Below, piece by piece: positions 1 to 64,000 of a stretch of DNA of 64,000 nucleotides. Both the position numbers and the translations under genes were made by a program. This DNA is from Flectonema sp. DT1601 (lineage: Eukaryota). The stretch is taken from contig OZ025787.1 in assembly GCA_964019425.1 (NCBI GenBank), positions 496,001 to 560,000 of the forward strand. The letters run 5' to 3'. Numbering within the stretch: position 1 is the first letter of the stretch; each line of letters starts with the position of its first letter. The notes beneath the pieces are model-generated. The model was not told where the DNA came from and ran no database searches. It was given only the letters and a program-made list of their open reading frames with translations.

Positions 1-51
1 TCACTCTTCATAACGAAATCTTTTATTTACAGAGACACTCTCATCCAGAAT

Positions 52-759
52 ATGGAAGAAGGAGGTCGCAGCACACTTCTCGATGTCGTTTTAAAGAAAT
101 TAAAAGTAAATGTCGAGTCTGGATCACAACTAGTAAGTCGAATAGTCCTCTCTGGTGTGCTAACTACTGGAGAGAGTAGTAAAGGTTTATTTGAGGCTTT
201 AATGAGTGACGAAATGGGTTTCAACGGAGAACAAGGAGAACCTTTATTTACGGGAATCTTGATGGAGACTTCTAGGAATTTCATTCATTATTTGGAAGGG
301 ACTTCTGAAAATGTTTTAAAATATATTGTACTTCTAAACTCAAAGATTGATGAATATGATACCTGTCATGATGTTGTTGTAGCGAGTCATACAGATGATG
401 TTGGGTCGAGAGCTTATTCAAAGTGGGTTCACTGTGAACAACACAATCCCGGAGGGAACATAACCGTTAAAAGAGATCAATTAAAAGTTCTCATCGTTGA
501 TATCATTCAAAACTTAACAGAATTGGGTTCGATGATTTATCAAAAAGAACGACTTCAAATGATGCAATTTCTAACTGGTCTGAAAACATCAAACCCAGAC
601 ATTCTACCAACAGCATCTCAGATTGACTGTATTATAACAAAACCGGGTATTGCATATTGTTTGTCTGTATCAGAATTTTGTCAAATCTATTGCGAACCAG
701 TAGACCTAGTATTACACTCTGAATTGATTTGGCCTCCTCATCCTCCACTCGCATTCTAG
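52..759 (+). CDS. TEX47/C7orf62-like protein (BLUF-fold-related), 235 aa
   Basis: Intact ORF. The TGILMETSRNFIHYLEG segment and C-terminal LHSELIWP resemble the TEX47 family as I recall it. Confidence 0.5.
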   Translation: MEEGGRSTLLDVVLKKLKVNVESGSQLVSRIVLSGVLTTGESSKGLFEALMSDEMGFNGEQGEPLFTGILMETSRNFIHYLEGTSENVLKYIVLLNSKIDEYDTCHDVVVASHTDDVGSRAYSKWVHCEQHNPGGNITVKRDQLKVLIVDIIQNLTELGSMIYQKERLQMMQFLTGLKTSNPDILPTASQIDCIITKPGIAYCLSVSEFCQIYCEPVDLVLHSELIWPPHPPLAF

Positions 760-938
760 TATACTGTATTCTTTAACACACTACATTAATCTTTCTTATT
801 GCGTAATTTGGTTCTATTTTTTAGCTGTGGTGAATAACTTCAGAGTTTCTGTAGACAGGACTAATAGGGGTTTGTGTTTTGGAAGGCATTGACTGTAATT
901 ATCATCTTTTTCAATTAGAAATATCGAAATGATACGAT

Positions 939-2633
939 ATGAAGGAGTCGTGGCAACAATTAGCTGTCGCTGTTGAAGACATTCCGAAGAAGGATCTACC
1001 AAATCAGACTAATTTAGTAAAGAAACTTCACGACTCAGCACTCGGATTAAAATTACGAAAAAAAGATGCATCATCAGCTATTCGAATTCTATGGGGATGT
1101 GCTGCTGCTCGAATTCGTTGTCAGAAATTATTAAAAAAAATAGAACCGACACTAATTTCATTAAACTTAGAAGCACCACACGCGTTGACTGTATTGTGGT
1201 CAATGGCTCGATTAAGAATGAGATCGACTCCGATAGAGAGAAAGGTTACATCGTATTTCAATGATAGGAAATGGGTTTCTATTAATAAAACATACATGTC
1301 ACCTCCACGTGTCGCATCAGCATGTTATTCATTTACAAAACTTGAAATTAGACAACGAAGTCTGTCTGATCGACTTAGTGACTTCTACCTTCGAAAGATT
1401 GACGATATCACTTTTGATCGTTGTGCTGTCCAAGACATGGGAAAGGTCCTGTTTGGTTTATCAACTCTTGGTCGGTGTTCTTTTGAATTGGTATCAAAGG
1501 TTATTTGGTATATAAAGTACAGTAGTTCGTTTCAAATTGCTCTAGAAGACGAGCATTCTTATGTCACAGGTGGCGTATTCCTCCCATCAACAGTCATAAA
1601 TAGACATCACTTCGCATCTTCACAATTCAATAAAATAATTACAACCGTTAGAGACAACCTTCAAGAACTTACAATCAGATATTTATCAATGTGTGGTCAT
1701 TCTGTTTTGTGGAGACCATTAAGCCGTGCGATGTATAATTATTCTTCTACTGGTGATGTAAATTTCCTGCTTATAGATGCTGTATCACAAGTAATATCAG
1801 ATCACGCCTTATCACAACGGCATCATAAATTTACTGGTAGTGAATCGATGCTCTTTTGTTTTAGTTTTGATGTAGCTGGTCTTCGAATACCAGAAAATTG
1901 TATTAAGGTGATATGTGATAGCAATTTTGAATGTTTCTGTAAACCGGAAATGATACCAAAAAAAGTTTTGCTTCGGTTAATTCGAAATGAGAGTTCGCTG
2001 TTATTGGATAATAATAAAAATATATTGCTGTTGTTCAAACGGTTAGTTGAAAAAATGATATTTTCACCTCCTGAAATTATTACATTGTCAGCAACATCAA
2101 AGATTGTGACGGTTCGATACGCATGTGAAGGAATTAGTTTAAAAGAGATTACTAATCCGATTCGACTATCGAAATTGTTCGAATTGATTTCAAAGAATGA
2201 CAACGAACTGAATTCTAAAATAATCCTGTTCGTTTCTGCAACTCGTTTTGCTAAGGAGCTTTTATTTTATCAAAATCACGAATCAGCTCTTACGATTGCT
2301 TTGGAAACTCGATTAGTGTGTGCTGAATCACTTTCTGATTTACTTCTACAAAATTCATTATCACTTCTTGACTGTATCAGAGTATTATACGCCGCGTCAC
2401 TATTTCCTATTTGTGAAAAAACGACTCCTTTATTGGATCTTACCTGCGCATACTTAAGAACTCGTACTCCAGAATGGAACATATATCACTGTCGTGACAT
2501 TGTTAATGTGCTGAGTGATATAACATTAAAAAATAACTTCAATGAATCACCACACGTGATCAACACAATAAACAAACTATCCACATCAGTCCAGCGATTC
2601 ATTGACTGCCAAGCAGCTGTTAAATTATCGTAG
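939..2633 (+). CDS. Helical-repeat protein (FASTK/RAP-associated or OPR-like), possibly organellar RNA-binding, 564 aa
   Basis: Long intact ORF with recurring motifs ILWGCAAA, VLWSMARL, ACYSFTKL, VLFGLSTL spaced about 35-43 aa apart. Confidence 0.45.
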   Translation: MKESWQQLAVAVEDIPKKDLPNQTNLVKKLHDSALGLKLRKKDASSAIRILWGCAAARIRCQKLLKKIEPTLISLNLEAPHALTVLWSMARLRMRSTPIERKVTSYFNDRKWVSINKTYMSPPRVASACYSFTKLEIRQRSLSDRLSDFYLRKIDDITFDRCAVQDMGKVLFGLSTLGRCSFELVSKVIWYIKYSSSFQIALEDEHSYVTGGVFLPSTVINRHHFASSQFNKIITTVRDNLQELTIRYLSMCGHSVLWRPLSRAMYNYSSTGDVNFLLIDAVSQVISDHALSQRHHKFTGSESMLFCFSFDVAGLRIPENCIKVICDSNFECFCKPEMIPKKVLLRLIRNESSLLLDNNKNILLLFKRLVEKMIFSPPEIITLSATSKIVTVRYACEGISLKEITNPIRLSKLFELISKNDNELNSKIILFVSATRFAKELLFYQNHESALTIALETRLVCAESLSDLLLQNSLSLLDCIRVLYAASLFPICEKTTPLLDLTCAYLRTRTPEWNIYHCRDIVNVLSDITLKNNFNESPHVINTINKLSTSVQRFIDCQAAVKLS

Positions 2634-2765
2634 TTGGGATGATTATTTTTTATATTCTATAAGAGCTGCTGAGTCGGTTGCTTATTAATGGTGTTGAACA
2701 TTTTTAGGTTCTTCTCAGTCATCTTTCTCTCAAAAAAGAACACAGTAATAATAATAAAAAAAAAA

Positions 2766-5729
2766 ATGTCAAATTACAGGGACCAATTATTACAATTATA
2801 TACAACTTATCGTCCTGACTTAATATCGCATGTGGATATACTTCTTGAGAAGTTTAAAGGAAGAGAAGAAGAGCTTTTAAGAAGATGTCGGGACAGATAT
2901 GCACATGACAAGTGTAGAGTTCCAAAAGAAATGAGAGACTTGGGTGATTTGATTGATGAGCTGTTAGAGACCTGTTCAGAGGATTGCTTAACTAAAGCAA
3001 AACGTAGCAAAGCTATTGAGGTTTTGGAACGAGCCTTTAAGGCTTGGACTGGAGATGAAACAAGCAGATGCCTCGTTTACGGATCGGTTGCCTATGATGC
3101 GCATTTACCAAATTCTGATACGGATATTTTGTGTATCACTGCGTCTCATATGACGTGTTCTGATTTCATATCTGATTTCGGAAACTTTTTATTACAATAC
3201 CGAGAACAAGATAATCACAATCACCAACGTCCTCCATACTGTACAGAATCTGACATATTATTAATACCGACCGCAATGCCTCCTTTAATTCAAGTTCGGA
3301 TATTCGATATTGAACACGATGTGTTATTTACTAAAGTAGTAGGCTCTCCTCTACCTCCACCTCATTTATTTAATGTACTTGATCCAAGTTACTTGGTCGG
3401 CATGAATGATATTTCACGAAGGTCACTCGGAGGTCCAATTCTCGTCCAGACAATAATCAATATTCTAAATAAAGCTGGTATCCAGTTCGTAGTATTTTGT
3501 CGTGCTTTGAAGGCCGTAAAACTTTGGGCAGTCAGAAGAGGAATTCATGGAGCAAAATACGGATACCCAGGTGGCGCTGCGTGGGTGGCGCTAACATGTG
3601 CTGCAGCACGCAGATGCCTCCCTGGAAGTTCTGCTTTGCATATTATTGAAACTTTTTTTAAATTACATTCTGGAACAGGTCTTTGCTACCCAGTCTGTAT
3701 TACTCAAGTCCCTGACAACTGGAGGAAGAGTCCTGGAGACGCAATGGCTGTTCTGGTTCCTGCACCCGCACCAGAGATGGCACCAAAAATAGTAATCAAC
3801 ACGTGTAACACTGTTACAAAGTGTACTTTAATGTCACTTGTCACTGAGTTAAATAGAGCTGCGGCTTTATTTTCTATTCACGTAGAAGGGGAAGACAGAA
3901 AGAACCGCTTGAAATCGATATGGAATTCAAGTGATTTCTTTTCATCGTTTCAAAGTTTCTTACAAATAGAAATCAGAGCAGCAAGTCTTTCAGGTCTCTC
4001 CCCATGGCTGTCATTCATAAGTAGTAGAGTAAGAGACTTGTTAGTACTTGTTGATATTTGGATGCAGAATTCTGATTCATGCAGTAGTGAAACATCAACT
4101 ATAAGATTATATCCATTCTTATTCAGAACTGATAAACCTTTATCATTACTTGATGTATTGCCTCCAAATCTTATGCAAGCACGAAGAGCATGTGTTGCCC
4201 CTGCAGCACCAGGTGATTTCGCGGGATATATCTACCTTGGATTGTCGACTCAGAATACGAGACTTCCTAAAGATGGAGGTGATACTTTTCAAAAAGAAGA
4301 AGCTGATGATCTGATTAAATCACTTGAGGAATGGGTTGACACATGCAATGCGTGGTTTGGTAAAACAGAAGAGATGTTCACACCAACAATGTCTGTTATT
4401 GATTCATCAAGCCTTCCTGACTTTGTTAGAATTGCTGGAAAAAATAAAAGGGAAGGAAACGTTTCACCAGAGCCAAAAGCGACATCAGATCTCCTAAGAG
4501 CTTTTAAAGCAGGTGTTCAAGGTGATCATCTTCCATTGGTTGTTAAGAAAGTTATTCCTGAAGCAGGAGTCTATTTATCATGGATGCCTTCTGTTCCTTC
4601 TGACGAAAACGATCCTCACCTTCTTAAAGACACGGCTGTTGCAATAAAAGCTGTTGATGGTGACGGTGAATCAGCTTGGGTAGTAACTGAACACGGTGCT
4701 GAAGGGTTCGTTTCCCAAAAAGACTTAGCAGACTACCTTCTCATAGATAACATAAAAGATCAAATGGATAATTTTCCACTAACACAAGTGATTAACACAC
4801 CACTTGGATCAACTGACCAATACTCTCCCCTAACACCATCAACAGCTATAATGAGAACAATAGGCGACTCAAGGCTCCGCACACACCCCATAGAAGAAAG
4901 CACATGGGTTGATAAAGGTCTCGTACTCGATGGGACTTTCATCGCCGTTCGGGCGATCGATGAGCAGGGAGAGTATGCGCTGGTTCGGTTTAAAAAATAT
5001 GATGGATTTATAAAGACTAAACACCTCGCAGCTATAAAAGATGGAGGATGGATAAATTCAACCAGAAGTGCTGCTCTACGTCAAGTAATTGAATTAGCTA
5101 AGATTACTGGAAAGCCGAAGAAATTGGGAATTCTGACACCGATGGAAACCAGTTATGTGAACTCGTTTGCGAGTACGTCAGGTATCGTTGTTGATACATT
5201 CGCTGATCAGAGTTTTTGTTTCCGTCATCCAGAAACTCATCGAGATTTCCCAATGTCTCCAGTTAGTAATTGTGAAGATGTGTTGTACTCTGGTATTACT
5301 CTTGATCAGGAGTCAATTAATTCAGTTATTCAATATTATAAAAAACTAAATCTTGACATTCCTCCCAGAGTCGATTCCGACCAACTCGTAGCTGTCGTAA
5401 AGATTGGATCCTTACACGATGCTCTGACTGAAGGGCAGATTGTTCATCCACAAGTAGTCGCATTTGGTAAAACGCCTAATGGGATTGCCTTTGGGTTAAC
5501 TGGTTGTAAGACTCACACTGTACTACCCACACCACATGTTATAATTGGTTATAAAGGCACGTCTGATGATCTCCCTGTTCTTCAAGGTCGCATATCATGG
5601 GAACTCCTTCCCGAAGATGAGATATTTTCAATTACTGGAGAACTACAGCAGTACGTATCTGATGGTATTTGTCAACATTGGAGTGACGAATATCTCGATG
5701 AGTCTGACAGACACTATTCTTTTGAGTGA
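2766..5729 (+). CDS. Poly(A) polymerase-like nucleotidyltransferase with C-terminal accessory domains
   Basis: YGSVAYDAHLPNSDTDILC (GS...DxD motif) and LKAVKLWAVRRGIHGAKYGYPGGAAW (PAP central domain). ATG 2766 preferred to 2688 because the upstream part is low-complexity. Confidence 0.85.
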   Translation: MSNYRDQLLQLYTTYRPDLISHVDILLEKFKGREEELLRRCRDRYAHDKCRVPKEMRDLGDLIDELLETCSEDCLTKAKRSKAIEVLERAFKAWTGDETSRCLVYGSVAYDAHLPNSDTDILCITASHMTCSDFISDFGNFLLQYREQDNHNHQRPPYCTESDILLIPTAMPPLIQVRIFDIEHDVLFTKVVGSPLPPPHLFNVLDPSYLVGMNDISRRSLGGPILVQTIINILNKAGIQFVVFCRALKAVKLWAVRRGIHGAKYGYPGGAAWVALTCAAARRCLPGSSALHIIETFFKLHSGTGLCYPVCITQVPDNWRKSPGDAMAVLVPAPAPEMAPKIVINTCNTVTKCTLMSLVTELNRAAALFSIHVEGEDRKNRLKSIWNSSDFFSSFQSFLQIEIRAASLSGLSPWLSFISSRVRDLLVLVDIWMQNSDSCSSETSTIRLYPFLFRTDKPLSLLDVLPPNLMQARRACVAPAAPGDFAGYIYLGLSTQNTRLPKDGGDTFQKEEADDLIKSLEEWVDTCNAWFGKTEEMFTPTMSVIDSSSLPDFVRIAGKNKREGNVSPEPKATSDLLRAFKAGVQGDHLPLVVKKVIPEAGVYLSWMPSVPSDENDPHLLKDTAVAIKAVDGDGESAWVVTEHGAEGFVSQKDLADYLLIDNIKDQMDNFPLTQVINTPLGSTDQYSPLTPSTAIMRTIGDSRLRTHPIEESTWVDKGLVLDGTFIAVRAIDEQGEYALVRFKKYDGFIKTKHLAAIKDGGWINSTRSAALRQVIELAKITGKPKKLGILTPMETSYVNSFASTSGIVVDTFADQSFCFRHPETHRDFPMSPVSNCEDVLYSGITLDQESINSVIQYYKKLNLDIPPRVDSDQLVAVVKIGSLHDALTEGQIVHPQVVAFGKTPNGIAFGLTGCKTHTVLPTPHVIIGYKGTSDDLPVLQGRISWELLPEDEIFSITGELQQYVSDGICQHWSDEYLDESDRHYSFE

Positions 5730-6466
5730 AAACTACGTCAGTTTACTTGACTCACACTCAGGTCTTTTATTACTCAAAAAGACTAATCAAACTGTTCGTC
5801 TGATTTGATCGTCAGTTTTCTGTTTGTTATGAAAAAAAAAACGAGTTGCGTTTTTGTTTGTTTCATTTGTGCCCTCCATCCTACAAAATGTGTTTGCAGT
5901 TAAAGACCCAGGAATTGATGTCTTTTGTTTTTTTTTTTGTTGCACCGACGAAGTCGGAGAAGAAACTATTCAAATTAAGAGTCTTTTATTTATTAACTAA
6001 GTACAAGGCTTCTCTGAATGGTTTTTTTTTTTTTTCCTTTTTTCGGGAAGCTTAGTTTCTTCAGCAGTCACAAGTAGGTCTGTTAAAACCTTTTACTTTT
6101 ACTTTTTTGTGAAAAAAGGTGTCTTCGTGCGTTCAGGTTTCGAGTAACGACAATGTCGGTAGCAACAGTACTTTATTTTATACATTCAAACGACAAGGTT
6201 TGCTTACGTTGCTGTTACCTCGTAACTTTATAGAGCTCGTCCGATGGTCCTTAGTTTGCGATATCATTAATGCATACCATGCAGTGTGATAGGCTTATAT
6301 ATCAGATTCCCTGTTTTCCTTGATCACTGAAGAAGTCGCCAACGAATGGTTTTAAGCCTACTGCTTGTGTTGCTGTATATCAACTTATTATCTTTGATCA
6401 TTATTTGTGTGTTTTAATTACGTATTTCCCCATCAAAAGCATCTTATCAAACTTTCCATTTAAAAT

Positions 6467-7245
6467 ATGTCTGCCCTTCACGACAAGCTTTCAAAGAGAC
6501 GTAAGTTCGTAGCTGACGGTGTCTTCTACTGTGAGTTGAACGAGTACCTCAGAAGAGAACTCGCTGAGGATGGTTTCTCTGGAGTTGAGGTATGTTTTGG
6601 AATATATTTATTTTATTACTTTCTTTGTTTTAATTCAGTTTTTGACTGTTTTAATATACTTTCCTATTCTGATTGATATTCTCTGAACAAATCATACAAA
6701 ACAACTAACAGGTAAGAGTAACCCCACAACGTACTGAGATCATCATCAAAGCCACTCGCTCAAAGGATGTTCTCGGAGAGGGAGGTCGTCGTATCAGAGA
6801 ATTGACTTCAGTTGTTCAGAAGAGATTCGGATTCCCAGAAGGAGGAGTTGAATTGTACGCTGAGCGTGTCATGAACAGAGGTCTGTCTGCCATTGCTCAG
6901 ACTGAGTCTTTGAGATACAAACTTGTTGGAGGACTTCCAGTCCGTCGTGCATGCTACGGAGTTATGAAGTTCGTAATGGAATCCCAGGCTAAGGGTATTG
7001 AGATCGTCGTTGCTGGTAAGATCAGAGGACAGAGAGCAAAGGCCATGAAGTTCAAGGACGGATACATGAAGTGGTCTGGAGACGTCCCAAGAGACTTCGT
7101 GTCTGAGTGCACCAGACACATCTACATGAGACAGGGAGTTCTTGGTCTTAAGGTTAAGATTATGCTTGACTGGGACCCTAAGGGAGAGAAGGGACCAACT
7201 AAGCCACAACCTGATGTTGTCACTGTTTACAACCCAAAGGAATAA
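6467..7245 (+). CDS. RPS3: 40S ribosomal protein S3 (uS3), copy 1; exons 6467-6589 and 6712-7245
   Basis: [12 protein letters not shown]...[11 protein letters not shown] joins in frame to [12 protein letters not shown]...[12 protein letters not shown] across a GTATGT...CTAACAG intron (6590-6711). Confidence 0.97.
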
Positions 7246-8144
7246 ATATTTCACTTTGTAATCACTTAAGGTTATTCTCTCTTCTCTGCATGTATTTTTG
7301 TAAATCGCAGATTTTCTTCTTTTTTTTTTAGCTTTCAGTTTACGTCCGATGGAACTCAATTGTGTTATCAGCAACTACTTTGAACACAATACAATATACT
7401 TCTTCTGTTTTGATCAAAAAAGTCCCATGGCGTTGCTGTTATTTTACTGCGCAATCTAATTTGGTATTAGTGCTCGTCATTTGAGATTATTATTCTAATT
7501 ATTGCAAGGCAGAGTAATCTATCTACTGATTTTTTTTAATAATTTTGTTTCAAAATTATTTTTTTAAAAAAATGCATCACCGTTTTTCCGAGTTCCTTTT
7601 TTTTAAATTCTCATTTCCTTTACGAAATAAATTACTTCAATAGCGAACAACGATTATATTTTTACGTAATTTCAATGTTTCAGAAAGAGTATTCTCACGA
7701 GGGTTGCTACAGATCTATATTCCCCCTCTTCAGGTAATTGATTGTCTGAGAAATTGTTGTTCCTGAGCTTTAAAATGCAGTATCAAATTACCTCTTCACA
7801 TGTAGCACATCCGCTCTCTCGAAACCTAAATAGTTACTTTAAAAGGCTAAGTTAAGCATCACCATAGTTCAATTCATCCTTAACAGATTGTTAAATTATT
7901 GTTATGTTAATATGATACAAAAACAGTTGTATTTTATAATTCAATTCCGCTCGTCAGGCAGAAGACATTCATTCTAATGAGACCAGTAGTCTTTTTAATT
8001 AATTATTTTGTATAATTCCATACTTGTATCCTTTAAAGGGGGAATTCCAAAATAAAGCGGAAATAAAGGGCTTTGTAATTATATCCCATTTAAAAAAGGG
8101 GGACACGTATATGTAGTTATACTAAAGTAGTATACTGGACAAGG

Positions 8145-8368
8145 TGGAAGCATTGTGGTTATAGTATCTCTTGATCTACTATGGAAGCATTGTGGTTATA
8201 GTATCTCTTGATCTACTATGGAAGCATTGTGGTTATAGTATCTCTTGATCTACTATGGAAGCATTGTGGTTATAGTATCTCTTGATCTACTATGGAAGCA
8301 TTGTGGTTATAGTATCTCTTGATCTACTATGGAAGCATTGTGGTTATAGTATCTCTTGATCTACTATG
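8145..8368. repeat. Minisatellite, 37-bp unit x6
   Basis: TGGAAGCATTGTGGTTATAGTATCTCTTGATCTACTA repeated head to tail with no spacers. Confidence 0.95.
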
Positions 8369-8567
8369 CACTGCCGAGACTAATAATATAATTTTCTGTG
8401 GTTAGGTTCAACTTTCTATAACAGAATTGGTGACCCTCAAAGAGCTACCAAGTTCTATTTGAGTGTCTACCCATCCGATACTCGGTGGTCTGATGGACTC
8501 GATAACTATTTCGGTCCTTGTCATTAACTAAGTTAACTCCTCTCTTCAGTTTATCGAATTTCAAACG

Positions 8568-10122
8568 ATGTCTGCCCTTCACGACAAGCTTTCAAAGAGA
8601 CGTAAGTTCGTAGCTGACGGTGTCTTCTACTGTGAGTTGAACGAGTACCTCAGAAGAGAACTCGCTGAGGATGGTTTCTCTGGAGTTGAGGTATGTTTTG
8701 GAATACTGTAAAGGGAAATATTCTTGTGGGGAAAAACCCGCGAGTTTTTTTCATTTTCCCTAAATCCGCGAGAATATTTCCCCGCGAGAGTATTTCCCTG
8801 CTAACAAACATTTTGCCCAGCAATTTTTTTCCCCCCTTGTCAAGATTGTCGGAGAAATTGTTGTTCCTTTGAGCTTGAAAATGCAGTATCAACTTACCCC
8901 TTGTGAAAGAAAAGATGTGAAAATACGAAAAACTAGCAAAATGTATTTAGTGCAGTTATATTTTATTGGTGTGCTGTAAGTAGAAAAATGTAATTTAGAA
9001 ATGAACATGTAAATTTCGCTTGACTGCCTGCATATTGTTCCTTCCTCTATACAACTTAACTGCATGTCTTGCTGTTGTCTCTGCAAGTCTCTCATTACCT
9101 TCACACTGGTTTCACACCCTGATCCCTGCTGGTTTGTGGCTACTGACATCCGCCTACCTATCTCAATGAGCTCTTTGTTTTCCCACTTCACTTGGTTTCT
9201 CCTTCCCTTTACTCTCTTTAATACTTCTTACAATGGGTCCAGGGAGGTTAAATAGTGGTGGTGGTGCAGTTCAAATAAATTCTTTTAACTTTTGGTTCCA
9301 ACCTTTACTTACAAGACATAAAAATAAAAATCCTTACATAAATCTGCAGTAAGTTTTTTTTGTTGCAGTGAAATATTTCTTACAGTAGAAATCCTCTGTG
9401 GCAGGGAAATATTCTTGTGGGGAAAAACCCGCGAGTTTGAAAAAAATTCCCAAATCCGCGAGAATATTTCCCTTTACAATATATTTATTTTATTACTTTC
9501 TTTGTTTTAATTCAGTTTTTGGCTGTTTTAATATACTTTCCTATTCTGATTGATATTCTCTGAACAAATCATACAAACCAACTAACAGGTAAGAGTAACC
9601 CCACAACGTACTGAGATCATCATCAAAGCCACTCGCTCAAAGGATGTTCTCGGAGAGGGAGGTCGTCGTATCAGAGAATTGACTTCAGTTGTTCAGAAGA
9701 GATTCGGATTCCCAGAAGGAGGAGTTGAATTGTACGCTGAGCGTGTCATGAACAGAGGTCTGTCTGCCATTGCTCAGACTGAGTCTTTGAGATACAAACT
9801 TGTTGGAGGACTTCCAGTCCGTCGTGCATGCTACGGAGTTATGAAGTTCGTAATGGAATCCCAGGCTAAGGGTATTGAGATCGTCGTTGCTGGTAAGATC
9901 AGAGGACAGAGAGCAAAGGCCATGAAGTTCAAGGATGGATACATGAAGTGGTCTGGAGACGTCCCAAGAGACTTCGTGTCTGAGTGCACCAGACACATCT
10001 ACATGAGACAGGGAGTTCTTGGTCTTAAGGTTAAGATTATGCTTGACTGGGACCCTAAGGGAGAGAAGGGACCAACTAAGCCACAACCTGATGTTGTCAC
10101 TGTTTACAACCCAAAGGAATAA
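8568..10122 (+). CDS. RPS3: 40S ribosomal protein S3 (uS3), copy 2; exons 8568-8690 and 9589-10122
   Basis: Exons near-identical to copy 1. Same intron position, but the intron is 898 nt versus 122 nt. Confidence 0.95.
8706..9479. mobile_element. MITE (Tc1/mariner-pogo type), 774 bp, in the RPS3 copy 2 intron
   Basis: TIRs CTGTAAAGGGAAATATTCT / AGAATATTTCCCTTTACAA with a TA duplication. The empty site GGAA-TA-TATTTATT is present in the copy 1 intron, and the intron length difference of 776 equals 774+2. Confidence 0.93.
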
Positions 10123-10414
10123 GCCTGCAGCAGACTGCCTTTATTTAAGTATTAATGTCGTAGCATTACTTGTCAAGTTTATTATTTTATCTACAATATA
10201 GTCTACGAGAAAGGTGGCAAAAAAAAAACAAAAAAAAAAAAGTAAGGCACCGTTTTTATCAAACTTTGAATTATTCTTTGCAAGAGTTTTTTATATTCTT
10301 ATTATCTGGTTTCCACAGAGAGCTCAAGGAAAAAAGTAAGATAACAAACAATAATAAACATGGACAGTAGCTGATGCTCAACCAATTAAACAGCGGTAAT
10401 CTTATATTATACTA

Positions 10415-13247
10415 ATGCAGCCTTCCCATGAAAAACCCAAAAGAGTAAAACCACCGAAACTTAGTATCATAAAACTCAAATCTAAGGAAGATGGAGGTGC
10501 GTTTGGAAGTGTTGGTAGCGGATGTTGGAGAAGAGGAGTCAGTGACACGCTAGAGCAAAGAGTCATCCGACCCGTTGAGAGATTAAGTACATCTCTTGTA
10601 TTTGTTTACAAGAATTGTAATAATAATTTTGCTTACGATCATAGCAAGCGACCAAAAAAATTTCTAACTCAACCGAGTGAAGCAGTTTCTAACAACGGAC
10701 GTGACAATGCTCATAATGATTTAATTCTCTTTATGGGAGAGTGTTTATGTGATGAAACAACTGGTTCTACATACAGAATTCGTGGTCTTCTCGGACGTGG
10801 AACATTCGGTATTGTCGCAAGAGCGATAAATGAAATAACTGCTGCGCAAGTTGCGATAAAAATAATAAAGAATGACGCGCCTTATTACAAACAAAGTCAA
10901 ACAGAAGTTCAATTATTACAAAAACTTAATAAAGAATTTCAATCAGACAAAGGCGTTCAGGTCGTTCAACTAATTACTAAATTCACTTACGTAAATCATC
11001 TTTGCATTGTTTTCGAATTACTTTCAATCAACCTGTTTGAACTAATTGAGAGTAACAACTATCGCGGAGTCTCACTCAGAGAGTCAGTCGGACCTATCGT
11101 AAAACAGTTGCTTGGAACCCTTCGGGGATGCGCTAAGCTGGGTATCGTCCACTGTGATTTAAAACCCGAAAATATACTTATATCGAGACTCAAGCCCTTA
11201 CAAATAAAACTAATTGATTTTGGTTCAGCTTGTGAAGAACACAACACAATATACACATACATTCAATCGCGTTATTACAGAGCACCTGAAGTACTTCTGG
11301 GAGTCGAATACACATCCATGATTGATATATGGTCGCTGGTATGATAATATTTTCCTTCACTCTTCCTTTATTTATTGAAACATCGTCTGTCAACGCTAGC
11401 AGGGAGAAAAAAAAAAAAACAGGGATGCGTCGCAGCAGAGCTTTTCTTAGGACTTCCTCTTCTCCCAGGATACAATGATTATAACCAGCTGTATCGTGTG
11501 GTATGTTTTGTAAGGTTGAAAATGAACAGATGGAAAAAAAAAAAACAAAAAAAACAACCAACTCAAAATATCCATTACAGGTTGAGATGACAGGTTTCCC
11601 TACGAAGAAGATGCTGATGAGCGGGACTAAAACAGATCTTTATTTTAAAAAACTCGAATCGGGGCAGCAAGAAGTAGAGGAAGAACCTGTAGAAGAAGCA
11701 CCTATTCCACAGCAATCAGGAAAGAGACAACCACAACCACCACCTAAAATTTATCCATCTCATGGGTATAAAATTAAAACTGAAGCTGAGTACTACGCAG
11801 ACCAGCCCAACGAGAAACGAATGCCTTTTAAAAGATATTTTTATTACCATAAACTTCATGAAATAATATCAAGGTATTCATGGCCGAAGGACATAACGGA
11901 TTGTACTGATCCTGAAAAAAAAGAAAAAATGATTCTTCAAGAAAGAAAACGGAGGCTTTGTTTTACTGATTTCCTTAACGGGTTACTTCATACGGATCCT
12001 GCTGGGAGATGGCCTGCTGACTTAGCATCACAGCATCCATTCATTACGGATGAAGAGCTTGACGGGATGGGGACATTCCATGTTAATGTCGTTGAGCCGG
12101 AGCTTGAAAGACGCAGATTACAAAAGTCAATCGGAGAAAGCTCATCTCTTCCGTATGCAACACCAGAACAGGGGTCTCTACCTATCGATATGCATAGAAA
12201 TGGCGTGCCTTTTATAAACAAGCAATCATCATTTCCTGCAGCTGCTCCTCAGAGCTTGGGTATATCACCCATGCCTCATAGTATGTTTCAAACTCCGTTG
12301 GGAACATCTTTCACGAGTTCTCATCATCAAGGGACTCCAACACTCAATTCTATTCATTCTCATATGTCGTCTGCTAAACCTATACCTATCCCTATGAACT
12401 CTGGTAGGCCTACTGGTGATGGTAGTTTTCAGAATATGAGTTCGGTATGTGTTCTGTTTATTTAATTCTGTTCAGTTGCGTTGTCGTTACGAAACTAATA
12501 AAACACAAAACAGTTCCCATCATCACTTCCACTGGGCACCTCATGGAACGGATCATCGTCGTCTGTACCGATGAGTGGCCATCCGTTGGGAACTTCTCCA
12601 TCGGCATCTCAGAGGGGAAATTGGAGCGGTCATCCTCAGCAGCAACAACAACAGCAACAACAACGGCAAGTTCAAAATCGAGGCTACCGCTCGAAAACAT
12701 TTCATAGCACACCACTATCTGTTCCATCAGGAAACAGTCCTAGTTCTTATGGAGGAAGCTCTCCTAATGGGTATGTTTATTAACTGTAATAGGTGAATAG
12801 ATCAAATTATAATAAATAATTAAAAATCAACAAAAAATAATAAAAAAATACAACAGTATGATGGCACCCCCGCTGTATCCACAGTCAGGATCAGTGCCGA
12901 TGGCAATACGAAGGAGTCCAGCACACAGTTCTCAGGGAGGTATTAGTCCAGCGACTGGGGGGTATTTCTCACCGCAGCATCAAATGGCTGGAAGTGGTAG
13001 TGCAGGGATGTTTGTTCAGCAACAACAACATCAACACCAACATCAGCATCAGCATCAACATCAGCAGCAGTTTCTTCAACGGCCGCAGATGCAACAGCAG
13101 TTTATACATCCGCAGCAGCATCAGCACCAACACCAACACCAACATCAGCACCAACACCAGCATCAGCAGCAGCAACAACAGCAACAGCAACAGCAGCAGC
13201 AACAAGACGCACAGTATCCTTGGGCTGGTACAGATGTTTGGGATTAG
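10415..13247 (+). CDS. YAK1: YAK1-like DYRK-family kinase; exons 10415-11338, 11423-11500, 11581-12444, 12514-12770, 12857-13247
   Basis: GRGTFG, VAIK, HCDLKPEN, DFG, YTYIQSRYYRAPE, plus pre-kinase LTQPSEAVSNNGRDNAHNDLIL. Four GT-AG introns keep the frame; Q/H-rich tail. Confidence 0.88.
13015..13205 (+). repeat. Coding poly-Q / (QH)n microsatellite
   Basis: CAG/CAA/CAT/CAC runs in the last kinase exon. Confidence 0.9.
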
Positions 13248-14012
13248 GTGGTCTACTCTCTCAAGAAGGTAAAAAACACAACCCATGTGCGAGAAAACTT
13301 GCCCCACGGCACCACTGATGCCGATTGGAAAAAAAAGCAATAAAACAAAAACAAAAAATCAGGTGGAGCGCAGGTAATCTGTGTAACAAATTTTTTTCGT
13401 GTGAGCTGACAACGTAAACCTGATGGCTATTACCGAGTTGGGGTTCAGCAACTTGATAAAGAACTAAGCCTCTTCTTCTTCCTTTTTTTTTCTTTTCCCT
13501 TTCTCAATTCCTTCAGACAAGCGCAGATGACTGCTTCTGCAACTTAAAAAGGAAACACAATGTTTCCGTGTGTAAAATACCTAACGTATGGTTCTTGCAA
13601 AAAAAAAAAAAGAAAAAGAAGAGTGGGGGAAGGGTTGGGAGAGGAGGAAAAGAAAAAAAAAAAAAAAGGAAGATAGGAATATAAAATACCTGATTTGGTG
13701 CGGTTCTGAAGTGAACCAACAAAATAAAACAAAAAATAAATATAGTAAAAGGAGGGGATTTAGTTGTTTTTTTTTTGCTACGTTTCGTTCCCTTTCCGTA
13801 AGTGTGGTCCAACCAATACCAACCAAATCTTTGTGCTAACAAACTAGGGCTCTGAGCCGCCTGTTGTCTCACGCTTTACAATCATGAGTACGAGTTCTGA
13901 GGGTTCAATTATATTTTATTTACAGGTCTTCATTAAATTAAACTGACGAGGTCTAAATATTTACATGAATAAATGCTTATCATTATGATATTATTTTATC
14001 TCACAGCAAGGC

Positions 14013-16354
14013 ATGGATATGGACCCCAAGATCGAAGCTCGCTTGAGTGATCTCGCCAGGGGGGAGACAAAGAGAAAGCGGAAGGGGATTCCACTAAAAA
14101 AGAGAAAAGCATTATCAGAAGATAGAAGAGATGACGTAAGAACACCAACTGATATAGGAGCTGGTGGGATACCACCTGTAGCTCCTGTTGTTGGACAAGT
14201 AACTCAACAGGCTGTTAGTAGAGAGGGTTCCCCAGCTGCGGTGCAGCCACAACCACAACCACCATCAGCCCCAGCAACACCCGGTGGGGTTCCTGAAGAA
14301 AAACCCGCAGGTGAAGAACGCGAACGTTCCCGCAGACGACAAAGCCGTAGACGAGAAACAGATGACTGGTCGAGTGGCCCTTGTATTCCAAACTGTACTT
14401 TAGAAGATCTTGGTGGTGTTGATGAGGTTTTGACTCATATAAATGAGTTAGTTGGATTCCCTCTCGCTCACCCAGAGTTCTTTAAACTTCTAGGAACAGA
14501 ACCAATATCTGGTATCTTACTTCATGGTCCACCAGGTTGTGGTAAAACCCGTCTCTGTCATGCCGTCGCTCACGCCCTAAACGTTCCGTTTTTCGCCTTA
14601 AACGCTCCAGAAGTAGTAACTGGTGTTTCGGGTGACTCTGAAGCAAGATTGCGAGCTCTCTTCACAGAAGCATCAGCAGCAGCTCCGTCCCTCATTCTCA
14701 TTGACGAGGTCGACGCTATCGCTGGAAAACGAGACGATGCTGGCAGAGCTATGGAAGCTCGTATTGTAGCACAATTACAGACATGTATGGATTCATTAGG
14801 AACTCTTTGGAAAAAACAGGGCAAAGCAGTCATTGTAATGGGAGCTACCAACCGACCGGAGGTTATTGAACCAGCGCTTAGAAGATCTGGTCGATTTGAT
14901 AGAGAAATTTCACTTGGGATTCCTTCCCTTGAAGGAAGAGATCAAATCTTGAGAGTCCTCACAAAGAATCTTCGTGTGGCTCCAAATGTTGATGTTCGTG
15001 AAATTTCGTTTGACACGCCGGGTTTTGTGGGAGCTGACCTTCACGCTGTAGTAAAAGAAGCGTCTCTCATGTGTATGAAAGATATAAGATCTCTTATAAT
15101 TAATTCTAATAGCTCAGCTACTCCTAGTGAAACAGATAACTCTACTTCTTCTTTTAAAGTTGTAAAGCGCATCCCCGTTCCTGAAAATATAGATCTCGAT
15201 TCGGTTGCATTTGTTACACAAGCTCACTTCAAAGCTGCTATCTCTCGTGTGCAGCCTTCTTCTATGAGAGAAGGCTTCAGTACGGTATGTTTTTTTTTTC
15301 TTTTGTATAGTTTGTTAAAGATTATAAAGACCTCTTCAATAACAATAAATCTCAACACAGATACCAGACGTCCAATGGGAAGACGTTGGCGCACTTGAAG
15401 ACGTTCGTGAAGAAATGGAACTTTGGGTACTACGACCCATCAGATTTCCTACTTTATACTCGGTACGTCAATCTTGTTTTATTCTTTTGAAAAAAAATGT
15501 TTAGATTCTTTTATTTATAAATAATAAAATAAACACAGGGGATGGGTCTTGGTCAGCCTTCTGGACTTCTTTTATTTGGTCCACCCGGTTGTGGTAAGAC
15601 ATTGGTATGTTTTATGTTAGTTTTCTCTCTTCTTCTTCTTATTATTGTTGTTTGATAACAACAACACTAATAACAGGTTGCAAAAGCCATCGCTCACGAA
15701 GCATCAGCGAATTTTATCTCAGTCAAGGGTCCTGAACTTCTCAATAAGTTTGTTGGTGAGTCAGAAAGAGCTGTTCGAATGGTGTTCGCCAGAGCCAGAG
15801 CATCTGCACCGTGTGTGTTGTTTTTTGATGAACTGGACTCGTTAGCTCAAAAGAGAGGTTCTGACAAAGCAAATCCAGGCGCAGAAAGACTAGTGAACCA
15901 ACTGCTTACAGAATTAGATGGTGTTGAAGGACGTAAACAAGTTTATGTCATAGCCGCTACTAATAGAATTGATATGATAGACAGAGCATTAATGAGGCCT
16001 GGTCGATTTGATAAAACTTTATTCGTACCACTCCCAACTCCAGCTCAACGTGTTTCTGTTCTTCAAAAACTATGTCGACGAACTCCTCTTGCGAGTGACG
16101 TTAATATTCTAGAGATTGCTGATCACGCATCATGTAGTGGACTTTCAGGAGCAGACTTAAAGGGACTTGTTAGGGAAGCATCAATGTCAGCAGTTAGAAG
16201 GGTGTTCGCAACAGGTGCGCCAACCGATAAACCAATTGACGTAACAAAATTAGACTTTGAAAGCGCACTACAGAGAGTCAGACCCTCTGTTAGTGAAGGT
16301 GAGAGGCGCCACTACGAAAATTTATGGAAAGAAAATCAATGTCTTGTTGACTAG
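14013..16354 (+). CDS. NVL: NVL/Rix7-like double AAA ATPase; exons 14013-15284, 15361-15462, 15539-15604, 15677-16354
   Basis: Two GPPGCGKT Walker A motifs, Walker B IDEVD and [41 protein letters not shown]. Introns keep the frame. Confidence 0.88.
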
Positions 16355-17165
16355 TTTTTGATATGTGAGAGTAAGTCCTTCTACACCTAACCTTTACTGG
16401 GGATTTCTCTCAAAAAACGTTGGAACAATACAGCTTATGACATTTTCGATTGTGAATGTCCAGCAATTTCTTTTACGTACGCAGTACGCGTTATTTTTAT
16501 CATATCAGGTTATTTTGTTGTTATATTTTTATGTTTTTTCTTATTTACTTTAACTGCTTATGGTTATTTTTTCATTCTCTCCTTATCTTTGCAGGTGAAA
16601 AGAGCTCTATGGGATTTCATTGTAGTTTGATCATTATAAAGTAATGGTCGGAAGTATTTCATTTATTGGTTTATAAGAAATCATCTTCTCTGGAGTAGTG
16701 AAGATAATTATTAAAAGACAATATCTATACAGAGAAACACTATTAAAATGAACCCTACCTCTCTGACAAGTCGATCAAGAAGGTATACTGTGAGACGATA
16801 GTAGTGAAAAAAAATATGGGATCAATATCAGCTTATACTATTTAATGGAGTCTGTGTAGATGTATATTTTTCTTCTTACAGTAATCTTAGTTTGACATCT
16901 GTTTAGCTAGTCCGTGGATTAAGTTTTCCTACTCCGGGTTACCCTCCGCAGTTACCATCTAATAGTCAACATAAATATGACGATTCTGTTTGGTAAATTG
17001 TTATGGTGTGTCCCCCTGGGGGTGAGATATTTACTATTTTTGTTAAATTTTACTTTTTTGTACCAGAAAAAAAAACTAAAAAATACAAAAAAAAATTAGC
17101 CATAAGTCAACAAAAGCAACATTACTAGGCACAATTAGTTACTACTACTAGTATAATTTTTAGTA

Positions 17166-17807
17166 ATGGTTTGCGGCGTTTCTTTGGCTCAGGTACTAAA
17201 AGCTTGCAGGGAGATTCAGGGAAGTGTGTGGAGTGAATTGGTAAATCGAAATTGCGCGACGGAGTTTATGTTGCAGATGTCATCATCTGAGAGATGTAGT
17301 AGTCTGATAGAAGTGATTCAAAATATTGCGATGATCGCTATCCACAACGAGTACGACGAATTAAAATTGTATTCATTAAGACTACTGGGCAGTTTGCACA
17401 GTAATATATTAGATGAGCAGATTGACTTCAAGGAAACAGACCTGTTTTCAGGGGAGAGTTATCCCCTTTTACAGAATGAGGATGAATTCCTCTTATCGGT
17501 GCTAAATGCATGCGAAGAACTCGGAGATGACGACAGTAAAATTTACGAGACTCAGAGAAATCATTTAATCCAAATGATCGACTATCATCGTCTCAGTTTG
17601 AGATCAGTCAAAGAAATAGAATATAAGCTTGATCCTGAAAAGCTTAACAAGCTGATGAGCAGTAAAAAGTCTTTTAATCCCAAGAGAAAGTATGGGTCGT
17701 TATGCACAATCGCCTCAGAAGCTGACATCGAACAAGGGATGAAAGAACTAGAAATGTTCCAAATGGGTGTGAACTATTTAGAAGCGTTGAGTAAGCTTCC
17801 GAGTTAA
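17166..17807 (+). CDS. Hypothetical protein, 213 aa
   Basis: Intact ATG-initiated ORF; a decayed relative appears to start near 38614. Confidence 0.55.
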   Translation: MVCGVSLAQVLKACREIQGSVWSELVNRNCATEFMLQMSSSERCSSLIEVIQNIAMIAIHNEYDELKLYSLRLLGSLHSNILDEQIDFKETDLFSGESYPLLQNEDEFLLSVLNACEELGDDDSKIYETQRNHLIQMIDYHRLSLRSVKEIEYKLDPEKLNKLMSSKKSFNPKRKYGSLCTIASEADIEQGMKELEMFQMGVNYLEALSKLPS

Positions 17808-17913
17808 CTGGTAAATCTTTTTTCATTTTTTTGATTTTGTTAAAAATCAGCCATTTTTTTTGAGTAGGCAATGCGAACGGCAACCAAAGAAGTAGCAGTC
17901 GAAATTATAATAT

Positions 17914-18020
17914 CTGAGTCACAGACATGCAATACCTGAGTCACAGACATGCAATACCTGAGTCACAGACATGCAATACCTGAGTCACAGACATGCAATA
18001 CCTGAGTCACAGACATGCAA
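17914..18020. repeat. Minisatellite, 22-bp unit, about 5 copies
   Basis: CTGAGTCACAGACATGCAATAC in tandem. Confidence 0.93.
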
Positions 18021-18379
18021 GGAGATTTTAACAAAACCTGAGTCAACAAAAACAAAAAAGGGAAACCGAATCTGGTAGGTTGTTACTACACAGATTGTAG
18101 AGGAAGGTGGGTGGCTATTAAATGTGAGAAAGTCGCTTGTGGGGTTTAACCTTCATCTTGGAGTATTTTGTGGAAAATTATTGTTTTGACGTTGTTAAAA
18201 ACATCACCCCTGAGTTTTCTGTCTTTTGTGAAGTCAGGAATTATTTAAAGATACAAACTGGTAGCGAGTGGAACAACTTTTTAATCTCAAATCGGAAAAC
18301 AAAAAAAGGGAGGAGTCGAAAACTTAGTGTGAGTGTGGCAAGTTAATGGTGAACCGATCTTATGAAACAACTGTCCGAG

Positions 18380-18788
18380 AAAAAATATTTTTTGTTACAC
18401 CAACGAAGTTGGAGAGGCTGGAGGTTGTGAGACTGTGCTCAATAAATATTTTGTTGCACCAAGCAGCAGACGCTGGAGGCTGTGCTCAATAAATATTTTG
18501 TTGCACCAAGCAGCAGAGGCTGGAGGCTGTGCTCAATAAATATTTTGTTGCACCAAGCAGCAGAGGCTGGAGACTGTGCTCAATAAATATTTTGTTGCAC
18601 CAAGCAGCAGAGGCTGGAGGCTGTGCTCAATAAATATTTTGTTGCACCAAGCAGCAGAGGCTGGAGACTGTGCTCAATAAATATTTTGTTGCACCAAGCA
18701 GCAGAGGCTGGAGGCTGTGCTCAATAAAAGCTTTTTGTTGCACCAATGAAGTTGGAGAGGCTGAAGGGAGAGGCTGCGCTCAATAAAA
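18380..18788. repeat. Minisatellite, 47-bp unit, about 6 good copies plus degenerate flanking copies
   Basis: GGCTGGAGRCTGTGCTCAATAAATATTTTGTTGCACCAAGCAGCAGA in tandem. Confidence 0.93.
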
Positions 18789-19357
18789 CTTAAGTCTTTT
18801 CTGATTTCTTAGTTCATTTTGTCTGATCGACGATGTTATTTTCTTGCCGAATTTTTTTTTATTTATAATCCTTGACGTCAACAATTATATATTCACTATC
18901 GTACTTTATGAAGTGGGTATCATGTTGTCATTCAGGGCAGTGTTTGTGTCACTTCTTTCTAGTGAGACTTCTAAATTTAGAGATAGTGTGAGCAACCCTC
19001 AATGCAAGGTTCTGGCTGATTGGGGGAGTTTTTTACCATCGACGTAACACGTTGGTATTTTTTGACCTAATCATGTTGGGATTTGGTTCCTTTTGAGTAA
19101 GTGGTCTCTATTGATGTCATTAAGTTTTCTTATATAACAGGCCCCCTATAGGTGAGTAGACCGCGACAGTGAGAAGTGTGATGGAGATAGGGGCGAAAAA
19201 TGCTTTAGGGGTACAAGTATGATCCGAGTACAAATTCTGATAATGTTTTAGTTATAAGTGAAATAATTAGTTTAGAATTGTAACATCGCAGAATTGTAAT
19301 GTAGATTTCAATTTGTAGCTGACGTCATCTTGCTAATAGTTTCAACTTAAACACAAA

Positions 19358-22300
19358 ATGTGTTCTCGCATGATATTATTTGCGTCGTTGATTGCCGTTT
19401 GTCTTTGTTCTGAAGATATGAATCCTGGTGATTCACGTAGTATGACAGACATGAATCATGGTGATCGTGACGGTGAAAAGTTCGAAGAACGTCTCGGCGA
19501 GAAGCGTGATGGAGAAGAACGTGACGATGAGAAACGCGAAGAACGTCTTGGCGAGAAGCGTGATGAAGAAAACCGTAACGGTGTGAAACGTGAAGAACGT
19601 GACGGTATGAAACGTGAAGAACGTCTTGGCGAGAAGCGTGATGGAGAAGAACGTGACGGTGAGAAACGTGAAGAACGTCTCGGCGAGAAGCGTGACGAAG
19701 AAAACCGTGAAGGTGAGAAACGTGAAGAACGTCTTGGCGAGAAGCGTGATGAAGAAAACCGTAACGGTGAGAAACGTGAAGAACGTATTGGCGAGAAGCG
19801 TGATGGTGAAGACCGTGACGGTGAGAAGCCTGAAGAACGTGACGGTGAGAAACGTGAAGAACGTCTTGGCGAGAAGCGTGATGGAGAAGAACGTGACGGT
19901 GAGAAGCCTGAAGAACGTCTTGGCGAGAAGCGTGATGGAGAAAACCGTGATGGTGACAAGCGTGAAGAACGTCTAGGAGAGAAGCGTGATGGTGAAGACC
20001 GTGACGGTGAGAAGCCTGAAGAACGTGACGGTGAGAAGCCTGAAGAACGTCTTGGCGAGAAGCGTGATGGAGAAAACCGTGATGGTGACAAGCGTGAAGA
20101 ACGTCTAGGAGAGAAGCGTGATGGTGAAGACCGTGACGGTGAGAAACGTGGAGAACGTCTTGGCGAGAAACGTGATGGTGAAGACCGTGACGGTGAGAAG
20201 CCTGAAGAACGTGACGGTGAGAAACGTGAAGAACGTCTTGGCGAGAAGCGTGATGGAGAAGAACGTGACGGTGAGAAGCCTGAAGAACGTCTTGGCGAGA
20301 AGCGTGATGGAGAAAACCGTGATGGTGACAAGCGTGAAGAACGTCTAGGAGAGAAGCGTGATGGTGAAGACCGTGACGGTGAGCAACGTGGAGAACGTCT
20401 TGGCGAGAAACGTGATGGTGAAGACCGTGACGGTGAGAAGCCTGAAGAACGTGACGGTGAGAAGCCTGAAGAACGTCTTGGCGAGAAGCGTGATGGTGAG
20501 AAACACGAAGAACGTGACGGTGAGAAACGTGAAAAACGTCTTGGCGAGAAGCGTGATGGAGAAGAACGTGACGGTGAGAAGCCTGAAGACCGTGACGGTG
20601 AGAAACGTGAAGAACGTCTTGGCGAGAAACGTGATGGTGAAGACCGTGACGGTGAGAAGCCTGAAGAACGTGACGGTGAGAAGCCTGAAGAACGTCTCGG
20701 CGAGAAGCGTGATGGAGAAAACCGTGACGGTGAGAAACGTGGAGAACGTCTTGGCGAGAAACGTGATGGTGAAGACCGTGACGGTGAGAAGCCTGAAGAA
20801 CGTCTTGGCGAGAAGCGTGATGGTGAGAAACACGAAGAACGTGACGGTGAGAAACGTGAAGAACGTCTTGGCGAGAAACGTGATGGTGAAGACCGTGACG
20901 GTGAGAAGCCTGAAGAACGTGACGGTGAGAAGCCTGAAGAACGTCTCGGCGAGAAACGTGATGGTGAAAACCGTGACGGTGAGAAGCCTGAAGAACGTCT
21001 TGGCGAGAAGCGTGATGGTGAGAAACACGAAGAACGTGACGGTGAGAAACGTGAAGAACGTCTTGGCGAGAAACGTGATGGTGAAAACCGTGACGGTGAG
21101 AAGCCTGAAGAACGTGACGGTGAGAAGCCTGAAGAACGTCTCGGCGAGAAACGTGATGGTGAAAACCGTGACGGTGAGAAGCCTGAAGAACGTCTCGGCG
21201 AGAAACGTGATGGTGAAAACCGTGACGGTGAGAAGCCTGAAGAACGTGACGGTGAGAAGCCTGAAGAACGTGACGGTGAGAAGCCTGAAGAACGTCTTGG
21301 CGAGAAGCGTGATGGTGAGAAACACGAAGAACGTGACGGTGAGAAACGTGAAGAACGTCTTGGCGAGAAGCGTGATGGAGAAGAACGTGACGGTGAGAAG
21401 CCTGAAGAACGTCTCGGCGAGAAGCGTGATGGAGAAAACCGTGACGGTGAGAAACGTGGAGAACGTCTTGGCGAGAAACGTGATGGTGAAGACCGTGACG
21501 GTGAGAAGCCTGAAGAACGTCTTGGCGAGAAGCGTGATGGTGAGAAACACGAAGAACGTGACGGTGAGAAACGTGAAGAACGTCTTGGCGAGAAGCGTGA
21601 TGGTGAAGACCGTGACGGTGAGAAGCCTGAAGAACGTGACGGTGAGAAGCCTGAAGAACGTCTCGGCGAGAAACGTGATGGTGAAAACCGTGACGGTGAG
21701 AAGCCTGAAGAACGTCTTGGCGAGAAGCGTGATGGTGAGAAACACGAAGAACGTGACGGTGAGAAACGTGAAGAACGTCTTGGCGAGAAACGTGATGGTG
21801 AAAACCGTGACGGTGAGAAGCCTGAAGAACGTGACGGTGAGAAGCCTGAAGAACGTCTCGGCGAGAAACGTGATGGTGAAAACCGTGACGGTGAGAAGCC
21901 TGAAGAACGTCTCGGCGAGAAACGTGATGGTGAAAACCGTGACGGTGAGAAGCCTGAAGAACGTGACGGTGAGAAGCCTGAAGAACGTGACGGTGAGAAG
22001 CCTGAAGAACGTCTTGGCGAGAAGCGTGATGGTGAGAAACACGAAGAACGTGACGGTGAGAAACGTGAAGAACGTCTTGGCGAGAAGCGTGATGGTGAAG
22101 ACCGTGACGGTGAGAAGCCTGAAGAACGTGACGGTGAGAAACGTGAAGAACGTCTCGGCGAGAAGCGTGATGGAGAAGAACGTGACGGTGAGAAGCCTGA
22201 AGACCGTGACGGTGAGAAACGTGAAGAACGTCTCGGCGAGAAGCGTGATGGTGAAGAACGTGACGGTGAGAAACGTGATGGTGAGGAGCCTGAAGAACGT

Positions 22301-23725
22301 CTTGGCGAGAAGCGTGATGGAGAAGAACGTGACGGTGAGAAACGTGAAGAACGTCTTGGCGAGAAGCGTGATGAAGAAGAACGTGACGGTGAGAAACGTG
22401 AAGAACGTCTCGGCGAGAAGCGTGATGGAGAAGAACGTAACGGTGAGAAACGTGAAGAACGTCTTGGCGAGAAGCGTGATGAAGAAGAACGTGACGGTGA
22501 GAAACGTGAAGAACGTCTCGGCGAGAAGCGTGATGGAGAAGAACGTGACGGTGAGAAGCCTGAAGACCGTGACGGTGAGAAACGTGAAGAACGTCTCGGC
22601 GAGAAACGTGATGGAGAAGAACGTGACGGTGAGAAGCCTGAAGACCGTGACGGTGAGAAACGTGAAGAACGTCTCGGCGAGAAGCGTGATGGTGAAGAAC
22701 GTGACGGTGAGAAACGTGATGGTGAGGAGCCTGAAGAACGTGAAGGTGAGAACCGTGATGGAGAAAACCGTGACGGCGAAAAACGTGGTAGTGAAGACCG
22801 TGATGGAGAAAAACATGATGGTGAGAAACATGATGGTGAGAAACGTGATGGTGAGAAACGTGAAGAACGTGACGGCGATAATCGTGATGGGGAAAACCGT
22901 AATGGTGAGAAACGTGAAGAACGTGACGGTGACAAACGCGAAGAACGTCTTGGCGAGAAGCGTGATGGTGAAGACCATGACGGAGAGGAACATGATGGTG
23001 AGAATCGTGATGTAGAAAAAAGAGAAAAACGTGAAGATGGAGATTACGAAGAAAGTAACGAAGGTAAGTATGAACTCTCCAGAAAGTCTTTGCGTACCGT
23101 CCTTAAAGTACAGAAGTCACCATCTCAGATAGCATTTGGTCAATTGAGAGACGCTGTTTTGAAATCAGCCAACAAGAACGGTGTTGTCGTGAAAGATGTT
23201 GCAATTCTGTTTGCTTGTCCGATTTCCGCATGTGTTTCCCTTGTGTGCCCTGATACGGTTGAGTTAAGAGCTGCTGTTGGATGTGTGGAGGGGAGCGAAA
23301 GAGAGGTTTCTATTAGTGAGTCAGGTTCATCAATTGTTGAATACCATTTGACGATGGAGAAGGGAGCGAGTTTCAGCAACGCTGTTGAGAATATTGAATC
23401 TGACGTCTCGGCAGTCGGTGACTCTTCGAACAATTCCAATGTATTCACAGGAACGAATGTTGTGGCTGCCAGTTCTCTTGTTGAAGTAGATCACGACGAC
23501 GATGGTGATGATGACGACAAGAACAACGTGTTGGTTATTATTGGAAGCATTTGCCTTGTGCTGCTCACTTGTGTTGTGATCGCTGTTATATACGGCTGTT
23601 GCTTCAGAAAGAAAAAATACGAAAAGAGTGACATCGAATCACCAATGTCTTCAGGTAAAGCATTTGAATTAAAAGACGCTGAGATAGAAGAAGTCATCTT
23701 TGAGTCTCGAGCATCCAGTATTTGA
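19358..23725 (+). CDS. Charged-repeat type I membrane protein, paralog 1 (1455 aa)
   Basis: Signal peptide, about 1200 aa of E/R/D/G/K repeats, Cys-containing domain, TM (VLVIIGSICLVLLTCVVIAVIYGCCF), RKKK stop-transfer, short tail. Confidence 0.9.
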   Translation: MCSRMILFASLIAVCLCSEDMNPGDSRSMTDMNHGDRDGEKFEERLGEKRDGEERDDEKREERLGEKRDEENRNGVKREERDGMKREERLGEKRDGEERDGEKREERLGEKRDEENREGEKREERLGEKRDEENRNGEKREERIGEKRDGEDRDGEKPEERDGEKREERLGEKRDGEERDGEKPEERLGEKRDGENRDGDKREERLGEKRDGEDRDGEKPEERDGEKPEERLGEKRDGENRDGDKREERLGEKRDGEDRDGEKRGERLGEKRDGEDRDGEKPEERDGEKREERLGEKRDGEERDGEKPEERLGEKRDGENRDGDKREERLGEKRDGEDRDGEQRGERLGEKRDGEDRDGEKPEERDGEKPEERLGEKRDGEKHEERDGEKREKRLGEKRDGEERDGEKPEDRDGEKREERLGEKRDGEDRDGEKPEERDGEKPEERLGEKRDGENRDGEKRGERLGEKRDGEDRDGEKPEERLGEKRDGEKHEERDGEKREERLGEKRDGEDRDGEKPEERDGEKPEERLGEKRDGENRDGEKPEERLGEKRDGEKHEERDGEKREERLGEKRDGENRDGEKPEERDGEKPEERLGEKRDGENRDGEKPEERLGEKRDGENRDGEKPEERDGEKPEERDGEKPEERLGEKRDGEKHEERDGEKREERLGEKRDGEERDGEKPEERLGEKRDGENRDGEKRGERLGEKRDGEDRDGEKPEERLGEKRDGEKHEERDGEKREERLGEKRDGEDRDGEKPEERDGEKPEERLGEKRDGENRDGEKPEERLGEKRDGEKHEERDGEKREERLGEKRDGENRDGEKPEERDGEKPEERLGEKRDGENRDGEKPEERLGEKRDGENRDGEKPEERDGEKPEERDGEKPEERLGEKRDGEKHEERDGEKREERLGEKRDGEDRDGEKPEERDGEKREERLGEKRDGEERDGEKPEDRDGEKREERLGEKRDGEERDGEKRDGEEPEERLGEKRDGEERDGEKREERLGEKRDEEERDGEKREERLGEKRDGEERNGEKREERLGEKRDEEERDGEKREERLGEKRDGEERDGEKPEDRDGEKREERLGEKRDGEERDGEKPEDRDGEKREERLGEKRDGEERDGEKRDGEEPEEREGENRDGENRDGEKRGSEDRDGEKHDGEKHDGEKRDGEKREERDGDNRDGENRNGEKREERDGDKREERLGEKRDGEDHDGEEHDGENRDVEKREKREDGDYEESNEGKYELSRKSLRTVLKVQKSPSQIAFGQLRDAVLKSANKNGVVVKDVAILFACPISACVSLVCPDTVELRAAVGCVEGSEREVSISESGSSIVEYHLTMEKGASFSNAVENIESDVSAVGDSSNNSNVFTGTNVVAASSLVEVDHDDDGDDDDKNNVLVIIGSICLVLLTCVVIAVIYGCCFRKKKYEKSDIESPMSSGKAFELKDAEIEEVIFESRASSI

Positions 23726-24988
23726 AAAGGAATGATAGTGACATTTTCTTTAATTAGATGATGTTAGTTCTATACAGTTTGTTCCTTGGTAAGATTACAA
23801 GAGTATATTTTTATTTGTTTCCATCTAATTAATTTGTCTATCTACTTTGCACATTGCTATTTGAAAAATATCTGTCTGCCGTTTTCGAATGCTTTGTGGA
23901 TTTCGACTTTTTGAAGTTTCTTTTTTTCTTTTTCGTTTCGGGAATCACGAATTTAATTGAATTTAATCTTTTTGCAACCATCGCAAAGAGAAATGTGAAT
24001 CAAACTCATATTTCGGCAAGTTAATTTTAACTTGTTGTTTCTAACATTTTATAAGAACCTCATTAATTAAGTTCTTATTGTAGAGGAAATTAAGCCACTG
24101 TTTTCTTTGGCATGTTATCTCCCAAGTTATTGAATAATATTTCCTCCCTTTTGTTTAACTAGGTCACAGGCCAAGTTTATTGATTTATATTATCCTCTCT
24201 TTTCTATTTCTGATGTCTTTACATTCGAATTCTTTGAGGAAATTAATTTTTATAAGTTTTCTCTTATTGAATTGAATTTCATTGCGACGAGCTCTTCTGG
24301 TTGTTGGTCTTCCACAACTAAATTGTTAATCCTCGAAAGTAAATTATAATTCTTCAGTACATTATTTATATTTCAACTTACAGGAAGCTTTCAACACAAG
24401 CTCAGCTGATGTGAAATCTTCGCTTATTTATTGTTTGAATTGATTTCACGACATGAAATAGAGAGCCTTCGGATAATTACTTTCTTTTCTTAGAAAATGC
24501 CCCCTTCAATACAAGGCTACGAAGTATAAAACAACATTGAGGAACTATATTGTAGATGACAAGCATTTGGAGTTTTAAAAACTAATAAAGGTTTGAGATG
24601 ATGTTTTTGAAGTTATAATTTTATGACTGTTGTTCGCTGATAAAACTTTTAACAATATGATATACTTGTACCCCTTTAAAGGGTAATTTCAAAAAATGAA
24701 ACAGAAATAAAGGGTGCCGAAAGAAACGCTTCGTACTTCTGGCGGTGCCATGAGACTCGGACACATCCATAGAATACAGTCTGAGCATGAGTGGAAACCT
24801 TTTTGTTTTTTTATTATTTATTCCCAATAAACATAACTCAGCCCCACTCATTTTGTTGGTATCCCGCGTTCACTGATATTTATACAGGGGGACTGTGTTA
24901 AATGGTGGAAGAAATAACGATGTTGACGTGGTCCCTTGGCTGAGAAGGGCAAACGCGATGAGTAGGACAGGCCTGACACCGCAGTGTC

Positions 24989-25067
24989 CCCCTTACTTTC
25001 TTCGCAGAAGAGAGCTGGGTAAGGGGAATGGTCCGAAGAAAGATTTTTTTATTTTAGCCCGAAACCA
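24989..25067 (+). ncRNA. Rearranged hammerhead-like ribozyme, family B (core mutated to CAGAAGA)
   Basis: Stem I CTTTCTTCG 24996-25004 / CGAAGAAAG 25034-25042. Core 25005-25011. Stem II GAGCTGG / TTAGCCC then GAAA 25061. Stem III TGGT / ACCA, site GTC at 25033. Extra helix CCCCTTA / TAAGGGG. Confidence 0.7.
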
Positions 25068-25362
25068 ACCATTATTTGTTTGTTGTCCTCCGAACTTTTG
25101 CATTCTATTGAATTTTGCCGCCTTCTCCCCTTCTTTTGACTGATAACCATAAATACTAACTAAAAACCTTTAATTTGCATCAAATCCGATTTATTACCCC
25201 TTTAATTTTCCCCCGTACAAGTATGATCCGAGTATTAATTCTGATAATGATTTAGTTATAAGTGAAATGATTAGTTTTAGAATTTTAACATCGCAGAATT
25301 GTAATGTAGATTTTAATTTGTAGCTGACGTCATCTTGCTAATAGTTTCAACTTAAACATAAA

Positions 25363-28300
25363 ATGTGTTCTCGCATGATATTATTTGCGTCGTTGATTGC
25401 CGTTTGTCTTTGTTCTGAAGATATGAATCCTGGTGATTCACGTAGTATGACAGACATGAATCATGGTGATCGTGACGGTGAAAAGTTCGAAGAACGTCTC
25501 GGCGAGAAGCGTGATGGAGAAGAACGTGACGATGAGAAACGCGAAGAACGTCTTGGCGAGAAGCGTGATGAAGAAAACCGTAACGGTGTGAAACGTGAAG
25601 AACGTGACGGTATGAAACGTGAAGAACGTCTTGGCGAGAAGCGTGATGGAGAAGAACGTGACGGTGAGAAACGTGAAGAACGTCTTGGCGAGAAGCGTGA
25701 TGAAGAAAACCGTAACGGTGAGAAACGTGAAGAACGTCTAGGCGAGAAGCGTGACGAAGAAAACCGTAATGGTGAGAAACGTGAAGAACGTGAAGGTGAG
25801 AAACGTGAAGAACGTCTAGGCGAGAAGCGTGATGAAGAAAACCGTGACGGTGAGAAACGTGAAGAACGTATTGGCGAGAAGCGTGATGAAGAAGAACGTG
25901 ACGGTGAGAAACGTGAAGAACGTCTTGGCGAGAAGCGTGATGAAGAAAACCGTGACGGTGTGAAACGTGAAGAACGTGAAGGTGAGAAACGTGAAAAACG
26001 TCTTGGCGAGAAGCGTGATGAAGAAAACCGTGACGGTGAGAAACGTGAAGAACGTGAAGGTGAGAAACGTGAAGAACGTCTTGGCGAGAAGCGTGATGAA
26101 GAAAACCGTAACGGTGAGAAACGTGAAGAACGTGACGGTATGAATCGTGAAGAACGTCTTGGCGAGAAGCGTGATGGAGAAGAACGTGACGGTGAGAAAC
26201 GTGAAGAACGTATTGGCGAGAAGCGTGATGAAGAAAACCGTAATGGTGAGAAACGTGAAGAACGTGAAGGTGAGAAACGTGAAGAACGTCTAGGCGAGAA
26301 GCGTGATGAAGAAAACCGTAATGGTGAGAAACGTGAAGAACGTCTTGGCGAGAAGCGTGATGAAGAAAACCGTAATGGTGAGAAACGTGAAGAGCGTCTT
26401 GGCGAGAAGCGTGATGAAGAAAACCGTAACGGTGAGAAACGTGAAGAACGTGACGGTATGAATCGTGAAGAACGTCTTGGCGAGAAGCGTGATGGAGAAG
26501 AACGTGACGGTGAGAAACGTGAAGAACGTATTGGCGAGAAGCGTGATGGAGAAGACCGTGACGGTGAGAAACGTGAAGAACGTATTGGCGAGAAGCGTGA
26601 TGAAGAAGACCGTGACGGTGAGAAACGTGAAGAACGTATTGGCGAGAAGCGTGATGAAGAAGAACGTGACGGTGAGAAACGTGAAGAACGTATTGGCGAG
26701 AAGCGTGATGAAGAAGAACGTGACGGTGAGAAACGTGAAGAACGTGACGGTATGAATCGTGAAGAACGTCTTGGCGAGAAGCGTGATGGAGAAGAACGTG
26801 ACGGTGAGAAACGTGAAGAACGTATTGGCGAGAAGCGTGATGAAGAAGACCGTGACGGTGAGAAACGTGAAGAACGTATTGGCGAGAAGCGTGATGAAGA
26901 AGAACGTGACGGTGAGAAACGTGAAGAACGTATTGGCGAGAAGCGTGATGAAGAAGAACGTGACGGTGAGAAACGTGAAGAACGTATTGGCGAGAAGCGT
27001 GATGAAGAAGAACGTGACGGTGAGAAACGTGAAGAACGTATTGGCGAGAAGCGTGATGAAGAAAACCGTGACGGTGTGAAACGTGAAGAACGTGAAGGTG
27101 AGAAACGTGAAGAACGTCTTGGCGAGAAGCGTGATGAAGAAGAACGTGACGGTGAGAAACGTGAAGAACGTGACGGTGAGAAACGTGAAGAACGTATTGG
27201 CGAGAAGCGTGATGAAGAAAACCGTAACGGTGTGAAACGTGAAGAACGTGAAGGTGAGAAACGTGAAGAACGTCTTGGCGAGAAGCGTGATGGAGAAGAA
27301 CGTGACGGTGAGAAACGTGAAGAACGTCTCGGCGAGAAGCGTGATGGAGAAGAACGTGACGGTGAGAAACGCGAAGAACGTCTTGGCGAGAAGCGTGATG
27401 AAGAAAACCGTGACGGTGTGAAACGTGAAGAACGTGAAGGTGAGAAACGTGAAGAACGTCTTGGCGAGAAGCGTGATGGAGAAGAACGTGACGGTGAGAA
27501 ACGCGAAGAACGTCTTGGCGAGAAGCGTGATGAAGAAAACCGTGACGGTGTGAAACGTGAAGAACGTGAAGGTGAGAAACGTGAAGAACGTCTTGGCGAG
27601 AAGCGTGATGAAGAAAACCGTAACGGTGTGAAACGTGAAGAACGTGAAGGTGAGAAACGTGAAGAACGTATTGGCGAGAAGCGTGATGAAGAAAACCGTA
27701 ACGGTGTGAAACGTGAAGAACGTGAAGGTGAGAAACGTGAAGAACGTCTCGGCGAGAAGCGTGATGGAGAAGAACGTGACGGTGAGAAACGTGAAGAACG
27801 TATTGGCGAGAAGCGTGATGAAGAAAACCGTGACGGTGTGAAACGTGAAGAACGTGACGGTGAGAAACGCGAAGAAAGTCTCGGTGAGAAGCGTGATGAA
27901 GAAAACAGTGACGGTGAGAAACGTGAAGAACGTCTAGGCGAGAAGCGTGACGAAGAAAACCGTAACGGTGAGAAACGTGAAGAACGTGACGGTATGAATC
28001 GTGAAGAACGTCTTGGCGAGAAGCGTGATGGAGAAGAACGTGACGGTGAGAAACGTGAAGAACGTATTGGCGAGAAGCGTGATGAAGAAAACCGTGACGG
28101 TGAGAAACGTGAAGAACGTATTGGCGAGAAGCGTGATGAAGAAAACCGTGACGGTGTGAAACGTGAAGAACGTGACGGTGAGAAACGCGAAGAAAGTCTC
28201 GGTGAGAAGCGTGATGAAGAAAACAGTGACGGTGAGAAACGTGAAGAACGTCTAGGCGAGAAGCGTGACGAAGAAAACCGTAACGGTGAGAAACGTGAAG

Positions 28301-29766
28301 AACGTGACGGTATGAATCGTGAAGAACGTCTTGGCGAGAAGCGTGATGGAGAAGAACGTGACGGTGAGAAACGTGAAGAACGTATTGGCGAGAAGCGTGA
28401 TGAAGAAAACCGTGACGGTGAGAAACGTGAAGAACGTATTGGCGAGAAGCGTGACGAAGAAAACCGTAACGGTGAGAAACGTGAAGAACGTGACGGTATG
28501 AATCGTGAAGAACGTCTTGGCGAGAAGCGTGATGGAGAAGAACGTAACGGTGAGAAACGTGAAGAACGTATTGGCGAGAAGCGTGATGAAGAAAACCGTG
28601 ACGGTGAGAAACGTGAAGAACGTCTCGGTGAGAAGCGTGATGAAGAAAACCGTGACGGTGAGAAACGTGAAGAACGTCTCGGTGAGAAGCGTGATGAAGA
28701 AAACCGTGACGGTGTGAAACGTGAAGAACGTGACGGTGAGAAACGCGAAGAAAGTCTCGGTGAGAAGCGTGACGAAGAAAACCGTGTCGGTGAGGAACGT
28801 GAAGATCGTGACGGTGAGAAACGCGAAGAAAGTCTCGGTGAGAAGCCTGATGAAGAAAACCGTGATGGTGAGAAACACGATGAACTTGACGGTGAAAAAC
28901 GTGAAGAACATCTTGGCGAAAACCGTGACGGTGAGAAACGCGGAGAACGTCTCGGCGAGAAGCGTGATGGAGAAGAACGTGACAATGAGAAACGTAAAAA
29001 CCGTGATGGTGAGAAACGTGATGGTGAAAAACGTGATAGTGAGAATCATGATGTAGAAAGAAGAGAAGCACGTGACGATGGAGATTACGAAGAAAGTAAC
29101 AAAGGTAAATATGAACTCTCCAGAAAGTCTTTGCGTACCGTCCTTAAAGTACAGAAGTCACCATCTCAGATAGCATTCGGTCAATTGAGAGACGCTGTTT
29201 TGAAATCAGCCAACCAGAACGGTGTTATCGTGAGGGATGTTGCAATTCTGTTTGCTTGTCCGATTTCCGCATGTGTTTCACTTGTGTGCCCTGATACGGT
29301 TGAGTTAAGAGCTGCTGTTGGATGTGTGGAGGGGAGCGAAAGAGATGTTTCTATTAGTGAGTCAGGTTCATCAATTGTTGAATACCATTTGACGATGGAG
29401 AAGGGAGCGAGTTTCAGCAACGCTGTTGAGAATATTAAATCTGACGTCTCGGCAGTCAGTGACTCTTCGAACAATTCCAATGTATTCACAGGAACGAATG
29501 TTGTGGCTGCCAGTTCTCTTGTTGAAGTAGATCACGACGATGATGGTGATGATGACGACAAGAACAATGTGTTGGTTATTATTGGAAGCATTTGCCTTGT
29601 GCTGCTCACTTGTGTTGTGATCGCTGTTATATACGGCTGTTGCTTCAGAAAGAAGAAATACGAAAAGAGTGACATCGAATCACCAATGTCTTCAGGTAAA
29701 GCATTTGAATTAAAAGACGCTGAGATAGAAGAAGTCATCTTTGAGTCTCGAGAATCCAGAATCTGA
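25363..29766 (+). CDS. Charged-repeat type I membrane protein, paralog 2 (1467 aa)
   Basis: Same N- and C-termini as paralog 1, different repeat mix. Confidence 0.9.
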   Translation: MCSRMILFASLIAVCLCSEDMNPGDSRSMTDMNHGDRDGEKFEERLGEKRDGEERDDEKREERLGEKRDEENRNGVKREERDGMKREERLGEKRDGEERDGEKREERLGEKRDEENRNGEKREERLGEKRDEENRNGEKREEREGEKREERLGEKRDEENRDGEKREERIGEKRDEEERDGEKREERLGEKRDEENRDGVKREEREGEKREKRLGEKRDEENRDGEKREEREGEKREERLGEKRDEENRNGEKREERDGMNREERLGEKRDGEERDGEKREERIGEKRDEENRNGEKREEREGEKREERLGEKRDEENRNGEKREERLGEKRDEENRNGEKREERLGEKRDEENRNGEKREERDGMNREERLGEKRDGEERDGEKREERIGEKRDGEDRDGEKREERIGEKRDEEDRDGEKREERIGEKRDEEERDGEKREERIGEKRDEEERDGEKREERDGMNREERLGEKRDGEERDGEKREERIGEKRDEEDRDGEKREERIGEKRDEEERDGEKREERIGEKRDEEERDGEKREERIGEKRDEEERDGEKREERIGEKRDEENRDGVKREEREGEKREERLGEKRDEEERDGEKREERDGEKREERIGEKRDEENRNGVKREEREGEKREERLGEKRDGEERDGEKREERLGEKRDGEERDGEKREERLGEKRDEENRDGVKREEREGEKREERLGEKRDGEERDGEKREERLGEKRDEENRDGVKREEREGEKREERLGEKRDEENRNGVKREEREGEKREERIGEKRDEENRNGVKREEREGEKREERLGEKRDGEERDGEKREERIGEKRDEENRDGVKREERDGEKREESLGEKRDEENSDGEKREERLGEKRDEENRNGEKREERDGMNREERLGEKRDGEERDGEKREERIGEKRDEENRDGEKREERIGEKRDEENRDGVKREERDGEKREESLGEKRDEENSDGEKREERLGEKRDEENRNGEKREERDGMNREERLGEKRDGEERDGEKREERIGEKRDEENRDGEKREERIGEKRDEENRNGEKREERDGMNREERLGEKRDGEERNGEKREERIGEKRDEENRDGEKREERLGEKRDEENRDGEKREERLGEKRDEENRDGVKREERDGEKREESLGEKRDEENRVGEEREDRDGEKREESLGEKPDEENRDGEKHDELDGEKREEHLGENRDGEKRGERLGEKRDGEERDNEKRKNRDGEKRDGEKRDSENHDVERREARDDGDYEESNKGKYELSRKSLRTVLKVQKSPSQIAFGQLRDAVLKSANQNGVIVRDVAILFACPISACVSLVCPDTVELRAAVGCVEGSERDVSISESGSSIVEYHLTMEKGASFSNAVENIKSDVSAVSDSSNNSNVFTGTNVVAASSLVEVDHDDDGDDDDKNNVLVIIGSICLVLLTCVVIAVIYGCCFRKKKYEKSDIESPMSSGKAFELKDAEIEEVIFESRESRI

Positions 29767-31020
29767 AAAGGATTGATAGTGACATTTTCTTTAATTAGAT
29801 GATGTTAGTTCTATACAGTTTGTTCCTTGGTAAGATTACAAGAGTGTATTTTTATTTGTTTCCATCTAATTAATTTGTCTATCTACTTTGCACATTGCTA
29901 TTTGAAAAATATCTGTCTGCCGTTTTCGAATGCTTTGTGGATTTCGACTTTTTGAAGTTTCTTTTTTTTCTTTTTCGTTTCAGGAATCACGAATTTAATT
30001 GAATTTAATCTTTTTGCAACCATCGCAAAGAGAAATGTGAATCAAACTCATATTTCGGCAAGTTAATTTTAACTTGTTGTTTCTAACATTTTATAAGAAC
30101 CTCATTAATTAAGTTCTTATTGTAGAGGAAATTAAGCCACTGTTTTCTTTGGCATGTTATCTCCCAACTTATTGAATAATATTTCCTCTCTTTTGTTTAA
30201 CTAGGTCACAGGCCAAGTTTATTGATTTATATTATCCTCTCTTTTCTATTTCTGATGTCTTGACATTCGAATTCTTTGAGGAAATTTATTTTTATAAGTT
30301 TTCTCTTATTGAATTGAATTTCATTGCGACGAGCTCTTCTGGTTGTTGGTCTTCCACAACTAAATTGTTAATCCTCGAAAGTAAATTATAATTCTTCAGT
30401 ACATTATTTATATTTTAACTAACAGGAAACTTTCAAAAAATGAAACAGATATAAAGGAGGGCTTTCCCACCCACTTTATTCCCCTTTATTTTGAAGTAAA
30501 AAGAGGTCCGGCGCAGTTATGACCTTAAACTGACTATCATCTTGCCTGATCCTTTTGGTTTTCATTTCTTGCTGAGTGATATTGCTATGTGCCCCCCTCT
30601 TTTATTTTCTTTAGTTGTTTACAAACTGTTAGCCTCTGGGAATGGTGGGAGCTGGAAGTCGATCACTTCCAGCCAAAGCAATAAAACTACAATCTTCGCG
30701 ATTGGTTCCTAACGGATGCTGGCTATCCGGACCTCTCGTAGTCATCAGTTTGTATTTTGCTAACTAAATAACTAAAGGTAAGGGGAATGGTCCGAAGAAA
30801 GATTGTTGAATCTTAGCCCGAAACCAACCATTATTATTTGTTTGTTGTCCTACGAGCCTTTTCATTCGATTGAATTTTCCCACCCTCTCCCCTTCTTTTG
30901 ACTGATAACCATTAATACTAACTAAAAACTGGTCTAGCCCGTCCTGGCGAGCTCCGATGGACATTAGGAAATCAGTTCTTTTGAAATCGACCAAATGATG
31001 GATCCGATTTATTAGTTAAC

Positions 31021-31103
31021 TGGAATGAAGTCCCTAGAACTTACTGATGAAGGCCTAAGAGGGACAAGTAGTATAAGATTAAGGCCTGAAACTACGTATT
31101 CCA
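31021..31103 (+). ncRNA. Rearranged hammerhead ribozyme, family A, copy 1 (intact core)
   Basis: CTTA-CTGATGA(31044-31050)-AGGCCT ... GTAGT-A(31073)-TAAG ... AGGCCT-GAAA(31088)-CTAC. Extra helix GTCCCT/AGGGAC; closing helix TGGAAT/ATTCCA. Confidence 0.82.
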
Positions 31104-31218
31104 CAGTGTATTATGGAACAGCAAAACAATGTGTTTTTGTAATTTTTCTTTGTTATATTTTTATTTTAGTGCACTTTTTTATAATAAACTCAAATTCTGA
31201 CTAAAAACTGGTCCAAGG

Positions 31219-31518
31219 ATGACTCACTTTATTGTTGCGCTAGTCTCATTTGAGTCCATGATCATCCGAGACATTCTTAAAGGCACAAAGGATTTAAGAC
31301 TCCCTTTTGATCATTTTGACAAGATGTACCGAACTACAGAATATAGTTTCCATATGATACCATTAAAAGCTCAGGCTGATATGGATGTTACAATGACACC
31401 TGCGAATATAGGACCTTTGATGGTATGCGAAGATAAAGTAAAACGCAAATTGGATGACGACTCATCCATTAACTCGACTGTAATAGTGAAACGACCAAAC
31501 GTCAAAAATTCAAATTAA
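31219..31518 (+). CDS. Small hypothetical ORF (99 aa) between two hammerhead copies
   Basis: ATG-initiated ORF that nearly fills a ~324-nt insert in the repeat unit; no recognisable family. Confidence 0.3.
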   Translation: MTHFIVALVSFESMIIRDILKGTKDLRLPFDHFDKMYRTTEYSFHMIPLKAQADMDVTMTPANIGPLMVCEDKVKRKLDDDSSINSTVIVKRPNVKNSN

Positions 31519-31598
31519 GCAAAAGCAAATAAACATTGCTAGCCCTATCCTGGCGAGCTCCGATGGATTTTTATCTTAGAACGATAGCAACTTCAACA

Positions 31599-31683
31599 TG
31601 GAATGAAGTCCCTTAGAACTTACTGATGAAGGCCTAGAAAGGGACAAGTAGTATAAGATTAAGGCTCCTGAAACTACGTATTC
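31599..31683 (+). ncRNA. Rearranged hammerhead ribozyme, family A, copy 2 (intact core)
   Basis: CTGATGA 31623-31629, predicted site after A31653, extra helix extended to GTCCCTT/AAGGGAC, CT bulge in stem II. Confidence 0.8.
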
Positions 31684-31914
31684 TATTACCCTTTGATGTT
31701 AGGAAACTGTGGAAATGAATACTTTTCTTTTACTAATCTCTACTTTTCTTATTCTCACTTTTCTGTTCTAAAATTATTGATACTAACTAAAAACTCTCCC
31801 CTTCTTTTGACTGATAACCATTAATACTAACTAACTCCTGGCGAGCTCCGATGGACATTAAGAAATCAGTTCTTTTAAAATAGACCAATTGATGGATCCG
31901 ATTTATTATTTAAC

Positions 31915-32000
31915 TGGAAAGAAGTCCCTAGAACTTACTGATGAAGGCCTAGAAAGGGACAAGTAGTATAAGATTAAGGCTCCTGAAACTACGTATTCCA
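31915..32000 (+). ncRNA. Rearranged hammerhead ribozyme, family A, copy 3 (intact core)
   Basis: CTGATGA 31938-31944, predicted site after A31968, GAAACTAC downstream. Confidence 0.8.
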
Positions 32001-32410
32001 CAGTGTATTATTGAACAGCAGAACAATGTGTTTTTATAACTTTTCTTTTTTATATTCTATTTTAGTGCACTTTTTTTTTATACACTCATATTCTAACTAA
32101 AAACCTTTTGACTGATAACTGATAACCATCTAAGCCAGAAACCTTCTTGTTTGTTGTCCTACGAAATTTTGCTTTTTTTTTGATTGACTGATAATATTTA
32201 ATACTAACTAAAAACCTTTAATTTGCATTAAATCCGATTTATTTCCCCTTTAATTTTCCCCCGTACAAGTATGATCCGAGTATTAATTCTGATAATGATT
32301 TAGTTATAAGTGAAATAATTAGTTTTAGAATTTTAACATCGCGGAATTGTAATGTAGATTTTAATTTGTAGCTGACGTCATCTTGCTAATAGTTTCAACA
32401 TAAACACAAA

Positions 32411-35400
32411 ATGTGTTCTCGCATGATATTATTTGCGTCGTTGATTGCCGTTTGTCTTTGTTCTGAAGATATGAATCCTGGTGATTCACGTAGTATGACT
32501 GACATGAATCATGGTGATCGTGACGGTGAAAAAATTGAAAAACGTGACAGCGAGAAACGTGAAGAACGTCTCGGCGAGAAGCGTGATGGAGAAAACCGTG
32601 ACGGTGAGAAACGTGAAGAACGTCTTGGCGAGAAGCGTGATGGAGAAGAACGTGACGGTGAGAAACGTGAAGAACGTCTTGGCGAGAAGCGTGATGGAGA
32701 AGAACGTGAAGGTGAGAAACGTGAAGAACGTCTTGGCGAGAAGCGTGATGGTGAAGAACGTGACGGTGAGAAACGTGAAGAACGTCTCGGCGAGAAGCGT
32801 GATGGAGAAGAACGTGAAGGTGAGAAACGTGAAGAACGTCTTGGCGAGAAGCGTGATGGTGAAGAACGTGAAGGTGAGAAACGTGAAGAACGTCTTGGCG
32901 AGAAGCGTGATGGTGAAGAACGTGACGGTGAGAAACGCGAAGAACGTGATGGTGAGAAACGCGAAGAACGTCTTGGCGAGAAGCGTGATGGAGAAGAACG
33001 TGACGGTGAGAAACGTGAAGAACGTCTCGGCGAGAAGCGTGATGGAGAAGAACGTGAAGGTGAGAAACGTGAAGAACGTCTTGGCGAGAAGCGTGATGGT
33101 GAAGAACGTGAAGGTGAGAAACGTGAAGAACGTCTTGGCGAGAAGCGTGATGGAGAAGAACGTGAAGGTGAGAAACGTGAAGAACGTCTTGGCGAGAAGC
33201 GTGATGGTGAAGAACGTGACGGTGAGAAACGCGAAGAACGTGATGGTGAGAAACGCGAAGAACGTCTCGGCGAGAAGCGTGATGTAGAAAACCGTGATGA
33301 AGAAGAACGTGATGGTGAGAAACGTGAAGAACGTCTTGGCGAGAAGCGTGACGAAGAAAACCGTGACGGTGAGAAACGTGAAGAACGTCTCGGCGAGAAG
33401 CGTGATGGAGAAGAACGTGAAGGTGAGAAACGTGAAGAACGTCTTGGCGAGAAGCGTGATGGAGAAGAACGTGAAGGTGAGAAACGTGAAGAACGTCTTG
33501 GCGAGAAGCGTGATGGTGAAGAACGTGACGGTGAGAAACGCGAAGAACGTGATGGTGAGAAACGTGAAGAACGTCTTGGCGAGAAGCGTGATGGTGAAGA
33601 ACGTGACGGTGAGAAACGTGAAGAACGTCTTGGCGAGAAGCGTGATGGTGAAGAACGTGACGGTGAGAAACGCGAAGAACGTGATGGTGAGAAACGCGAA
33701 GAACGTCTCGGCGAGAAGCGTGACGAAGAAAACCGTGACGGTGAGAAACGTGAAGAACGTCTTGGCGAGAAGCGTGACGAAGAAAACCGTGACGGTGAGA
33801 AACGTGAAGAACGTCTCGGCGAGAAGCGTGATGGAGAAGAACGTGAAGGTGAGAAACGTGAAGAACGTCTTGGCGAGAAGCGTGATGGTGAAGAACGTGA
33901 CGGTGAGAAACGCGAAGAACGTCTTGGCGAGAAGCGTGATGGAGAAGAACGTGAAGGTGAGAAACGTGATGGTGAAGACCGTGACGGTGAGAAACGTGAA
34001 GAACGTCTTGGCGAGAAGCGTGACGAAGAAAACCGTGACGGTGAGAAACGTGAAGAACGTCTCGGCGAGAAGCGTGATGGAGAAGAACGTGAAGGTGAGA
34101 AACGTGAAGAACGTCTTGGCGAGAAGCGTGATGGTGAAGAACGTGACGGTGAGAAACGCGAAGAACGTCTTGGCGAGAAGCGTGATGGTGAAGAACGTGA
34201 TGGTGAGAAACGCGAAGAACGTCTCGGCGAGAAGCGTGATGTAGAAAACCGTGATGGTGATAAACGTGAAGAACGTCTTGGCGAGAAGCGTGATGGAGAA
34301 GAACGTGACGGTGAGAAACGCGAGGAACGTCTTGGCGAGAAGCGTGATGGAGAAGAACGTGACGGTGAGAAACGTGATGGTGAAGACCGTGACGGTGAGA
34401 AACGCGAAGAACGTCTTGGCGAGAAGCGTGATGGAGAAGAACGTGAAGGTGAGAAACGTGAAGAACGTCTTGGCGAGAAGCGTGATGGAGAAGAACGTGA
34501 CGGTGAGAAACGTGAAGAACGTCTCGGCGAGAAGCGTGATGGAGAAGAACGTGACGGTGAAAAACGCGAAGAACGTCTTGGCGAGAAGCGTGATGGAGTA
34601 GAACGTGACGGTGAGAAACGTGATGGTGAAGACCGTGACGGTGACAAGCCTGAAGAACGTGACGGTGAGAAACGTGAAGAACGTCTTGGCGAGAAGCGTG
34701 ATGGAGAGGAACGTGAAGGTGAGAAACGTGAAGAACGTCTTGGCGAGAAGCGTGATGGAGAAGAACGTGACGGTGAGAAACGTGAAGAACGTCTTGGCGA
34801 GAAGCGTGATGGAGAAGAACGTGACGGTGAGAAACGTGAAGAACGTCTCGGCGAGAAGCGTGATGGAGAAGAACGTGACGGTGAAAAACGCGAAGAACGT
34901 CTTGGCGAGAAGCGTGATGGAGTAGAACGTGACGGTGAGAAACGTGATGGTGAAGACCGTGACGGTGACAAGCCTGAAGAACGTGACGGTGAGAAACGTG
35001 AAGAACGTCTTGGCGAGAAGCGTGATGGAGAGGAACGTGACGGTGAGAAGCCTGAAGAACGTGACGGTGAGAAACGTGAAGAACGTCTAGGAGAGAAGCG
35101 TGATGGTGAAGACCGTGACGGTGACAAGCCTGAAGAACGTGACGGTGAGAAACGTGAAGAACGTCTTGGCGAGAAGCGTGATGGAGAGGAACGTGACGGT
35201 GAGAAGCCTGAAGAACGTGACGGTGAGAAACGTGAAGAACGTCTAGGAGAGAAGCGTGATGGTGAAGACCGTGACGGTGACGAGCCTGAAGAACGTGACG
35301 GTGAGAAACGTGAAGAACGTCTTGGCGAGAAGCGTGATGGAGAGGAACGTGACGGTGAGAAGCCTGAAGAACGTGACGGTGAGAAACGTGAAGAACGTCT

Positions 35401-36409
35401 AGGAGAGAAACGTGATGGTGAAGACCGTGACGGTGAGAAGCCTGAAGACCGTGACGGTGAGAAACGTGATGGTGAAGAGCCTGAAGAACGTGACGGTGAG
35501 AACCGTGATGGAAAAAACCGTGACGGCGAAAAACGTGGTAGTGAAGACCGTGATGTAGAAAAACATGATGGTGAGAAACGTGAAGAACGTGACGGCGATA
35601 ATCGTGATGGTGAAAACCGTAATGGTGAGAAACGTGAAGAACGTGACGGTGACAAACGCGAAGAAGGAGAGGAACATGATGGTGAGAATCGTGATGTAGA
35701 AAAAGGAGAAAAACGTGAAGATGGAGATTACGAAGAAAGTAACGAAGGTAAGTATGAACTCTCCAGAAAGTCTTTGCGTACCGTCCTTAAAGTACAGAAG
35801 TCACCATCTCAGATAGCATTCGGTCAATTGAGAGACGCTGTTTTGAAGTCAGCCAACAAGAACGGTGTTGTCGTGAAAGATGTTGCAATTCTGTTTGCTT
35901 GTCCGAATTCCGCATGTGTTTCCCTTGTGTGCCCTGATACGGTTGAGTTAAGAGCTGCTGTTGGATGTGTGGAGGGGAGCGAAAGAGATGTTTCTATTAG
36001 TGAGTCAGGTTCATCAATTGTTGAATACCATTTGACGATGGAGAAGGGAGCGAGTTTCAGCAACGCTGTTGAGAATATTGAATCTGACGTCTCGGCAGTC
36101 GGTGACTCTTCGAACAATTCCAATGTATTCACAGGAACGAATGTTGTGGCTGCCAGTTCTCTTGTTGAAGTAGATCACGACGATGATGGTGATGATGACG
36201 ACAAGAACAACGTGTTGGTTATTATTGGAAGCATTTGCCTTGTGCTGCTCACTTGTGTTGTGATCGCTGTTATATACGGCTGTTGCTTCAGAAAGAAAAA
36301 ATACGAAAAGAGTGACATCGAATCACCAATGTCTTCAGGTAAAGCATTTGAATTAAAAGACGCTGAGATAGAAGAAGTCATCTTTGAGTCTCGAGAATCC
36401 AGAATCTGA
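32411..36409 (+). CDS. Charged-repeat type I membrane protein, paralog 3 (1332 aa)
   Basis: Same termini as paralogs 1 and 2. Confidence 0.9.
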   Translation: MCSRMILFASLIAVCLCSEDMNPGDSRSMTDMNHGDRDGEKIEKRDSEKREERLGEKRDGENRDGEKREERLGEKRDGEERDGEKREERLGEKRDGEEREGEKREERLGEKRDGEERDGEKREERLGEKRDGEEREGEKREERLGEKRDGEEREGEKREERLGEKRDGEERDGEKREERDGEKREERLGEKRDGEERDGEKREERLGEKRDGEEREGEKREERLGEKRDGEEREGEKREERLGEKRDGEEREGEKREERLGEKRDGEERDGEKREERDGEKREERLGEKRDVENRDEEERDGEKREERLGEKRDEENRDGEKREERLGEKRDGEEREGEKREERLGEKRDGEEREGEKREERLGEKRDGEERDGEKREERDGEKREERLGEKRDGEERDGEKREERLGEKRDGEERDGEKREERDGEKREERLGEKRDEENRDGEKREERLGEKRDEENRDGEKREERLGEKRDGEEREGEKREERLGEKRDGEERDGEKREERLGEKRDGEEREGEKRDGEDRDGEKREERLGEKRDEENRDGEKREERLGEKRDGEEREGEKREERLGEKRDGEERDGEKREERLGEKRDGEERDGEKREERLGEKRDVENRDGDKREERLGEKRDGEERDGEKREERLGEKRDGEERDGEKRDGEDRDGEKREERLGEKRDGEEREGEKREERLGEKRDGEERDGEKREERLGEKRDGEERDGEKREERLGEKRDGVERDGEKRDGEDRDGDKPEERDGEKREERLGEKRDGEEREGEKREERLGEKRDGEERDGEKREERLGEKRDGEERDGEKREERLGEKRDGEERDGEKREERLGEKRDGVERDGEKRDGEDRDGDKPEERDGEKREERLGEKRDGEERDGEKPEERDGEKREERLGEKRDGEDRDGDKPEERDGEKREERLGEKRDGEERDGEKPEERDGEKREERLGEKRDGEDRDGDEPEERDGEKREERLGEKRDGEERDGEKPEERDGEKREERLGEKRDGEDRDGEKPEDRDGEKRDGEEPEERDGENRDGKNRDGEKRGSEDRDVEKHDGEKREERDGDNRDGENRNGEKREERDGDKREEGEEHDGENRDVEKGEKREDGDYEESNEGKYELSRKSLRTVLKVQKSPSQIAFGQLRDAVLKSANKNGVVVKDVAILFACPNSACVSLVCPDTVELRAAVGCVEGSERDVSISESGSSIVEYHLTMEKGASFSNAVENIESDVSAVGDSSNNSNVFTGTNVVAASSLVEVDHDDDGDDDDKNNVLVIIGSICLVLLTCVVIAVIYGCCFRKKKYEKSDIESPMSSGKAFELKDAEIEEVIFESRESRI

Positions 36410-37389
36410 AAAGGATTGATAGTGACATTTTCTTTAATTAGATGATGTTAGTTCTATACAGTTTGTTCCTTGGTAAGATTACAAGAGTATATTTTTATTT
36501 GTTTCCATCTAATTAATTTGTCTATCTACTTTGCACATTGCTATTTGAAAAATATCTGTCTGCCGTTTTCGAATGCTTTGTAGATTTCGACTTTTGAAGT
36601 TTCTTTTTTTTCTTTTTTATTTCGAGAATCACGAATTTAATTGAATTTAATCTTTTTGCAACCATCGCAAAGAGAAATGTGAATCAAACTCATATTTCGG
36701 CAAGTTAATTTTAACTTGTTGTTTCTAACATTTTATAAGAACCTCATTAATTGAGTTCTTATTGTAGAGGAAATTAAGCCACCGTTTTCTTTGGCATGTT
36801 ATCTCCCAACTTATTGAATAATATTTCCTCTCTTTTGTTTAACTAGGTCACAGGCCAAGTTTATTGATTTATATTATCCTCTCTTTTCTATTTCTGATGT
36901 CTTGACATTCGAATTCTCTTATTGAATTGAATTTCATTGCGACGAGCTCTTCTGGTTGTTGGTCTTCCACAACTAAATTGTTAATCCTCGAAAGTAAATT
37001 ATAATTCTTCAGTACATTATTTATATTTCAACTTACAGGAAACTTTCAACACAAGCTCAGCTGATGTGAAATCTTCGCTTATTTATTGTTTGAATTGATT
37101 TCACGACATGAAATAGAGAGCCTTCGGATAATTACTTTCTTTCTTAAAAAACCCCTAAGTAAAGAAATAAACAGAAACTGTAATTCAACATTAGTGGGTC
37201 ATTATAATAATTTAGTTATTGTGTTTGTAAATATCATTTTATATCAGTCAAAATTTTATTTCCTTACCAAAAAACACTGTTTTCCCCCCCGCTGTATTTT
37301 TGGTGATACTATAAGATTTTCTCTCGATTTTTTTTAGATTTTATTTATTTCTTTCCTGCCATCAATTTGTCAAAAACGATCACATGCAG

Positions 37390-38330
37390 CATGGAGCCTA
37401 AGAAGAAATTAACAGTTGGCACGCAGACAGGGCCGTGCAGTCTTTGTTGAAGAACAAAAGAGGAGGACGAAAGGAGAACTACTAAAGAAGAAGATGAAAT
37501 CTGGGAGACCAACCATCTAAACTACTGATGAGGAAGTAAGGGTAATCGAGAATATCCGTGACTATGGTGGCTGTGTTTGCATCGATGGTTTCAAGCACAC
37601 GGAGGATAGTGCTTTCAAGTGATGACCACTGCGAAAGTAGCGCCTTAGCTCGGAGCGCATCTCTAGTGCTCGAGTCCGTGGTGCAATTCCTGACAGTATG
37701 GTAATAAACTTTGACCACACTCAGTGTCTGATGCTTCCGTCTTCCATCCAGCAAGCGGATCTTCGATGTCAACCGTTCACGAGGGAATAGCAGTTGGGTC
37801 AACTCCACAAGATCGTGTCTCAATACCGAAATGAGGTGCTGTTAACGGGTACTCTGAAGGGGTGGGCGAACGAATCAAGAACCATCGAGTACGTTGAGAA
37901 AACAATAATCCCATACTTCACTTAGAAACGCCAAGCCGAGCTGAGGCAATCAGATCACCCTGGCTCTCAGTATATGACCAGTTAGGGGAAGGATAACTGA
38001 GGAGGTCCTTCGTCGCTTTGAAGAAGCAAATATCGGTGTATTGGTGCCAGACGGGTGGACTTCCCATTTCCAGCCACTGCATCTAACTGTCATCAGCACT
38101 TCAAAAGAAGCATCAAGCTTTCCTTTGGACGGTGACTGACAGAGCAGATGCGTAAGCGGGAGGAAGAGTTGAAAAAAATAAAAGCAAAAAAGCTGATGGA
38201 AAAGCTTTAAAGTGCGCTGATCCAAAAGGATGCTTGTGTATCTGGACGCAACCTCTATAGTTATCAAGCACCACCAGGTTGGTATGCGGAGGTGCACTTC
38301 TGTAAACGTGGCAACGATCATTTCGATTCT
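37390..38330 (+). pseudogene. Decayed pogo/Tigger-like DDE transposase
   Basis: Hand translation gives GWANESRTIEYVEKTIIPYFT* (about 37860) and VLVPDGWTSHFQPLHLTV (about 38040), matching DDE_1 motifs (W-x-N...IIPY; P-x-x-x-TS-x-x-QPLD), with stops and frameshifts. Limits approximate. Confidence 0.7.
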
Positions 38331-38613
38331 GGACCGAGATTAATCCTAACAGCCTGCCTTGGTACAAGATAGAACTGTAGCCAGTTCGGATGTCTATAAT
38401 GTTGAATCAGAAAGTTAAAAAAAAAAGAAAAAGTTTTTTTTTCCAAATTCCGAATTTTGCTATGTATATGAGTGTTTCTCTACTAAAAAAAACATAGTGT
38501 CCCTTAATGATGGTCATTTTTTGGAGATTTGGAGACTTTTTATACACCATGTTGTTCATAACTACAGTATTTAAATTATTTTATAATTTAAATTAATTAA
38601 ATTAGTATCAAGT

Positions 38614-39525
38614 AATGGTTGGCGGCGTTTCTTTGGCTCTCGATTTGAGAGTTCACTAGCGGCTTCTGGATTGTGAAGTGGGGTGGAGTGGAGTTCTGTT
38701 ATGGAAAGTGACGTCGATATAGCAGAATTGAAGTTTGAAACCTCAAAGTCCCGTTACAGAATGAGTATCGAACATTGATCAAGAGAACGGTCGACGCTGA
38801 TTGCCACGGGAGGTACGCATCGAGAAGTTGAACTTTCGGCAAAAGGATATGCTGTGCTATGGTATAAATACCTAACAAGTGATGAAAAAATTCAGCTCAG
38901 TTTGGGAATGCTGAGCTAATTGGCAGGTATCCCTCTGCTAAGGCTAAATATCTCCCGGAGACCGATAGCGAACAAGTACAGTGATGGAAAGATGCAAAGA
39001 ACTTTGAAAGGAGGGTTAAAGAGTCTCTGAAACCAGTGAGTGGTAAGAGTACGAGTTCCTCATGATTCTCCTCATCCGTATAGAACGAATGTGAACGAGG
39101 GTAAAGTTCTGTATTGGTGTGCTACTAGAATCTTCTATCCAACTGTTGTTTTCATGGAAAACCCAAGCAAGGGTGATAGCAGCAGAAAGTTACAAGACGT
39201 TGGAACTTATAGCAAACCTCTTAAGCAAAAACGAATATATTTCAGACAGAAGATGAATAAAAGAACTGCTAACATTGAAGAGGTCGAGTGGCAGCCTAAT
39301 CTAAACTGTTGGTCTTCACTCTTATTGAAAAGATACATATTTCACCATATTATTGATTGGAGTCAACAATTATGCGACAGCGCCACCGACGAAGCAAACC
39401 AGTTCAAATGATGTTACATCAGAAGACATCGACATCAAGGAAGTAACATACAACAACTACGCAGCGACGTGGGTGTCCGAGACGACGCAGAATACGAACG
39501 AAACTTATCTACGAAGCTTCGAGTG
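38614..39525 (+). pseudogene. Decayed relative of the 17166-17807 ORF, interrupted by other sequence
   Basis: AGTAATGGTTGGCGGCGTTTCTTTGGCTC matches 17162-17190. Later short collinear matches (TTACAGAATGAG, GACATC..AAGG, AAGCTTC.GAGT) are weak, so the 3' limit is uncertain. Confidence 0.45.
38894..39047 (+). rRNA. Isolated LSU (28S) rRNA fragment from the 5' domain; pseudogene fragment
   Basis: GTTTGGGAATGC...CTAAGGCTAAATA...GAGACCGATAGCGAACAAGTAC.GTGA.GGAAAGATG.AAAGAACTTTGAAA matches the conserved eukaryotic LSU segment between D1 and D2. No flanking rDNA recognised. Confidence 0.88.
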
Positions 39526-40018
39526 ATAATACATTTCACTACGTTGCTTTGATTAAATCTAAAGAAAAAAACGAATCAGCCTTGAAAAAGAAATATGTCG
39601 AGTTAACATAATATTACCTGTGTGGATCGTGGATCCAGAACTCTCTTCATTTTCCCCTCAGCTGTTCCCTCGTACATGAAACTGATTGCCAATACTTCCT
39701 TGGATTCGCACTCATTCTGTTTTCGAAATAGTATGATAAGTCATTAGTGCGCACAAACAAAGCCAACCTAAATCTTTTTTTTTAAAATTTGTATCTACAC
39801 TTTTGTATGGAGGGATATATAATTGACTCGATAGTTAACTTTTCTCTAGTTACGTCGCTGAAACTAAACCAAACCAACATCTTACTTTTAGGTCTAAAGG
39901 TTGGCTTTTAGGTTGAAAGAAGCGTTTTTTTTTTAAATCTTTTTTTATATTCTTTCCGTTTTCGTGCACAAACAAATCATCAGTGTTATATTACTATTTT
40001 CCCGTATAGTTTAGGATA

Positions 40019-40231
40019 AAAAGCCAATTCTTTTTTGCTGCACTAAACAACTCGGTTGTCGGAGGTAAAAAGAATGTTGGCAGTACATAAACGTGCCTTT
40101 AGTTTTTCAGTTACAAAACAAAACTAATTTAATGTTTACTGCAGCTAACGATTTATGTAGTTTTTAAATTAAACCGATTCTTTTTAAAAACCAACCGAGT
40201 TGTTTAGTGCAGCAAAAAAGAATTGGCTTTT
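40019..40231. repeat. Perfect 40-bp inverted repeat, arms 40019-40058 and 40192-40231 (MITE-like)
   Basis: AAAAGCCAATTCTTTTTTGCTGCACTAAACAACTCGGTTG and its reverse complement. Confidence 0.9.
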
Positions 40232-40756
40232 CCATTTTGTAACTGAAAAAAGCAGAAAAAAATATTTAGTTGTAGCATAGAGATTGGAATCTAAACTCAT
40301 TAATAATAATAATAACAATAATAAAAAAAACAATATTTTGTTTACTCTTCTTTTTCTCTCAATTTATGAACCAACATTTGTAGCGGATTTGCATTTTTTT
40401 GCTAACAGTTATATTCAGCACATTGCAAGTTTCCCCTTTTCTACAATTGTTAATGAGTTCTGGGTTACGGACGTTACAGCATATCGACATCACGAGTATC
40501 GTCTCTGATAACTGTTAGTCCTATCCACTAGCCTGAGCAATTCAGAGTATCTAAGTAGTTTTGATTATTATTTATATTTTGTTGTAGTGTTGCAAACATT
40601 TGGTTTAGTTCTTTGGTTATTGCGAGTCCCCAATGTTGGCGGATCTCAATCTGTACCCTTCTTATTCCAGTGTGAAGATGTTGTTAATTTACTTTTCTAT
40701 CGCTTTACGAAATTATTTGCTTTTTTTAATAAAGGGGAATTTAGAAAAAAGAAAAA

Positions 40757-41917
40757 ATGAAAACTGCACTCTGCGCCCTGACCTGCATTGCAGGAGCTGA
40801 AGCTCTGACTAAGGTAAAGTTGGAGAGGGTTTTCGAAATTGGATCTCGCAGTGATAAACCACTGAGTGAAGCAATGCAGAGTGGTGAGGTGTTGAGAATG
40901 GAACACGTTAAGATTGCTACAAAGTACGGAGGAGCAGTGCCAACTATTCCTATCAAGGATTACATGAACGCTCAGTATTATGGACCAGTCAGCATTGGTA
41001 CACCAATGCAAGATTTCACAGCAATCTACGACACTGGTTCATCCAACTTGTGGATGCCTGGTAAGAACTGCACGCGATGCACTCACAAAAGATACGATTC
41101 ATCAAAATCCTCAACTTACGTTGCAAACGGAACTGCTTTCTCAATTTTATACGGATCCGGTGCAGTAAAAGGATTCTGTGATGAAGACTTAGTCACATTT
41201 GGTGGACTAAAATCGGAGAAGCAAATATTCGCCGAAACAACATCAGAGCCAGGCCTCCCTTGGATTGTAGGAAGATTTGATGGTATTTTAGGTTTGGGAT
41301 GGCCTGAGATCTCAGTGAATAAAATCACTCCAGTATTCTTCAACCTTATTAAGCAAAACAAGGTTGACGCTGGGCAGTTCTCATTCTGGCTTGCTGGGAC
41401 TCCGGGGAAGAACGGAGGTGAACTTGCATTAGGTGGAACTGATCCTGACCACTACTCTGGAGACTTTAACTACGTCCCAGTAACAAAGGAAGGATATTGG
41501 CAAATATCTGCGGATTCCGTGTCAATTGGTAACAGCACCCTGAGATCAAACTTTCAAGCTGTTGTTGATTCTGGTACTTCCCTTCTTGCGTTTCGTCTTG
41601 CTGATGCGATTCACATCAACTCTCAGTTAAACTGCACCGATTCTGGAATTGAATGCGTGTTTAAGGTATGCCCTGACTTTAATACCCTCCCAGATCTTAC
41701 CTTCATTCTTGGAGGAAGAGGATACGTCTTGACTGGTAAAGATTACATTCTTCAAATGGAATCTGGTGGTCAGACTCAATGTATCTCTGGGATCATGGGT
41801 ATGCCTGTTCTTCCTGAACACCTTGATGCAATTATTGGTGATGTTTTCATGAGAAAGTTCTACACCACATTTGATGTGACTAACAAGAGAGTTGGATTCG
41901 CGTTGTCTAAAAACTAA
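40757..41917 (+). CDS. Pepsin/cathepsin D-like aspartic protease (A1)
   Basis: Signal peptide, YMNAQYYG, DTGSSNLW, FDGILGLG, DSGTS, IIGDVF. Confidence 0.95.
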   Translation: MKTALCALTCIAGAEALTKVKLERVFEIGSRSDKPLSEAMQSGEVLRMEHVKIATKYGGAVPTIPIKDYMNAQYYGPVSIGTPMQDFTAIYDTGSSNLWMPGKNCTRCTHKRYDSSKSSTYVANGTAFSILYGSGAVKGFCDEDLVTFGGLKSEKQIFAETTSEPGLPWIVGRFDGILGLGWPEISVNKITPVFFNLIKQNKVDAGQFSFWLAGTPGKNGGELALGGTDPDHYSGDFNYVPVTKEGYWQISADSVSIGNSTLRSNFQAVVDSGTSLLAFRLADAIHINSQLNCTDSGIECVFKVCPDFNTLPDLTFILGGRGYVLTGKDYILQMESGGQTQCISGIMGMPVLPEHLDAIIGDVFMRKFYTTFDVTNKRVGFALSKN

Positions 41918-42574
41918 ATAACATTTACGATCGAAATTGAGTTAGACAGGAAATATTTCTTTTTCCTTTGATCATGGCTTTTTCTTTCCTTCTCCACTAC
42001 TAGTAAAGCTGAATGGTTGTCATAAACTGGATTATTCTTTTGTGTACCACAAGCATAAAGATACAGTGAATCCAACCAGAAAGTTAAGAGTGGTATAATT
42101 GTGTTATGCATTTACGTGTCAATTCCTTTGTGTGATAGCCCTCTGATCTTTTTTTCCCCCCTCCTTTCTTTCTTATTGTACTTGATAACAAGAAACGCAA
42201 ACATGTAATTAAACGTTTGTTCAATGAAGCTCGTTGTACACAACGAGGGAATCATGGCAACCACTTAGTTCCGAATAGCAACTTTCTGTTTTTTTCCCCC
42301 CTTTTTTTCTCGTTTTACTGACGTTACACTCATTTCCAATGTGTAGTTCCTGTTATTACAAGTTGAATTGAAGAGTCTTTTTATTATTTCAATATATTGT
42401 ACTCAGGTATTTAGTGTTATTAGCTTCCGTCATCTCAGTTTTTTTTAAACAGATGAAACAACTTCCATGAGCATTGGTGTAAGTGAAACGCTTTGAGTCT
42501 ATTCCTACCAGCTTCTATTTTTATATTGAAATTTCTTTTATCCCCTTCCAGTCATCGAAGGTACGGCAATCCAA

Positions 42575-43585
42575 ATGGATTCTGAGAGCCGGAAATGGAC
42601 GACCCGAATTGTGTACCTTCTGGGAGGCACTCTTTATATTATTGGCTCTCAGGAAGTGTACTATACAGGAGCGGGAAGCATGAAAACATTCTTGCCACCG
42701 CTGCCTTACTTTTTGGGTATGATGTTGGTTGTCATGATACCACCAGCAGGTATCGAACGAGATAAGGGAGGTAGGCAATTATCTGAAGAAAACTATGATG
42801 CGAAATCATCTAAAATGATGCTCAGAATATCGTTATTAGAAAGTACGGCTTACCTTATGACATACTTAGGGATCGCATATGCCGGTTCAACCATATTTAC
42901 TATTATATATGGTTCTATGTCTTTGGTAGTGGCTCTTGTCCGATGGCTTATAACAAGAAGAACAATAACAAGAGGGCAATTCTTAGGCATTTCAATTGCC
43001 ACACTTGGAATTCTTTCAACTGCCGTAGAAGGTTTAAACTCACCTCAGGCACACTCCGTAGAATTGGGGGTTATATTTACCTTGATAGGATGCTTTGCTT
43101 ATGCAACGGAATACGTCTATTTGGAAGAAGCTTTGGGAATGTTTCCCCAGAGACTGGTTCTATACAAGCTTGGTAAGTACTGTTTTAGATTCTTTGCGCT
43201 TTTATTTATAACGATCGGTCTTCCTCATCACCAAGCTTGGATTGAAAATCAAATTGCGGCACATCACGGTAGACCAGAAGTCGTTGTACTGCTGTATACA
43301 CTTTTGGTTCCTTGTTCATTTTTAAAGAACTACGCCTGGATGGGTGTCATTCAGACTGATGGAGCAGTCACGACTGGGCTCATGCAGGGTTGTCGATCAT
43401 GTTTAACTTTTCTTATGTCTTCGTTATTATTTTGTTCACCTGAAAACCCAAATCAATGTTTCACCAACACCAAGGGAATGGCCACTGTTTTAGTTGTTAC
43501 TGGTACCATAGTATACTCGATGAACGTTACTCCAAAAGTTCAGAAATCACCTCCTCCGGTGAGTCTTGAACCATCAATGGTTTGA
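42575..43585 (+). CDS. DMT superfamily / nucleotide-sugar-transporter-like membrane protein
   Basis: About 9-10 hydrophobic segments; GIAYAGSTIFTII pattern typical of SLC35/EamA proteins. Confidence 0.75.
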   Translation: MDSESRKWTTRIVYLLGGTLYIIGSQEVYYTGAGSMKTFLPPLPYFLGMMLVVMIPPAGIERDKGGRQLSEENYDAKSSKMMLRISLLESTAYLMTYLGIAYAGSTIFTIIYGSMSLVVALVRWLITRRTITRGQFLGISIATLGILSTAVEGLNSPQAHSVELGVIFTLIGCFAYATEYVYLEEALGMFPQRLVLYKLGKYCFRFFALLFITIGLPHHQAWIENQIAAHHGRPEVVVLLYTLLVPCSFLKNYAWMGVIQTDGAVTTGLMQGCRSCLTFLMSSLLFCSPENPNQCFTNTKGMATVLVVTGTIVYSMNVTPKVQKSPPPVSLEPSMV

Positions 43586-44602
43586 TTGGATATCTGCTAG
43601 CTGCAGTCTACTAACATATAATTGGAAGCAGTTGACAACTTTACTCTACTCCGTTAGACAACTCACCAACCGTACAGATAGCTAAGGGCGCTAGAGATTC
43701 GTTCTCTGATCGTACCGACGTATCACACTGGGATTCATTTAAGGTCTTTGGACAAAAATAATAGGAAGGAAAAAAAAAAAAGGGGGAGAATCTCGAAATA
43801 CTGAGTAGCACTGTATCCGTAGCGATTGGGTTCATTGAGAAAAAATGACATAAAAGCTGCAGCGATGCCAACGAGGGAAATGGAAGAAGAGAAAAAAAAA
43901 AAAAAAAAAAAAAAGACTATTTATAACGAAATTATTTTTAGTATATTTTGTATCCGTTTTTTTTGAGTACATTTTGTTCAGACAAATAAGGAAAATGTGT
44001 TTCTAAAGAGAATTCCAAGACACGATTTTTTTTGCTTTTTTTAAAAAAAAAAAAGAAATTAGTAAAAAATATTTTCCACCTCACAGTTTCACAAAATAGT
44101 AAACAACTCACTTACACACATTTATGGGTCTCATAAATGACGGAGGATGGTTTAATGGTATTCCACCACCTCAAAAGAGTATGTTTTGTCTGATATTCAT
44201 GATAAGTAATGAAACCAAACCTGTACACACTCAAAACAGAAAAAAAGAAGCAAAACGCAATGCCTCTGACAAGGCAAATAGTAGCGGCTGCGGGGAATGA
44301 AACAGCGGGATCTGCAACTTACGTACCGATGGTTAATGTTGCAGGGACTGTAGGAACAACACCAGTTAATCTAACTATTGGACTAAATAGATCGTTGTAA
44401 TACAATTGTGTATCTCATACTTAATCTTCGTGTCGATGCACTTTGTTTTAGGAGTTACCGAGCGTTGAACCCGTTAGCGTTCCATTTCGTGTTACACATT
44501 AGTTGATGCTCAACACGTTATCCAGAAAGGTGATGAGAGTCAAATTAACAGCTTTACTTTACAACTTTAATTATACAGCATCACAAATAACAATAGTTAA
44601 CA

Positions 44603-46567
44603 ATGTGTGGTATCTTCGCTTACATTAACTTCAGAAAGCAAAAGAAGGTAAAGGAGATTATTGAAATATTAATTGGAGGATTGAAGAGACTAGAGTACCG
44701 TGGGTATGACAGTGCTGGGTTTTGTGTAGACCAGGTGAATGGAGTAGCTATTCTAAAGAGAACTGGAAATGTCGCAGTTCTCGAAGCAGCAGCAGCAGAA
44801 AATGAAACAAACGTTGATATGGAAGCTGTTGTTGATAATCACTCTGGTATTGCTCACACCAGATGGGCTACTCACGGTAAGCCATGTAACCAAAACGCGC
44901 ATCCAATTTCTTCAGGAGAAGGAGATGACTTTGTTGTTGTGCACAATGGAATTATCACTAACTTTAACACTTTGAAGACATTCTTCACAAAGCGTGGTGA
45001 AACCTTCGTATCTGAAACCGACACGGAAGTCATCTGCAAGCTTCTCAAGTACCTTCACGATGCCCAAACTCCTCGTGATCGCAAGGAGCCTATGCAGTTC
45101 CACTACCTTGTAATGGAAGCCATGGCAGAGCTTGAAGGAGCGTTTGCTCTGGTAGTAAAGTCGATTCACTATCCAGGAGAAGTTATTTGCTGCAAGAGAG
45201 GTTCTCCGATGATTGTTGGAATCAAGGGTGCTTCCTTTGAAGAAACCAAAACGATCAACGACAGTGAACCGAAGGAACTGTTTGTGGCCTCTGATGCGTC
45301 TGCCATTGTCGAGCACACTCGCTCTGTGATGTACCTGGAGGACGAAGATGTACTTCACTGTGATAAGAATGGTGAGTGCAAGACGTACAACACCAAATCT
45401 GACAAGAAGCTTGAAGCCTTGGGAGACGGTGTCAGACTCCTTCACCAAATGAACATGGAACTCCATCAAATTATGAAGGGTAACTACGATCACTTTATGC
45501 AAAAAGAGATCTTTGAACAACCAGACTCGATAGTAAACACCATGAAGGGAAGAATTGACTTCGACAACAGAGTCGTATCACTCGGAGGGTTCATCGATAC
45601 CGCGCAGGATATCAGAAGTGCGAGAAGGATTTTGTTCATTGCTTGTGGAACGTCATACTACAGTGCGCAGTCGTGTAGGGCTATCCTTGAGGAACTTGTT
45701 GAAGTGCCGGTTGTTGTCGAACTTGCCTCTGATTTCATCGATAGGCAGCCTCCTATCTTTAGAGACGATGTGTGTTGTTTTGTTTCTCAATCTGGTGAAA
45801 CTGCGGACACCTACAAGGCATTAGAATACTGCAAGGCAAAACACGCTCTGACTGTTGGGTTCACCAACGTTGTTGGGTCTCACATTGCAAGGAAGACTCA
45901 TTGCGGAAGTTTTGTGAACGCTGGTTGCGAAATCGGTGTTGCCTCTACCAAGGCATTCACATCACAGATTACTTGTTTTCTGATGTTGGGTTTGAAGTTG
46001 AGTGAGGACTCACGTTCTAAACTCGACCGCAGAAACCAAATCTTCGACGGACTGAAGGCAACTCCAGCGATCATGACTGAGACGTTGAAACTTGATTCGA
46101 GGATGAAGGAACTTGCGGAGAGTTTGAAGAATGAGAAATCGATTTTAGTTATTGGAAGAGGTTACAACTACGCTGTTTGTTTAGAGGGTGCTCTGAAGAT
46201 CAAAGAGTTGACTTACATCCATTCTGAGGGAATTCTAGCTGGTGAATTGAAACACGGTCCACTAGCTCTAATTGATGAAGACATGGCTGTTATTATGATT
46301 GCTTCTAAGGATAGTTTATATGACAAGGTCAAGTCTGGTCTTCAGCAGATCCTCGCGAGGAAGGGTCGCCCAATTGTCTTCTTGACGGAGCCTGATGAGG
46401 AGATGAAAGCCGCGTCTGAGATTATTATGCTTCCAAAGACAGTTGACTGCCTGCAGCCTCTTATCAACATCATTCCACTGCAGCTACTCTCTTACCACTT
46501 GGCTGTCGCCAGAGGACTCAACGTTGACTGTCCTCGTAACCTTGCGAAGTCTGTTACAACTGAGTAG
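44603..46567 (+). CDS. GFA1: Glutamine:fructose-6-phosphate amidotransferase, copy 1
   Basis: MCGIF, LEYRGYDSAG, AHTRWATHG, SQSGETAD, ELKHGPLAL, PRNLAKSVTTE. Confidence 0.98.
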   Translation: MCGIFAYINFRKQKKVKEIIEILIGGLKRLEYRGYDSAGFCVDQVNGVAILKRTGNVAVLEAAAAENETNVDMEAVVDNHSGIAHTRWATHGKPCNQNAHPISSGEGDDFVVVHNGIITNFNTLKTFFTKRGETFVSETDTEVICKLLKYLHDAQTPRDRKEPMQFHYLVMEAMAELEGAFALVVKSIHYPGEVICCKRGSPMIVGIKGASFEETKTINDSEPKELFVASDASAIVEHTRSVMYLEDEDVLHCDKNGECKTYNTKSDKKLEALGDGVRLLHQMNMELHQIMKGNYDHFMQKEIFEQPDSIVNTMKGRIDFDNRVVSLGGFIDTAQDIRSARRILFIACGTSYYSAQSCRAILEELVEVPVVVELASDFIDRQPPIFRDDVCCFVSQSGETADTYKALEYCKAKHALTVGFTNVVGSHIARKTHCGSFVNAGCEIGVASTKAFTSQITCFLMLGLKLSEDSRSKLDRRNQIFDGLKATPAIMTETLKLDSRMKELAESLKNEKSILVIGRGYNYAVCLEGALKIKELTYIHSEGILAGELKHGPLALIDEDMAVIMIASKDSLYDKVKSGLQQILARKGRPIVFLTEPDEEMKAASEIIMLPKTVDCLQPLINIIPLQLLSYHLAVARGLNVDCPRNLAKSVTTE

Positions 46568-47779
46568 GTGTTTATTTATTCGTTGATTGATTATTGCGAG
46601 CAAAACCAATGCTTGTGATAAACTTCTTTCTATTTGTTGTGTTGGCGTTTCGTTTGCACGCGAATCCGTGAGCCGACTGATGCTGAGACAACTATGGAAA
46701 TTCAAATTCTTGCCGCTCGTACTATAATCGTCGAATGCAAAAAGAAAACTTCTGTACCGCCGATCTGTTATTCCACTTCAATTATCATTCTACAATATCT
46801 TTCCCTAAAGCTACTTAATGATTCTGGGGTGTTGTCTTGTTGCTGGAAGAAACCAGAGAAACTTACTTTTCCAACTAATCGTCCACAATGCACTACGAAT
46901 CTACAATCCAATTTTTTGTAGAAGAGTAACCTATCAGCTTCTTACTTCGTGTCAGCTCATTTTCAGCGACTGCGGAAAAAAAAAAACAACAACCTTCTGT
47001 TTTTGCGAAACCAACGAAACAGATTATGGCTTTGTTTTTTTTATGTTTTTTTTGTTTGTTTGTTTGTGTCATAAGTGGTTTGTTCTCTTCCCTTCCCCCT
47101 TTCCCCTCCTTTCTTTCTTTTCCATTTCAAACAAAGTGTGAGAACTTAGCAAGACCCAGTCAGTGATTTATTTCCCCCCTCCCGAATTTTTTCAGAACGT
47201 CCCCCTTACGAATTTAATTTTTTTTTTTTTTTGTCATCTTGAAATTTATTTCGTTGTCCTTAATTTTGCGAGAGTCTGTGACTCACGACTTAGCTTGGCT
47301 TCTTTGACTGGCGTTAGTTTGAAGTTATTTAATTTCGGGTAAGTTTTGAGTTTTATCTAGAGCTTGACTTATCTGAGTAGTTTTGAAACGATCCAGTCAG
47401 AATGATTGAATTTCATATATTGAAAGAGTCAGCCTAACTACGTGAGTTACAAAACACGACTTCTCTGAACATTATTATTATTTTTTTTTTAAATTTTTCT
47501 ATTTTTTCTTACTACGGAAATAAGTAACAAAATTCGAGAGTAATCTTTCTCTTGGAACTTCGTACGTCTGCTACTGGATGGGTGTAATTAGTGCATTGTG
47601 CACAATGTCATAATTGTTAGTACTTCAGGAGGTGGCTGTTATTATTTTATATTATTTGCAGGTTTAGATCTCAAGTGTGCAATATAACACAAGGAGGATA
47701 TATTAGAGTGGGATGAAGTTGTGTTTTTTTTCATAGTTAATTTTCTAGTGTCCAGCTAAACAAATAACAATAGTTAACA

Positions 47780-49744
47780 ATGTGTGGTATCTTCGCTTAC
47801 ATTAACTTCAGAAAGCAAAAGAAGGTAAAGGAGATTATTGAAATATTAATTGGAGGATTGAAGAGACTAGAGTACCGTGGGTATGACAGTGCTGGGTTTT
47901 GTGTAGACCAGGTGAATGGAGTAGCTATTCTAAAGAGAACTGGAAATGTCGCAGTTCTCGAAGCAGCAGCAGCAGAAAATGAAACAAACGTTGACATGGA
48001 AGCTGTTGTTGATAATCACTCTGGTATTGCTCACACCAGATGGGCTACTCACGGTAAGCCATGTAACCAAAACGCGCATCCAATTTCTTCAGGAGAAGGA
48101 GATGACTTTGTTGTTGTGCACAATGGAATTATCACTAACTTTAACACTTTGAAGACATTCTTCACAAAGCGTGGTGAAACCTTCGTATCCGAAACCGACA
48201 CGGAAGTCATCTGCAAGCTTCTCAAGTACCTTCACGATGCCCAAACTCCTCGTGATCGCAAGGAGCCTATGCAGTTCCACTACCTTGTAATGGAAGCCAT
48301 GGCAGAGCTTGAAGGAGCGTTTGCTCTGGTAGTAAAGTCGATTCACTATCCAGGAGAAGTTATTTGCTGCAAGAGAGGTTCTCCGATGATTGTTGGAATT
48401 AAGGGTGCTTCCTTTGAAGAAACCAAAACGATCAACGACAGTGAGCCGAAGGAACTGTTTGTGGCCTCTGATGCGTCTGCTATTGTCGAGCACACTCGCT
48501 CTGTGATGTACCTGGAGGACGAAGATGTACTTCACTGTGATAAGAATGGTGAGTGCAAGACGTACAACACCAAATCTGACAAGAAGCTTGAAGCCTTGGG
48601 AGACGGTGTCAGACTCCTTCACCAAATGAACATGGAACTCCATCAAATTATGAAGGGTAACTACGATCACTTTATGCAAAAGGAGATCTTTGAACAACCA
48701 GACTCGATAGTAAACACCATGAAGGGAAGAATTGACTTCGACAGCAAAGTCGTATCACTCGGAGGGTTCATCGATACCGCGCAGGATATCAGAAGTGCGA
48801 GAAGGATTTTGTTCATTGCTTGTGGAACGTCATACTACAGTGCGCAGTCGTGTAGAGCGATCCTTGAGGAACTTGTTGAAGTACCGGTTGTTGTCGAACT
48901 TGCCTCTGATTTCATCGACAGGGAGCCTCCTATCTTTAGAGACGATGTGTGTTGTTTTGTTTCTCAATCTGGTGAAACTGCGGACACCTACAAGGCATTA
49001 GAATACTGCAAGGCAAAGCACGCTCTGACTGTTGGGTTCACCAACGTTGTTGGGTCTCACATTGCAAGGAAGACTCATTGCGGAAGTTTTGTGAACGCTG
49101 GTTGCGAAATCGGTGTTGCCTCTACCAAGGCATTCACATCACAAATTACTTGTTTTCTGATGTTGGGTTTGAAGTTGAGTGAGGACTCACGTTCTAAACT
49201 CGACCGCAGAAACCAAATCTTCGACGGACTGAAGGCAACTCCAGCGATCATGACTGAGACGTTGAAACTTGATTCGAGGATGAAGGAACTTGCAGAGAGT
49301 TTGAAGAATGAGAAATCGATTTTAGTTATTGGAAGAGGTTACAACTACGCTGTTTGTTTAGAGGGTGCTCTGAAGATCAAAGAGTTGACTTACATCCATT
49401 CTGAGGGAATTCTAGCTGGTGAATTGAAACACGGTCCACTAGCTCTAATTGATGAAGACATGGCTGTTATTATGATTGCTTCTAAGGATAGTTTATATGA
49501 CAAGGTCAAGTCTGGTCTTCAGCAGATCCTCGCGAGGAAGGGTCGCCCAATTGTCTTCTTGACGGAGCCTGATGAGGAGATGAAGGCCGCGTCTGAGATT
49601 ATTATGCTTCCAAAGACAGTTGACTGCCTGCAGCCTCTTATCAACATCATTCCACTGCAGCTACTCTCTTACCACTTGGCTGTCGCCAGAGGACTCAACG
49701 TTGATTGTCCTCGTAACCTTGCGAAGTCTGTTACAACTGAGTAG
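47780..49744 (+). CDS. GFA1: Glutamine:fructose-6-phosphate amidotransferase, copy 2
   Basis: Near-identical to copy 1 (DSKV vs DNRV; DREP vs DRQP). Confidence 0.98.
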   Translation: MCGIFAYINFRKQKKVKEIIEILIGGLKRLEYRGYDSAGFCVDQVNGVAILKRTGNVAVLEAAAAENETNVDMEAVVDNHSGIAHTRWATHGKPCNQNAHPISSGEGDDFVVVHNGIITNFNTLKTFFTKRGETFVSETDTEVICKLLKYLHDAQTPRDRKEPMQFHYLVMEAMAELEGAFALVVKSIHYPGEVICCKRGSPMIVGIKGASFEETKTINDSEPKELFVASDASAIVEHTRSVMYLEDEDVLHCDKNGECKTYNTKSDKKLEALGDGVRLLHQMNMELHQIMKGNYDHFMQKEIFEQPDSIVNTMKGRIDFDSKVVSLGGFIDTAQDIRSARRILFIACGTSYYSAQSCRAILEELVEVPVVVELASDFIDREPPIFRDDVCCFVSQSGETADTYKALEYCKAKHALTVGFTNVVGSHIARKTHCGSFVNAGCEIGVASTKAFTSQITCFLMLGLKLSEDSRSKLDRRNQIFDGLKATPAIMTETLKLDSRMKELAESLKNEKSILVIGRGYNYAVCLEGALKIKELTYIHSEGILAGELKHGPLALIDEDMAVIMIASKDSLYDKVKSGLQQILARKGRPIVFLTEPDEEMKAASEIIMLPKTVDCLQPLINIIPLQLLSYHLAVARGLNVDCPRNLAKSVTTE

Positions 49745-51053
49745 GTGTTTATTTATTCGTTGATTGATTATTGCGAGCAAAACCAATGCTTGTGATAAAC
49801 TTCTTTCTATTTGTTGTGTTGGCGTTTCGTTTGCACGCGAATCCGTGAGCCGACTGATGCTGAGACAACTGTGGAAATTCAAATTCTTGCCGCTCGTACT
49901 ATAATCGTCGAATGCAAAGAGAAAACTTCTGTACCGCCGATCTGTTATTCCTTCAGACCCAAAGTAATCGGTTGACCTCTTTTGTGAGGCGTACCTCAAT
50001 TGGCTCCTAAGCCTGTTACGGGACGAGCTGATCGTCGCCTTTCATCGCGTCATCGAAAACTCACTTTGGGCTATTTTTTTTTATTGTTATTTTATACATT
50101 CTGTGTGGAAAAATATCTGTTTTTCTTTCTTCCTTTTTTTCTTTCAAATCAATGGTTTAAGTTGCGCTGGAAATGGCAACTAATTACCTTTCTTTCAGGT
50201 TAGCAAAGTTGCCGAAGGCACCTGGCGATTAATTAATTATATACTGTAGAGAGTGTTTACTATTCCTTTGTGCCTTGATCTTGACTCTTATCGATGGCTT
50301 GGGGTTATGGTGATTTGAAGTTATTTAATTTCGGGTAAGTCTTGAGCTTTATCTGGAGCTTGATTTATCTGAGTAGTTTTAAATGCCCTGTTCTACATTC
50401 TTTGTAGGTTTTGTTTTCTCGTTGCGAGTTTTGCGGTGTATGACTGAAAGTCAACAAAACTTTTTCACTCCATCCTTATAGTGTTATTTTTTTGTTACCC
50501 CCTCTCCTCCTTTTCCACATTTCTCTTCCTTTCTAGTTCGATTTTTATCTTTCTGGTATCCAACAACGCTCTCTACCATTTTTTGCATCCAACATCTTCT
50601 TTCTCACCGGTGATAATCTCACGGGTTTGTTGGTAAAACAAATTAACAAAGACAAAAACAAAACATAATAGGGTATTCTGCTCAACCTGCTTTCTTGTAC
50701 TGCCATGCCATGAGCAGTCACAAGGAGGTTATCGAGACAGATACGCTGATTTGTCAAAAGCTCTTGTTGTTTTTTTTTTTTAAGGTAAGTTTTCTTTTTT
50801 TTTTTCTGCTCTTTTTTTCACACTTTACTTTTTTATTTTCATTGGCCAAATCCATTTTTACGAAAAAAAAGAATAGGAAAAAAAAAAAATAATAAAAAAT
50901 GATCACTACCAAATGACTTTACTTTATTTCACAGCAATAACCTCCAATTAACATGATGGCTCTCACTGACGCAGTTCTATTTTCCATTGACAGATCGATG
51001 TTTTGTTTGCATTTTAGTTTTTTTTTCAAAAAAATCAGACATAACTTAGCAAT

Positions 51054-52484
51054 ATGAGATCTTTTGCAACAGCAGCCTCTCTGCTGTTTTCAGCATCAGT
51101 TGTTTCTGGTGATGTGAAAGCTGATTTGGTCCCGCAGCTTCCATTCTTTCCAGCATCACCATTTAAAGTGTACTCTGGGTATCTTGAAGTACCAGGACCA
51201 GTAGCTGGTTATGACAAATTAATGATTCATTATCAATTTGATGTGTGTCAGAAATCGGACCCCAACTCACCTGTTGTATCTTGGCACACTGGAGGACCAG
51301 GAGGTAGCTCTTTGTATGGACAATATGCTGAAATGGGATACTTTCAAGTCGACAGTCAGGGAACGTACACTAATGAATACGCCTGGAACAGATTAGTCAA
51401 CATGCTTTACTTAGAAAGTCCTGCTGGGTCCTTCTTGTCACCAACAAACAGACAAAGTGGATTTTCTTATTGTGAAAAGAACGGGAAAATTGAAAAGACC
51501 TGTAAGTGGAATGACACTTCTCAGGCGGAAGCATACGGACACACACTGATTGCTTTTTTTAATGCTTTCCCAGAATACAAGAACCGTGATTTCTACCTGA
51601 CTGGAGAGAGCTATGCTGGTCAGTACGTACCGAATATCGCAAATTATCTACTGACTGCTGACATTACCAAAGACATCAACCTCAAGGGTATTGCTGTTGG
51701 AAATGGTTGTTGGGGAGGTGACGCCACATCGGTAAAGTGTAATGGGCCAAACACTGAACAAAATGATGTTGATTTCTACTACGGTAAAGGTCTTGTTAGT
51801 AAGAAGATGTACAACAAGGCTTACTCCTCATGTAAGTTTAACACAAAGTACTCTCCTAGTGTCTTATGTGATGCTGCCTTAGCTGAACTTCATGAACAAG
51901 TTGGACCACACAATGTGTACAATGTTTATGATAACTGTCCTGGAGTTGCAAAAGACTTCAGCGGTAAGCAAATGTTAGAACTAAAGCGTCAATTACGTGA
52001 TGGTAACGTCACTGTCGAGGGTGGTTACGATTGGACTTGTGGACAGTTTTCTGCTGTTCCAAATTACATGTTACGACCTGACGTAAGGAAAGCCCTTCAC
52101 TTGGAACAGGTTTACCCATCAGGGTTTTCATACACACAATCTGGTCCTGCGAGTATTACTTTGTACCCAAAATTAGCGTCTAAAATTAGAGTATTAATAT
52201 ACAATGGTGATGCTGATACTTGTGTTCCATACAATGGTAATGAAGAATGGACTACAGGATTAGCTAAGGCGGGTGTTCTCACTAAAAAGCAAGATTGGCA
52301 TCCATGGATGCAGGCTGGTTCCACTATTCCAACTGGATACGCAACAACCTACACGTCGACGGAAACTCCAGAGAACGACTTTTCATTTGTTACAGTAAGA
52401 CTTGCTGGTCACGAAGTTCCAAACTACAGACCAAAGGCGTCATTCTACATGTTTGAGAAGTTCATTACTAAGAAGGGGTTTTAA
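51054..52484 (+). CDS. Serine carboxypeptidase (S10)
   Basis: Signal peptide, WHTGGPGGSS, GESYAG, YNGDAD, AGHEVP. Confidence 0.95.
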   Translation: MRSFATAASLLFSASVVSGDVKADLVPQLPFFPASPFKVYSGYLEVPGPVAGYDKLMIHYQFDVCQKSDPNSPVVSWHTGGPGGSSLYGQYAEMGYFQVDSQGTYTNEYAWNRLVNMLYLESPAGSFLSPTNRQSGFSYCEKNGKIEKTCKWNDTSQAEAYGHTLIAFFNAFPEYKNRDFYLTGESYAGQYVPNIANYLLTADITKDINLKGIAVGNGCWGGDATSVKCNGPNTEQNDVDFYYGKGLVSKKMYNKAYSSCKFNTKYSPSVLCDAALAELHEQVGPHNVYNVYDNCPGVAKDFSGKQMLELKRQLRDGNVTVEGGYDWTCGQFSAVPNYMLRPDVRKALHLEQVYPSGFSYTQSGPASITLYPKLASKIRVLIYNGDADTCVPYNGNEEWTTGLAKAGVLTKKQDWHPWMQAGSTIPTGYATTYTSTETPENDFSFVTVRLAGHEVPNYRPKASFYMFEKFITKKGF

Positions 52485-53085
52485 AGACGTTTGGGTTTGC
52501 TACGGGAGTTGATGAAATTGTTTTTTGTTCTCTCTCATCAAATCACCAGACTACAGATATGGGACGCTCTGATAGTACGTGTTCGACAGGGTATATTTTC
52601 CTTTTTATGTTTTCTTTTTTCTAATAACTTGTTGCTGTTCTTACGTTGTCAAAGTTTCACCTCCTCTAATCACCTTAAAAGGAATTATCAAAATTGGTTT
52701 GTCTTTTCTTTAACAAAGGAATGAAGCTGCTCGATTGCTTCATTTCTGTTTAGAAGAAAAAACGACAGCCTACATCTGTGTAGTATCCTCGTTGTTGTTT
52801 TGTAGGGTGGTTGTCTCGCAATATTTATTTTCTCGCTTTTTTTTCTTTCTTTTTTTTTTTTACGAAAAGAAGATTGATGTTGCCATAGTAAGCTTGTTAC
52901 AACCTCCTTTATCTGTTCCTTGTTTGTTGCATTGAAATAGTGGATGGGAAAGTTTATTACGAATGTGTTGTTATTGTTGAGTCAATCTCTCTTTTTTATA
53001 TTTCGAAAAAAAATTATTTTCTTATATTCATTCCATTAACTGACTCATATTCCTAACTATTCTAATTAACATTCCAGAGGCAACA

Positions 53086-53391
53086 TATAAGATTAAGGCC
53101 TGGAGGGGGACAAGTAGTATAAGATTAAGGCTCCTGAAACTACGTATTCCACAAGTGTTTTATGGAACAGCAGAACAATTGTGTTTTGTAGGTTTTCTTT
53201 TTTTTATATTTTGATTTAGTGCAGCTATCTTATAATAAACTTATATTCTAATATTCCAGTCAAACGCAATGAGTAGGACTAGCCTGACACCGCGGTGCCC
53301 CTTTGCTTTCTTCGCTAACCATTATTAGGTTAGTTGTCCTACGAATTTTTGCATTTAATCTTTTTGATTGACTGCTAACTATTAATACTAA
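53086..53391 (+). mobile_element. Truncated copy of the ribozyme-bearing repeat: family A lacking CTGATGA, then family B with its core deleted, then the linker
   Basis: GGGACAAGTAGTATAAGATTAAGGCTCCTGAAACTACGTATTCCA at about 53107-53151; ATGAGTAGGAC...CTTTCTTCGCT|AACCATTATT...GTCCTACGAA at about 53269-53345. Confidence 0.8.
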
Positions 53392-53501
53392 GAAACATTC
53401 CAGGTACGTATGTTGTGAAGGTCTTTCGATCCCCGTCTGGATATACTTGAACAACTTAACTTCTCTCAGTCACATATAAATTAATAGATGACTTGTTGGT
53501 G

Positions 53502-55663
53502 ATGATTCCACGCTCGGCAGCACTCGCCTCGGTGCTGTCCTACAGCGCATGTCAGGTGGTTATGATCATCGTGAACAAGGCGTTAATAAGTTTTTATGGA
53601 TTTAAAGAAGTTACATTCTTACTGTTTAGTCAGAATGTCGGATTAGCTGTTGCTCTAGTATTGATTTGGGTTGTCGGTGGCTATCGTTGGAAAGTTTCAC
53701 GCAATGTCTTTTTTGCTTTAATTCCTCTTTGGGGGCTTTATATTTGCTATTTGAGTACCGGATTAAGATCACTTGACGTGTTGAGTGTTCCGATATACAC
53801 TTTAATGAAAAATAGTTGTTTGGTGTTTATTGCTGTCGTTGAAAATGTAATACACAGCACGCAACATACAAAACCTGTACTAGCTTCTTTATTTATAATC
53901 CTCACAGGTATTATTATCGGGCAGGATTCAACTGGAGGGACGAGTTCCTCTCGAATTGGAATATTATGGATGCTGCTCCATATGTATTTTAATGTGTTTT
54001 ATGCTATATATACAAGAGAAGTTATGGATCGATGGAAGCCTTCGAAATTAGAGTCACTGACGTGTAGTTGTGTTGTGTCTTTACCGCTCTATGGGATGAT
54101 GATATCTGGTTTTACAGCGTGGGAAGATTCTGTGAATCAGAGTACGTTTTTATCTTTTTTTTTTTAAAACAAGAAATTTAATTTAATTTAATTAAAAAAA
54201 AAAAAAAAAAAAAAACAGTGCGTGCTCTGTACCAATTACACGGATGGGCCTTTGCTCTCACCTACTTAACCAGTTCTTTGATGGGTGCGATGTTAACGTT
54301 TTCGATATTTTGGATTTGTCAAGAAACGTCTGCCTTAACCCTTGCTGTGGTATGTGTTTTTCTGTATAATAGAAATTAGTACAAAAAAAATAAATAAATA
54401 AAACCAATAAAACAGGTTGGCAGTTTCAACAAAGTACCTATCGTGGTAACCTCCTTAATGATCTTCAACACACCCTTAACTGCAAGGAATGTGTTCGGAT
54501 TAATGATTGTATTATTTGGGTCATTGGCATATGCCTTTGGATCGAGATACCATCCAGCGCAACCAGTTAAAAGAGCTCTGACAGTTACTAATGTGTTAGT
54601 AGTTGTTGGGGTTATTTCGTTTGTGTCAAGTCAACTAAAAAGTATAATTATGGGAAATGATTTGTGTTTTAAGGAGCAACTAGAAACCTCAGACGACGTG
54701 GCTACCCTCATAGTAAAGTATCCTGGTGATGCGGGTGAGGTTTCTGGAGAGGAATTTGTGTCACAATATCTCCCTCCATTATTTGCTTTACTGCAAAGAG
54801 ATCCTGGTTGGGTTCCTCACAAGCTGCCTGCTAAAAGCGAACCGCTTCGATTGGCAGGTGTTGCTCCTCTTCTACTAGTTAACGATACTAAAAGTTTATT
54901 ACTACACCCGGAACTACTTCCTTATATTGGATCTATTTTTGGAGAAGTTCTAATAGAATCGAATGGAGCGTTGTTGAGAGTTGTTCGTGATCGAAACTGG
55001 GTAATCCCTGATGAAAACAGTTGGCAGTACCTGGTATTAACTAGCGCTGTGATGAACCCATCACGTGCTATGACTTACGTAGCAATCGACGCTTCTACAG
55101 CAGTTTGCTCTCTCAGAGCAAAAAATGCTTTAACACATAGTTTTGCAAGAGAGCCGTGTTCCGCGTCTACACCGTTGCGAAACTCTCCTGGTCAACTAGG
55201 TGTTGGAAAGTTGTTATCAGTTCCTGGTAAGTTAATATTGGAAACAGCGATGAAAAGAGAAAAAGGATCGTGGGTGACTATTCAGGAAGAAAAAGTTGAA
55301 TCTCCATCAACACGGAGAATTCTCAGCTGTGTTTCTGCAGCAAAAGCTCTCAGAATGGACGACATACATCCAGTGTCAGCTAATAATGGTGTTGGACGAC
55401 GTCGTAGATCATCATTACCTCTGGCGGTAAGAGTGTGGTATGATTCACAACCTCATCGGGCTGCTGCTTCTGTTGCCAGATGTCCTTATAATTCAGAAGC
55501 TCATGTCGACGCTAATATTGTTCGTAAGCAACATCTGCACAATACAATCCGATGTGACCTCGGACTAGGCAACTCTTTAATATTCTTTTCAACGATCGCA
55601 GTGATTTCTGTTGTACTTTTAGTAATAATGTGGTTTATGTTTCCTATTACTGTTCATCGTTAG
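53502..55663 (+). CDS. GDP-sugar transporter-like protein (VRG4/GONST/LPG2 type) with a long C-terminal extension; exons 53502-54141, 54219-54349, 54416-55663
   Basis: MIIVNKAL, LSVPIYTLMKN and the spliced ETSALTLAV|VGSFNKVP (variant of the GxLNK motif). Introns keep the frame. Confidence 0.8.
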
Positions 55664-56085
55664 TCTTCAGTAAAGAGCCTTACCTTGCATCACACAGTTG
55701 GTGTTTAATCCCGTTTACCCTTACCCACGTGATAAGACCGTATTGTTTAGTGTTAATAAAGCAAATTTGATACTTTTCGGAATCGACTTTTGTTTATATT
55801 TTTATTAACCTTATATATAATTCTCGGCAAGAAATGGCAAGCCGGTTTTGCTTCCTGCTGTGCTCGTTATGGCATTTCGTTTGGTTTTTTCTGTTTTTTG
55901 CGGTCAATTCACGGTCTTGAGAGGTATTATGTGTACCCCTTTTTACCTTCGTAAAGAAAGAAGGTGAGCAGGGATAACAAAAAATAAACCATGACTTCCT
56001 TAGTATACCGATAGAGAAGTAATATAATCATACATAAATCCATTCAGAACACACACAACAATGTTATGTATATGAAAATGGATTA

Positions 56086-58203
56086 ATGTTATTCGTCTTG
56101 TTAGCAGTGCTGCTGCTGAGGGTTGCAGATGCTGCGTTGGTTGCGGAGATGTGGTTTTATACGACTCCGTTGTTGGCCTTTCCGTTATACTCAACAATTG
56201 GACTACCCAACATAGTGGATACCTGGCCGGATGTTTCCATCTCTCCAACCTTCAACTTTTATTATCAAAGTGGCCCGAATATTGGAATACCTCTACCTCA
56301 ACAAGATAATATAGCAATGCGAATAACAGGTTGGTTGTATGCCCCGATAGATAACTATTATACATTAACACTTGGGTCTGATGATCAATCGGAGCTTTAC
56401 ATTGATGGTGCTTTCGTATTAGGAACAGTTGTTAGGCAGCCTTACACCAGAATAGCTGAAACCGTGAGACTCACTGCTGGTTATCATCCGATCAAAATAC
56501 ATTATGTTGAAAAAGATGATTTGCAAGCACTCACCTTAGAATGGAATTCAACTGGAATAAGAAGTTTAATTCCGGGTAGTAATCTTTTTAATTATCATCC
56601 TACCATAGCACCGACATCAGTGCCAGATACGTTGGTTCCAACGGCAGTTCCGACTATGTCGCCACCCACTCCGTTGCCAACATTAATTCCAACAGTGGTT
56701 CCGACGGTGGTTCCAACAGTGATTCCGACGGTAGTTCCAACGGTGGTTCCAACAGTGATTCCGACGGTAGTTCCAACGGTGGTTCCAACAGTAGTACCAA
56801 CAACTGTTCCTCTCATCGGGACTGCTTCACCTGTCGGGAGTCCTTCACCTGTACAGCAGACAAGTACTCCAACAGGTGTCCCCAGTACGAGTGTTCCCAA
56901 CACAAGTGTTCCCACGAAGGGTATTGTAACTGTAGTTATAAATAGTACTGTGAGTCCTGAAGATTTGATAAGCAGTCCTGTGCCAATTGTTATGACAAAA
57001 CCTCAAGACGTTGTAGAGGTTCAAGAGGTTGTTCAGAGCACAGGTTCAGCAGCTGCATTGGCTGCGGTAATTGGAGTCGGCTCCAGTGCAGGTTCAGCAA
57101 CAAGATTAGTCCTGCTGGCGGGTAGTTGTCAATTTTCTGGCGAAAAAAGAGAATACCCTCTGCTATATCATCCAACTGCAATGACAATTTACGGCAGCCA
57201 ATCTCTTGGTCTTGTTATCGGTAACGCTATTATTATGCTATCCCTTTGGGCACTTTCTTTTATTGTTTTCAAAATAACTCAGAACTTTGGTGGGAAATTC
57301 TTCCCGAAATGGCTTGATGACATCGACATTCAAGGTTTTGTTCGATTCCCTTCTGGTCCACTTTTTGTGTTTTTTTTTTTATATCAAGGTACGTGTTTAG
57401 GAGGAATCCTTCTGTTATTCGACGGAGAAGGATGGATTCACACCTTATGCGGAATGCTAACAACAGTAGTATGCATTGTTATGCCAGTTTTATTACTAAA
57501 ACAACTACACAATGACATACCCAAGTTAGCCCATAACAAAAGAGATTTCAGAAGAAAGTACTTAGGTTTTTCGTATATGTTTTTAGGCCCTGGAGAATGG
57601 GTTTCCAAAGACAAGAAATTACACTGGATTCAGCGATACAAGTCTGTTATTAGATCCTACAGAAGTAACTGTTCGTGGTACTGTGTTATAGAAATGAGTT
57701 GTATGTTCTTCTTAGCCTGTACGAAGGGTGTGCCAGTTGAAGGCTTTATTCAATGTGGTCATTTAAAAGCAACTCAAAGCATTATTATTATAATCATGCT
57801 TGTGACTGAGGGAATTATTTGGCCTCACTGTAAGGTGAGGGATTATATAACTAGTTTTATTATGTTGGGAATGCAAAGTGTCGCATTGGGGCTTCATGCT
57901 GCGGGTTATTACACAGAATGTATGGATCATCCGTGTTTCTTGATCGCTTCAAAGATATTCTTTTGTTGTATTGTTTTGACACTCACTAAAACAGTGATTG
58001 ATATCTTATCAGAAATATATGTGGCATTCTCAGGATCTCGTAATCGTCTCCAGCTATCTGAATGGAACTATCGAGACAGCTGCTCGAGGAGTTCTTCATT
58101 TGCTACTACAGAAGTAACATTTATTACACCTTGTCTTGGTAGTCTTGATGAGACAACTTTATCACTGAGTGCACTGAGTAACAACAGATCATGTTGCGTG
58201 TGA
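56086..58203 (+). CDS. PA14-domain, PT-repeat, multi-pass membrane protein
   Basis: Signal peptide; RITGWLYAP..YTLTLGSDDQSELYIDG..LTAGYHPIKIHYVE (PA14); (PTVV)n stalk; about 7 TM segments. Confidence 0.85.
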   Translation: MLFVLLAVLLLRVADAALVAEMWFYTTPLLAFPLYSTIGLPNIVDTWPDVSISPTFNFYYQSGPNIGIPLPQQDNIAMRITGWLYAPIDNYYTLTLGSDDQSELYIDGAFVLGTVVRQPYTRIAETVRLTAGYHPIKIHYVEKDDLQALTLEWNSTGIRSLIPGSNLFNYHPTIAPTSVPDTLVPTAVPTMSPPTPLPTLIPTVVPTVVPTVIPTVVPTVVPTVIPTVVPTVVPTVVPTTVPLIGTASPVGSPSPVQQTSTPTGVPSTSVPNTSVPTKGIVTVVINSTVSPEDLISSPVPIVMTKPQDVVEVQEVVQSTGSAAALAAVIGVGSSAGSATRLVLLAGSCQFSGEKREYPLLYHPTAMTIYGSQSLGLVIGNAIIMLSLWALSFIVFKITQNFGGKFFPKWLDDIDIQGFVRFPSGPLFVFFFLYQGTCLGGILLLFDGEGWIHTLCGMLTTVVCIVMPVLLLKQLHNDIPKLAHNKRDFRRKYLGFSYMFLGPGEWVSKDKKLHWIQRYKSVIRSYRSNCSWYCVIEMSCMFFLACTKGVPVEGFIQCGHLKATQSIIIIIMLVTEGIIWPHCKVRDYITSFIMLGMQSVALGLHAAGYYTECMDHPCFLIASKIFFCCIVLTLTKTVIDILSEIYVAFSGSRNRLQLSEWNYRDSCSRSSSFATTEVTFITPCLGSLDETTLSLSALSNNRSCCV

Positions 58204-61200
58204 TTATTTTTTTTTTTTTTTCCCTCGGATAACGTCTTTTTTTTTCTTACCGGTGCATTCCAGCCCACCGAATTCGAATCAAGCTGTTTTTTTGTTTGTA
58301 TTTCGTTTTCTATTTTTTTTTTTTAAAAAATAAAAATAAAATAAAAGGAAAGTTGTTTATCCTTCTCTTCTCGGAAACACTTGGTGGGTACTTCTACAGA
58401 TGATGTGATACAATCATTGATCTTGAAATAGGCAGTCTTATTAACTAGACCCACAATTATAAACTCATATTCTACCTTATATCGTCTGATCTGGGGGGTT
58501 GGTTGCGACTTGTACACAAGCGAATTCATCGCCATATGTGAGTTACCTTTTTCTTTGTTTTTTTTTGTTTTGATTATTTTTCTTTTTTGTGCTTAATTTT
58601 TGCATGAGCAAATAAAAAAGAAAAAATAATAATATAAAAAAAAAAATGAATAAAATACCGCTGTATTTTCGGCTTTTTTGGCTGCGGTTTATGTTTCTTC
58701 CAAAGCAACGAGTTAATATTATATTTATTAAAAAAAAACGTTTCCTTCCCAAGTTACTTCTTCTTACTCAAGTTACTTCCTCTTCTTTCTTGACGAGACT
58801 GTAGAAGTTTCACACTACTCTCTGCTATATTACATTATATCCTTCAATTGGTTTACTGAGGCTCACGATTAACTCGTAATAGGATACCTCGATTTCGTAT
58901 ATGGAAAAAGAGACTATAAGTTGGAAACATTTATTATAATGTAAAGTATGTACATCTTTAGTAGAGTGTTAGCCCGTATAAACATTATTAGTCACTGTGG
59001 TCATGGGTTTTTTTTTAATTTTATTATTTAGCTTTTGATTCAATGAAGAGATATATTCGTATGAATAACAAAACAGTTTATCCTCCTTAACTTAAAAGAC
59101 TTAAAAATGTATCAATTGGCTCTGTCTTTACTTTACGCACCTGCTTCAATGGTTCACTTGTGTTTTTATATCCCGTAGCTTTTTGTAGACCGGGGCAATT
59201 TAGTTTTTATATTTGTGACAGCAGGTCGTGGTGTTTGGAGCAATAGAACAGTGGTAGTGGTAGGGCTTCGTAAGCAAGTTTAACCTTCCTTTTTTTTTCT
59301 TTTTTTTTTTGGGCTTTGGAACGTAGTGATTCCCCAATACTTGCGGCTTCAGGAAACTTTTCTTTCGTTTTGATGTTATCAATTTGTAAACTCTAATCGG
59401 AAGACTATTTACAGGGCCGACTCCCTACCTTTGACGGTTTACACCAGATGGTTCCCTTCAGAGAAGTTTCGATTTATTCATGAGTTGCAGTAACATAATA
59501 AAGAGGTACCCAACATGTTCACGTGGCGGGTTTGCCTCCTGTGATACTTTGCAATTACTTACTACGCTGCCGTAGGCAGTTTGAATCAGTTCTTTTAGTT
59601 TTCCTTTCAGTGTGTATGACTTCAAAGCCCCCTTCTTCTCCTTCTCCTACTAATTCACTACTTGAGTTAGCAACTCTAAAAAATATGCGTTTGGGTGAGT
59701 GGATGAGGCTCGGGGCAGTTATGCACAATATTGAGATCGGGGGCCATCTTTTTGAGTTCCTATCAGATCTTAATGGAAGTATACAAACTGAATTATCGTT
59801 CTGTTCTCTGTTTTCAACTATTCTTCTTCGTGACGTATTATATTCATTCTTCAATCGGGTGTGAAGTTCTTTTTTTTTTTTTTTTTTTCTACCCTCTCCC
59901 TATTTGTAAGAAGGAGGGCACAGCGCGCTTTATAGCATCATGTCCTTAGCCTTGACTTTGATAACTGAAGTACTTTATGTAAACACTCTTTACTTTGGTG
60001 TTCTTCACCTGATTGCGAAGGCAACCAAAATCGCTGTTTTTCTATAGTACTGTGGTCAAAGTTGTTTTATTTTCCCTTAAATTCAAAATTCCGTGCAAGA
60101 AATAGTAAAAATGTGTGCTTAGAAAAATAAACGTCTTTACCTTACTATTTCTTAAGTTAGTTTCACTTAACTGTGAATTCAACAAAACTGAAGTCACGTG
60201 AAAATGAGTTTTTTTTTTCTTTTTTTTTTCTGTTGTGTGCCAACGTTTTTCAAAAAAAAAAACCACCTTTTTTTTTTTTTTTTTTTTTTGCGACCGTTTT
60301 TAAGCCAATGAAGTGGGTTTGTTATTTTCGGTTCTTCTTGATAGCTATAATCCTTCACAGCTAAATTAAGGCTAAAAGTAAGTAAGCATCAACAAAAAAA
60401 AAAAAAAAAACAATTAATTTTTTATATTTTATTCTTGTATTTTTTCTGTTTTCGGCAATTGTCGGTCATATCTAGCACTGCATGCTTCATGTATGGTTGT
60501 TTACTGATTAGCTAGCTTTATTTCTGGTTGACTGATAATTATTAATACTAACTTTATTTCTGGTGTGTTCTCCGCCTGTGAGAGTACGGTTGTGGTACCG
60601 AATGACTAGTACCCTGTGAGCTTCTCTAGAGATTTGCTTTCCCTCACTGACTTCGATAAATAAATATGTAAACTTTATCATCACTTATTTAGTTTATTAC
60701 TACAATAAACGAATGTGATAGGGTAGATATTGGTTTCAAAGAAGAAGCCATCCAGTAGTAATTCTTTAAGGACCATATATTATGTAGGATGAACTTGTCA
60801 TTGGAGTCTAAAGGTGTCACTTCTGCATTCAAAGATGCAAGTCTATCGTTCCTTTTGCTTATATCTCACTGGGGTTCTTTAATATAATTTAAAGAAAATC
60901 ACAACAGTGTCCGCATTAGTCTTGAACCTGCCTGCCATGCTCTTGCTGTCAGACTCTCATACTGCCGACACTTAACAGAGAAAGCCTGGGAATACATAGT
61001 AGACCGGAAAGACTAAAGTATTTGTAGCATTCAGATGTTGCATCAGTGAGCTACCCGCATCAATAAAGTAATTAGGAAGTGACAAGCCGAAGATTGGTTC
61101 GATAACATGAACGGCTGGATCTGCAGACCTCATTGACAAGTTCCCCTTTACATAGTTGTTGGGTCCGTCCCTTCTGTTTATTCCCTCATCCTCTCTCCTT

Positions 61201-61652
61201 TTTCACCTTTTTTTTAAATCATATTTAAATAGGTAAACTGTCGATCCCTTTTTACCTAAAGGAAAGAATGAGAAAAAAAAAAAGGAAGCAAACAAAATGA
61301 GTGCTCTCCCCTCTTTTTATTAGTAATCTTTTATTGTTGAACTTCTGAGTCTTTTTTAATTTTCGATTTTTGATACGTCAGCTTCTCTTTTTCGCAAGTC
61401 TGATTTCAGAGACACCAGAAGCTTTGGCATATTTGAGAATTATTAATAGGCATCGTTTACATTATTTTCTTAACAGCATCTTTTACCACGCTCTTGGGAG
61501 TCTTTTTCTTTTTGTCGAACATAAATATTCCTTGCTGAAGCTAAAAAAGTGATCCAACTAACTGAAAACTCCAATTCTAACTTTTTATTGATTTCTTTGA
61601 TTGACTGATTACCAATAATACTAACTTTTATATCAAACAAGCAACTTCAACA

Positions 61653-61733
61653 TGGAATGAAGTCCCTTAGGACTTACTGATGAAGGCCTAAAAAGAGACT
61701 AGGTAGTATGAGAGGCCTGCAAATGCGTGTTCT
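61653..61733 (+). ncRNA. Degenerate family A hammerhead copy
   Basis: CTTA-CTGATGA(61677-61683)-AGGCCT ... GTAGTA-TGAG-AGGCCT-GCAA. GAAA and stem III are damaged; flanks match copy 2. Confidence 0.7.
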
Positions 61734-61842
61734 ATTAGCCTAGATGTTAGGAAACTGCGGAAATGAATACTTTTCGTTTACTTGTATCAAAATAACTAAT
61801 ATTTCACTCTATTATTCTAAACAAGGTGCTCCAGAGCTTACT

Positions 61843-64000
61843 ATGAAATGGTTAGTAAAGGCGATTTTGATAACAACGGCAACAGCGATTGACTTGAATA
61901 GTTCTGGGTCGACACTTGTCTGTGATGCAATGAGAGATATTTATGAAGACCGTACTACGGACAGCTATGAATGCAACGGCTCTGGAAAAGGAAAAAAAAA
62001 ACTAATTGCTGGTGAAGTTGCTTTTGCTGTTTGCGACTATCCTTTAACAAAAGAAGAAGAATCACTTTATGGAATAACAAGCTTACCACTGGTAGCAGTA
62101 GAAGTTGTAGTGATATATAATACTGGTCGTAAAGGAAGACTGCTTCTAGATATCTCTACTGTGGGTAATATTTTTACAGGCGTGACTAATAGTTGGAACG
62201 TCTCTGAGATTACAAGTCTCAACCCGGCTCTTTCCTTACCTCATGAAAAGATAAAAGTTGCTGTAAGAACAGGTCTTAGTGGCACGTCGTATATATTAAC
62301 TGAAGCACTTAGGAAGTTCGGTTTCTTTTCTGAACCAAATGCGCAGTTTTGTGACGCACTTAGCAATGGAACGTGTGATGAAAATAACTTCTTCTTAGCA
62401 AGTGGGACGAGTGATGTTCTAAAGTACGTTCATAACACTCCTCACAGTATAGGATATGTTGGGGTGAGGTCAGCTATGGAATATAATCTCCCATTTGCTG
62501 GGATCACAGTAAACAAACAAGTATTGCTTCCGACTACTCGTAATGCACGTGATGCCATTGAAGGAACCTTTCCCGAATACTCAATACCTAATTACATTCC
62601 TCTACGGGGATATCCTATTGAAGGATTGGCGTATTTTATTTTTAAGAACCCGACCTTACTAACAGACGCTTCAGATTGTGAAAAAGTAATCGCCTTAAAT
62701 GATTTATTGTTACACATATACAGCAGTAAATCATCGGCAGATATTTTCGCGGCTCATTGGATGATACCGATGGCACCGACTACTGTAAATTTGATAAACG
62801 ATTTATTTGATAATTCGAAGAAGACTTTTGGAAAAATATGTAAAAATGTAATCCGAGACAATACGATACCAATATTGGGTTCTCTGATCAAATCTTCTTA
62901 TTATCAAAGTTTTATATTAGTATACAGTCGAGAATCACATCACAACCGTCCTCACATTGTCAACAACACCGAATCTGTCTCTGTAGGTATAAACGTTGGT
63001 ATCACAGCATTAAGTAACTTATTCAATTCTAACGATGGTGTTGTTCGAACTACTCCTCCACAGTCGGGGTCGCATGACATACTATTCGGAATGAGAGAAT
63101 TAATATTTTTAGTTAAAAGTAACAAAAGCAAGAACATCCCGGCTAGGCTTACCCAAGAAATTTTTAGAGGAATATTCAACGGTACGATCACAAACTGGAA
63201 TCACTCGCTTATTAGAACTCCGAAGAACGCATTCGCTGATCTGCCAAAGTCCGGACCCATAAGATTTGTCATTGCGGAGGAGTACGAAAGCGTTATTGAA
63301 ATAGTGTCTAACATCTTAAACATTTCAATGGAAAGGATACCACTTGAGATTGTTACTGCGAAGAAACTGAATGAATTATACTTAAAAATACCAATTTTAA
63401 CATGCAGAGATCTCGATTCCAGACCCTCATCATCCGGCGTCTTATATCCAATTGTTAGTGACAATGAGAACATTCCATTTCGATATAGAAAATCAGATTT
63501 TGAAGTTCATCAAAATGGTCTTGTTTCTCTCAACAGACCTGGGATTCCATATCCATTTACGTATGTAATGTATCACAGAATACCTAAACACATAATTATC
63601 GATCTTGCTGAGTATAGATCACACACTGATTCGGACCAAGACCCATGTCAAGAATACATTCTAGAAGAGGTGATTCCATACTTGAGGTTTTGTGCTGCTT
63701 TTGGTGGACTCTCTGGAAGTGTTGAAGTCGCTGATGAGATAATTAAATCGATTTATTGTAACGGACGTCCTTTATACCCACAACACTCTGAAAGTAGTAT
63801 CCTCATGGTATTGGTTTCTTTAGTGAGTGGTTTGTTAGCCGTAGTCGTAGTTGTTATTGCTGTTTATTTTAAATGGAAGTTGGGTACTTCGGAAGGTGAG
63901 CTTAAATCCTTAGTTGACAATAATAAATTAGCAGTTCAAATAGCTGAGGCTATTGCAGAGATGAGACTTGAGGATATCTTTTGGATAACTGAATTACAAC
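61843..64000 (+). CDS. Receptor-like membrane protein with a PstS-like ectodomain, 3'-truncated by the window; possibly a receptor nucleotide cyclase
   Basis: Hand translation: MKWLVKAILITTATAIDLNSSGSTL, YECNGSGKGKKKLIAGEVAFAVCDYPL, SIGYV, GYPI, TM near 63800-63870, then NNKLAVQIAEAIAEMRLEDI. The first and last segments are in the same frame; not every codon between was checked. Confidence 0.8.
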   Translation, partial: MKWLVKAILITTATAIDLNSSGSTLVCDAMRDIYEDRTTDSYECNGSGKGKKKLIAGEVAFAVCDYPLTKEEESLYGITSLPLVAVEVVVIYNTGRKGRLLLDISTVGNIFTGVTNSWNVSEITSLNPALSLPHEKIKVAVRTGLSGTSYILTEALRKFGFFSEPNAQFCDALSNGTCDENNFFLASGTSDVLKYVHNTPHSIGYVGVRSAMEYNLPFAGITVNKQVLLPTTRNARDAIEGTFPEYSIPNYIPLRGYPIEGLAYFIFKNPTLLTDASDCEKVIALNDLLLHIYSSKSSADIFAAHWMIPMAPTTVNLINDLFDNSKKTFGKICKNVIRDNTIPILGSLIKSSYYQSFILVYSRESHHNRPHIVNNTESVSVGINVGITALSNLFNSNDGVVRTTPPQSGSHDILFGMRELIFLVKSNKSKNIPARLTQEIFRGIFNGTITNWNHSLIRTPKNAFADLPKSGPIRFVIAEEYESVIEIVSNILNISMERIPLEIVTAKKLNELYLKIPILTCRDLDSRPSSSGVLYPIVSDNENIPFRYRKSDFEVHQNGLVSLNRPGIPYPFTYVMYHRIPKHIIIDLAEYRSHTDSDQDPCQEYILEEVIPYLRFCAAFGGLSGSVEVADEIIKSIYCNGRPLYPQHSESSILMVLVSLVSGLLAVVVVVIAVYFKWKLGTSEGELKSLVDNNKLAVQIAEAIAEMRLEDIFWITELQ

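Follow-up and report, generated by a model that had tools for sequence, protein, structure and literature searches.

The hammerhead ribozyme can be divided into three blocks, C, S and G, and the arrangement designated type CSG is a permutation of these blocks that is not circular (Eckert et al. 2023, PMC10085705). According to the parts of that paper drawn on here, type CSG was published from five soil-metagenome sequences (two unique, and similar), not associated with other ribozymes; single units of CSG-1 and CSG-2 cleave during transcription, at low rates of 0.004 and 0.026 per min, and the evidence for the type was called weaker by its authors, as resting on two similar sequences. Among Penelope-like elements (PLEs), Naiad and Chlamys have been reported without canonical hammerheads (Craig et al. 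2021, PMC8557442). The sections of that report used here mention unexplained hammerhead core halves 35-50 nt apart in some Naiads, describe one orientation, 5′ truncation and tandem nesting for non-autonomous Chlamys elements, and have no occurrence of Euglenozoa. Animal retrozymes are reported as PLE derivatives in the cited portion of a preprint (bioRxiv 10.64898/2026.07.22.740005). In the open-access literature, a scope outside which subscription papers and bioRxiv supplements fall, the searches found no paper that connects CSG hammerheads with retroelements or with diplonemids.

The whole 64-kb stretch of DNA that was analysed (the window) carries its long genes on the + strand. Its rpS3 matches a Flectonema neradi protein at 98%, entries labelled Rhum and Hpha (which we take to be Rhynchopus humris and Hemistasia phaeocysticola) at 85-87% and Diplonema papillatum at 80%; these similarities identify the host as a Flectonema-like diplonemid. 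Both rpS3 and a second gene, presumably glucosamine-6-phosphate synthase-like, are tandemly duplicated; together with 37-nt and 47-nt tandem arrays, the duplicates occupy 6596-10122, 44597-49744, 8108-8440 and 18382-18757. Three tandem paralogues (19340-23725, 25345-29766 and 32393-36409) likely encode a surface protein whose long charged repeats have a period of 54 nt and whose C-terminal part includes a hydrophobic segment, and repeat arrays lie just upstream of the second and third of them. Other features are an isolated fragment of eukaryotic LSU rRNA (38710-39282), scattered 28S pieces having been reported in D. papillatum; a 213-nt MITE-like element with perfect 40-nt terminal inverted repeats (40019-40231); and about 1 kb of broken coding-like sequence (37390-38400), possibly a transposon relic, for which none of the three frames tried gave a Pfam match.

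Upstream of the second surface-protein paralogue lies a decayed copy of a type CSG hammerhead, designated family B, with the following parts:

24989..25067, + strand: decayed copy of the family B type CSG hammerhead, with core change U4A and a mismatch at stem II pair 2, from the letters, with an intact version in the X1 contigs described below
24989..24995, + strand: first strand of the extra helix 24989-24995/25020-25026, 7/7 Watson-Crick, which ties stems I and II
24996..25019, + strand: block C, comprising the stem I 5′ strand, the core (25005-25011) and the stem II 5′ strand
25029..25042, + strand: block S, comprising a stem III strand, the predicted cut after C25033 (site by analogy with CSG-1 and CSG-2) and the stem I 3′ strand
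25053..25067, + strand: block G, comprising the stem II 3′ strand, GAAA at 25061-25064 and a stem III strand

The blocks thus follow one another as C (stem I, core, stem II), S (stem III, GUC, stem I) and G (stem II, GAAA, stem III). Stem I (24996-25004/25034-25042) is paired at 9/9 positions and stem III (25029-25032/25064-25067) at 4/4, while stem II (25012-25019/25053-25060) consists of four Watson-Crick pairs, three G-U pairs and one mismatch (A25013.C25059), the only one in a fold whose 28 pair positions comprise 24 Watson-Crick and three G-U pairs. All three stems adjoin the core, which reads CAGAAGA without an intact CUGAnGA; an AA linker (25027-25028) lies between the extra helix and stem III, the GTC site ends at C25033, and the linker between blocks S and G is 10 nt long. 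Every motif that the first-pass annotation had placed here, including the swapped order, the CAGAAGA core and the stem II mismatch, was found again in the letters. The architecture is not an undescribed one: the topology is already known as type CSG (PMC10085705, in the parts cited above), and family B is a new, independent family of this very rare type.

A CSG descriptor with one core mismatch permitted, run over both strands of the 64 kb, matched at two places, the family B copy (score 30) and a hammerhead of another family, A, at 31044. A score of 30 was reached in none of 810 block-wise dinucleotide shuffles, the maximum being 26; the score includes three extra-helix pairs that overlap stem I, and the shuffles were scored likewise. 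Rfam (E up to 10) gave ten matches in the window and a hammerhead in none, a silence that is expected because the block order is non-nested; the Rfam models, being nested, are uninformative here. The four-helix fold of family B is almost certainly real.

Other features count against a working ribozyme. Stem III is short (4 bp), and in the window copy a 6-bp rival register (25027-25032 with 25068-25073, -4.5 vs -2.5 kcal/mol) would displace GAAA; in the nested minimum-energy fold, a stem I strand pairs with the core (z -0.30). Hammerheads are usually regarded as disabled by changes in the core, and even U4C considerably lowers activity, as stated in the portion of PMC3088659 consulted; a search of the literature for the effect of U4A itself found no published case. 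Judged by its letters, the window copy, with both U4A and the stem II mismatch, would probably be slow or dead, and there is good reason to expect that its cleavage is strongly impaired.

One public marine metatranscriptome run (X1) matched part of the stretch. Four of its contigs were placed on 24640-25230, and the two that cover the core both have T25006, which gives the canonical core, G25013, which restores the mismatched stem II pair, and G24995, which changes an A-U pair to G-U and keeps the extra helix. The ancestral CTGAAGA that had been predicted from the window is therefore present, with T25006 and G25013 in 2/2 contigs covering both positions. The deepest contig (record 1; 389 nt, depth 25.5) spans 24752-25101 and includes the whole ribozyme. 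It reads C25053, like the window copy at 30777, turning a stem II G-U pair into G-C; it has 22 differing letters, and those listed, apart from the changes named above, lie in the linker or 3′ to stem III. It also has a 6-nt deletion near 25070, where the competing stem III register lies. A third contig has C25065G, which breaks stem III unless its partner, outside the contig, also changed, and one contig carries a piece of family A upstream of the family B core. The start of record 4 at 25035, one base off the predicted 3′ product, was left unused, as contigs cannot show RNA ends.

The strain or species behind the X1 contigs is a related one, and their origin in an RNA library is not proof of transcription. 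They supply one intact full-length family B sequence, from one run. The pair changes within family B are all one-sided (A-U to G-U, G-U to G-C), none being two-sided and compensatory; across families, including A and two that are introduced below, different pairs stand at equivalent positions. By analogy with the ribozymes already described, intact family B RNA is expected with high confidence to cleave.

The ribozyme belongs to a repeat unit that is present in the window in several states:

24752..25167, + strand: visible extent of the family B repeat unit, which is non-coding and ends in a 12-mer common with family A (X1 record 1 for 24752-25101, end motif)
30777..30929, + strand: 5′-truncated family B copy that retains block S, block G and the tail (blastn 89.5%, alignment)
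31794..31834, + strand: fragment of a family B tail with a family A unit on either side (blastn, end motif)
32128..32215, + strand: worn remnant of a family B 3′ part, with the block G region and the tail (alignment)
53261..53391, + strand: family B copy with the ribozyme deleted after the stem I 5′ strand and CT, directly behind a family A remnant (blastn, alignment)

Family B is thus represented by four copies or remnants and one tail fragment, with five family A units interspersed among them on one strand, and all four copies are broken or partial. The deleted copy that had been noted near 53315 is real (match at 53261-53355); two others, a copy at 30777-30929 that holds blocks S and G (89.5% identical) and a 3′ remnant spanning roughly 32128-32215, are additional to the first-pass annotation. 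The units form head-to-tail, same-strand arrays, 5′-truncated and constant at the 3′ end. The 12-mer recurs at six unit ends, three from each family and all on one strand (25156, 30918, 31197, 31783, 32093 and 32204; one mismatch in one of them). Only this end is common to the two families, and it could be either an element end or a duplicated target; as had been claimed, families A and B are otherwise unrelated in sequence (98/200 shuffles align equally well). The family B copies do not begin at the predicted cut, the one at 30777 beginning about 16 nt before it, and the paralogous gene (19131-19340) offered no clean empty insertion site. Searches of the window by tblastn with 27 and with 54 PLE proteins (for the 54 proteins, matches inside the three large repeat genes were excluded) revealed no PLE coding sequence beside any family B copy; besides weak or low-complexity matches, only 31204-31515 was matched. 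Pfam found nothing significant in 11 short frames near the repeats.

Three further observations concern the surroundings of these repeats. A 25-nt tail with TACTAAC occurs at 25136, 30898, 31807, 32184, 53368, 60528 and 61601 (seven matches, against zero expected), mostly upstream of genes, where it might affect trans-splicing; we take the TACTAAC in the shared end to resemble a spliceosomal branch point. The segment 30535-30775 is another repeat (X1 contig depth about 20), in which the X1 differences create GAAAC and several short helices near GTAGTC; it was considered as a third ribozyme and rejected, no hammerhead block order having fitted, and it may be a third structured RNA. A short repeat is present at 24662-24714, 8020-8070 and 30431-30457, in two cases just upstream of the hammerhead repeat arrays.

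Family A, which has the same topology, stands next to a recognizable retroelement:

31030..31095, + strand: family A type CSG hammerhead, intact, with its core at 31044, GTA site at 31073 and GAAA at 31088
31204..31518, + strand: 3′ end (104 codons and the stop) of a Chlamys-type Penelope-like retroelement ORF, 5′-truncated copy, 93% to the C-terminus of P0133 and P0127
31608..31677, + strand: family A hammerhead with its core at 31623, 105 nt behind the PLE stop codon, and a 2-nt stem II insertion
31924..31992, + strand: family A hammerhead, third copy, with the same 2-nt stem II insertion
53086..53251, + strand: family A remnant, the match to which begins 2 nt before the predicted cut
61662..61726, + strand: degenerate family A hammerhead, with GCAA replacing GAAA

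The remnant that starts 2 nt from the predicted cut is a hint of cutting, from a single case. P0133 and P0127, proteins of 1279 and 1350 aa, belong to a cluster of 59 members. P0133 has an N-terminal GVIY..YVGQT motif of GIY-YIG type, then CxC, DKG and RYIDD, and an RT of PLE type. Its GIY-YIG motif is at residue 252 and the 40 residues before it contain no cysteines, so CX2-5CxxC/CCHH zinc fingers are absent; Pfam support for the GIY-YIG domain is weak in P0133 (E 0.15) and stronger in its relatives (E 5.7e-5). P0133 groups with PLE proteins of Diplonema (D. papillatum) and Rhynchopus (the Rhum entry), and some relatives carry Josephin. As far as its sequence indicates, the protein linked to family A has the features of Chlamys PLEs.

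A protein search of genome contigs yielded 11 PLE loci (L010-L020), all of which were scanned with the CSG descriptor. Full CSG hammerheads were found 3′ of the ORF at two of the 11, L012:4371 (with U after the core) and L014:5159, both in Naiad elements of other organisms; their scores were 33 and 35, whereas no score above 27 arose among 5406 shuffled sets, and the L014 hammerhead stands 117 nt before the next head-to-tail unit. The scan also gave a weak SGC match in L010, and five of seven inspected Naiad loci had no CSG match in the 3′ region. Loci in which the N-terminus is present have zinc fingers of Naiad type. Nine loci from a pattern scan of metagenomes were set aside as chance, since the block of stem II, GAAA and stem III was seen by eye in 0/9 (GC 49-64%), and 27 pattern matches in viral contigs included no PLE relatives. 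The 11 contigs are filed in bacterial and archaeal genome bins and are probably eukaryote contamination. Behind the Naiad ORFs of three of them are CUGAnGA cores that are not CSG (L016:4940, L010:3391 and L011:3276), with GAAA upstream of the core in L010 and L011 and a multi-helical appearance in L016. In each tandem unit of L014, an ORF (214-867 and 5487-6050) with weak similarity to the L1 ORF1 trimerization domain (E 0.046) lies ahead of the Naiad ORF.

Family B resembles L012 and L014 no better than shuffles do (40/200 and 179/200, respectively, align as well). The claim that the topology is real is supported by four sequence-distinct families (B, A, L012 and L014) and by agreement with the published CSG-1/2 alignment. 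The AA linker that had been noted in both window families is also present in CSG-1 and is not general, the linker of L014 being longer. An RT tree of 20 rows (L010 left out because its search motif is absent; L017, L018 and L020 not included; no named Chlamys rows) places the Naiad-type rows and the diplonemid group apart with 100/100 support. CSG carriers occur in each of the two, as judged from the rows for which there is DNA, a distribution compatible with one origin or with two. With family A behind a Chlamys-type ORF and CSG hammerheads behind two Naiad ORFs, CSG hammerheads are likely the terminal-repeat ribozymes of Naiad/Chlamys elements. They are not universal in the clade, given that no CUGAnGA was seen by eye in the 3′ end of Chlamys-1_cBra, in the part of the PMC8557442 supplement that was covered.

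The explanation preferred for the locus at 24989-25067, with somewhat better than even confidence, is that it is a decayed CSG hammerhead in a short non-coding diplonemid repeat, of which intact copies are predicted to cut after C25033 and which was likely copied by a Chlamys-type PLE, either as a terminal repeat or as a non-autonomous derivative. Movement of family B by a PLE protein, taken separately, is likely, the connection of family B itself to such an element being indirect. The repeat would be transcribed inside long polycistronic or tandem precursors, in which the extra helix and stem I would fold first and stems II and III would close once block G had been made; the cut after GUC would then free a unit-length RNA, which the GIY-YIG/RT protein could insert by target-primed reverse transcription at a nicked target, often 5′-truncated and beside earlier copies.

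Alternatively, the ribozyme may be real and active in an independent retrozyme-like or SINE-like repeat that is moved by another enzyme or route (a diplonemid LINE, a SLACS-type RT, an RNA circle) and lies beside family A only through a shared preference for branch-point-like sites upstream of genes. The missing PLE ORF beside family B, the lack of any common sequence with family A beyond the end motif, the TACTAAC within that motif, the related tails at 60528 and 61601 that have no family B ribozyme, and the many other RT elements of Diplonema (PMC10161547) would all suit such a repeat. It is nevertheless unlikely: family B has the same rare topology as the PLE-linked hammerheads of family A, L012 and L014; its one orientation, 5′ truncation and tandem nesting are those described for non-autonomous Chlamys elements (PMC8557442, sections cited); and animal retrozymes are themselves reported as PLE derivatives (bioRxiv 2026.07.22.740005, portion cited).

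The working core might form mainly between two RNAs or two tandem units rather than as a double pseudoknot in one strand, as the short stem III and the strong local hairpin alternative could suggest and as may hold for some retroelement hammerheads, which may need dimers (PMC3088659, in part); but the extra helix and short linkers suit a one-strand fold, the same linkage is kept in all four families, and single-unit CSG-1 and CSG-2 cleave during transcription (PMC10085705, parts cited), which leaves the dimer highly improbable. Just as small a chance is given to the fold being a non-catalytic relic or a protein-binding structure of which no family B copy cleaves usefully fast. The breakage of all four window copies and the slowness of published CSG ribozymes (0.004 and 0.026 per min; PMC10085705, parts cited) would fit a relic, whereas the deepest X1 contig retains the full core and all helices and one family A remnant, a single case, starts within 2 nt of the predicted cut.

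The four further families, distinct in sequence and alike in their four helices, put the CSG fold on much firmer ground and place it in a biological setting. With them comes a testable answer to the question of how Naiad and Chlamys elements spread seemingly without the hammerhead that other PLEs carry: searches for nested hammerheads are blind to the CSG order, and the missing RNA cutter of these elements is likely a CSG hammerhead, its cutting being predicted. A broader proposal, to which slightly less than an even chance is given, is that CSG hammerheads are the hidden terminal-repeat ribozymes of the ancient Naiad/Chlamys clade, in both of the lineages parted by its deepest split (protist Chlamys-type elements and animal Naiads), that a single diplonemid genome maintains two or more CSG families unrelated in sequence, possibly one for each PLE family, and that the knotted order postpones the cut until transcription has reached the end of the unit.

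Compared with the portions of the published descriptions drawn on here, family B is closest in form to CSG-1 and CSG-2 (PMC10085705), with which it has in common the block order C-S-G, the GUC site, an extra helix that pairs sequence ahead of stem I with sequence following stem II, and a linker of 2 nt before stem III, in 79 nt as against a 66-nt motif. It differs from them in its stem sequences (by eye), in the lengths of stem I (9 vs 6 bp), the S-G linker (10 vs about 5 nt) and stem III (4 vs 5), in its location in a eukaryote nuclear repeat instead of soil metagenomes, and in the broken core of its window copy. Chlamys elements (PMC8557442) are matched by the protein linked to family A in its N-terminal GIY-YIG without Naiad zinc fingers, its CxC and DK motifs, its PLE RT and the Josephin of its close relatives, as in Chlamys-1_cBra, and by the tandem, 5′-truncated copies; in contrast, there is a non-circularly permuted hammerhead at the 3′ end here, and family B has no coding part in view. 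The non-LTR retrozymes (bioRxiv 10.64898/2026.07.22.740005) are likewise short, non-coding, tandem hammerhead repeats proposed to be non-autonomous PLE derivatives, but they come from animals, pseudoknotted or permuted hammerheads are not mentioned in the portion of the preprint cited, and family B is known from DNA and contigs alone.

Follow-up and report, generated by a model that had tools for sequence, protein, structure and literature searches.

The window, i.e., the whole 64,000-nucleotide stretch of DNA analysed here, carries intron-poor host genes, and those that could be named through Pfam all lie on the plus strand. Tandem duplicates are seen for GFAT (44597-46567 and 47774-49744) and for ribosomal protein S3 (6709-7245 and 9586-10122). 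Three tandem genes (19340-23725, 25345-29766 and 32393-36409) encode proteins of 1,340-1,470 aa that consist for the most part of R/D/E/G/K repeats and have a likely signal peptide as well as a membrane segment at the C-terminus; the first of them gives a weak match to TMEM154. An isolated and divergent fragment of eukaryotic LSU rRNA is present at 38710-39282, and it is the sole piece of rRNA in the window. A cluster of three hammerhead motifs, together with the end of a retroelement, sits between two copies of a host gene that is repeated in tandem. The features of this cluster, and the related ones elsewhere in the window, are given below.

24989..25067, plus strand: hammerhead of family B, a second CSG family with unrelated stem sequences, predicted cut after C25033
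30777..30829, plus strand: family B remnant, 5'-truncated, S and G blocks only (BLAST match to 25018-25167)
30898..30929, plus strand: left copy of the 32-nt bracketing direct repeat (BLAST)
30934..31208, plus strand: truncated pseudo-LTR-like unit with copy 1
31021..31103, plus strand: copy 1, type-CSG hammerhead (sequence, descriptor scan, block listing)
31214..31518, plus strand: 3' end of the retroelement ORF, 5'-truncated, last ~100 aa
31519..31790, plus strand: 3' UTR/pseudo-LTR with a 20-nt motif (31548-67), copy 2 and a tail of ~100 nt (repeat families D12, D16 and D9; BLAST)
31599..31685, plus strand: copy 2, type-CSG hammerhead, predicted cut after A31653 (descriptor scan, block listing)
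31794..32104, plus strand: truncated pseudo-LTR-like unit with copy 3 (BLAST)
31915..32000, plus strand: copy 3, type-CSG hammerhead, predicted cut after A31968 (descriptor scan, block listing)
32184..32215, plus strand: right copy of the bracketing direct repeat, 29/32 identical to the left
53086..53149, plus strand: family A copy, 5'-truncated, without CUGAUGA (BLAST)
61653..61732, plus strand: family A copy in a degenerate state, with a changed GAAA block and a partial loss of stem I'/linker

The initial annotation had described three copies with a full core and all three stems, and the sequence, the descriptor scan and the block listing agree with it: CUGAUGA, GAAA and the UA site are intact in every cluster copy. 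The blocks follow each other as C-S-G, in the nomenclature of Eckert et al. 2023 (PMC10085705), who defined the blocks C, G and S and named this order type CSG. The annotation had also supposed that rearranged hammerheads were reported before, and by that paper the topology is indeed published. In copy 1, the parts are placed as follows.

31021-26/31098-103: closing helix
31030-35/31060-65: auxiliary helix
31040-43/31074-77: stem I
31044-50: CUGAUGA
31051-56/31082-87: stem II
31068-72/31091-95: stem III
31073: predicted cut after this A
31088-91: GAAA

In the block listing, stem I is of 4 bp and stem III of 5 bp in the cluster copies, and the core halves are spaced by 37-40 nt. Stem II has 6 bp in copy 1; in copies 2 and 3, a CU bulge splits it into 3 bp and 3 bp. 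The auxiliary helix, noted earlier as an extra helix that is longer in copy 2, measures 6, 7 and 6 bp in copies 1, 2 and 3. The helix TGGAAT/ATTCCA, earlier said to close the fold, is indeed present, with the refinement that it contains one G-U in copy 2 and is only 5 bp long in copy 3. The core-adjacent pair in the three cluster copies is A10.1-U11.1, as against the usual G-C.

By BLAST, the cluster copies are 94-98% identical and form a single repeat family (family A); they are, therefore, not independent of each other. Stems I-III are invariant within the family, while one pair of the closing helix occurs as G-C, G-U and A-U across copies. When the window was compared with the runs X1-X4 (40 of 60 substitution rows shown), the four differences listed within copy 2 fell in linkers or in the bulge, or changed a G-U to an A-U. 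These runs hold 5-9% of the words and carry no claim on habitat or expression. In the copy at 53086, similarity begins 2 nt ahead of the predicted cut sequence and is followed by an internal duplication; its junction was considered as a trace of cleavage and set aside, being a single case with such a duplication. Neither the truncation at 30777 nor that at 61640 begins at a cut, and a CUGAUGA on the minus strand at 30748 fails the descriptor.

A descriptor script was run over all six hammerhead block orders on both strands of the 64-kb window. Exactly three matches were obtained, all of them C-S-G, with H17 at 31073, 31653 and 31968, which are the very cut positions predicted earlier. Types I, II and III (orders CGS, GSC and SCG) gave no match within the window, in line with the earlier view that the strand order is non-circular and belongs to none of these types. 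When stem II was required to have at least 4 bp, copy 1 alone matched. In 300 dinucleotide block shuffles, with thresholds chosen post hoc, the motif being already known, there were six matches in any order, one in CSG order, and none in CSG order with an auxiliary helix of at least 6 bp. The three copies being one family, and the thresholds being post hoc, lend something to the view that the motif is a chance arrangement within an ordinary repeat; but the shuffles (0/300), the recurrence of the CSG order with different stems in family B and in the related loci L101 and L103 described below, and the position in the tail of a Penelope-like element (PLE), where hammerheads are expected, make this view hardly credible.

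It had further been foreseen that standard descriptors would miss the motif. Rfam, at its gathering score, is silent at this site, and the two published RNAMotif CSG descriptors (PMC10085705) do not fit either. They specify G-C at 10.1-11.1 and a linker of at most 10, whereas the window family has A-U and an 11-nt II-to-III' linker, and they would therefore miss family A; G10.1-C11.1 is a setting of the published descriptors and, in the part of the paper covered, is not stated as essential. A pattern scan of metagenomes returned 31 matches, none of them of family A and most without stems. Among the recurrent metagenome repeats having CUGAUGA and a pairable stem III, L003 and L021 show a weak CSG-like pairing with stems of 4/3, and L002, L010, L018, L029 and L031 are without stems I and II. 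In a pattern scan of 58 viral loci, hammerheads were found solely in the contig L075, which has three of type I within 2.5 kb (at 507, 2512 and 3004); a search of the viral contigs for RT found nothing.

The nested minimum-free-energy structure of each copy consists of the closing helix, the auxiliary helix and stem III, with stems I and II left over as a pair of loop-loop pseudoknots, which matches the structure line published for type CSG (PMC10085705). It is predicted that the auxiliary-helix and stem III hairpins adjoin each other, are held by the closing helix and kiss via their loops. The two kissing helices would be stems I and II, and they would bring CUGAUGA, GAAA and the UA site into an ordinary hammerhead core. 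The stem I duplex alone amounts to +0.3 kcal/mol, and the z-scores of the nested fold, in which pseudoknots are not counted, are weak (-0.8 to -1.5). When the whole cluster was folded together, the mean probability of stem III was 0.83, 0.53 and 0.01 in copies 1-3.

The initial annotation had offered, as an alternative, that neighbouring copies pair into a conventional dimeric hammerhead, which would be type III-like. The copies share one strand at distances of 580 and 315 nt, copy 1 has a palindromic stem II, and the predicted homodimer of copy 1 (-39.5 kcal/mol) is lower in energy than two monomers (-33.0 kcal/mol); dimer activity was also proposed for metazoan PLE hammerheads by Cervera and de la Pena 2014 (PMC4209133). 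However, in the whole-cluster fold, the cross-copy probability is 0.00 for each of stems I, II and III under the nested model, and in the predicted homodimer, the two stem II' strands pair with each other and CUGAUGA stays outside, so that no hammerhead results; the dimer is, therefore, a weak rival. Moreover, stem III is complete, at 5 bp, in every copy, which sets the copies apart from the dimer-dependent forms, and the homologues in L101 and L103 are single, with one strict match each. A dimer is, thus, very unlikely, and this part of the annotation was given up.

The ORF end between copies 1 and 2 (100 codons) is 97% identical to P0001, and tblastn of residues 1247-1350 of P0013 against 31214..31518 gave 93%. 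The P0001 cluster has 59 members, of which 40 were examined and 15 listed, and it includes proteins of 1,279 and 1,350 aa (P0007/P0013). In the full-length proteins, a cysteine-free GIY-YIG motif stands at the N-terminus, and CxC motifs, DKG, GIPMG and YIDD are present. In P0007, the GIY-YIG motif (residue ~167) and GIPMG (~843) stand in one ORF, and two CxC between the endonuclease and the RT, at ~448 and ~489, are candidate counterparts of the published CxC motif. The Pfam GIY-YIG match of P0007 is weak (E 0.14), and that of L101 and L103 reaches E ~1e-6. P0007 is without the marks of the animal Naiads, having DKG and not DKA and no Cys within the GIY-YIG core (no CCHH finger). It agrees with Chlamys in its N-terminal endonuclease without CCHH and in a DK with a variable third residue. 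In a quick, midpoint-rooted tree of 38 RT cores, with no named Naiad or Chlamys reference among its rows, P0007 is separated from the DKA rows, L101 and L103 among them (SH-aLRT 99). By the architecture of its encoded protein, the element is classed as a Penelope-like element of the Naiad/Chlamys clade, on the Chlamys-like side. The host is likely a marine protist, probably a diplonemid: the five best GFAT matches outside the window's own are EukProt entries with 60-87% identity, one of them carrying the diplonemid label 'Sspe', against 45-58% for all others, and the paucity of introns and the shared strand of the Pfam-named genes point the same way. Residues ~1075-1230 of P0007, an extension C-terminal to the RT, recall a Josephin-type protease in motifs that we assume to be characteristic of it. 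Such a Josephin-like domain was set aside, as searches in Pfam, PDB and ESM Atlas and for homologues gave no support and a single-sequence model had a pLDDT of 38.8. The comparison took in P0021, P0028 and L098, and related RTs have a UCH deubiquitinase domain in place of this extension.

The CUGAUGA of copy 2 lies 105 nt downstream of the ORF stop. A contig of the RNA run X1 spans 31214-31709 and goes on upstream in a full ORF; the ORF of the window is, therefore, 5'-truncated, and the linkage of ORF and ribozyme holds in another sample. Past ~31788, the contigs of relatives diverge. The units with copies 1 and 3 are related, as 30885-31208 is 88% identical to 31794-32104 by BLAST, and an X2 contig matches 30934-31205 with unrelated flanks. 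The 32-nt repeat that brackets the cluster is single, at 25136-25167, in the paralogous spacer without the cluster; the cluster is, therefore, an insertion. Both 5' truncation and partial-tandem insertion (pLTRs) are seen for the element. Thus, of the earlier description as three tandem copies, the copies themselves stand, but not a designed array: they are better read as tails left by truncated, partial-tandem insertions of the retroelement.

Some further details of the cluster may be recorded. The 20-nt motif is identical in all three units (30942-30961, 31548-31567 and 31836-31855); it lies upstream of the ribozyme at varying distances, and the sequence between the two differs. The segment 30458-30776 is missing from the paralogous spacer, and its part 30700-30775 is matched by X1, X2 and X4 contigs. 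An X2 contig joins 30700-30775 directly to the 3' UTR at 31513, and this segment may be the end of another subfamily.

The family B copy in the window is decayed, with the core CAGAAGA at 25005 and a stem II mismatch at 25013. Two X1 contigs have T at 25006 and G at 25013, which leaves the family B core intact and stem II paired. The family B repeat takes up 24880-25167, 30777-30929 and 53266-53391, and its hammerhead lies inside a longer outer helix, with GAUGA before and GAA after the helix; these flanks fail the descriptor. No parent ORF was found for family B. A family B tail of about 26-32 nt stands directly before the family A copies at 30934, 31836 and 61640, which suggests a preferred insertion next to other PLE tails.

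An RT alignment pulled 22 related loci, two pairs of which share contigs, from genome_contigs. They come under labels of prokaryotic assemblies and would be eukaryotic contamination. A strict non-circular hammerhead was found in three of the 22, always in sense and downstream: two are CSG (L101 and L103), and one, downstream of a Naiad-type RT, is SGC (L093). The same loci gave no canonical and no antisense match, none in 75,852 nt upstream and none in 500 shuffles, while 467,293 nt of other loci gave three type I matches and nothing else. At least 400 nt is available behind the RT match in 17 of the 22, and 14 of these 17 have no strict match. The stems are of 6/5/10 bp in L101 and 4/5/13 bp in L103, and the catalytic core bases are intact in both. 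The auxiliary helix has 7 bp in family B, 12 bp in L101 and 11-12 bp in L103, and G10.1-C11.1 is present in all three. The CSG order and its pairing are, thus, kept with different stem sequences in family B, L101 and L103. L101, L103, L093 and L110 all encode proteins with an N-terminal GIY-YIG. Two other loci, L110:4934-5050 and L098:3180-3290, are hammerhead-like and lie behind Naiad-type RTs; their stems I and III form, and the 5' strand of stem II is not beside CUGAUGA. In L110, this strand follows two hairpins, at a distance of 30 nt, and in L098 it is upstream of the S block.

It is quite probable, going by the sequence evidence, that the motif is a type-CSG hammerhead in the 3' tail of a PLE with an N-terminal endonuclease, and that it cuts in cis and helps free the element RNA from a longer transcript. 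The observations in its favour are the likeness to the published CSG-1 and CSG-2, the shuffles (0/300), the nested structure of each copy, the ORF link, the differences that preserve pairs, the diverged CSG families, the downstream sense-strand matches behind related RTs and the six Naiad consensus ends viewed by eye (see below). The sequence, the block order, the ORF link and the pairing kept across diverged families are matters of direct observation. Every copy lies on the strand of the host genes, and we infer that the element RNA would be made as a partial tandem or by read-through from the co-oriented host genes. On such transcripts, the kissing-hairpin hammerhead would fold and cut in cis after A31073, A31653 and A31968, and the cut would give defined ends for the RT-endonuclease complex. 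Counted against this reading are the marginal stem I, the weak z-scores, stem III of copy 3, A10.1-U11.1, the 14 of 17 loci without a match, the X1 contig that is uncut across 31653 and the data on Poseidon given below. In another X1 contig, the end falls precisely on 31969, the base directly after the predicted cut of copy 3, and a further contig begins at 25035, 1 nt beyond that of family B; these ends come from contigs only, of one study at a depth of about 3, and are not counted as evidence.

Several of these points could also mean that the CSG fold is real and selected, and is a very slow or protein-dependent cutter serving mainly as a structural signal for the RT. Stem I of 4 bp, the A-U at 10.1-11.1 and the uncut X1 contig would agree with it. 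So would the published behaviour of type CSG, as CSG-1 and CSG-2 both cleaved in vitro, though slowly, at 0.004 and 0.026 per min (PMC10085705). In Poseidon, the sole PLE that is biochemically tested, the hammerhead acts with the help of protein, insertion in vitro goes ahead without the hammerhead, and none of the RNA-seq reads had its start at the cut site (Frangieh et al. 2024, PMC11167929). Yet the catalytic core is intact in 3/3 cluster copies and in L101 and L103, for which structure alone has no obvious need, and L103 too has a stem I of 4 bp. A mainly structural role is, on balance, unlikely, and the type-CSG hammerhead variant of the Chlamys-like Penelope element is real and likely functional.

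The CSG topology itself is already published, and what sets the present case apart is that the CSG core is unsplit and that the element is Chlamys-like and not from an animal; the earlier suggestion that the novelty may lie in the family and genomic context turned out to be sound, the context being a Naiad/Chlamys-type Penelope-like retroelement. Type CSG has so far consisted of two unique sequences (five in all) from soil metagenomes, given with no host or context in the published account as far as covered (PMC10085705). The type can now be placed in a host lineage and in a biological context, and it gains examples that have diverged. Its authors graded the support for type CSG being biologically relevant as weaker, and among the non-circular types, their paper names a known organism solely for one GCS candidate. 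A wider proposal is that non-circularly permuted hammerheads are native to the whole clade of Penelope elements with N-terminal endonuclease across supergroups, in animal Naiads as well as in protist Chlamys-like elements. Retroelements would then be the natural home of CSG, possibly for the two soil sequences as well, and the reported lack of hammerheads in Naiad and Chlamys would be an artefact of descriptors; we regard the case for and against this proposal as evenly balanced. The reported success of a large retrotransposon clade without hammerheads was read as a sign that the ribozyme might be a passenger. A scrambled ribozyme, if present in the clade, would remove the ground for this view, and whether Penelope-type transposition requires cleavage could then be tested in the Naiad/Chlamys clade.

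In the parts covered, Craig et al. 2021 (PMC8557442) report no canonical hammerheads in Naiads and in most Chlamys, and they flagged 'HHR_core' cases and eight 'HHR_half_core' cases, the core halves being 35-50 nt apart. The window element resembles their set in its ORF, which is single and long and has GIY-YIG at the N-terminus, CxC motifs, DKx and RT, in 5' truncation, partial-tandem insertions and a short duplicated tail, and in having no canonical hammerhead. It differs in its complete non-circular hammerhead and its likely diplonemid host; the main text of PMC8557442 has no match to 'diplonem' or 'euglen'. By eye, six Naiad consensus ends in the supplement of that paper are complete CSG with an auxiliary helix, and two of the six are, by neighbouring headers, Naiad-2_Nbra and Naiad-3_Nbra, flagged HHR_core and HHR_half_core. 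The places covered in the supplement were 60/62 for CTGATGA, 23/23 for CTGACGA, 8/8 for CTGAAGAG, 8/8 for CTGAGGAG, 1/15 for CTGAAGAT and 0/5 for CTGAGGAT, motifs split at line ends being missed. No CSG was seen in the passages viewed of the Chlamys file, which form a part of it. Split forms similar to those of L110 and L098 are found by eye in consensus ends of Naiads from Acropora, Morbakka, Octopus and Darwinula. A search of the literature, with most subscription papers outside it, gave no link between permuted hammerheads and PLEs, and none is made in the portions covered of PMC13725137 and bioRxiv 10.64898/2026.07.22.740005.

Besides the Naiad/Chlamys elements, three known systems stand closest to the motif. 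With CSG-1 and CSG-2, the window copies share the block order and an auxiliary helix at the equal place, and they differ in their stem sequences, the added closing helix and the context of a eukaryotic chromosomal retroelement (PMC10085705). Type SGC (HRIMA-1) of the same paper has the equal non-circular cyclic order of blocks and is opened at another linker than CSG; its 5' and 3' ends are, hence, different, and it is mostly metatranscriptomic. The type I hammerheads of canonical PLEs and retrozymes are alike in their pseudo-LTR position and in the proposed processing of precursor RNA (PMC4209133, PMC11167929). They are circular permutations, and their stem III is often minimal and dependent on a dimer, whereas the motif of the window is predicted to be doubly pseudoknotted and has a full stem III.
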